DNA of 64,000 nt. Source: Hamiltosporidium tvaerminnensis FI-OER-3-3 (Eukaryota > Fungi > Microsporidia). The notes beneath the pieces were generated by a model. It did not search any database. It saw nothing but the letters and a program-made list of their open reading frames with translations, and was not told the DNA's origin. This document shows positions 1 through 64,000 of the stretch, in pieces. Positions within the stretch are counted from its first letter, which is position 1. Each line of letters opens with the position of its first letter. The position numbers and the translations under genes are program-made. The stretch spans positions 558,001-622,000 of the forward strand of contig JAKIMF020000011.1 of the NCBI GenBank assembly GCA_022605425.2. The letters run 5' to 3'.

Positions 1-1204
1 TATTAGATATGGCAGAGAATCGCTTCATATTGAGACATGGAGTTTCATTTGTCATTTTATTTTAAGCAAAAAAGGTTTTCGAGAGTTCGAAGCATTTGTG
101 AGGGAAATATTGTATGGATTTGCTTATTTTTTATGTAATTTTAATAATTCTAATTCCTATTCTTGGTTAAAAAACCGTGGCTCAATTTATAAAACATAAT
201 AACTTCTTAAACCAATCATTGATTATAACTTGAATAGCGAGAAATAAGAAAAGAAATTCAGCCTAAAATATTATAAAACTCCTTTACATTAATTTAAACT
301 ATTTAAATTAAATCAATCTCATGAATAGCTTGTTACTCCGTATTCACCTTTGTATATTTTATTCGATAGAAAATTTAAAATTTAATTATATTTAAACTAT
401 TCTTCTATTTATTTGACTAAGCTGATGTTAATCTTAAGTATGATTTATAAATTTAGATATAAACTTTTCAAATTTAATTTTTTTAGTATTAAAAATTTTA
501 TTTGAATCTTCACAATCAATTAAAAGACCTTTTTAATTCAAGATACGGTTTTAAAAGTTTATTTGAAATCAAATAATGTGACAATAAAACAGTGAATATT
601 TTATTTAATTCACACTAGCGATTTCAAAGAAAATTCCAATGAAAATATTTTAATTTAATGTAAATATTCAAAAAACGAATTATTTTTTTTAATAAAAGAT
701 TCTAAAATAGTAATATATCAATATTAAGATATATTTGATAAGTGTTTGAAAAAAAAACGTTTATCTATTATGAAACATTGTTTTAGATTTGATTTACAAT
801 GAAATTTAAAGATTTGAAATGTTTTTTTGATTGATATATTTGAAGAAAAAAAATTGAAAGGAAGGATATATAAGCTGAACCATCAATTAAACTTTTTTTA
901 AATTTTGAAAATTTAGATAGATTAAATTTATTATGAATTTATGCCTGTGCTTTTTATAGTATTTGAATTTGTTTATACATATTTACTAAAATAGTTGAAT
1001 TCAAGATTAAATTAATTATTTTTTAATATCAAAATTGACCTATATGTTTTCTTTTTATGGCATACAGAATCATCAAAAAAAATATTTTGATCTACAGTTG
1101 TAAAATTTATCAAAGGCATTATCTTAAAAATAAATTTAAAAACAGATTGTTTTATTATTGTTTTAGAAGAAATGTATAATTTATAAAGGCGAGAAAGAAG
1201 AAAT

Positions 1205-2257
1205 ATGGTGATATTAGAATTGAATCGACTAAACAATATGATGCAGTGTATACTATTTACAATATTTTTATTGAGATTTAGATATTTTGTTCGTGGTATT
1301 GAAGAAGAAGGATATTTGTACTCGATTGATGAGAAAAAGTTCTTAAGTTATGATAGGAAGAATAGTAATAACGACCAACGAATATATCTTGTAAATGATG
1401 AAATGCCAAATTTATTTTTAATGGAAGAACATTTTGGCGGAGGCGATTCTATTTTATATTTGGCAGCAACAGATAAAAAGAATCTAGTCTTAGATGACAG
1501 TAGATCTACGTATGAACTTATTTCATGGGAGAAACATGGTTCTGCCAATCAAAGATTTTCCTTGAAAATGGTTCCATATAATCGCATTAAATTAGAAGTA
1601 ATGGGAAAATGCATTTCGACAAATCATCATTCAGATTATCTTAAAGAGGAAATATGTGATAACTTTGAAAGCTCTAGAGGCCAATATTTTAGATGGATTC
1701 CAAAAAAATATCATCAGATAGTCGAAGAGACGATTGATAGAAAAAAATATTCATCTAGAGATCATCCACGTCGGCATGAAGATAGAGGAGGACAGCCTTA
1801 TCCAGATGAAGCATATCCAAGCCGACCGAACCATCCGATCAATTCATATCGCGATGAAAATTATTTTCCAAGCAGACACGACGAATACCCAAGGTATAAT
1901 TCTCATAAGCCGAAAAGACAGGAGTCTGATCAATATCATCCAGATAAAAACTACTATGAAGGATCTAATCATGCTCCTGTTAATTCATATCCAGAATATC
2001 AAAAAGAAAAATACCCAGAAAATGATCATTACAGAGATGGAAATTACGATAATTCATATCAAAATAATCGAAGGCACAAAATGGCTCCTCCATTACCGCC
2101 CATTGTACATAGAGATTTTGAATCAGATGAAAGCAGTTTTTATAAAAATATAAATAGTTCTCCTTCATTGAACAATGATTGTATATGTTTCGACGATGAA
2201 CTAGAACGTAAACTATGCGAATATACCAACATTCAACCACTTCCTTTTGTTTTGTAA
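1205..2257 (+). CDS. Secreted ricin-B-lectin (beta-trefoil)-like protein with Tyr/Pro/His/Asp-rich low-complexity C-terminal half
   Basis: Hydrophobic N-terminus (MMQCILFTIFLLRF; true start may be ATG 1238). QxW/F-type motifs HGSANQRF and RGQYFRW plus a Cys pair (KCI...EIC) resemble microsporidian ricin-B lectins. Repeated YP/NSY motifs follow. Confidence 0.6.
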   Translation: MVILELNRLNNMMQCILFTIFLLRFRYFVRGIEEEGYLYSIDEKKFLSYDRKNSNNDQRIYLVNDEMPNLFLMEEHFGGGDSILYLAATDKKNLVLDDSRSTYELISWEKHGSANQRFSLKMVPYNRIKLEVMGKCISTNHHSDYLKEEICDNFESSRGQYFRWIPKKYHQIVEETIDRKKYSSRDHPRRHEDRGGQPYPDEAYPSRPNHPINSYRDENYFPSRHDEYPRYNSHKPKRQESDQYHPDKNYYEGSNHAPVNSYPEYQKEKYPENDHYRDGNYDNSYQNNRRHKMAPPLPPIVHRDFESDESSFYKNINSSPSLNNDCICFDDELERKLCEYTNIQPLPFVL

Positions 2258-2649
2258 ATAAATTCTACATTTTTATGAAAGATATTATTGTTCAAACTAG
2301 TATTCTAATTTAATATTTAAGCTTAATCTTGTAAACTATTCTCAAATATTCTGCTTTTATAATATGTTAGTAATATATAGGATCACTCATTGATTTTAAA
2401 TTTAACTTAGATCATTCTATGCTTCTTTAAGATTCTTTGATTAATAAATTTCAAAGGATGACACATCATACTATATCGATGATTAAACAAAATAAAAAAT
2501 TTCTACCTAAAATATTCAAAAAATTAATCTAAGTAGGTAAATAATTTATACTTTGGACTTAATTAAAATATAAATTCGTTTTTTCTGTGATATAAATAAA
2601 TTTATATTAAAAACAAGATATTATAATTTTAGGAATGGTTTTGAAATTA

Positions 2650-2875
2650 AGATGGAAGAAGAATTATCACTTTAGAAACCATCTAATTTACATTGAGTGT
2701 GAGAATTGTTCGAAAAATTTTATTGAACTTTCAGTTGGATATAAACCACACTGATCTATACAGAAATTTCTTATAATCTAGAGTTACATATATTAAAAGA
2801 AACAAACAGAAAACTTTAATTTGTTCATCCTCGACGCTGAGAAGGAAAAGAGGAATGAAATAAGTAAGTAAGTAA
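2650..2875 (+). mobile_element. SINE-like family B, copy 1 (~230 bp, (TAAG)n tail)
   Basis: Similar to 27131-27357(-) and 36291-36514(+). Has a 3' hairpin TTCATCCTC...GAGGAATGAA followed by TAAGTAAGTAAGTAA. Confidence 0.75.
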
Positions 2876-3747
2876 TTTTCGCTTTAAAAGAATTTTCTTA
2901 TAAATATAAAACATCATATATTATGACAATAGAAATAATTTTTATACTATGTTTTGGTCTTAGATTTTGAATATTCTATGTTAAAAAAAATATTTTTGAA
3001 GTGGATTTTGTATAAAGCGCAAACATAAAAATTGTGGTTCTTCTAGATTATATAGAAAAAACTATAAATGAACAACCCAATGCCAATAAAAAAATATTTC
3101 ATAATAAATTTGAGTTATGAATATATTAATTCAAAAAAAAACATGAATATTCATTTGAATTATTTCGAAATTACTAACAAAAAGGTATATATTTCTAAAA
3201 AAATATCTTACTACAGTAAGATCTCAAAATTTTTTAAATGAAAATCACTTTTATATGTTTCATTTCGCAAATTATTCATATTATTTTAAGAAGCACATAG
3301 GAAAACTGATTTATAATTTTCTCAAAATATATAATTTATTTTGAATTTACACATTTATTGTTTTTAAGAATCAGTTTTATAAAAAAAGATGTTTAAAAAA
3401 TTATATAATAATTTTTAGTTTTGCTTTATTTTTAAGGACTGCTTTCACATTTATTTTTATATGATTGACACACAATATTAAATGTATTTCTCGGATCGAA
3501 ATTAAGACAAATAAAATATATTATATCTGATTTAATGTTTGCGCATTTAATAAAAACTTATGAAGGGATTATTGACTTTTTTGTGTAAAAATTGATTTTA
3601 TAATTTTTTTTTAATTCAAGGAGTTTTTGTAAAATATAACTACACCCATAATATTAGAATCTTATTTCTAGAAACCTATTTTGTTTAAACTAGTAAAATT
3701 TTTAAAAATATTTTAAAAATATCTCATAGATATTACAAAGAATAACT

Positions 3748-4477
3748 AGTAGAGGAAGGAAAACAACTTTAAAAACTTTTTGGTTGGTAATGAGTGTGTC
3801 AAATTGGTGTGAGGATCATTGTTTGGATTTTTAGTGGAAATGAAATTATACTATATCTTTAGTTGTTTCATGGGAGTTGTTATGAGGAGGATAGGTCTAA
3901 GAAATGGCGAAACTTTTTTTTACAAATTTAATTATAGTTTTTTATGTAACTAGACTGTAAACACTGTTAACATGTAAATAATTGCCATGTAAAAGCATGG
4001 AAACCTAGCCTTGCTCACTCGGGTTAGAAGACTTAGCGCCTGGGAGATACAAAACAAAAAACCATTTAAAGCCGGGAGAGCTAAGTAGCAGGTTATACCT
4101 GTTTGTATGACATTGCACTGTCTAGGTGGACCCCATGTAAATCTCTGAAATATATCTTAGCTAGAAGTTTATTGGGTTTAGAAAGTGTAGAGTAAGTCAA
4201 AATGCTGCATAGTCTTGGGGGGAGCCCAGGGGGGGCTTCGGCGTTCGATCACACTCCATGCAATGGACATTAACGAACTCCGGGCAACTGCCTCGCCTAT
4301 TAATTAGGTTCTACAAACCTGGTAGATGAAAAGCCTTGGTACTTAGGTATCGCAGGGTTACCGATGGAGTGTTGGGGTAGCAGTCATTTATGTTAAACCT
4401 AGAACTGGGTTAATCTCATGAAAACAAATATAACACTTGCCACTGTTTTAAAAAGGTGTCATACTTTTAAATAAAGT
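3748..4477 (+). mobile_element. SINE-like family A, copy 1 (~730-bp GC-richer structured non-coding retroposon)
   Basis: Colinear with the reverse complement of 24730-25450. Flanked by direct repeat TTACAAAGAATA (3733-3744 and 4478-4489). No ORF conserved between copies. Confidence 0.8.
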
Positions 4478-5164
4478 TTACAAAGAATACTCATTGTTTA
4501 TTTTATACTTTTATTAAAATATTATTGAAAATTTAAACATAGATTATTTCGTTCTAAATCTTAAATATATGTGAATGAATATAAAATTCTTATAAATTCC
4601 AATATACCAAGTCTTAGATTTGATTTTAGTAATAGATATCATTCGAATAAAATAGAATATAGATGTATAATATAACAAAAACTTGTTTCTTTTAACATTA
4701 TTTTGTTATCTAAACTGGTTATTGGATAATTTAATATTGTTCACTAATATTTATAGAAAAGGTACTTAGAATAAACAAAATTAACTTGATGGTTTAATTA
4801 AATTTGTATCTAAGTGAGAGCTATTTAATAAGTTTTTTGATTTTATTTTTAGGATATATATTATAATTTAGATTTTGGGATTTTATATTTGAAGTGAAAA
4901 TGGAAAAATTAATATATATTATTTAATCATATTCGGAATCCTGCACATATAATTTGCATTTAAAGAATTTGCAAAATTTTTTGTTGAAAATTTTTATACA
5001 AATTGATTTAACTGGTTTAAAAATTTATTAAATTTGTATAGAGTTGTGGAAATAAAAAAAACTACTAACATTATTTATTATGAAAATCTTATATCGAGTA
5101 AAACACAATATTTATCACTTTTGAGATTTTTGAATTTCTTAAATAATATTTTGACATTCCTGAT

Positions 5165-6531
5165 TTAATCCTGTTCTAATTCTTTTTTTAGAATTTTAAA
5201 TATTTTATTTTCCTCAAGTTTCTGAATATTCTGATAAATTCCTTGAAATAAATTTACAGTAGATATTGGGCTTTCCAAAAGTAAAGCAAAATTTTTGCAA
5301 AATTCCTCCACCATAATAAGAGTTCTATAATCTAAATCCATGACAGAAAACAGATTAGAATCATCTATACTGATAAAAAAGAATCTGTATTGAGATAAAA
5401 AGATATGCTTGTCTTTAAAAACCGACTTTAAAAATTTATGATCGTTTAAATATCCAAACAGTTTTTGGTCTATAGTATGTTGATTTGACGATGATTTGAT
5501 ACAATAGAGATAAATTCGTATCGAATTGAAACAAAATATTATTTTGTTTTTATCTTTTATAAAATACATAAACGATGAGAATATTAACTTTTCAATACTT
5601 TCGTTTTTTAGAATATCTAAAAAAGGATACATAATATCAAAAATGGAATTATATGAAAGACTTTTAGCCGAAGGTCGTTTCATGAAATCATTAGAGTGGC
5701 AAGCACTGATTATTTTGGTGATGTATTCAAGATCTACCTCGTAAAAATATGGTAATGGCAAATCAGATACGATATCTTTAATTAAGGAACCAAGACTCCA
5801 AATATCAGCTTTGGTTGTGTAAATTGTAGAATTTCTTACTTCGGGCGAAATATATATATATTTATTTATTTCTTTTGGGTTATAATCCTCGAAAATGAAA
5901 TATAGATTATTTTCAGTGCAAGATAATCCAAAATCGATTATTTTGATTTGTAAATCTTCTACAATAAAAATATTATTAGATTTCAAATCATTATGTATAA
6001 TTTTATTGTCGTTTAATAATCTTAATCCAAATAAAATATGCTTAATTATTACAATCATTTCCAAATTTGTCGCTAAATTTTTTTTACAATAATCATATAA
6101 AGTACAATCAAAATACTCTAGAATTAAAACTTTATACTTTTCTTGATATCTGGCGGTTCCAGGAATTTTCGGAACATATTCCGACTTTAATAATTTGTAA
6201 ATTTCTCCTAATTTTCAAATCCATTTTTGTCGTCTTTAGGATACAGTTTTAGCGCAAATGTTTCATTTTTTTGAAAATTTTTTCCTTTATAAACATTAGC
6301 ACTAGATCCTTCATCTATATAATGTATTCTATATGTATCAAGTTCACCGCCATCAGTTTCAAGCGTTATAATATCTGGCATTGTATCAGCCTTTTCATTT
6401 TCTGTTTCACAAAAATTTCCAATATTTATAGCATCCGAGACAGCTGTGGTATTATTATTTTTTTCTAGAAAACAACTAGGCCAAACGTTTGAAAATTTAT
6501 AGATTAAAATAATAAATGAAATATTTTTCAT
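5165..6531 (-). pseudogene. Signal-peptide-bearing Ser/Thr protein kinase split by one stop/frameshift near 6205-6212
   Basis: 5' ORF: signal peptide, IDEGSSANVY (Gly loop), FALK. The shifted frame continues EIYKLLK...ILEYFD into HNDLKSNN, IIDFGLS, YISPE, KADIWSLG. CCC motif upstream of the ATG. Confidence 0.85.
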
Positions 6532-7170
6532 ATCTTTGTCAGAAGGGGATATGATACAATTTATAATTCATCATAATTTATTCAAAATATTTTTTTTAGA
6601 ACAATATTTCCTTTTTCGGTAATCACAAAAAAAAATATTTAATTTATCCGATTTTATATTTTTTTCCTTTAGAAATATTAACTAATTTGGTAGTTCATAT
6701 GTTTAATTTATCATATAAAATTTAATTTATGTATCTAAAGAAAATAAGAAATTTTTCTTTTTTCTTTTATTTACGAACTAGTTATATAAAAAAAACACTG
6801 TTTATGTAAATAATACATTACTGTTCGAAAAAATATTCTTTAAAATTAAGTACAAAGAAATATTTAATCTAATTCGCTGAAAAAACTACGTAAAATATTA
6901 AGAAATAATTTAAATATAAAATCACTCCAAAATACTATTTGAACATCACAACAAACCAAAACTACTAAAAATAATAATCAATTTGTATTTATATATTTTA
7001 ATATATATTTAAAGCATAGTTTTTTGTCTTTGCGTTTTTTATATACCCTACTATCTCTTTCCCATAATTTTCTTTCTTTCTTTCTATATTAATAGAGTCA
7101 ATGCTTTGATTTCAAATATTTTGTTTAGATATTAGAGGTGGATAATTTTGGTTTTGTTTGTAAATAACAT

Positions 7171-7186
7171 TTAGGGTTAGGGTTAG
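7171..7186 (+). repeat. Short interstitial telomere-like (TTAGGG)2TTAG
   Basis: ttagggttagggttag read directly. Confidence 0.5.
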
Positions 7187-7199
7187 TGTTAAAGTATTC

Positions 7200-8000
7200 C
7201 CGAGTAGTATATCGTTAATGCATTGAAGCGTAATGTATTAATTATTTTAACCAATTTTTATAACAAATTACAGCCATAGACTTTGAATAGTATTTTTTCC
7301 CTGTTTAAATGAGAATTCTCGATTAAATTTTTGCGCGCAGATAATATATATTTTCTATACATTAATGTATAAAATAAGTTCGTAGCAAAGCATTTATGGT
7401 ATTTTTCATAATATTGTTTCGATTTACCTCATTTAGATTTTTGCATATAACATCTATACATAAAATCCAGATGATTTTTGTACGATCATATTTCAAAAAT
7501 CATTTTTTTTAAACAGTTTATGGCGATTTTAATGGTTTGATTCAATTTAAATTACCATTCATAATCAATTTCATAGTTGAACAAAAGTAAATGATAATGT
7601 TTATGAAATCTACATTGATCGTTTATAATACTCTTTTTCTCGCTTTTGCATAGTTGTTTTGATAAATTACTTGAAGCGTGTGACCAATAACCCTTATACT
7701 GACGCACATCCATAGATATTAAGTAAGCGAAAATATGAAAAACGAATTACATTATCCTTTATGATAAGATTTTTTTCAAAAAATTTTATCTCGAGGAGCT
7801 AAATAATCTACGATATAACCACTGATTGCAATAATGATAATTTTTTAAGTTCCCGCAATACATGCATGCTCTAGCATATAACAGAAAAATCTTCATCTTT
7901 TATTTTAATTTTGTTTCCTTGCCATACCAAATGGCTATGTACTAATATTTGAGCTTATTTAGTAATATATCCTTGCATGATATTTTTTTGGATTAAATTT
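7200..8000 (-). mobile_element. Decayed Tc1/mariner-IS630-like transposase remnant (boundaries approximate)
   Basis: Minus-strand fragments resemble IIIAISG and YS..NLIEN (cf. YSPELNPIE). Many stops. Confidence 0.35.
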
Positions 8001-8449
8001 CTTTTTATTATCGGCTAGTCAATGGATTTCTAAGGTTTGGCATTGAATTTATTTCAGTCAATATTCTAAATACAAAATTGTTTGTACACATTAGGTTTTA
8101 TAATCATTTTAACTTTGAATTGTGGCTATTCAAGTTTAATTTTATACCCTTTTTAGACAAATTATGAGCAGCAAAATCATTATTTCGCTTTAACTAAACA
8201 CAATATAGACTTAAAATAATTTCTGTTTCCGTAAAATAACTACAATAGAGATCTTAGCATGAGACATACTATAATTCTTAGCATAGTTGCTCGTAAAACA
8301 TCTTCGAAATCAAATGAATCAGTCAGAATAAGTCGAAGTAATTGAAATGATATTTAATTTATAATATCATATATAACTTGATTGCTGAAATCAAATTATA
8401 TACCCTAAATCATTTAGGTCTAATTAAATTATAAAATTAATGTTGTTTT

Positions 8450-10600
8450 CTTTCTACCTCTTAAAATGAGCTACGACTTGAACTACTTTTCCATCTTTCA
8501 TTATTTTTAAATATTTATAATTTCTACCAACTTCTAAAAGATTTTCAGCATATTCACACGTGGTACCATATCTGATTCTTCACATTTTCAACCTTACCAC
8601 TCTAAAATCGCTATGTAATAATTTTATCTTACCTTTCATCTATTCTATGTTTAATTTTATACAAGAAGATATTAAGATAATACATAAATAATAGATGCTC
8701 GGTAGTGGGAAAACTCCGTATGTATAAACTGTCAGTTTTGTGTATTATAAATTGAGTTTTCTGCTCATTGGATCCAGACCAAACCTCAACCACAGAAAAC
8801 GCATAGATTTGCTATTATAACCTTTTTAATCTTTGTGTTAATGTTTCTTTAGGTTCTACTCATAAACCATGTTTTGCTTTTGATATAATTACCATAATAA
8901 ATTTCAGAAAAAAATCTGTGAGATATTTTTTAAATGAATTCAGTCAAATAGAGACGCTCTATCAAATAATTGGTATTTTCTAGATAAATTTTTGTTGCAT
9001 TAGAATTTTTTTATTTTAAAATCTTTAGCAACGTTAAAGAGTATTTATTTTTAGGTCTTTAGTCACTTTTTATAAATCCTAGCTGTATTATAAAGAGTAG
9101 CCACTCATAAGTATTAGATTCTAGCTAAAAGAATTGCCTAATTCTTATAGTTAACGTGGACAACTCTGGCATGCAAATAATTGCTCTGTAGTCAGAACCT
9201 CTAAGAGGAATATCTTTAAAAATCAGATATCTAAGAAAGAACATAATTCGGCAATCTGAAACCTTTTTTTTCTGAAATAAAAATCTATTAATGACGTAAA
9301 ACCATCCATATCAGCCACGGGGTTCTTTGATGTAGAAATTATAAATAACATTATTCCAAAGACTTTAGAGGCAAACCCCAATAAATTATACTAATAAATC
9401 AATTGTGTAAACAACCCATGAGAAAAGGTGTTAGAATACAGTTATGTTAATGCACCGCACAAATATTATTTGTCTCCCTTTTTAAATTGAAAACTTAATA
9501 TTCATCTCGCTCATCCATATTCTCGGATTTTTTAGGCTTTGAAAGCCGAAAATACAATAACTTTAGAATGACTCAAAAATACATTTACAATTCCGAATAA
9601 ATTCTAATCTTTTAATCAATAGCTCATTTTACCAGGCATTAAATGACTATTCATCTGATCTAGATATCCAAGAAAATCATTTATATCGCTTAAGTTTGAA
9701 CCGAGAACTTCCATGATGTTCGGTTTCTAAACCAAAAAGTTTTTCATACTTAGACTTTCTCGAGAAAGTTATCAAAAATCATCAACCTATCAACTTATTT
9801 TCTTTGCTCCGTATTCAACCAAATCTAAGTTCATTTGTATTTTACATCAAGATTCATACTGCTTGAATAATACGTGCTGTACAGGCATCGTCATCTATAT
9901 GTGAGACTCAGAATATTCTCCGAATAAAGACCAATTATATCTGACGGGAATATATCAAACAATTTTCTAATAGCTCTACTTTCATTTCAATACATTTACA
10001 ATATTATTATCCGAGATTTCTAGTATCTTACCAACATGTCTATATTTCGGGGTTTATAAGTAGAAATTTTGTCCTAAACATGGCTCAGCCAAACGAGTAA
10101 AGATATTAGATACGCAGTCCGTATATAATAAATCTAATTTATTTAGCTAAAATAAAAAGTGTTTAGTTCTGCAATAAAACCATAGTATATACATACCTGG
10201 TGGTTCTTAAATATCCTAGCGTTTTAGATCAGCTTTTTCTGGATATTTCTCACATTTTTGTATTTCTAGAACCACATACCAGCCAATTTCTGCTTTCAGA
10301 TGTAATATAGTCTAGTTTAAGCCCAATATGATGATTGATTGTCGTCTTATATAAAAGATGTATTAGAATTTAGAATACCATCAGCTAATCTAAACACAGA
10401 ATAACAAGGTAAGAGAAATAAGGTGGCCTGTAAAAAGCAGACAGGATTAGTCTAGGAGCGATTTATTGATAAAAGATGGTATCATCAGCAATAATCAAGT
10501 AAATTGAATCCCTCGAAGTCCTTACTGCATCAGAAACATCAAATTCTTATTTTTTAATCCCTTTTCAAGTACTTAACAGCTTTTCCTCATTTTTTTATAA
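8450..10600 (-). mobile_element. Decayed Ty3/gypsy pol remnant (RT-RNase H; boundaries approximate)
   Basis: Minus-strand fragments in canonical order: YIDD-like (~10345), YYGFI (~10180), LAEP...FYL*T (~10075), NPVAD (~9315). Confidence 0.55.
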
Positions 10601-11103
10601 ATTTTCGCGTCCATCTTTTTTCTTTCGACTCTTCTTTAAGAATTAAATTCAAAATTAAAAAAAAAATATTAAAATAGAATACTAAAGGTTAAATATAAAA
10701 AAATAGATAAAAGAAATTAAATTAATTAAATTTTTTATATTAAAAGAGATAAGAAATTATAAATAGAAATATTTAAGATAATTTTTAAGGTTTAAATTTA
10801 ATATCATAAAAACACCTAAAACATAAAATACCGAACAATAATACCAAATAAAATATATTTTTCGAAAATATAGGATTCTAAGCTATAAAAAAATTAACTT
10901 AAATTTTGTTTTCAATAACAGCTCAGACATCATAGATGTTAATAGATACATTGACATAGATCATTACATAATATTACAACTAGATATCAATAGAAATATA
11001 AATATTACTAATCAGTAATACTCGTCAACTTTACATACATCAGTACCAATATTAAATATTAATTGCCAATATAGATAGTAAATGATAGAAACAAACAAAA
11101 TGT

Positions 11104-23700: not shown

Positions 23701-24729
23701 GTATTGATTAATAATTTTAAATCCACACGTGGGCTTGAAACATCTTTATATTTTTTTATATTAGTTAGGAAAAATATAATATTACAATTGAGCATAATTT
23801 TACTTTATTAGAAGCTACCTTTATTTTATTCAATCCGGCAGCTTTTAAATATTTTAATATGACATTTAAATTAATCCATATGTAAACTTTAAAATTTTAA
23901 TATATTGATATCACATAACCGAATACATTATGGTACATATTCTCAAAGCTTAATCTAATATAAAATTCAAAACGAGTACTTGTTCTGGGTATTTTTTGTT
24001 GCTTTTATATTCGCGAGTATTTCCGTTAGTGAAGGAATAATAACCACTTTAAAAACTATCCGCTTAGTAATCAGTGCGTAATCTTAATGTAAATTCGACT
24101 ATTTGATTTTTATTCTGATAAAAAAAGCACTTTAATTTTGGTTGATCTATAGAAATTTGTAGAAAAAAGAGAGAATCTGCCCAATAGGAAACCTTTTCGG
24201 ATATTTTTTAAGGTTTAAGTAAGCTATATTGAGCGAATGAGCGGATTGGTGGTTGACACTGTGCAAAAGCTTGGAGAACTTGTATTACTCACTCAGATTA
24301 AAATAAACTTGCTTGGAATACAAAAAAATATACACTTCGAAAAGCCAAGAAACTTATTGGAAACTTCTATTGTTGAAAACTCAAAGTTTATATAAATTTC
24401 ATAGTAGTCACAAATATATTTATTTTCCGGTGAAATAATTAGTTCAAAAGTATAGAATAAGTGGAATATGACTGGTCTAGGCGAGTCTAAACCTAATTTC
24501 GAACTCAAATTGCTTCTCACTCATCAAAATTACGAAAAATCGGCAAACACTAATCCATAGCATTCATTCAGCACATCTTTTAAATGACATCTTTGTTTTA
24601 TAGGCATACTTGAGATATTGATTCTCCTAGGACGAAATTTTCCTCTTTTAACCTAGAAATGTATTAATTTTATGAAAAAATTGTAACCTATGCTACTGTC
24701 TTAAAATCCTGTGATGACTAGTTAAATAA

Positions 24730-25450
24730 TTTATTTAAAAGTATCACATCTTTTTTAAAACAGTGGCAAGTGTTATATTTGTTTTTATGACATTAACGCA
24801 GTTCTGGGTTTAGCATAAATAACTACTAACCCACCCCTCCATCAGTACTCCAAGCGATACCTACGTCCCAAAGCCCTTTATTACCAAGTGTGTTGAACCT
24901 AATTAATAGGCGAGAAGGTTGCCCAGAGTTCGTCAATGTCTGTTGCATGGAGTGTGATCGAAGGCCGAAGCCCACCTGGCTCCTCCAAGACTTTGCAGCA
25001 TTCCCACTCACTCTACACTTTCTGAACACAATAATCTTCTAGCTAAGCTATATTTTGGAGATTTAGATGAGGTCCACCTAGACAGTGCAATGTCATACCA
25101 ACAGGTATAACCTGCTACTTAGCTCACAGCTTTTAATGGTTTTTTGTTTTATATCTACCAGGCGCTAAGTCTTCTAACCCGAGTGAGCAAAGCTAGGTTT
25201 CCTGCTTTTACATGGCAATTATCTACAAGTTAGCTGCCGTCTGCAATCTGGTTACATAAAAAACTACAAATAAATTTGTAGAAAAGGTTTCTATATTTTT
25301 TAATCCTCTCCTACTCATAACAACTCACATGAAACAACCGAAGATGTAGTGTGGTTTTATTCCCATCAAAAATCCAAACAATGATCTCACACCACTTTCC
25401 CACACTCATTGCCAAGCAGAAAGTTTTTTATGTAATTATCCATATTCTAC
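24730..25450 (-). mobile_element. SINE-like family A, copy 2 (inverted)
   Basis: Reverse complement aligns along the whole of 3748-4477, with near-identical core blocks (e.g. TTGCTCACTCGGGTTAGAAGACTTAGCGCCTGG). Confidence 0.8.
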
Positions 25451-25895
25451 ACTTGATTGAATAATATTATTGTAACCTCAGATATTTTCTTTAAATTTTT
25501 ATAAATCAAAAATATTGACAAAAAAAGCAGCTTAAAATTAAACCATGAGTTGTATTTATAAAAAATTACTTGAAGTTAACCATAGTAGTGAATATAATGC
25601 AAATGTGCAAGAAGCTCCCAACCATTTAGTTTATATTCAAATGAAGCACATAAATACTAAAATTAAAAAAAACCATATTTACTTTCAAATAGATACTATA
25701 AAAATAATATATCTCAAAGCCCAATTATCAAAAATAGCTTATAAATATCATGGTAAAATCATCAAAATTAATTTGATAATGAGAAATAGAATACACTTTA
25801 TAAATTAGTCAAGGTAAATCTTACGTATAAAATAAAACTGTTTAAAATATTAAATTAAATATAGTGATTAAAAAGCGAGATATTTATTTTATTTC

Positions 25896-26588
25896 TCAAA
25901 ATTTATCCAAAATCATTTTCAAATTATCATTAAGCATACCTATAGTACTTTCAAAGTCTTGACAATGGTTGTCAGCGAATTTCAATACTAAAGTAAATAG
26001 TTTTTGACTTGCTCCGCATGCTTTCAATATATTTTCTATCTGAACAATAAAGATATGAAAAGAATTAATACTAGATTCACTAAAAGAACCTACTGCTTCA
26101 AATGAATGAATTATAAAATCAAAAATAGCAAAATTCAAATTTTTTTGCTGTATCTTGTTTGATAAATCTCTCATAGTTTTATTAAATAAATCAATCTCAA
26201 TTCTGATTCTGCTTATTCTATGATGGATTAGAAATAATGGAGAATTAGCATCAATAAATTTAAACCCTAGTCCTGGAATAAAAAAACCACCACATTTGTT
26301 TTTCCCAAAAAATTCTTTAGTATTTTCAATATTATTCAACACATTTACGAAATTTTCTTCATTCAATGTAGATGTGAATGATGTTGTATCAGAATCAATC
26401 ATTTCGAAAGTCGCCACGTCTTTAATATCTATAGTATCTCTATCCTTCGTAAAATCTTGATTATCATCAATGGCTTCATTAATCATTCTTTGTAGTGATT
26501 CATTCCTTAGACATTCTGAATTAGCTTTATTTGTTCCTTTAGTAATTTTTAAAATAAAAAATAATGTGACACGTAATAATTTTGACAT
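25896..26588 (-). CDS. Uncharacterised secreted protein (~230 aa)
   Basis: ATG at 26588 is preceded by CCCTCGTAGAA. MSKLLRVTLFFILKITKG is signal-like. Intact ORF. Confidence 0.7.
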   Translation of the reverse strand: MSKLLRVTLFFILKITKGTNKANSECLRNESLQRMINEAIDDNQDFTKDRDTIDIKDVATFEMIDSDTTSFTSTLNEENFVNVLNNIENTKEFFGKNKCGGFFIPGLGFKFIDANSPLFLIHHRISRIRIEIDLFNKTMRDLSNKIQQKNLNFAIFDFIIHSFEAVGSFSESSINSFHIFIVQIENILKACGASQKLFTLVLKFADNHCQDFESTIGMLNDNLKMILDKF

Positions 26589-27130
26589 TTCTACGAGGGT
26601 ATGCTTCAATTTTATATTATATACTTTTAGAATTTTAAATTTTCCTTTTTTGGAAATTTTTATCGATATTGAATCTTGATATGACGATTAACTTTTTTCA
26701 AATTTTAAACATTTAGATTATATTGTTAGAAAAATTAATATTTTAAAAAATTAAATGCTAATTTTCTTTTGAAATAAGTTAATAAAATAATTTTAAGGAA
26801 TAAATCAAGCTATAGAAGTATAATCGGTTTATTGTTTCACAAAAAAACTTAAAGTTTTATCATCAAAGTTTCATAATATACTCTCTTTTATCGACAGGAC
26901 GATTACACTAAAATAACTTATTAGATGCTAAAATCACAAATTAATCAAACAAAACTCACAATAAAAAATTTAAGCTTTTTTTTAAGCTTCAAAACTTCTT
27001 TTATAATGAAAATGTGTTATACGAATGATTTAAGAAAAAAATGCATATACGGGCTCTATATTCCGTATGATTGCAATGTATTCTTTTTTGAACATTTCTT
27101 TCGGCGATTATATTTGGAATATAAATCAGT

Positions 27131-27357
27131 TAATTGACTTACTTACTTATTTTATTCCTCTTTTACCATTCAGTGTCGAAGGTGAAAAAACAAAAGTTTC
27201 GATTCGTTTCTTTTAATCTATGTAACTCAAGATTATGAGAAATTGACTATAGAACCAGTGTATATATTCATCCACAAAGACAGCAATGAATTTCACACGA
27301 TTTGTACATATTCATTGCCAAGCAGAAATTTTTTAATGTGGTTATCTTTCTTCCACC
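27131..27357 (-). mobile_element. SINE-like family B, copy 2
   Basis: Perfect 11-bp TSD TATAAATCAGT (27120-27130 and 27358-27368). (TAAG)3 tail on the minus strand. Confidence 0.85.
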
Positions 27358-27399
27358 TATAAATCAGTATGGTCATTATAAACGTATAAAAACTTTCAT

Positions 27400-28250
27400 A
27401 AGTCAGATATATCCGAACCTTGACACACCGATATAAGAAATCACTCGAACATGACTATACCAGGCGTAAATATATATTGGTTAGATTCCCAAACTTAATT
27501 CTTCGATGCAGATGTATGTTTAAGTTTACAATACGCGATAGTAGACACTCGTTCCAAGAAATTTTTGAACGGTATGCGATGATAGAAGTGAATACAGGAA
27601 TAAAAACCGATGTCAATATATAGAAAAATAGACACAATAATTTTTTTTTAGATACGAGTGAAAATAAGTGAAAATGCTTTGAATCGATAACTATTTTCAG
27701 TACTCCTTTCAAATAGTCAAAACTGCCAAAAATTCAAAACTATGGCCTATTAACTGATGTAGACCCTGTTATAAATGTAGTATTGGGATAATTTCTTAAG
27801 TGATATCCGAGACGGTATTATGCCAAAATACAAGAAAGCATGCCCGAAAAGAGCAAATACCCAAGGATGTAGAAGCATACATTTGGTTTATAGTACTTGG
27901 GACGAGAGTTAAAACAATTTCTTTTGATTGCAACAGGACTTCGGTTGTGACCGAATTCCAAAGCTAATTGAGAGTATTGGTCAATGGGTATTTTTGAAAA
28001 GGCTAAAGAACATCATCCCACACCCTTTTATAATACAACGGTAATGAATAAGATGGTTAGTGCCAAGCATAAACAAAAATAGAAAAGCATCTCTTATTCT
28101 AACAGAAGAACTGCATTAGAAAGCTCAAATTAAATATAAACGAATTTTTAGATTTTGAAGTAGAAATTGATAGTTGGTGAAGTAGAAGGAATGCATAAAA
28201 GTGTAGAAATAATTTTAACAAGAATTTTATAAAATTGATTTACTATTTTA
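27400..28250 (+). mobile_element. Decayed LTR-retrotransposon integrase remnant (approximate)
   Basis: NCQKFK (Zn-binding region) at ~27720 and TPFY..xGN (cf. TPYHPQGNG) at ~28020. Confidence 0.4.
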
Positions 28251-30780
28251 ATATATCAAATAAGCTTCAACCAATTTACAATCAAGTCATAAACCACAAG
28301 ATTCTTTGCCCAAATTTTTTTTCCGTTGTAGGTGCATTTGAAACTCGTGTATTTTTTTAATATTTTTTCCTTACCTTTGCTTAAATATTTATTTTATTGT
28401 ATTTAAGTACTTTTTTATTGTATACTGATTGTATAAAACCCAATTCTTTTCGTTCTAATTCTTTAATTCAAATTTTTAACTCAAAATTGTAAATTGAATT
28501 CTTATTATTTATAATGAAATATTTTTGAAAATGGAACTTTATTATAAGATATAGCGATGAAGAATCTTACAACCAGCAGTCATCCTATTTATATCTGGTC
28601 CGGTTTATAGTGCCAAATTTCGTTTTATCCAAAATAATTTATAAAAACCCATTTTCGCATATTATAAATCCAAATTTACTTATTATACTGATATTAGAAT
28701 TTTATATTTACTTGATTGATTGTTTAACACCTGCGTTTTCAGTAGAGTGCCATATAGTGATAATTTAGGTTATTTGTAAATCGAATCTTCTTGTATTAAA
28801 TGCTTAGATGCGGTAACTTCACAATCTATTCAGTCTCGAATTTGATTCATATCCTCGACACACATAAATCTTATATATTTTAAACAATCAATTGCTTAAA
28901 CTTTTTTGAATTATATGAAGATCTAGCTACACATTATAGTATTCTAGATATAATACCTATAACGCAGAACAATTATTCTATAAATTATTTACTTATGATG
29001 AATTTTCAGATAACTAAGCTAATAATTCATAATTTATTGGTTTAGAAAATAGCAATTAAATCAAAAATTTAACTAAGATTCATTATGTTCTAGTTCAATC
29101 TCTAACCCAAAACAAAACTATGATTTATTTCATAAAGTTGTTATTTGAATCTTTTAACGAAACCTAATTTCTAACTATAAATTTTGGGTATTTCAAATAT
29201 AGGTTAATGTCTATTTTTCAAGCATACTTGAATCAATTAAGGTCGAGAGAAGCAAAATGAGTACCATCATCAAACCATTTAACCTGAAAAATAAGTATAA
29301 AGCATATGTGAATTATTTCCAATTAATTTCCGAATTTTCCAACATTCTTTATAATATAAAAAACCATGAGATATTTCAGACTTAGACCAAATCTCATATA
29401 TAATCTATATTAAAATCCTTTTTACGCGCTCTGGTCGTTCATTGTCTCTATGAATAAAAAAGTGCAACAAGTTTAAGACGATAAATTGACCTGATACAGC
29501 TTTCTACTGATTTTTTGCTTTGTTAAAAAAATTTATAATGATTTCTTGTTCTAATTTTTAAGTGACCAATTTTTATCTTAAAAACTCTGCTTGAATAAAT
29601 GTTGTAGTACTATAGAGCAAGATTTTACTATTTCTAAAATTTTGCTTGCCTGTTTTTCGGGTTAATATTACCTTCTTTTTCTTAGATGGTCTAAGAATTC
29701 CAGAGGTATATGTTACGCCAAAGACCCTCTTGGTGGCTTAAAAAATGTTCAATATATATGAATAATCACTCTCTAGATGTTGGTATACACGTATGTTGTT
29801 TGGTAAAGAAGGAATACCCTGGTCTTCGCGCAAACTAATTGAACCATCTAGATAAATACCTTTATCTAAACTACCATCGAAACTAGTTGATCCGAATTTT
29901 TATTATTTAAACTTTCTTGGTTATTAAATTTTCTGAAGAATTTTCTGTTTTTTAAAGAATCTATTCTTGTTACCGCATTTCAATATAATACAATGACGCA
30001 TTTTATACTAATTTTTTGTTTATCTTCAGTGTTTTCAATCTTTCACATTTAAAGAGCCCAGTTATCTTTAAAGAGTATAATTTATAATACTTTTTACAAA
30101 ATTATTTGTTATTATTTGCAAGATTCTTTAATTTTTGATTACAAAGAAATCTAATCTTCTTTCTGAAGCAAGCAGCTGGATATAATCTATAATAGAAAAA
30201 AAAATTCTGCAGCACAACTTAGGTGTTTCTAGAGTATTTTCCTTTTATATTTTTTTCGATTGAGCTTAAGCTAAACAAATCAACTGTTAACACAAAGGAA
30301 AAATTTGCTCTATGCAATTTTTTTTCGAAGTGTTCGTGGATCTATTTTCTGTTTGTCTTTAAAAATCGAATCCTATTTATATGCTGACTTGTGACTTATT
30401 TTCAATTTCATAAAATATACATGAGCTTATATTCTACTTTCAATTTTTAGGCGATCTATTTTTAAGGAGTTTTAGCTGAACTATGATTGAAGAATATCAA
30501 AGCTTGCTTTAAGTATTTTCAGAAGCACTATTTTTGAGCTGTTTTCTCGGTTTTTTTTACTAGTAATCTTTACTTTCCTCTTTAAGTTGCTCGTCTTTTG
30601 GCACTGATTCGTTAATTTGCTTATACTTTACAAAAAAAAATCGATGAACTTAATTCGAATTTCGTTTTATTATCATATGAAAAAGATCATTGTGAGATTT
30701 TAACTTATCGGCTCGTATTCCTTTGCATACATAATATCTTGAAAATTTCATGAATATTTTCATATAGTATTGTAAGCTTC

Positions 30781-31011
30781 TTTTCCTACCATGCCGGATG
30801 CAGAATTAGTTTGGATTATTCTCTGCTTATCGTAAAAGGAGACTATTAGAGACTGGCTCTTCGGGTTGGATTGGGCGTAGATCTAACAACTCACACTTTA
30901 AAACCCCCTTGTTATGAAACCCGAAAATGTAAATAGACCCACCGGAAAAAGACCGTGGTCTTTTACAGAGAGCGGCCAAGGCTCTTGCAGGGCTGTAGTG
31001 CTGATGTTAAG
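30781..31011 (+). mobile_element. SINE-like family C, copy 2
   Basis: TSD TGTAAGCTTC / TGTAGGCTTC (30771-30780 and 31012-31021). Shared family motifs. Confidence 0.8.
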
Positions 31012-32844
31012 TGTAGGCTTCATGATAATAGAGTCAAAATATTATTAATTATTGATGTTTATGTTTAAAATAAGGGCTCATGTTGCTTCTCTCCATGTAT
31101 GAGCGCCTCTCTTTCGTTATTTCTAATCCGGGTATTGATTTTAATTGTACCTTTTATTTTTACATATTCACCTTATTAACATGCCTTTATGTTCTATTTA
31201 CTCCTGTTAGTCCTATACAACACCCGATTTCACACACTTTTACCTTATTTGAATAACCAATAAAATCTTGATTCTATCAGTCTTTTAAATTAATCAGAAC
31301 GTGTTAAATATTAGTGTGATTCAATAAAATTTGTTAATGTTCATTATGTATATTTATTTTGTCACTTTGTGATTTTGCTGTGGAAAACTTTTTAAATCAA
31401 AAGCATATCGAAAGCTTTTAGATACTTACACTGCTCTCCGTACCCAAAGTATAGAGGTATTTATATCTTTAAATTCTGCTTTTTTTGCTCCTTTTTATGA
31501 ATTTTCATTTCGTATACATATTTCGAAATAAAATTACTCAAATCTCGAAGAAAATAACATATAAAGCAGAAAAAAATATATTTAGAATATTTGTACAATA
31601 CTAGACATAAATTGCAGATATATACCCATTAAAATGAAATATTAAGTTATTATCAATGTGATTGACGCTTAAACAAACATCGGGATTTGTTTAGATTAGC
31701 AAAAAGACTTTACAGTCAGTTAAAGACTCTTTTAAATTTCCGTTTGATAACATCGAGTTTAGGAGTAATATAATATGCCACGACTTATGTTTTAAAGACA
31801 TACTTCTCGAAACCTCTTGACTTGAATAACCCTAAAGATTACATATAATACTATATCATACAGAAAAAGCAAATATAATTTTAACGTTAAATCAAATTCA
31901 AAGTATAGCTGTTAAAAAAATGCAAAGACTTTGAAAAAGATGATTTGAGTAACCAATACGGTCTTCGTGTATATATCAGCGCGTACACAATGTAAAAATG
32001 AAATCAAAATAAAGTTTTTTTTCTTAGAGCCAGGTTTTTATAAATACTCGCCCGAAGCATGAGTACAGAGAAACTAACTATATCACGTTTTATTGTAGTA
32101 GATGTCTGATTTATTTTAGTAAAAATGCAAAGCATTAATTACAGAGTCCGTGATTGCCTTTAAAACACATGTCTATTATTTGAGTTGGAAACAACCTAAC
32201 TATTATAATAGCCAATAATATCCGATACCGTGAAAATTTTCTGCTGGGGTACTCTAAATCTTAAATTCAGGAAGCAAATTATGACAAACAAAATTCGAAT
32301 TCCATATCGAGTTATAATCTCATAGAGCCATAGTCTTAATTTAAAAAAGCTTTCGAACAAAAAAAAATGAAAGAGCTCATTTAATAGTTTAAATTAATTG
32401 AATTTCTATCCCTAAGTTATTTTGATGTTTACTAAGTTTAGGTAATAAAAATATGGAAGTTGCATTATATAGTTTTCAATTAAATAGTAAAGCACACTTA
32501 TATTTATTTTTTTACGAATTGAATTTATATGAATTATATTATGTGAAATACAGTATATAATTTTTCAAAAAAATAGGAAGGAAAATAAATGATTTAACTA
32601 TCTAAAAAAAATTGAAAAATCTCTTCTAAATTTAGAAAAAAAGAATAGTTTATTTGTTCAAACCAAAGTTTTTTTTTAAGGTTTAGTATTGGAAATAAAG
32701 GGAGATTGTAAAAAAATAGTATAAATGACAAGATATATAATTAAATTAAAAACAAAGAAGGTTAGTATTGGAAATAATGAGTGGATTTACGAACATAGGG
32801 GGAAGCCTTTGATCGCTATATAAGAATATGAGGGATTATCTGTA

Positions 32845-32901
32845 TAAAAACAGATCTCCCTCGAAAAAAAAGGATCCCTTTAAACAAAAATTAACTAAAA
32901 A
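32845..32901 (+). repeat. Left terminal inverted repeat
   Basis: TAAAAACAGATCTCCCTCG(A8)GGATCCCTTTAAACAAAAATTAACTAAAAA matches the reverse complement of 35908-35964 with 4 substitutions and 2 single-base indels. Confidence 0.9.
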
Positions 32902-32929
32902 TCAAAAATAAAAGAACTTCAAACACCTT

Positions 32930-34360
32930 TTAATTGAATTCGTTTAAGTTATCAGAAACGATTTTTAGATTCTTAAAGACTCTTATGGACTTTCTGTCAG
33001 CTGAACGCGTATGAGATTCATCGAGATTGAACTTGGCTTTAACATAGCTTTTGAATTCAGTAAACTTTGTACTATATTCTGGTTTTCTACAAACATCCTT
33101 TGAAGTATGTTCAGTGTCAAGTTCGTGATACATACAATAAACTTCAAAGAACGTGATGTAGCCATCTGTAGCTTCTTGTATAACATTTTCAAGAAACTTC
33201 ACAAAAGCCTTAAGTTCTCCGAATGCATAGGATAAATATCTCAAAAAAGTAGTTGGAATCTGCAGTTCTTTATTTATTGGCTCTTTTAAAATTAGTTGTA
33301 ATAGGCCTAGTCCTATTGCATGTCTTACAGATTCATTGGATAATTCAAGATGGTTTTTTATATTTTCTTTTATCGACAGATTCTTAGCAAAGTAAATGTA
33401 CTTCATTCTTCTTTCTAAAGCATAATCTACCACTGCCGAAAATTTAGGTAGGTTTTTACCAACGAATAACAGTCTAGTTTTGAAAGGGAAAGTAACTGGG
33501 TTAGCATATAGTGATCCTACCGTGATTCTTTCATACTTAGCAGGCCTTTTAATAATATCGACCCGAAGTATTTGAGAATCGTATTCCGCAACAACACCAA
33601 TCCTACAATTCCTGAGGTTTACAAAAAAGCGATTCATCGCTGAAGTTTTTGATTTTGACAGAGCTTTGACTGGTAAGTCACCAACTAAATTCTTTAAGGC
33701 TATTCTAAGCATGTTTATAAAAGTTTTTTTTCCGTTGGCACCTTCACCTATTAAGAAATACACTTTATCATTCGAATCATCAAATAATATTATTCTTAGT
33801 TCATTCAATACATATTCAATTTCACATTCATTTTTGAAGATGTTGTCAAGGAATAAATACGCTACTTTTTTATGATCTGAAAATAAAAGATCTTGTTCAG
33901 TAAAAGGTAGTGTGATGCTTATATAGTCGTCCAATTGGGTTTCTCTTATTCTTCTTAGTTCTGAGTCGAAAACACCTTTTTTTAGAGGGAGTAACTTAAA
34001 CTTAGTATTGAATTCCAAACCTTTTTCTTCGTCCCTGATATAAGGAAATAAAACAGACATAGTTGATTTGAGGAATCTGGGTGATTGAAGGCGTAAGCGC
34101 ATGGTACGATACTTAGTAAAGAGTCTATCTTGACAATCCTTAGCTGCATGCTGAGCTTTCAATAACTTCCGCGAACCATCCAATCCTTTAAGAAATTGTT
34201 CAGACAGATATGCTAAGATTCCAAGAGTTGCTTCCTTGTTGTACTCTTTGTATATGTTGTTAATATTTGCAACATATAAATTATCTCCAACCACAATAGC
34301 TCTTCCGTTAAATACCACCTTTAAGAACCTAGCAAACAACACAGGTGTAGGTGAATCCAT
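32930..34360 (-). CDS. D5_N + SF3 (poxvirus D5-like) helicase; C-terminal part of a split primase-helicase
   Basis: LPLKKGVFD (D5_N), GEGANGKKTF (Walker A), IGVVAEYD (Walker B), LFVGKNLP (sensor 1 region), ALERRM (Arg finger). Confidence 0.88.
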   Translation of the reverse strand: MDSPTPVLFARFLKVVFNGRAIVVGDNLYVANINNIYKEYNKEATLGILAYLSEQFLKGLDGSRKLLKAQHAAKDCQDRLFTKYRTMRLRLQSPRFLKSTMSVLFPYIRDEEKGLEFNTKFKLLPLKKGVFDSELRRIRETQLDDYISITLPFTEQDLLFSDHKKVAYLFLDNIFKNECEIEYVLNELRIILFDDSNDKVYFLIGEGANGKKTFINMLRIALKNLVGDLPVKALSKSKTSAMNRFFVNLRNCRIGVVAEYDSQILRVDIIKRPAKYERITVGSLYANPVTFPFKTRLLFVGKNLPKFSAVVDYALERRMKYIYFAKNLSIKENIKNHLELSNESVRHAIGLGLLQLILKEPINKELQIPTTFLRYLSYAFGELKAFVKFLENVIQEATDGYITFFEVYCMYHELDTEHTSKDVCRKPEYSTKFTEFKSYVKAKFNLDESHTRSADRKSIRVFKNLKIVSDNLNEFN

Positions 34361-35892
34361 AAAAATCGTAAGAAGGAATCTTCACGGTCAAGGTCAGTTT
34401 CTAGTTTTGACTTCAAAAAATAACCCTCATCGTAGACTAATTCCATGTAGTTTGGCTTATTCGACATCTCATCCAAAGCCTCCATACAATTCCTATTCTT
34501 GTCAACTAGAAACGTGTTTATTGTCGTATTGAAAGTTATACTTTGATAGATGTTTACTTTTAGAAAATTTTTTGTGAAGCGTTTCAATTCTTTTTGACAT
34601 GCCGTTATATGCTTTTCTTTTGGGAATAGATGCTCAATACTTTTATCTTGTGATATCACAGAATATGAACAATCAGACAGATTGTTATATGTGTCCATGT
34701 TAATACTTTCAATTCCTAAAAATTCCTTTACCTGTTCGGGTGAACCAACCTTTGAATGTACGCTCCTTTCTGAACGATTATATACTGGCAAGCCAGCCTC
34801 AGGATCCTTCGATAAAAATAGGTTATGGGTATTACTTAATAGTTGTTTCTGTAATACATTACCCCTAAACAGTGCGAATATTTCATCCTTACTTAAGACA
34901 TCCTTAAGCACCACTTCAACAATTTTATTTTTTGACGTAAGTCTACAACCATGACACTTTAAGCTTGCAGAAACAACAGTTATTCTAAGATACGTCTTAT
35001 TTGATTTATGCATTACGTTAAAGGGGCACACATCCAAGGGTTCGATGTCAACATAGATAACCATCAAACCATCCTTGATTTCGCTCTCTCTCGCTCCGTA
35101 TATCTTCTTGTACTTAAAACCAAACTTTGCCAGCAACTTGACAAAAATAGTATCTCTTGGATCTGCATTCCCACTTTCGCTTTCGATACTTCCGTTATTT
35201 GAAGTTAAACTAGATCCCTCTTCAAATGCAATGAGATTTTTGCTGGCAAGAAATGTTCTGATACAAAGGCCTAGTTCACCGGGCCACTGAACGAAATGCT
35301 CGATAAGGTCAAGTTCTTTTCTAGGTCCGGTGTGTTTAGCATCAAATACTAATTTACCGTCAACCTTTTCTTTAGATGCCCCGAACGCCCTTAAGAGACA
35401 ACCACCGGGTTTATACACGTTCAAATCAACGCCTGGCAAATTTAAATGTTCGCGGACAAACGACAAAACCTCTGAAACGTTCATAAATACATACTCCTTT
35501 CCTTCTTTAAATAGTCTGACGATCATATGTTTCGAAAACTTTTCCTTACCAGTAGCATCTGAGACGATAAACTGAATATCAAACCCTGAAAAATAACCCT
35601 TTACAAATCTTTTGATGTCATCTACAAGGCTATCGAGTTGAAATTCTTTGCTGTGTAAATCAAAAAACAGAACCACTTTAGCATTCGCTCTTATAAATTC
35701 ATTAAAGTAGCCTTTAGGTATTTCTTGTTTGTAGAGTTCAAGAAAGTTGTCTTTGCCAGATATTGTCATTCTTTTTCCAAAAATTGACGTGGTGTAGCCA
35801 AAAACCAAATTTTCTTCGTGCCACTCATCTATAACTGTTTCAAGTTCAAATTCGCTCCCGGGTTCCTCATTCGTCTTTTTTATGGTTTTCAT
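34321..35892 (-). CDS. PrimPol/UL52-like archaeo-eukaryotic primase with C-H-C-C Zn finger; N-terminal part of a split primase-helicase
   Basis: LFFDLH (motif I), FSKHMI (motif II SxH), VDLNVY...LLRAFGASK (motif III), CPFNVMHKSN...KCHGC (PrimPol-type Zn finger). TAACCC directly before the ATG. Confidence 0.85.
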   Translation of the reverse strand: MKTIKKTNEEPGSEFELETVIDEWHEENLVFGYTTSIFGKRMTISGKDNFLELYKQEIPKGYFNEFIRANAKVVLFFDLHSKEFQLDSLVDDIKRFVKGYFSGFDIQFIVSDATGKEKFSKHMIVRLFKEGKEYVFMNVSEVLSFVREHLNLPGVDLNVYKPGGCLLRAFGASKEKVDGKLVFDAKHTGPRKELDLIEHFVQWPGELGLCIRTFLASKNLIAFEEGSSLTSNNGSIESESGNADPRDTIFVKLLAKFGFKYKKIYGARESEIKDGLMVIYVDIEPLDVCPFNVMHKSNKTYLRITVVSASLKCHGCRLTSKNKIVEVVLKDVLSKDEIFALFRGNVLQKQLLSNTHNLFLSKDPEAGLPVYNRSERSVHSKVGSPEQVKEFLGIESINMDTYNNLSDCSYSVISQDKSIEHLFPKEKHITACQKELKRFTKNFLKVNIYQSITFNTTINTFLVDKNRNCMEALDEMSNKPNYMELVYDEGYFLKSKLETDLDREDSFLRFLWIHLHLCCLLGS

Positions 35893-35907
35893 GGGTTAGA
35901 AATACCT

Positions 35908-35964
35908 TTTTTAGTTATTTCTGTGTAAAGGGATCCTTTTTTTTTCGAGGGGGATCCGTTTTTA
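35908..35964 (-). repeat. Right terminal inverted repeat
   Basis: TTTTTAGTTATTTCTGTGTAAAGGGATCC(T9)CGAGGGGGATCCGTTTTTA. Confidence 0.9.
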
Positions 35965-36290
35965 GTCGGCTTGTTAACACATCTTAATTATTAGCAGGAT
36001 TTTCGAGTTTCCAGAATTGAAGTTAGTCTGGCTAAAGGCGCGAGAAAAAAATACAGTCAAAAAAAGCAAGGTATATTGGAGATAACAGGTGTCTTGTTGT
36101 ATACAAGAAGCATTATGGAACATCTAGTTCTGAAAATAAAAAATTTGGAAGAAAAAAAGAATAATTAGAAGCGAAATTGAAATCTTAAGAAATGAATCAG
36201 AGCAATGAAGGCATTCTGATATGTAAAATTGATTGAATTAATTTTTAGAGATAATATGCGGATATATTTTTTGCTAATTATGAAATGTAT

Positions 36291-36514
36291 TATAGGTGAA
36301 AAGAAGAGAACCACAATAAAAACCATCTGCTTCGTAACGAGTATGTAAAATTCGTGTGAATATGATTGCTTTTTGGTAAATATAAACCACATCGGATCTA
36401 TAGGCCGATCCTTCTATAATCCGAGTTACAATAGATTAAAAGAAACAAATGAATGTTTTTCATTTGTTCATCCTCGACATTGAGAAATAAAACAGGAATG
36501 GAATAAATAAGTAA
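36291..36514 (+). mobile_element. SINE-like family B, copy 3
   Basis: Shares the head, the GAGTTACA..AGATTAAAAGAAACAAA body and the TTGTTCATCCTCGAC..TGAG..GGAATG..TAAG tail. Confidence 0.75.
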
Positions 36515-39500
36515 AAAGGAATATATTCTAAATTAACAAACGATTCATGTTTTGAAAGTTTTGAAAAGCATAGTCTTTTTTACTGCTTAATTCATTCTCT
36601 TTATTATATTCTAATTTTTTAATAATTAATATAAAATTTATGAACGGCGAATAACAAAAATTCTACACCAGTGTAGTGTTTAATGTATTTTCATGTAGCC
36701 TATAAAACACGGTAAGCGTAAAAATGTATTCTTGAAACCATTTCTGTATGGAAAATAATATATTCATTTCTAAAAACAAAGTTAGACCGCTAGAAAATGT
36801 TTTGAATTGGTTTTAGCAGATAAATAAAGATTTTATAACAGAAAAATGCTAATTAGATTGTGTAAATAATTTATTTGTGAATTGTTTATGATACAAAGAT
36901 AAAACATGGAATTCAATTTAAAAACTTTGATAATTTGATAGCTTATGCTTTAAAGTTTTAGTAAAAAAAAGTGTTAGAAATTCTTTGATGTAATATATTT
37001 TGTTTACTAGGAGTTTTTTACGCACTTAGGTAGTTTTGTCAAGTAACTGAAGTTATGAATACGACAGAATTTAAGAATACCTAGAGATCTGAGTAAAAAG
37101 AAATAAATAGTCATTTGATACATGAATAGCATGACTCAAAATCAATTACGTTTTTTTATAAATGTTTAGACTTTATATTAGTTTAAAATGTATAATAAAC
37201 GAAAGCGAATATACTGCGAACTTTTTATCAATTTAATCATTAATAACTCAGATTGATTTGATATAGAGACTTCTTAACACTGTTTTAAGGTGTTTACAAC
37301 CAACTAGGATATAATAAATTCATTTACTCAATTAAAATTCTTATTTATTTAAAATACCTGTATTTTTTTAGATGAAAATTTTTTTGCTTTTAGAAAAGTT
37401 ACTAAGTTGCCCTAATATTCTTAGAAAAACCCAATTTAATTGCTGTCATAGGTTATGATTACATTTATTAAAATTTAGTTAAAACAATATACAAATCTAA
37501 TCTGATAAATACGGTTGAAAATCAATTTAAATGTACTATATATTATATTATTATGAGCATTTAGGCTCGAAATCAATTCATACCCAGGAACTCAATTCAA
37601 TATTACAAATAGTTGCCTAACCTCGACCAAATCATTTTTTTTATCATTAAAACTCCCATAATTTTTTTTTCCGAAAAATAGAAGTCAAGAATCGAGTATT
37701 ACACAATTGAAAAACCTGCTGTAATTGAATAAATAAATTCCACTAGAATAATATTTAAAAGAATTAATGTTTCATTGTTTAAAGTATAAAAGAGTAGATC
37801 ATAAACAAAAAAATTATTATTATGTTCTATTTTGTTTTTATAAACATTCTAATTTGTTATTTCGATAAGAAATTTTGAAACAAGTTTTAAAAAATTATTA
37901 TATAAGCGAATGTTATCTTTTTTTGTTATGAAAACATTCACAACATTATTCATTCAATTATTCTTGCATATTCTTCTTAGCAAATATAACACCTCATTTA
38001 TGAATATTATTTTAGAAAAAACCTCATCACATCTTCTGATATATGATTCTATTAGTCCAATAAGCCTTTTTAAGATAATATTAATATTAAATATATTAAA
38101 TAATTTTTCAAAAAGAATAATCCGAAATAGAAGAAATATCTTACTAAATTTCTTTGATAAATATTTAAATTATGGCAAAAATGTACATATTTGTATATTT
38201 AAATATCCAGAAAAATATTTTAATGAAAAAAATATATTACTGAAGTATAAAAATGACTGGTTCAATATATAATTTTTGGGGCTGGATACCCCCTTAAAAC
38301 TGTCCCTTTTAATACAAAAAAATCTTTTAAAGAATTACTGCATATAAAGATGATTGAGGTGAGTGAAGAGGATTGAATAAAAAATTTAAAAAAAATATTT
38401 AATGATTTATTTTTGTTCATTTTCAAAATTGGAATTTTTTTTTAAAAACATATGTATTAGTATATAATTTTCTAAATTTTAGGGTTTATAGCTTAAGCAT
38501 TAATATGAGTCAAATTAATAAACGATACAATTTTTTTAAGTTTCTAATGATATTGCATGCTACGTTTGGTTTCATAAAAAAACGCGTTTTCTGAAATTAC
38601 TTTATATTTTCATATTTAACGATGATTTGAAACCTTAATAACAATATCAAATCAGATTTTCTGTATTATTTGCCAAAACTACTTTAATATACTTTAAAAT
38701 AGAAGTCATATAACAATATCTATTTCAATGTTAAAGATTTTTTAAATCAAAAAAAAATATCCATGTATATACCTGTTGGAAATTGTTTATAAAACAAAAA
38801 GAATAAAGAAAAACGCTCTTAAAATGTAAAAAAAATTAAAAAAGCAGAAATTATCTTTGCAGAAAACGATTTGAATATATAGTCTGAATCAAGTTTTGCT
38901 TTAAAAAAAATATAATAACGAATACGATTACTTCTTATAAAGAAATTCGGTAATTAGGAGTTGACATTTGAAAATGTTTTGGTAGAGTAAAATAACTTTA
39001 TATTCCGCTTGTGAATTAAGCATATTCACTAAAATCAATAAATTAGAAAAAATAAATGTATTTTAGTGAATTTAAGAACTTAATTTAGTTACAATTCATT
39101 ATAGAATTTTTTTTGATCCGAAAATATAGTTTAAGATTCAAGGCTATAGACTTTTTTATAGTAAATTTTGTTATAAAGTATTGAGGTTATATTGAGACAG
39201 AGCTTTTGAAGCGTAGATAATACATTTTAATCAGAGTAAATCCAATATATGGAATAAGGAGTGAGTTATATTAAATGATTAAATAAAAAATATTACAATC
39301 CAAAAATTTTTTCAGTAAAAATAATATATATATTTTACCTTAATTAGTTCAAAACCATACAAAATACATTGAAAGTATCAAAATGATAGGATTGAAACAA
39401 ATTTATAATAAGATTCCTTCTTATAACCCAAATATTTTTTACATATATTCAGGTAAATTGGTTCATAATAGATTATTTTTCGCCAAAAAATATAATTTAT

Positions 39501-42500
39501 AATTTGGAAAAAAAAATCGGTATTTGAAATATTTTGAAATTCATTACATATATAATAATGCAGAGTTTAATATGTGACAAAAGAATCGGAAAATCACCTT
39601 GATAAATTCATCTAATCTCATTAAATTAAGCAAATATTATAAAAACAATTCAAAACTTAATGGTCAATTGTTGCATTCATAGTTTTTTTCGTACAGGAAT
39701 ACCTTAAGAAATTTTGATTAGACTTGAAACAAAATTTATAATCAAACAATAATGCCACAAGTAATAGCATGCGATTATAATCTACAAAAAAATTTATTTT
39801 CATTAAAAAATTACAAATAGAACAAAATTAAACATAAATAATGGGAAATCATATTAAATATGACTATTCAAAATAATATTCTTAGAAGTAAAAATATTTC
39901 TTGAATCAAAAATGTATTTATTAGATATACCTTACAGTGAATATATGAAAACAATCGCTAGTGAAATGTAATAGAAGTAAAAAAAATTATAATGACGCCT
40001 AAATATAGTTCAAAGTTAACGAATCCATCACCTCTATCGTCACATAACTGAAAATTTCCTCATTATGCTTCTCACACACAATAACTTTATACCCGGAAGC
40101 TTACTCCCCCTTGTCTAATACACAGTCTCTCTTTGCCGTATAAACTTCATGCACGAGCCATCACATAAAATATTAACCGTCTATAATTTGGTATTCACGA
40201 AGAAAATCGAAAGGCAAAATTTCAAAAATTACGTGCTTCTTATCAAATGTCTTCATGAATAGTCGCAATGTGTTAATTTTCGATGCAAAAAAACTTTAAG
40301 GCACACCGAAAATGCTGATCGTAACTTTACATGTATTAATAAAAGAGATTGTTTTGAAGACTCTTGACTTTTTAAAAATTTTAGCTTTGAATTAAAAAAA
40401 TTGGCTAGAATATAATTCCAAACAACATGAAATCTCACCTTGTTTCGTTTTTTTTATATGTTCGTTTGATAACATCTTAAAATGTTCCTATGATATGACT
40501 ACATGTTAAATTAAACCAATATTAGAGAAGAAAACTTAAGATGTGATTGTAGGAACACAATTTTTTTTAAATATTCTCAAGGGTATATTTAGCATCATAA
40601 ATGCAATCGAATAGGAAGTTGAACAAGATTTACGCGAGTCACCTACTGACATATAGTAGATTACAAGGTATACATATATTTTTGACAGTAAATCTATCTA
40701 ATGTTTTATATCCGCTTGAAAGCAAAATTGAATATGAATTTTTAAGCTAGTACCTTCGAAAGAAATCAAGAAGAAGCTTTATAGACAATGTCATTTAATA
40801 TTTATAGAGACATAATCTTAGTGAAAATAAGGTACCGTCTAATATGAAATTTAGTACTGTTGATCATGAAGAATAAATCTTTCAAACAACGAATAGAAGC
40901 CATTTTTTATAATTTAAGGCAGTTCATTTATGATAAACCTATGTTTTGGCTATTCTGAAGTATTTTCATAGATAAATAATTAATTAGCTGTGAATATGAT
41001 CAATCGGGTTCAAATAGTAAGTTCTAAGCTATGAATTTGAACAATATTACTGAACATACTCTTTTTATATTTATCCGACATTATTTGTACAGAATAAATC
41101 CCAAGTACCGTTTTATAAACTTGATGCGTTTATATATTTTATAAATGGGCTTTCATGGTGTATATCTTCACAGATCGATACTATTGCTACTTTTTTCCTT
41201 AATAAAATTATAATATCAACAAATAAATTTATGATATTCTAAAAGTTATATGTTTAAAATGAAAGCTTCGGGCTGAATAGTGTACACGGTTTTACTTATT
41301 TATTTCGTAAAAGCATGCAAAGAACAGTTTCTAGTACTGGTTTATCGTCTCTATCCCAATCTTCTATATGTATATATAAACTATATTATAGCCGTTGAGT
41401 ATAAGTATTGAAAATATTTGCTAGCTCAAAATGAAGAAATATTAGTATCGAGTATTTAAAATGCTAAAAAGCTGGCTCCAAAGAATTTCGTAAAAAATCA
41501 AGAGTATAGAAAGAATCATTAAGCCATTTTAGTGTTCATAAAAAACAATCAAGGCGTAAGAGTTATTATATTCAATGCTTTTACTACCTTAATTTCCATG
41601 ATTGTATTTGAGATTTTTTAAAATATTTGTATTAAGCTAGAGAAATCATATTTCGATAAGATAAGAAAAGGCTTTGGAAAAGTGGTCAAAAATATTTTAT
41701 GAAACAAAAGTAATTTAACTCTCGTGTTCACATTTAGGTAAAGATTCAATACGTCGATTATAAATCGTAATTAGTCAAAGTTAAAAATATATTCCAATAT
41801 TGCATCAACAGAACCGATGATGCTTTTTTATTGATGATCTTGTGATTCTTGTTATTTCTATGCCTATTTTGTATTTAAAGACAGATAAAGAACAATATTT
41901 CCTATAATACAAGTTTGGAAATCAACAAGAAAAAAATATCACAGAGTATCCGGTTAAAAAATAACTCCTCGAAAAGCTGATCTTAGCAATACATGCGAAT
42001 ATAAAAAAATTAAAAAAATTGCATGTTTATCTTATATAAAGGAGTAAAATAAATGTTTAAAATCCAAACTTAAGACTTCTGCACACCAAATCAAACAAAA
42101 AATGATTCTTTGATTTAATTTTCAAATTCTATCGGGAAATTTACTTTTATGGAGAGGAAATTTACTGCAATCAGCCGAATCTTCCAATTCAGATAGTCAA
42201 TGCATGTAGGTTTAGTATTAAACAGGTCAATTGGGATCAAGGTGCGCAGATAATCCGTAAATATTCAAAGCATAGCACTTAATACGCCAAACAGCTATAC
42301 ATTACGAATTAAAATAGCTTTTGCACAACTTTTGGATATTTTGAAAAGAAACAAAGAAATATTGACTGTGTGAATAAGAATCTAATATAAAATAAAAAAA
42401 TATCCTCATACCGACATAGAAGGCCTTTCAATGAAAGATATGGGATGTGGAATAATGTGTCAAATAAAATTTGTAAAGATTATACACACATGACTTATAT

Positions 42501-45500
42501 TTTGGACAATTTTAGTCATTGGCTATTAATTATAACTCGTGGAAGATAGTAAAATTATAATTTCTCAAACAATATACATATTATCCAGGTATTATGAATA
42601 ATCATGTAAATTAATGAGCTAGTTATTTAAAATTATACTGCTATCGATTGCACAATTCAAAGATGTATGTCGAAGCAAAGATTCATATCATTTAACCTTG
42701 GACCTGCATTTTATTTTTAGAACAATAATTGACATTCAAAAAAAATAAAAATGAATCTATGAAGAAAAAACCCACGATAAAAATGAACTGGAACCGACCT
42801 AAGTCCTGGAAACTCGAGATTAAAAACGCCAAGTCAATAATGATTGCTAATTAGCTGGAGTGAATGGCAAAATGCACACATGCTAAATCGCTGCAATTAA
42901 CCACAATGACAAACAAGCTTAGCGATATTAATTATGGCAAAAAAAAATAATTTTTATTAAGTCTAAAATTCCTAAATAACTTAATATTATCGATAATTAC
43001 TCAGTGTGCCAAATATGTAAATTGACAGTAATTGATACACATGTAGGGCCCACACGGCAAAATTTAATTTTTTTATATTCTTAAGGACTGTAAGTTGATA
43101 ATAATTTTATTGAACAGCAAAGTTTGGGGTATTAAAAATAGGTAAAATCCGAATTTTCTTTTTCATATACGCATCTTTTTAGACTAGAGGTAGAAAGAAC
43201 GAAAAAGATAACCAAGAAGTGTATTTTGTAGGCAATACTGCTTCGTATTATATATATTTTTCTGTAACATTGATTGTCTGCATTATGACAATTTATTCTG
43301 GTTATAAAATTAAAATTTAAGTTAAAGGCCTTTAGAATTCTAAAATTCTATTAACGAAATTCCGAAGCTCGTAGATATCAAAGCATTAATACTATAACAC
43401 TTTAAAAAACATAAAAAATTTTATAATATGATCAAAGTGGTCTAATTAGGTAAATCTTTTTGAAATTTTCTTTAATCGATAATGTAAAAATTATTTCGGA
43501 AAAGGTTAATGATCTTATCAAATAATATGCCCATGGAAATCCAAGAAATACAAAGCGTAGGTGTATCAAAATAACCAAGCAAAAATTTCTTTAAAAAACT
43601 GGTTTTCTTTCTAGATTAAGGGTTGTAAACCTTTGCTTATACTAAGACATAAAATGATAGGATTTTAAATAGCTAAAATATGAAGCATGGGGTTTAACAT
43701 TAACTTCAAAGATCAAATTTAGCTAATAGTGTCATGTACGAATAATAGAAGTGATTTGTGCGAGATAATATGCCATTTTCTTGTTAATATATAAACATTA
43801 AAGTAAATTGGCACAAAAAATTGCAGAGGGTGCATCATTGTATAGATCCCAATATTGTGTAGTTAGGTTAGAGAGTGCTGCGAAGAATTAACTATAATAT
43901 AGAAGGATATGCTCGAACTTTATTTGTAAGCTGTTGGATATATTTAAGAATATCAATCAAGATTTAAACATAACATATCAACAATATTATACTAGCCACG
44001 TAGCACAAAGCCCAATGGATTTTGATAGAAATGTGATTGAAGCACAAAAAGAGCAGTTCAACCCCCAAATTTTAATTAAATGCAAAAAATACCGTTTTAA
44101 ATCCAAAAATTAATTAAATAATCTGGCAATAAAGGACAAAATTAATTTGATAGAAAAATTCAAGTATATTTGGAAAAATTTGGAACTATACAGTCAGAAA
44201 TATTTAAAATAGTATGTCTAAGTACATTAAAGATCTATGAAAACCAAAAAAAACAGTCATAATTAAAAAAATCTTAGCCTTTTATCGGCCATACATTTTT
44301 TTTCAAAAAAGCCGTAATTATATCCGAATTCAACACAATATTGCAATTATATTGTATGTCAAAAATACCAAACAAATCGCTACATATAATTTTCCTGATA
44401 CCCGATAAATTCAAATTTAAAGAAAGAAAATTCAATTTGGAACTTGTTCACCTTTTTTGCTTTCAGTGTATATTCGAGCTATGAGATTGTTTCTCATTTG
44501 CATAATTAAACGATTTGAGCATAATCGTACAAGTAAAACTATAAGTATAGCATTGAAGCCGATAGAAAATCTTCTGTTATGGTTTTCAACGTTTTTTATT
44601 TCCAAAAAAGAAGTACAGATTATAAAAATACAAAAGCTTATCGAAATTTTTTTCATTCGAAAAATCTTAGATAATAAGAGATAACCAAGATAATTTTCAG
44701 TTTGATAAGTTGTGGCAGTTAATTGATTGTCCAATATCTACAGTTTCAGTAGAAAAAAAGAAGGGTAAATACAAGACGGTTTACAGAGTTGTGATGATGT
44801 ATATTAAGTTTGTATTTTCTTTCATTCAATCGTTTTACTTCTAAATTATAAAAACATATTATCTTTGATAAAATTTTTATTTGTTTTAAGGCGAAATTTA
44901 ATTAGATATTTTTGAGAAAAATATAAACTTAACAGCTAATTAATACATAATTCATTGTATGTGATTAAAAACTACCCCTCTTTCGTTTTAGATATCTTCA
45001 AACAGAATATAGGAAGAAAATAAAACACCATTAGATTGCACGATCTTGAAATCGACGAATTCTTTAAATCAAAGAATAAAATCTTAGTTATATTTAACAT
45101 GAAGAGATTGTTTTATAATGTGAGATTTATTGTCTGAATAGCACAAATAAATTCGAATTTTTCTAATTTTCATATAGATAGTGTATTTATCTTATAAATA
45201 TTTCATAATTAATATAATTTAATACAACTGTGAAGGAAACCGAAGTTTTATTTCACAGTATTTATTGATAATGGGTTTATAAAAATAAATACAAAACCAT
45301 GGAGACATTATCTGTAAATATAAGAATATTTTTACTAAATACAAGATTTTCAAGTCTGTATTTGCAGAATAAACATTATTAAGCGAATTAAAACCGACAT
45401 TTAAATATTTCCGTACTATATTTTATAGTTATGATGCCGATTAGGTAATCAGAGAAAAACTAAATAAAATTGTTTAATAGAATGCTAGCATATAGTTGAG

Positions 45501-47403
45501 TGCTATACTTAAGTTTAAGCTTTATTTACGTTATATTATAGAGATTTACCATCATGTGCTAAATATAGCTAAATATGTTGTTCATGTTATATATCCTGTA
45601 AATATACGTTAAAAAAAAGTAAAACCTTAGGAGGCAGGATAAGAAGACGCCTAAACCAAAGCAAAAATTTGTTTTTAGAACCTTTTCAGGTGATATAAAA
45701 TGTAGATTCAGATGGGAAAGTATAACATTTCGCTAACTTGGGGATTAAAATTTTAGTTTTGATTCAAAATATAGGCTAAAATGTTTTGTTTTTTTAAGTG
45801 TAAGTAAAATGCCTTCATGTCTCAAACATCCATATTTCTAAAATATCGATTTTTGAGAGTATGTACAATTCTGTTTCGAACTTCGTATAATATTCACAAT
45901 TTGATTTATTTTTGTGCTGAAAATCTATGCTGAAACGTATCAAGCATTCATTTAAATTATAAGCATATCTATGTTGTTATCCGATGCCTGAAAAGGCGAT
46001 CTAAAAAAAAGTTTTTATAAATATGTAATACATAAGAGGATAAATATTAAAAGAAGATGGCCAACTTACGATGTTCTATTGTTTAAACAAGCTCTTCGTA
46101 TTTTAAAGTCTGTTCAAATATCTATAATTTCTATATCAGGAAAGTAACAAACCTAAATAATCGTTTTTATGATTTGTAAGTTTTTTTTAGAAAAATAATT
46201 TTAGGAATAAGTTTTATCAATTTAAATAGCACATTCGAAATTTGGACTATAAATGTGTCGATAATCACAAATCAGATATATTTTCTTATAACGAAAATTT
46301 TCATATTTCAAAATAAACTAATGAGCAGAGTGAAAAAGCGAGGTATCTGAGTGTAAATAAAATGTTTACAACTAAATTTATAATTTTCGAAAAAAAAATC
46401 ATAAATAATGCCTGTCCAATAGAGTCGTTTAAAGCCAAAAATAAAAATATCATATCGATAATATGAAAACTCTCAAATAGTATATTTCTATGGCCAAATA
46501 AATAACTGCAAAGAAAAACTGATTAATAACTGATTTGATTATAGTATTCATACAAGAATTATATGGTCACAAATTAACTAAAGACTGCAATATTATTAGC
46601 GAGAAGGGGCATGTTCAGACAAATAAAACCGATAAGTTGCTCGCTAATATCTCTATTTTCAAATTTATCACTTAGTTTAATAATAGATGAATGAATATAA
46701 TGATATCTTAGATAGCAGCTGAAATTTCAAATTATCTTATAAATTTCTAGAATACACTGCTTGAAAAAAATTACAACAATAATACAAGAAAAAAATGTCT
46801 TATTGTCTTTCCTTGGTGTAAGCGGTATGTAAATGCAAATAAACCCTAAAGTAATAATAAGGATTAAATATCTCAATATGACAATTTTTTGTTTTCTTAT
46901 ACAATCTATTAAAATTCTAAAAAAAAACACTTATGTAGTTTATTTTAAGAAAAACAAGTATTAAATCTAACCTTCTAGAACTTTCTTCTTTTTTACCGCC
47001 TTAAATATGGTTTTTACAAGAAAACATTAGTTCATTTTACTTCACAAATTAAAAACTGATTCCTATAAGTTAAATAGTTTAAATAATCTTAGTATAAAAA
47101 AACGATGTATAATACTAAATAGCATGTAAAGTAGGATATACGCATAGTTAGAAGTAAAAAACTTTGACATCAAATACATAGTAACTAAATGCAGTTATAG
47201 CTATTGGACAGTCATAATGAGAATATAAAATTCCGAAAAAACTTACAGCTATAAAATAAAATAATTATCGGCAAATTAGTTATTAAAATTTGCGAAAAAA
47301 AGAAAATTTGCAAGTATTTTTACTAATTTGCCTAAAACGTAATATAAGAAAAAAACATATTTTAGAATGTATTAAAAATACAAAAAATGCTAATGCGTAT
47401 ATT

Positions 47404-47637
47404 CATTCATCCTCGGCACTACAGCCCCGTGCGAGCCTTGGCTTCACTCAGTAATGCCCGCACCGGTATTTTTTCAGTGGATTTGCTTGCTTTTTCGGGT
47501 TTCGTAACAAGCTGAGTTTAAAGGGTGCGTTGTTAGCCCTACGCCCAACAACAATATGAAGGACAGTTCCCTTTTAGTCGCCTCTTACGACAAGCAGAGA
47601 ATACTCCAAACCAATTCTGCTCCCGGCATGGTGGGAA
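47404..47637 (-). mobile_element. SINE-like family C, copy 3 (best preserved)
   Basis: TSD TAATGCGTATATT / TAATGCTTATATT (47391-47403 and 47638-47650). Contains GCTTGTCGTAAGAGGCGACTAAAAGGG and GGGCGTAGGGCTAACAAC. Confidence 0.85.
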
Positions 47638-50600
47638 TAATGCTTATATTATAGTTCAAAATCGCACTTAATATAAATTTAAAACCTAGAAAAGCGCGTA
47701 AATTTTAAAAAGATTTTAAGTATACCGAAGCAAAGAACACTAATCATATTGCGTAAAATACAGTTTTTTCAGATACTTAAATGAATAAAGTAGTCAGCAT
47801 TCTGATAAATTTATACCCGAATATAGATTAAAAGCGAAAAAAATTATATCATTCTATTTTCATACAATATATCTTGTCGAAACACGAACCTGGATTATAT
47901 CCGATAAAAGAATATAAGTTTGAAACATAAACCTTGAAGGAAATCTATAAAGTAGGTATTTTACCAGATAAAATAGGTCCTTTGATTCTATTTTTAAATA
48001 AAATAGCAAAGGAATAATCCCTGAAGCTATTAATAAAAAACGTGAAGTAATTTTATTTTTATTTTTATAGTATTTGATATAGAATAGTAACGGGTATTTA
48101 GATAATAAATTCTTGATAATCGTGTTATTAGAAAAAAAATATTTGAGAAGTCAACATATCTAGGAATGTAAAATAATGTGGTCTTAATAGTTTAAAAAAG
48201 TATTCCAGGTCGTAAAAACTTATTAGACAAAATGAATTTCCATTTTCTCTTCGCATGTTTTAATTTTTTTTTGAACATATAAAAGTTCTTGAATGCGCAA
48301 TATTATAGTAATAATAATAAAAAAAACATTAGAAATTATAGAAAAACTGATGCATATCATAGAACAAATCAAATACCAGCTAAGAATACAATATGAGTTT
48401 AAAAATATAATCTACACAAAAATTTGTATTTAAAGTAAAAGGTAAAGCCAAAAATAGAATAATATTGTAAATTATAAAAATTAAAATAGGGTAATAGCAT
48501 AAAACCATACTACTTCTTTACAATTGAATATAAATTTAATTTCAAAATTAATATAACCAAATTAGAATGGTTTGCCTTTTATATATAATTTTATCATCAA
48601 AACCACAATTTTATGAGTTAAATTGGTTTTTTTATTTAAATTTTTTTTTCTAAAACACCTTACAGCAAAATTTCCATCTGTCACTTCTGTCGGTGGACGG
48701 AGATTTTGAATCTAAAAGATATTTATTTTATTTTTAGAACAGGTATGCGCAATAATTTATAAAACTTTTATTATTGAACATTATTTTATTGGATTCAAAA
48801 TTTTAAATAAATTAATTCTAAACACTTTAACGAATATTTTATTAAAAATTCGAGAAAATTAATATTTTTTAACTTTTCAAATTTATGTATTTACAAAATA
48901 TTTATTGAATACAATTATGTATCATGATATATTCTGTAATATATACAAAGATTTTTGAAGTATAATCGATTAAACAGTTTTAACAATTTTTTTTATCTAA
49001 ACAGTAATATACCTATGATTTTTTTACATTTAAATGAGAAAAGAATAGAATAATGACAGATAGAATATAATTTGTATTTATCTAAAAAAAGAAAACTATA
49101 TATGAATATTGATTAAAAATAATTGCTAAATAATCAGTATAAGAATTTTGAATTAATGTGTAAATCGGATCTAGTGGTACTTAAACACACAGATAAACCA
49201 TACATGTACCAAATGCCGTATTTTGTATTAGTTATTTTACATGCATTTAGCTCTTTTTATTCGCAATCTATTCCTCTTTAAATTCAGATATATTTAAAAA
49301 ACAAATTGATGTTAAAATATAATAAGTCTGGATTATACAAAAACCAATTGTTTTATTTCGAAACAAAGAAAAGGAGTTAGAATTACTAACAGAAAAGAAT
49401 ACTGGCACCATCATATCAACATTCGACAGAAAAATAGCAATTTTGTTTTCCAAATAAGATATTACAACAGATAAGCTCTCGTATATAGTTCTTGTATTGC
49501 AGTTAATGTTTCGTTTCTAAATTATGTTCTTGTTACAATAGAAACCACAATAAGATCAAAAAAATGTTTATTTGTCCAGATCTGTTATTTTTTGCATTAT
49601 TTAAGTCGGAGTGTTTTATTAAGAAATTGTCTTTCTGGTTATAACACTCTCTTGGGACCATTTAATATCTTGTCACCACGATTCTTCCAATTTTAATTTT
49701 AAATAGTATCGGTAACTATAAGAGAAACTTTCTATGCGCTATAATGCTATATATGGTGTTTAGATTCGAAAATTACAAGCTTATAGATTCATCTAGCAAG
49801 CCAGAAGTAACAATAAAAAATTCTGTATTCTTACTCTCGTTTCATCTTTAATAACAATAGAAGACCATCTTGAAATATAAAGGCGCATTAATCCGTTTTT
49901 TAGGCTATTTTGCTTTCGAAATGGTAATTCAAAATTTTAGTTTTCCTTTGAAGTTATAGATAGAGTTCATTTTGTTTTAATATGGTTCTTAATGGTATAT
50001 GCTGAACAAATTTTTGAGTAGATCTATTCTGTAAAGTAATATTTATATAATTTTTTGATAAAAATATTCATAATGTCTCTTTTAGGAGTAGATCTATCTC
50101 GCGCTATCTTTTGCGTGGTTATTTTGATTATAAGGTGAGAGAAAAGCCATTATAGAATATTCAGGAATTGTTAAGAAATATCGGTTTCTCGTCGTATTTT
50201 GTGCTAGAGAATTCTAAAATTTTTAGGTGTAATTCTATGCGTACTTTTCTTTTTATTTTGGGTTGTAATTTGATTGAGTTCAATGTCTATTTTAGACCGT
50301 GAAATTGTGTCTAGAAGCAAAATGTATTAAAATTTTTGCTTCGGTATCTTCAGAGATATAACAATTCATCATAATGGATTGTGGTTTTTGATATGAACTT
50401 AATACTTCAGTTATATTTGTTTGAATCAATTAAATGTTCTTGTGCTAATGAAGCCAATATTAAAATCATATATTTTTAGGTAATTTAAATTATTAGTTTG
50501 GTATAAACCGATATTTTATTTACTAAAATATGTTAACTGCGAGATGATTTTTAATTGTATTTTTTATTAGATTGCTTTTGAACCCAAAAGTCTCATCATT

Positions 50601-53600
50601 TGATTTAACATATAATAAAGAAAATTACATTTCCAACTTAGTTAAACTCCCAAATAAACCAAAGTTATACTTTTTTTACTTGATTTAATTCTCTCGGTTT
50701 TCAGATATTTTAATTTTATTTCTGCAATTAGTCTCTAAATTCATTTTACTTTTAATCGATTATACATTTAAATATCTAAAATATGAAGTTTGAATGATTT
50801 TATAAATAAAATTGAAGGTTTTTTTTGATTTATACTTTAGTCTATGATGCTTGTTTAAATATCAAGTGCTGAAAATAAAATTGCTTTCGGAACATTTCCA
50901 ATTTCAAAGAATACAAAACTTTAAAACAAGAACTTAAGATATAAAAAATATTTTTTAATAGATATTATGCTCGAATATTAAACGTACTAATTTTTGATAC
51001 AAAAAAGTCAGAGAGGCAATATACAGAACATAATGGGAGATTCTGAGTTAAAAAGGATTAAAAGAACCAAAAGACGCAAGAACAAAGAGAAAGAGTTAAA
51101 ATAAATATTGATAAGAATTAGAAGTAATTAACAGACTAACTGAAGATCTATCGTAGTTTTTATGAATTATATTCTCGATGTATTTAGTACCTTGTAACTT
51201 TGATAATGTACGTTTTGATGATTAATATTTTTTATTATCTTAATATGAAATTTATATAAAATGATTTTTATTGAATTAGCATCGTTTAAATGTCATATGA
51301 CCAATAAAAAAACATAATTTCTCTAAAGTATAAATTTACAGACCTATTTTACAAAAATTCTATAATTTACAACCGCGAAAAACTATTCATATCTAAACAC
51401 AGTGAATGCTACATATAGGTTGGATGAAGAAGTCAATAAAAATAACTTGAAGAGCTTCGATTTACGGAAATAAATAAAGAAATAGAAAAACAATGTTCTC
51501 AAATAAAGTTATATTCCAAGAAAAAAGCTGTTTTCTGCTTTATCTAAGATAAAAATGTATTCCGAGGAGCAGAATATTCTGCCAACACCGTAATAAATAG
51601 GATAAGACATTTGAGCATTTGGTGACTCGATAGCAGAAAATTCATCGATTTGACTAGATTAGACGACACAAATAAGCGGTTGAATGCTTTACCTAGTTCA
51701 TTTGACTCGATACAAATATAACTTCTCTAAATGAAACATGGTCCACATTTTAAGACATTTTTTGAAAAACTATATGCCGAAATGAAAGTTACACTAGAAT
51801 AAAAACTGATATTATATTAAGAAAAATGTTCAAATTATTTGTGCTGGATAAAAATAAAGATATATTTGCACGGATTGAAATAGAAATTACTACCAATGAG
51901 CGAATTTAAATACTCCAAATCGAAAAACCAAAAATTATAACCTATTAGTCAATAAGATTGATCTTCATTATAAGCCTATATCTATATTAGCTATTATGTA
52001 AAGTCTGGGATAATTTTTGACAAAAAATCTTACAATTTATGCCTGTAATACTCAATGCGAGAGACGAAAAATCCACATGATCAACTAAAAGCACTTTAGT
52101 TGAATAAAAGGCCAAAAGGAATTAGAAAAAGGCTGAAATGGTGTTGGTAAAAGCATCGAGTCTATCAGAAACTAAAACGTATTTGAAAACAAGCCGGTAT
52201 CAAGGAAGAGTGTTTAGAAATTCAAAAACAAAAAATTACACCCTAGTTTTCAAATAAATGAACTACACTTAGGAACCGACAATAAATATAAAAGAAGAGT
52301 CTGACTTAGCATAGTGGGGTTTTGTAGTTAAAGAGATAGAAGAAAATGTTTAAAGGCTTAAAAACATTTTAATTCGGATTTTTTTCAAATTAAGTGAATT
52401 TTTCTTAGATCAAGTTATGAGCCAAACTCTTTTTTATTGCACCAATTTTTATACATAACCTTTTTATTCATCTTTTTTTATTTTGCGTATATTTTTTATT
52501 ATGAGAAACAAAATAACCTGAAAAATGAAAGGAACAAACATTATAATTTAAGAAGGAAACATTGAAAATACCACCTTCTGCAATAAAAACAATCCGAGTT
52601 GAGATTTCGCCCTAAAGAATTTATTTTATTGCCATGACGATATACTACAATATGATGATACTTCTATCGCAATTGACAATAAATTTTCGTTTTCTGTCAC
52701 TTTTCAGTACTATTTAAGCCGCTAATATAATTAGTTTTCAATTTTTATTCATAAAAGCTAATAATATGCTTCGTTAATTCGTTTGTTTGTTTTTGGAATC
52801 TTCTTTAGTAGACTTCCATCATTAGCATTGAATTTAACAGCAATTAACTTTATATTTGCCTCAACTTTATAGAAGATACTAAGAATTGTCATTATTTTAA
52901 TTAGAAAGTTGCATTAATATCGATTTTTAGCATACAATATCTTTATATTTACTTGATCTTCATTAATTCGAACTTTATTATTTCTTCTTCGTTTTCAAAT
53001 TATTCCACCAATTAGGATCCTGAAGAAAATTCATTATGTGAAGCATCATTCTGGTAAAAAACAGAATTTCTGCCCATACAGCGCCTTAATCTTCCATCGA
53101 GATTTTTTCCATTATGCTCTTTAGGTTTTATTGCAGCTAAGCGATTTTAAAATATACATAGATCCTTCTCATTTACCGAAATAATCATAATTATGCCTGT
53201 TTTCATAAAATTGTATGTTTGTATCATATAATTTGTTTTTTATTTTGTGGTGCCTTATTTTTCCGGTAATATGAGAAACGCCATAATAGGTATGTAATTT
53301 TGACAAACTCTTTTTAATTCTCTTTTCGTAAAATATTGGGGGCATCTTCGAAAAAAATGAGCTTATAAAGCACTTTTGCAACATCAGCTGCTAAGTTTGC
53401 TTGCAATGAAAAATCAAATAAAAAATTTGTGGTACGTTCAGAAAGCATAAGATTTATCCAAAACTGTGGTTATCCGTTGTGCAATTTCGCATATCAAAAA
53501 GACATATTTCAATTTGTATGAATCCGATGCGCATTATTGTTTAGATTTGTCGATTAATACTTGGAAATTGATATGATATTGAATCGTGATACGTAGTTAC

Positions 53601-54171
53601 AAATTTTTCTGTTCGTTCTGGCTCAAAGTCTCAACGTTTTTGGTTGATTTCTTGAGATATTTTCTCTATTTATATGCAACCAGGAAAACTATAGAAGCCT
53701 AATCTAAGCCGCATATCTTAATGTTTTTTATTACTTTTTTAACGATGGATTCAACATTTGCGTATATTACTCACTATTTTAGATTTTATATCGACTGCTC
53801 GTTTTAAAAAATTCTTTACTGTTTGTCATTTATGCCGGAAAGTAAAATTCCTTGAATTTGAAAAGCATTTTAGCCTTTAATTCCATATTTTTTCCCAATA
53901 AATGCATTTTGCATAGAACTTTTATTAATGAAAATATAGTATATTTTCTACTCTTAAATGAATATAAATTTAAAAAAATTGCTTCTTATTATAAAAAAGT
54001 TTTGGTTTGAAAATATATTTAATTATAAAAATCATTATTCTATATTTAATATTGCTATGGAATAGATTTTACATAAATTAATTCAAAAAAAATGTTCTGG
54101 ATTTCTTTAATTGATAATTTATTCAAATATAGTATATACTGGCATATAAAATAAATTAAATTGAAAACCCC

Positions 54172-55879
54172 ATGATAGTTTTGTGTTTTATCAGAAGTAT
54201 TTTTTTTACTGAGATATATAAATCTTCAGTTTGCTGCCGTGTCTCATAACATCCAGGTTCAAGATAAATGTCAGAATATAAATGAATCTGATGATCGAGA
54301 ATACAGAAAGGATGATATTGAAAAAAGCCAAGAAAAAAATTCGGAAAAAAGAAATTTAGACCAGGGATACAAAATTAGGGAGACATGCGTCGAAGAAAAC
54401 AAACCCAATCAGGTTTTGAGATTAAAAGCCATTAGTAATATCCCGACTGATGAGGGTAATATTGGAAAAAACGATTTAACAATGAATACTTATAATAATT
54501 GCGAGGCTATTCCTGCTCGAAATACCTATTTATTTCAAAATAATTATGAAAATCCGGCAGCATACTATAATCAACAAATTTATCAAAGCCAAAAAGCCCG
54601 ATCATTTAATATGTACGAAACATCCCCAAATAGATTTTCTCATTCAACTTCGACTGTATATCCTTGGTTTACTAATTATGCGCCCTCTCAATCTTCTTCA
54701 AATATTAGTTACGCCTACGGACTCAAGGCTTTTGTTTCTTGCATTCAAACAGATAGACTATTATCGGAGACCGAATTAGTTAATTATGTTTTCACCTCAT
54801 TAAATTCTTTGAATTATTTCACAAATTTTAGAGATCTTTTACCTCTCATCGAATATCATTATACGTTTAAAAACATCAAAAATGCCTCTGCAGTAATATT
54901 ACATTCAAGAATACTTGATAATATAAGAATCAATGAAATGCGAATTAAAAAAATTACAAAAACAGCGGATGAAGACATGCAAAGAAACTGGTCTCTTTTT
55001 ACTGAAAAATTTTCAAAAATAAAAATAATAGATTATGATTCTCCGTTGGTATCATTTTTTCCTGGAATTATAATGTTGAAAGATTTTATTTACAAATTGC
55101 TTTTAGGAAAGGTGTTACAAGACAGAAATATATTCAATATTTTTGTTGGAATGAAAATGATAGAAAGCTTACTCTTTTCAAGCAAAGAAATGATTTCTAG
55201 TTTTTGTAACGAAAACAGCTTAGACATATTTAGTTATGGGCACGGTGCTAAAAACATAATAAACGTTCACAAGAAAATGTTTTTTACAATATTGAAAAAA
55301 ATATTATGTAAAAACTTTAATTTGTCAAGAAATTTTTTTATTACCCTAAGAATTACCGAAATAGGATGCGATTATCTTAGTGACGATAAATTATACCTAA
55401 ACAAAGCGTATAAATGCCATTTTTTGCGTACTTTTATAGATTCAATATTTTTTTTAGATGATGTGTTGATGAATACTGTTTCTAACATCTATGAAAAAAG
55501 TATTATAGATGTAGATTTACAAACCGGATTTGTAGTTCATACATTCTTTGATTTTTCAATACTAGAAAAAATTGAAATAGTTCCGGGCCTTTCTCTAAAG
55601 TTTATTAAATATTATTTAATTTTGTTGCAAAAAGAGGAATTTATAAGTTCTGGAAATATCAATCAAATAGTTTTTAAGGATGTAATTGAAAATTTAACCA
55701 TCGAAGTAGATAATTTTGAGAAAGAATTGACAAAACCGTGTTCTAGCCAGCCAAAAGAGCCTATAAATTTGCTTTTCAAATGCTTGTGCATTTTTAATTT
55801 CATTATTAAATGTGGGTTCAATAGAAATATACATAATAGTCTATATTTAGAGCGGATATCAGAAATATCAATTTTATGA
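54172..55879 (+). pseudogene. Paralog of the 17081-18772 secreted protein with a +1 frameshift in a T8 run in the signal-peptide region
   Basis: AAAACCCC-ATG at 54172. Removing one T from 54200-54207 gives MIVLCFIRSIFLLRYINLQFAAVSHN, in frame with the 546-aa ORF and colinear with the paralog. Confidence 0.8.
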
Positions 55880-56236
55880 TTTATCTACATTAAAAGTTCT
55901 TCTTAGATTTTCTTCCGTTATTTCTTCTAAGTTATATATCTTTGATCATTTGTCATTATTCATTTTATATATTTTTTTGCATAAATTGATTAGGATGTGT
56001 TACAAAATCAGCATAAAGCTAAGAAAATGTAACAAATACGCTTGAGTGATTCACTAAGATGTCTGATATAGACCATAATAAAAGCCTTTGTATTTTATCT
56101 ACTTCTATACCAAAATAAAGTTTATTTTATGTTTAAATAGAGAGAACTTTTTGTGTATGGAGTCAATTCTTGTCGTATTTTAAAGCTATCCTCCATTTTT
56201 TCTGGCCCCATCTATTTTATATAATGGCCAGAGCGA

Positions 56237-56354
56237 AAATAACTAGAAAATTATTGAATTCAGCCAAGCAATTGTAAAGATATAAAGAATATAAATAACT
56301 AGAAGATTATTGAATTCAGCCATGCGATGTAAACATATAAAGAATATAAATAAC
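56237..56354 (+). repeat. ~56-bp tandem duplication
   Basis: AAATAACTAGAARATTATTGAATTCAGCCA...ATATAAAGAATATA occurs twice. Confidence 0.85.
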
Positions 56355-57578
56355 ACGAATACGTTTTCATTTTTCCGTGTACCTTTGTTTTTTAGAAGTA
56401 CTTATATAACTTTTTCGCCGTGTTCAAATATATTACATAATCTGTTTTGTTACGATTTCCTGAAAGTCTGGATCTGCAAAACAGTTTGAATATATAGAAA
56501 AATAAAAAATTTGTATTAAAGTCATAAGTATTTTTATATTACACTTTTCTTGCTTAATTATGCATAACCTTTTAAAACATTCCAATGCAGAAATATAATT
56601 TTATAGGATTTTATAATAAATTTTATTTTATTTCAAACTTAGAATCATATCTTAATCAACATGCAAAGAACAAAAATGCACATTTGAAAGAGCATAATCT
56701 TTTGTATTTTGCAAATGACAAAATTTCTACATTAAACCTGAATAAAAAAAATATCGAGAATAATTTTATACATTATATAAAAAGTCAATAAAATCATTTT
56801 TGCAGGATAAATTGTAATAGCTGCATTAGAATCGTAAAGAAAATGATCTAATATACAAAAAACATTGTAGGATAAGACAATATATCTCAAATATTTATAA
56901 TTTCCATGTTTAGTGTAAAATTCGTCTTTCTAAAATAGTTAAATGTATATTTTATGATATATATTATCATAATATTCGGAACTTATTAATAAAATGATTT
57001 TAACAGCAATTCTAAAAATTGGCATAATCCTTTTACACTCTTTTTCTGATGATGAAACATTAATTTAAATAATAATCCTACATAATAATATATTAATAGT
57101 CAAAAAATGAAGCAGGTGAAACAAAAAACATATTCAAAAGAAAGTTAAAAAGAATAGAATTTATAAATTTTGTTCGAGCCTTTTCTACTTAAATTCATAT
57201 TTCTATAATTTTTATTTTTTGATATTTTTTCTTTAAGTTTCTAATTAGTTGCTCGCCAAATTTCTTAAAATACTCTTTGCTGCTAAAAAAAGCATAATAG
57301 ATTTTTTTTCAAATTACCCTATCCTAGTAAGCACGATGAAATTTCTACTGTGTTTTACCAATGTCTATGGGAATACAAATTAAAGAAGAAAACAAGGGAG
57401 ACAAGATGTTTAAATAGAATAATAAATGCGGTGCCATTCCACACCAACAAAAAAATATTTCACAAAAAGCCCCTGGAAAACTATTCTATATTGATTTAAC
57501 AACAACAAATCCATCATTTTAATTCAATTTTTTTTAAGAAAATTAATATTCGTTTAATATTTTTCTTATCTTCTACAA

Positions 57579-60500
57579 ATGGCTAGGAAAAAAAAGTTCA
57601 CAGCAAAAAAGTGAAATAATAAAGGCAATGAAAACCCGAGAGCCAGTTTTAAAGAGATAAAATTGTGGGATCTTGATGTCGTAAACAATATTCGATTAGC
57701 TTCCGTCACAAAATACTATCCATACAAGTAGCCACTTACCCTCAAAAAAACTTGTTGAGCTGCCCTAATCTATTCGCTAAGGCCATACCCTCTTACTCAT
57801 GTCCCGATTCGAATGATTTTAGACTAGCAATACCATGAAAAGCCTCAATACAGCTATATTGCAGAATAAAACCAACCGATCGTATTACATTAAATACCTG
57901 AATCAGTCACAGCCGTAGAGAAAGACTGGCCTATATCTCCTATTCTAGCGAGGCAAAATATATTCAAGAGAATGCCCAGAAATGGCTAGTCTGCGATCCT
58001 CGGCTATTATAATTGGAAATCTGGCCGTAATGTTTATATCAATGTGTTAAGAAATTAACACAAAATGAAGCAGTAAAGTTTTAAGCCAAAAAAATGTAAT
58101 TCGCCGTATAATCGACACGTGGCTCGCCGAGTCATCTTTCTTAGCTGACAATACACTATATATTAATATGAGAGAAGTTTTTGTGCAAAATCAAGGAATT
58201 CTGCGAGAAGGAAATCGGAGATTTCGTGGTTTGAACTAGAAAACATCCAATGAATTCGTTGATAGTAAAGTTCTGGATCTCATTAATCGAGTAGTCGGAG
58301 AATATACCAAAGCTTATGTACCTCAGTCAATTACTGATGCCGCGTATATTATGCAGGCTGCACAAGTATGCTATGACGAAGCAACACATAAAGAGAAGCC
58401 TGGATCCGCGTCGAAAGAAAACATAGAAAATAAAATTTCTAAGGTATTACTTTCAAAAAATCTTCTCGAGAAGGCTTGTATACAGAAAAAGCTCTCTACT
58501 TAAAAACCAAAAAGCTCTAAGAGAATCATGTGAGAGTTTAAATTAAACCAAAGCAGCTTAACTGATTTTTCTATGGCTTGAAAAAAGAAGAATGAGTCTT
58601 TGAATGTCTACAAAAAGAAGATGTAAAGAATAGGAATCAAGTCTGAGAAGAGAATCATATGTTTGAGTTTTTCTGAAGTCGATTCTATTGTGAGATTTTC
58701 GAGCGAGTTTGTTCCGGCTTGTGCTAAATCGTTCAATCTCAGAATTTTGACCAAGATGTAGAAAAAAATAATGCAGTAGTTATTTTTGACGACAATTTCA
58801 CTTCTTTCTTCTCATAAACTCATCCATCTTGTTTCATTCACACGAAAAGATTATAAATGTTATAAATTGGCTGCTCAAATTGCAAGCCGCCGGATTTGAT
58901 GGTATCCTTAACTTTTAAATTCAAAAAATTACGAGTCTTTATAAATGTAATTTTAATACATTAGGCCATATGTTCAGAAGAAATATTTCAAGCGGACTGG
59001 TATGATTGTAAAATTTATCATCTGCTAACTAATGGTACAGCCAAGACTGGTTCTGATTATAAACAATCTGCTGTGTTTCGCCCTAATAAAATGTACTGAA
59101 ACAATCTTAAAGAAATGTGGGTTGATTTCGAAAATTTTTCTGTTCAAAAGAAATGATCTTTTTTGAAAAATAGAGCAAAAACTTAAATTACAAAATTGGA
59201 TCCTGAAATTATTGTGGCAAAAATATCAAAATAAAAAATTGATATTTCAGTAGGGCCGAAAAGACCCTGAACAAGTAGATTAATAAAGAATTTTCAAGAG
59301 CTAGACTTTGACCATTGGTGTTGGTGTTATGGATGGTTTCATTAAACCGAAAGCTTAATGAGAAATACAAAAAAAAGTGTCAATAAAAACGAAGGAAGTA
59401 CTAATTTTAATAAGGATCACCTTTTGATTAAGGAAAGCGCTTATTAGGCAGGATAGAAAAACAATGGAATATATAACGGGGGAAGTGCAACGGTCAATAT
59501 CTACAAACAATAATTAAAAACAACAAAGAGAAGGGTCAAGGATCAAAGTATGTGAACATACAGCTATTCATTTTAAGTAATAGACGTCTATGATATCTTA
59601 GAATAATAGAGTATATCAGAAAAATCCCAATACCTAAGTCATTTCAGGAATCAAAAATTTAATTTATAGTCTGAGTAGAGAGTTTTTACAGCAGGAGACT
59701 AAATTAAAAATGCTTATTGCAAATCATCGAGCAACATAAAAGATTTTCCCTAAAATTACATGGGTCTATTTTGACTTGAGCCGGTCGAATTCTCTAAGTT
59801 AGATTGTGCAATGCGTTCGAGATATTAAACAATAAGATAAAACTCAAATAATGGGTAAATAGCGTCAAATCTTTTCCTTTAAAGAACTTGTAAGGGGTTT
59901 ACAGTGTTGAGATCCAACTCAAACATACTCTTTTGCATATCTTCAGATTTATGAAAAAATTATAAGATACTTCAACCAGAATAGCAGAAGTTACAAAGTC
60001 GAGGAGGATATCAAAACTCAACTTGCTCTAATAGAAAAATTTTAAAAAATAAAATACAGCCCGAAAGAGGATGTCACAAGTAAGAAATTAAAAGAACCTC
60101 AACTAGCTGACTCATATAACAAAATAAAATACTAAGTAAAAGTTATACAATGCTGCAAATACCGAATTGGTAAGTGTAAATCACTCCTTAAGATGGCTAA
60201 AAAATTCAGCGTAATAACATTTGATGAAGATGTGATCTGCTATACACAGAATAGAAATGTATTATAGGGAGCACAAAATGGGACATTTCAATTCAAAATA
60301 TCTAAAAACAGTAGCCCATTATGCAACAAGATGTTAAAAATTTCTTGATTATGACTATACAGACGGCACAGGGAAGAGGCACGATGGATTCATTCGATCA
60401 AACAAAAATATACTGATTTATGTATTTAAAACGAATTAAGAGCCACTTGGTTCAGAAAATGCTGAATAAAATTCTGCAGAGATAATAGTAGAAATAAGAA

Positions 60501-61140
60501 TAAAAACCGATCTCGTATTCGAAATATAGATAGGATATATTCACTTATGACAAAAGCAGAATCTGATAACCCTTGTTCTAAGATGGATCACTTCCCAAGA
60601 ATCATTTCAAATCATGGAAACAGAGAATTTTGGGAAGTATGACGTTTAGAAAATTGTATATGCTTTATTTATAACTTTTAGTGTAGATATAATTCCTTAT
60701 GTGATGACCTGGGTCGATATTGGACTAAATATCATAAGACTTAAGTCAAAAGACCAAAAATATCCATAAATACTGTGATATATATGCAGTTGATAGTATG
60801 TAGAAGGCAGTCAAATATTTACTTTCTATCGTGGGATAGTCCCCGTGTCTAGACCAAATCCCGAAGATTTCTGTGAGAGTGTTATTGAAAAGGCTGTTAG
60901 GCATACACTACCAATACCTCGTTTAAAAGCAGGTAGACTTTGATAAAAATGGTGTTCAAATAGAAAATACAAAATATATCTTACCTTTTATTTTAGATGG
61001 CGTAATCACAATAAAGGAACCAACAATAAAAATAAAAGAAGAAGCGGATATAGAAGAAGAAAATATTATGGCGCAAATGGTGGAAAGTTATAATTACAAG
61101 AGATAAAATTTTTTCGCCCAGAAACTTTATTAAATAAATT
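57579..61140 (+). mobile_element. Decayed non-LTR retrotransposon with RT and C-terminal restriction-like endonuclease (R4/Dong-like grade)
   Basis: Fragments AAGFDGI (~58886), GSDY..ICC (~59050), an endonuclease-type region ~60520-60580 and IIPYVMTW (~60690). Many stops and frameshifts. Confidence 0.7.
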
Positions 61141-61199
61141 AAAACACCATTATATATTATTTTAAGATATCGATTGAGTAAAACAAAAAAAGTGTCATC

Positions 61200-62600
61200 A
61201 AGAAGTTAAAAATAACATAGAAAATATTACCCTAAAAGGATTAATTGGCATTTCTGAAAATCTAGTTAAATTTCTATTTTTTATAGAGCTGTGATAATTA
61301 ATCACAGTCATACTTCTAAATACGATTTTTTCTAATGATCTTCTGTTTTACGTAGCATTCTATTAAAGAGTTATCCTTACCGGTTTTCGCAACAAAATTC
61401 CAAAGCTTTTTTCATAGAAGCCAACCATTTTGCTATTTTGATTCTTCGGTTGTTATCGAAATATCTCTCAAGTAGCACCATATCCTTAGGGTTAAATTTT
61501 AAGCCAAAGAAGTGTACATCTGCATCATTTTCCATACCAGCTATATATTGTTCTCGATACTTAAACGAGAATATTGTAAAAATTTCAATTTTATTGATTA
61601 ATTATCATCAATATCTACTTGATTTTCATCAAATCATATTTCGATATTTTGATCTGTATTTTTCGGGTATTCCATTAAATTAAAGCATGAAGAATGTTCT
61701 TGCACAATTGATTCTTCTTCATATTATGCAGCACATTTGTCTTTGCGATCTCTAAAGCCCCGATTGTTATACTTATTGCTTTACTCCTAGTTTGATTGTA
61801 ACAAGTACAATTTTCTTAAATAAATCGATCCAAATAATTTTGCAAGTTATTCCTAGATTCATAGTATACTCGCGCATAATTAACTAATATAATCTTTTAG
61901 CTTGTTCCTGACCTTCTGAATGCATTTCTCTTACACTAATAAAAGAATTGTTGAAGTCAATACATATTTGTTTTGTTCGTTCGTTTACAAACATTTCCCA
62001 TTAGATTTTGTTGAATAATATGCGCACCTTAAAGAAAATATGATTTCCGAGCGCAGTTGCAACACCGGCTGCTGACATTGTTTACAACGGTAACCAAACA
62101 AAAATTTGGTGTGTAAATCTAGAATGTGTAAGACAAATCCGTAGCCGTTATTATTTGATGAGTTTTTCCACGTCTCAACAAGATTAATCTTAATTATTTT
62201 AAATGAATAATATGCAGTTATTGTCTGAATTGCATCATTTCGCTTCGATTGTTGATAGTGCTGGCAATATTTACATATTTTAACGAATTTTATGTTCTCT
62301 ATCGCATAGCTCTACACTATTTTCATATCTCTTCTTGGGCATTGGTTTATGCCAATATGTTCAGGAAGATAATAGCAGCTAAAAAATTGTATTGTGGTTC
62401 TTTATCATCTGCTACAACTCCTCTAATATTGTTATTAACATCTGTCGAAATACATTACTATTTTCGATATATATCGCCTATTAGTTTTAAAAACCATCGT
62501 TTCGAATTCAAATTCATAATGGATGGTAAATTTCCCGAAAAGTTTTAAGGTTTTAAAGTCTTCTAACTCTATATTTGTCAGAATGCATTTCTTTTGATAA
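61200..62600 (-). mobile_element. Decayed Ty3/gypsy pol remnant
   Basis: Minus strand: QICIDFNN (~61960), LAKLFGSIYLRKLYL (~61830; cf. L.GA.YFSKLDL), YLRDISITT, KWLAS and GKDNSL (RNase H end). Confidence 0.65.
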
Positions 62601-64000
62601 ACTTTTAACCTGTTTAAAACACAATATTTTTTGTTGAGTCACCACATGATTATATACAAAAACACCCAACCCTTCATTGAAAGAAAGTTGCAAAAAAAAC
62701 AGCTTTACTTAAAAGTATCTTGAATCCATTTAAATTTGGATTTGGAATAGGTTCGACAATAAATAAGCATTCTATTTGACCATTTCAGATTTTTTTAAAC
62801 CTAAGATTTCGCATTAGAAAAAACGAAAAACTATAAAATTAATGTATGAAATCTATATCGAAAATACAAAAGCAAAAAAAACATATATTTTGTATTTCAT
62901 TCCCTCTGATTGGCTTTTAAGTATATGTCTCAGACAAAAAATGATATATAAGAATTTCTCAAATATTTATTCATATTTTAGTTCATTACAAAAAATGAAC
63001 AAGATAGACAAACTAATCAGCAGACATATAAAATAAAAAAGAGTGACTTCTAAAAAAAGAACTACTATCATATTTTCTTAATTCATTATTTTTTACAAAC
63101 GAATGTGTTGAAGTAGAAGTTTTGAGGAAAAATAAAGTATTAAATTGAAAATTTCTACTCCATAAAAAATGTTTACCAACAGCCAAACAAAATAAAAATA
63201 CCGTCTAAAACAAAACAGAACCGAGAAAGACGCTGATATTTAAGTAAAATTCATAATTGCCATTCTCTATATTTTTGTTTTCAATACAAGGTAAAGGTTC
63301 TTATTTTAGGTTCTCGGCTGCAAGAAAAACCAATCGATTAAAGCACATAAATCATACCTAAGTAAGAAAATATGATATTTTTTATAAAAAGAAATTGCAA
63401 TGGTTTTTCTTGACAAAATTTTAAAAAATCTGAAGAAACCAAAACGGTTGAACTCTAAAATACTCTATTTTTTGTATAAATTTTTAAAAATAAAGAACGA
63501 AGCAGAAAATCGTTTGGAAAAATCGAATATGAATGCTTTAATATGAGGAAATATCTTATTAGATACTACGCACAGCCTCATATTTCTTAACAGAGACATC
63601 TTCAAACTAATGTATCTCAATCAATCCTACACACTAACCTTATTTCTATTCTCAAGCAAGTATTTATAAACCATAATAACTCAGAGGTTTGCGAATTAAA
63701 ATTCTTGCTTGTTCGTATAAAATTATAAAAACTAATCGTCCTTGTTTGAACTATGAAAACAGGGAAATTACTTGGAGAATTGAGAATATAAATTAATATT
63801 CAACAATTCAAATACAGATTGAATTTACTCGATTTATAGTTTCGGAAAATATAACTTAAATTGTCTTTCGTTTTACAATTTAAAATCGTTGAAGCGGCAT
63901 TGGTTTTAACTGATTCGAAACTACAAATTGAAAAAATAGTGTCATATAGATTATATAAGCAAATATATGTCAATATTCTAATTATGTGCAGATGAGCAGA

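Follow-up and report, generated by a model that had tools for sequence, protein, structure and literature searches.

The question raised by this locus is how a primase-helicase gene of large-DNA-virus type came to lie alone between two inverted arms on a chromosome of Hamiltosporidium, a microsporidian parasite of water fleas. The window analyzed here is a 64,000-nucleotide stretch of that chromosome, and the unit within it is 3.1 kb long and holds a single D5-type primase-helicase gene enclosed by the arms (Table 1). We favor the explanation that the unit descends from a mini-replicon with a primase-helicase as its one gene, which came from the gene pool of large DNA viruses, integrated long ago, and is now fixed and probably partly domesticated; we give it a probability of about one half. 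The literature searched contains no description of microsporidian D5 primase-helicases as a gene family, nor of a eukaryotic element that consists of a single primase-helicase gene bounded by inverted repeats. Term searches of PMC7313128, PMC12449221, PMC10542269, and PMC13533422 show no mention of the gene, which their supplements could list. If the paralogues have arms as well, the arms would provide a compact candidate binding site for a D5 protein of eukaryotic-virus type, and even as a fossil the unit is a record of the entry of a large-DNA-virus gene into microsporidia.

Table 1. Features of the unit, in window coordinates
Feature	Position	Strand	Remark
Left inverted arm	32845..32901	.	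At gene 3' end
Two iteron-like 12-mers, 20 bp apart (32847, 32867)	32847..32878	+	Outer word degenerate
Gene 3' part, 476 aa: D5-type collar, SF3 helicase, C-terminal domain	32930..34360	-	
C-terminal domain, winged-helix-like	32960..33208	-	Model of P0001, pLDDT 72-85
Walker A with K replacing S/T	33722..33748	-	Alignment A7
Gene 5' part, 523 aa: AEP primase-polymerase, zinc finger, middle domain	34321..35892	-	Final codons out of frame
Frameshift splitting the gene in this genotype	34350..34372	-	Near 34,360
Diverged central block, about aa 209-495	34455..35250	-	Sequence compared with other strains' copies
C-H-C-C zinc finger	34945..35028	-	Common to giant-virus relatives
AEP catalytic domain, about aa 48-190	35323..35751	-	Motif I DxH
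CCC immediately 5' of ATG, microsporidian start signal	35893..35895	-	
Right inverted arm	35908..35964	.	At gene 5' end
Two iteron-like 12-mers, 21 bp apart (35951, 35930)	35930..35962	-	11/12 identical, core GGATCCC

The inverted repeats of about 58 bp that a preliminary description had seen tightly enclosing the gene are borne out by a gapped arm-to-arm alignment, in which 52 of 58 columns are identical, with 4 mismatches and 2 gaps. The alignment score of 82 is far above chance, the maximum among 100 shuffles being 32. There is also, as that description had claimed, almost no spare sequence, with 15 bp between the right arm and the ATG and 28 bp between the stop codon and the left arm. The hairpin that the right arm can form is weak (z -2.8), with an equally good fold in 3 of 200 shuffles. 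Several positions of the left arm have decayed in alleles of runs X16, X17, and X18, and the two arms decay independently between different alleles. The unit starts and finishes with TA, and this terminal TA may be part of the arm; it is the only visible candidate for a target-site duplication, and no empty site in the four runs fixes the boundary. Rfam gave no match within 28000-42000.

The gene was at first taken to be one coding unit of about 990 codons, but a frameshift splits it into two parts. The frameshift is real and not an assembly slip, since a contig of run X2 spanning 32864-36409 matches the window with 0 differences and 0 gaps, frameshift included; in this run the frameshifted form is the sole form present. 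The annotated protein P0007 omits 11 residues at the frameshift point. A programmed -1 frameshift was set aside, as the shift is missing from intact homologues and the run of T falls short of a slippery heptamer. The CCC motif is described as a microsporidian start signal (PMC2803860), and CCC also directly precedes the ATG of two of the seven host ORFs examined, UPF1 and the gene at 17081.

AEP motifs I-III, a zinc finger, here of C-H-C-C type, and an SF3 helicase had been recognized at the outset, and all were recovered, in one chain in P0001-P0005 and split by the frameshift in the window. Pfam D5_N, which had also been named, matches neither the window proteins nor the intact homologue P0001, its matches being limited to the distant relatives P0014, P0015, P0016, and P0020. 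AEP motif I is DxH in the H. tvaerminnensis rows and DxD in P0001, P0002, and P0009. Walker A reads GKK in the window lineage, whereas 31 of the 35 other rows of alignment A7 have S/T in place of that last K, and the sensor-1 N is replaced by K throughout the lineage. The N that comes next after this K might compensate. The paralogue P0009 retains all three motifs (DxD/E, Walker A GK[S/T], and sensor-1 N). A structural model of P0001 (pLDDT 62, pTM 0.33) is usable for domains only; the predicted order of its C-terminal domain is helix-strand-helix-helix-helix-strand-strand, a topology that we take to be winged-helix-like.

The viral D5 affinity that had been proposed is upheld by profile E values of 2e-44 to ASFV C962R and 4e-32 to poxvirus D5, and D5-like primase-helicases of Nucleocytoviricota are the top PDB fold matches. 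These proteins (D5/E5, C962R, and the P0020 family) share with the Hamiltosporidium protein the order AEP, zinc finger, collar, SF3, and C-terminal domain. Identity to IMG/VR giant-virus proteins is about 22-29%, and searches of phages and plasmids gave just weak helicase-domain matches. The Hamiltosporidium protein differs from those of Nucleocytoviricota in the great length of its branch, 4.96 changes per column, and in its altered ATPase motifs. It groups with P0014-P0016 (SH-aLRT 98), but because this is a quick tree in which long branches meet, the grouping is unsure and names no donor. The setting of the gene differs as well: in Nucleocytoviricota it is a core gene within large genomes, whereas here it stands alone between arms on a cellular chromosome. 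In the nearest family that could be placed, 0 of 34 giant-virus loci have comparable arms within 300 bp, and the best giant-virus arm scores, 48 and 41 against 82 in the unit, both come from matches that are nearly all A/T. The nearest unassigned relatives sit on contigs that scarcely exceed the gene in length (918 aa on 2883 bp); the source contigs of P0014 and P0016 measure 2883 and 3817 bp.

Within Hamiltosporidium, six orthologue-type proteins of 976-988 aa, covering two species, are annotated as single proteins; the near-identical P0003-P0005 belong to one assembly and may be haplotypes of a single locus. Two further paralogue lineages, 54-61% identical, are also annotated (P0009, TBU11657.1; P0010, TBU00537.1, with P0011, KAK1348253.1), so that the genus holds at least three lineages, which lie on different contigs and have identities of 96-98%, 61%, and 54-59%. 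The nine matches from 1.84 billion representatives include no other named eukaryote.

The members of the family do not diverge evenly along their length, as deeply diverged blocks that cut across species are embedded in a 96-99% identical background. The central block of the window differs from other strains' copies at the same site by 14-18% of DNA positions in the alignable pieces, against 2-3% at the gene ends. In columns 851-950, P0003 of H. tvaerminnensis differs from P0001 of H. magnivora at 2 positions and from its conspecific P0004 at 15. Comparison of X17 with the window gives 51/1732, 16/733, and 91/577 differences inside the unit and lower values, 5/1487 and 12/1857, in the flanks. 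This lineage shows exchange of blocks, in patchwork fashion, with copies that have diverged. Neither of the known paralogues matches the central block of the window, and a further donor must therefore have existed; the donor is found nowhere else in run X2 at 80% likeness. The same block carries 38-40 amino-acid differences per 190, whereas simulation in the absence of selection predicts 61 +/- 4 (the lowest of 2000 runs gave 47), which shows that the lineage is under purifying selection. Together, the motif changes and the trans-species mosaicism suggest continuing conflict.

There is no sign of present mobility, and the unit is fixed at its site. That site is occupied in all four runs (X2, X16, X17, and X18), including both alleles of X16, and in the X2 contig the depth of the unit is 935 versus 958-966 in the flanks. 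The checks for extrachromosomal forms, coverage excess, and empty sites that had been proposed yielded nothing of the kind. No empty site or circle junction is present among the joints listed for the four runs (15 of 28 joints in the main listing), nor do their contigs, which drop rare forms, contain a junction or depth excess that would mark a free circular or linear form. An apparent threefold depth of the left arm in X2, at first suggestive of extra arm-bearing loci, came from overlapping short contigs at low-depth error bubbles and from the unit's own right arm. Matches to the arm pattern in one viral and five metagenome sequences have no D5 homologue by tblastn and are unrelated. Scans of viral contigs and metagenomes found no free arm-bearing relative; those for related loci, run with alignments A4 and A3 and proteins P0014, P0015, P0016, P0022, and P0023, gave no match.

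No ORF of at least 120 aa lies between 26588 and 32930, and from 35892 to 54482 the single such ORF is a 120-aa frame at 37910-38272, without annotation. The unit itself contains no transposase, integrase, or capsid gene, as had been noted from the start. The suggestion of a self-copying element agrees with the anatomy and with a family of several lineages, but only as a past state, given the fixed site and flank-like depth. Of what the preliminary description had named as speaking against its reading, one half holds, the unit being syntenic and its arms being seen just here; the other half does not, since the arms persist in relatives and there are diverged paralogues.

The arms themselves contain iteron-like words. 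The internal repeat of the right arm was equaled by 5 of 1000 dinucleotide shuffles, in a test picked after inspecting the sequence, whereas the left arm fails the same kind of test. Joined end to end, the arms make a single palindrome in which two pairs of words with the core GGATCCC face in opposite directions around a 12-bp A/T center; the opposed layout is present only with the ends joined. Fused primase-SF3 helicases are also found in prokaryotic elements, phage P4 alpha being a comparable system. SaPIs have an integrase, and their origin forms a single block next to the gene, whereas the origin-like layout of the unit is split over two gene-flanking arms, each with two words as putative binding sites. 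A recent report describes how SaPI PriRep5 uses its C-terminal winged helix to bind iterons that face each other across an A/T center (10.64898/2026.10.17.759575). SaPI5 PriRep shares with the unit a fused primase-SF3 helicase and, for the unit with its ends joined, would also share a putative winged helix, opposed iterons, and an A/T center. SaPI5 has five or six iterons, whereas the unit has just two iteron-like words per arm. The minimal replicon of the archaeal plasmid pRN1, which encodes ORF904, is given as 3097 bp (PMC4234260). SaPI5, P4, and pRN1 are all prokaryotic, whereas the unit resides on a eukaryotic chromosome.

Among eukaryotic elements, Polintons and polinton-like viruses are, like the unit, integrated and bounded by inverted repeats, and some are described as carrying divergent D5-like primase-helicases (PMC4405056). 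However, Polintons/Mavericks are 15-20 kb long and encode pPolB, an RVE integrase, a packaging ATPase, a protease, and capsids, none of which is found in the 3.1-kb unit or nearby, and no ORF in or near the unit corresponds to the capsid and packaging module of polinton-like viruses and virophages. Transpovirons are characterized as small DNA elements that lack a capsid and arose from the replication modules of viruses (PMC5499653), but they have several genes, are tied to Mimiviridae, and encode a fusion of an SF1 helicase with an inactivated pDNAP rather than an AEP-SF3 fusion.

If the unit was once a mini-replicon, its ancestral cycle may have begun with the joining of its ends to give a palindromic origin of SaPI-type layout. 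The C-terminal winged-helix-like domain would bind the GGATCCC-core words, after which loading of the helicase as a hexamer would melt the A/T center, and the AEP domain would prime synthesis for extension by host polymerases. Opening at the center of the palindrome, followed by end-joining into a chromosome, would leave the arms flush with the ends, and integration would require no transposase and produce no clear target-site duplication. At present, the gene would be transcribed by host polymerase II from the CCC start, and a weakened or non-catalytic protein may be kept by selection, with loss through the frameshift in this genotype. For the mini-replicon speak the closeness of the arms to the gene, the lack of comparable arms at the 34 giant-virus loci, and the presence of at least three lineages; against it stand the facts that the arms are known from one locus and that the left arm fails the repeat test.

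A somewhat unlikely alternative is that a viral D5 gene was captured without ever having been autonomous, the arms being a duplicated viral origin-like or regulatory palindrome, and that the gene was then domesticated, perhaps as an ATPase-poor decoy that would poison the hexamers of an invading virus, and spread by ordinary duplication and gene conversion. The fixed and syntenic position, the host-type CCC start, the purifying selection, and a raised trans-species allelic diversity as in conflict genes all speak for it, and Walker A and sensor-1 are altered in all lineage-A rows, yet the 976-988-aa frame is whole in six records. Capture leaves unexplained, however, why the arms are flush to both gene ends and why a donor of the central block is absent elsewhere in X2. 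The gene is also dispensable, since X2 has the frameshifted form alone and the lineage of P0010/P0011 has suffered both truncation and deletion.

The viral gene could be passive cargo of a cut-and-paste transposon, moved in trans, with the arms as transposase-binding ends that captured it in the style of Pack-MULEs or MITE pairs. Sub-repeats within arms are common in transposon ends, the TA at both ends resembles a Tc1/mariner target, and DNA transposons are stated to make up 7.04% of the genome (PMC10542269). This origin is nevertheless improbable: such transposons encode a DDE transposase in cis and the unit has none, the window ORF list has no transposase, and no second locus with the left arm is listed in X2, X16, or X17 (by a filter that missed the known X18 contig), whereas true repeats within 2 kb of the unit reach 10-20 times flank depth. 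The same scarcity, with no further arm copy elsewhere in the 64-kb window, leaves without support the earlier suggestion of a segment family sharing termini. That a multipartite DNA virus or plasmid long ago left one of its gene-sized segments here, its capsid and polymerase segments bearing related ends, accordingly seems a long shot. Gene-sized D5-bearing segments do exist in eukaryotes, in banchine ichnoviruses (GfV-C20-ORF1, AsIV): Glypta fumiferanae ichnovirus is reported to have 105 segments of 1.5-5.2 kb and a seven-member pox-D5 family, with a 972-aa D5-like protein on segment C20 (PMC7602663 and PMC2567993). That protein is among the fold matches, at rank 35, and the gene-length contigs of the nearest relatives are in keeping with such segments, but these short Logan contigs may be mere transcripts or fragments. 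Banchine segments, moreover, are circular, packaged, and found in a wasp host, their proteins show 11-13% structural identity to the Hamiltosporidium protein, and ichnovirus proviral segments, as described for campoplegine wasps, end in direct rather than inverted repeats.

Returning to the mini-replicon, a bolder form of it is possible though doubtful, namely that the unit is the first chromosomal example of a new kind of mobile DNA in eukaryotes, an iteron-binding replicon with one gene and neither transposase nor capsid. Such a class would be copied as a circle or hairpin-ended molecule and would enter genomes by opening at its palindromic origin; it may have colonized Hamiltosporidium at least three times and may still swap blocks with unseen free copies, having here been tamed into an ATPase-poor decoy. 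If the paralogues are also armed, this would represent a route of mobility without transposase, integrase, or HUH endonuclease.

The base composition of the unit, finally, is GC-richer than its flanks, as first described (34.6% versus 25.6% and 26.9% in the 1-kb flanks), but this is mostly a contrast of coding with intergenic DNA, given a value of 33.3% for UPF1, a host gene. The GC3 values of the two gene parts, 0.35 and 0.29, are only mildly raised over the 0.18-0.25 of seven host ORFs.

The unit at 32845-35964 consists of one D5-type AEP-SF3 primase-helicase gene between two inverted arms. These are identical in 52 of 58 columns with gaps and align with a score of 82, where the best of 100 shuffles reaches 32. 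With 15 bp between an arm and the gene start and 28 bp between the gene end and the other arm, the tight enclosure of one gene reported in the preliminary description is upheld. The GC excess over the flanks noted there is present but is mostly that of coding DNA. The supposedly single coding unit of about 990 codons is in fact split by a frameshift near 34,360 into pieces of 523 and 476 aa. Over 32864-36409 the window has the same sequence as a contig of sequencing run X2, which is not flagged as one from which the window could derive, and the annotated protein P0007 omits 11 residues at the frameshift point; this genotype therefore does carry the frameshift.

Features of the window
Feature	Position	Remarks
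Arm 1	32845-32901	Inverted relative to arm 2; at the gene's 3' end
Arm 2	35908-35964	Inverted relative to arm 1; at the gene's 5' end
UPF1 helicase (787 aa) and Rpn10-like gene (210 aa)	11104-14614	Ordinary host genes
Kinase	5165-6058	Cellular gene
Paralogous genes (563 and 465 aa)	17081-18772; 54482-55879	No Pfam match; 82% DNA identity over ~2 kb; signal-peptide-like stretch at the start of the gene at 17081
Inverted pair, ~730 bp	3749-4475; 24730-25450	84% identical
Dispersed GC-richer repeat, ~230 bp	30773-31004; 19377-19609; 47407-47646	Copies 74-76% identical; depth ~12 times that of the flanks in the compared runs
Second dispersed repeat	36290-36514; 27132-27362; 2739-2877	~20 times flank depth; short hairpin near 36390; one copy 330 bp right of the unit
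Third high-copy repeat	37877-38297	Overlaps a low-complexity 120-aa frame
400 bp left of the unit	32430-32845	The two alleles of run X16 diverge more here than in farther flanks

Pfam returns weak matches to PPL4 (AEP) and DUF5906 (SF3). Profiles built with relatives reach ASFV C962R (E 2e-44), poxvirus D5 (4e-32) and human PrimPol (2e-8), which bears out the affinity to the two viral proteins proposed earlier. A deeper model of the intact H. magnivora homologue P0001 (pLDDT 62) has its best PDB fold matches in C962R and E5/D5, and among viral models the primase-helicases of giant viruses, virophages and ichnoviruses come first, at 10-18% identity. The final 85 residues are predicted to have a putatively winged-helix-like order. 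In all proteins of the window's lineage the Walker A lysine is followed by K, and sensor-1 is K; in the other 35 rows of the protein alignment these positions are S or T in 31 and N in 32, respectively. AEP motif I is DxH in the H. tvaerminnensis rows. The paralogue P0009 keeps all three motifs.

The closest homologues belong to H. tvaerminnensis and H. magnivora (five of 981-988 aa, one of 976 aa). Other contigs carry two further lineages, P0009 (61% identity) and P0010/P0011/P0012 (54-59%), the latter truncated and deleted. P0012 is recorded as a 'putative reverse transcriptase'; its last ~550 residues are of this second lineage, and the gene model has probably taken that name from an adjacent fragment joined to it. 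Searching the full library with the N-terminal half of the protein brought up nine matches (three from Hamiltosporidium and six others, on contigs of 1.3-5.1 kb). Through these, the nearest placed family is a D5 known from 34 IMG/VR loci of uncultured giant viruses. Comparable arms lie within 300 bp at 0 of the 34; two loci beat their own shuffle maximum, with matches almost purely A/T. In a quick tree, a branch of 4.96 changes per column leads to the Hamiltosporidium clade, whose neighbours are three other proteins; this joining may be a long-branch effect. The remaining window genes (UPF1, Rpn10-like, kinase) are cellular.

The strain comparison covers four of 24 listed runs (X2, X16, X17 and X18) with three organism codes. 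A single X18 contig takes in 1.95 kb of left flank and the unit and extends into the right flank, one X17 contig spans both unit ends, and both X16 alleles run from the left flank into the unit. Coverage excess and empty sites, which the preliminary description had proposed to look for, did not appear: unit depth is flank-like (X2, 935 against 958-966; X17, 15.6 against 17-20, contig depth being a poor copy measure), and the 15 of 28 joints listed include no empty-site joint, the sole one at the unit's left end leading to its own other arm. Since all four runs carry the unit at such depth with no empty site among the joints listed, and arm decay differs between alleles, the insertion is old and fixed.

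We give a probability of about one half to the unit being a fossil one-gene mini-replicon, partly domesticated, whose working mode would resemble that of the SaPI, P4 and pRN1 replicons. The arms contain two 12-mers apiece, at a spacing of 20-21 bp, a pattern found at only these four places in the window; in this post hoc test the right-arm repeat is matched by 5 of 1000 shuffles, and the left-arm repeat is degenerate and fails. If the two arms are joined at their ends, they make a palindrome in which the word pairs stand in opposite orientation on either side of a 12-bp A/T centre. SaPI origins share this layout, which PriRep5 reads via a C-terminal winged helix, according to 10.64898/2026.10.17.759575. 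That a viral gene was captured and never autonomous is a tenable but doubtful alternative. Transposon cargo appears improbable; the unit does not belong with autonomous TIR transposons, and a search for the arm elsewhere, proposed earlier for the whole genome and here covering contigs of the compared runs, gave no second arm-bearing locus among the matches listed, a weak negative in that a filter removed X18's known contig and three pieces lie outside those matches. A virus segment is slightly less probable still; ichnovirus D5 segments are alike in size only (PMC7602663, PMC2567993). The unit also falls outside the Polintons and polinton-like viruses (PMC4405056) and the transpovirons (PMC5499653). 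A literature search, with most subscription papers and supplements outside it, found no published description of such a unit.

The variation within the unit also bears on its past as a mini-replicon. Strain divergence is higher within it than in the flanks (X17 differences of 51/1732, 16/733 and 91/577 in the unit against 5/1487 and 12/1857 beside it), and the alleles are patchworks: P0007 and the window differ from the five other proteins by 7-30 residues per 50 in columns 201-500, against 0-4 differences in columns 1-200, and in columns 851-950 the protein groups cut across the species line. There was a further donor, since the central block of the window is like neither of the known paralogues. 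The alternative explanation of the patchwork would be balancing selection over a long time.

As to domestication, CCC directly precedes the gene's ATG; of 7 host ORFs checked, two have it there as well, namely UPF1 and the gene at 17081. This signal is described for microsporidia in PMC2803860. Differences in the central block affect 38-40 of 190 residues, against 61 +/- 4 and ~3 stops expected without selection if the X17 DNA is of P0001 type; the donor may be where this selection took place. In the 3' half, 9 of 16 single-base variants are synonymous (19 listed rows less three in one codon; 537 rows lie outside these).

In each of two giant-virus bins (L021 with L022; L002 with L029) there is a pair of diverged D5 genes of the family of P0020, the second copy being ~58% identical to P0020. 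Three contigs selected by the arm-word pattern carry iteron-like arrays of three tandem similar 12-15-mers at 21-23 bp spacing (L035:4001-4054, L039:4001-4054, L038:608-668) and are without a D5 homologue.
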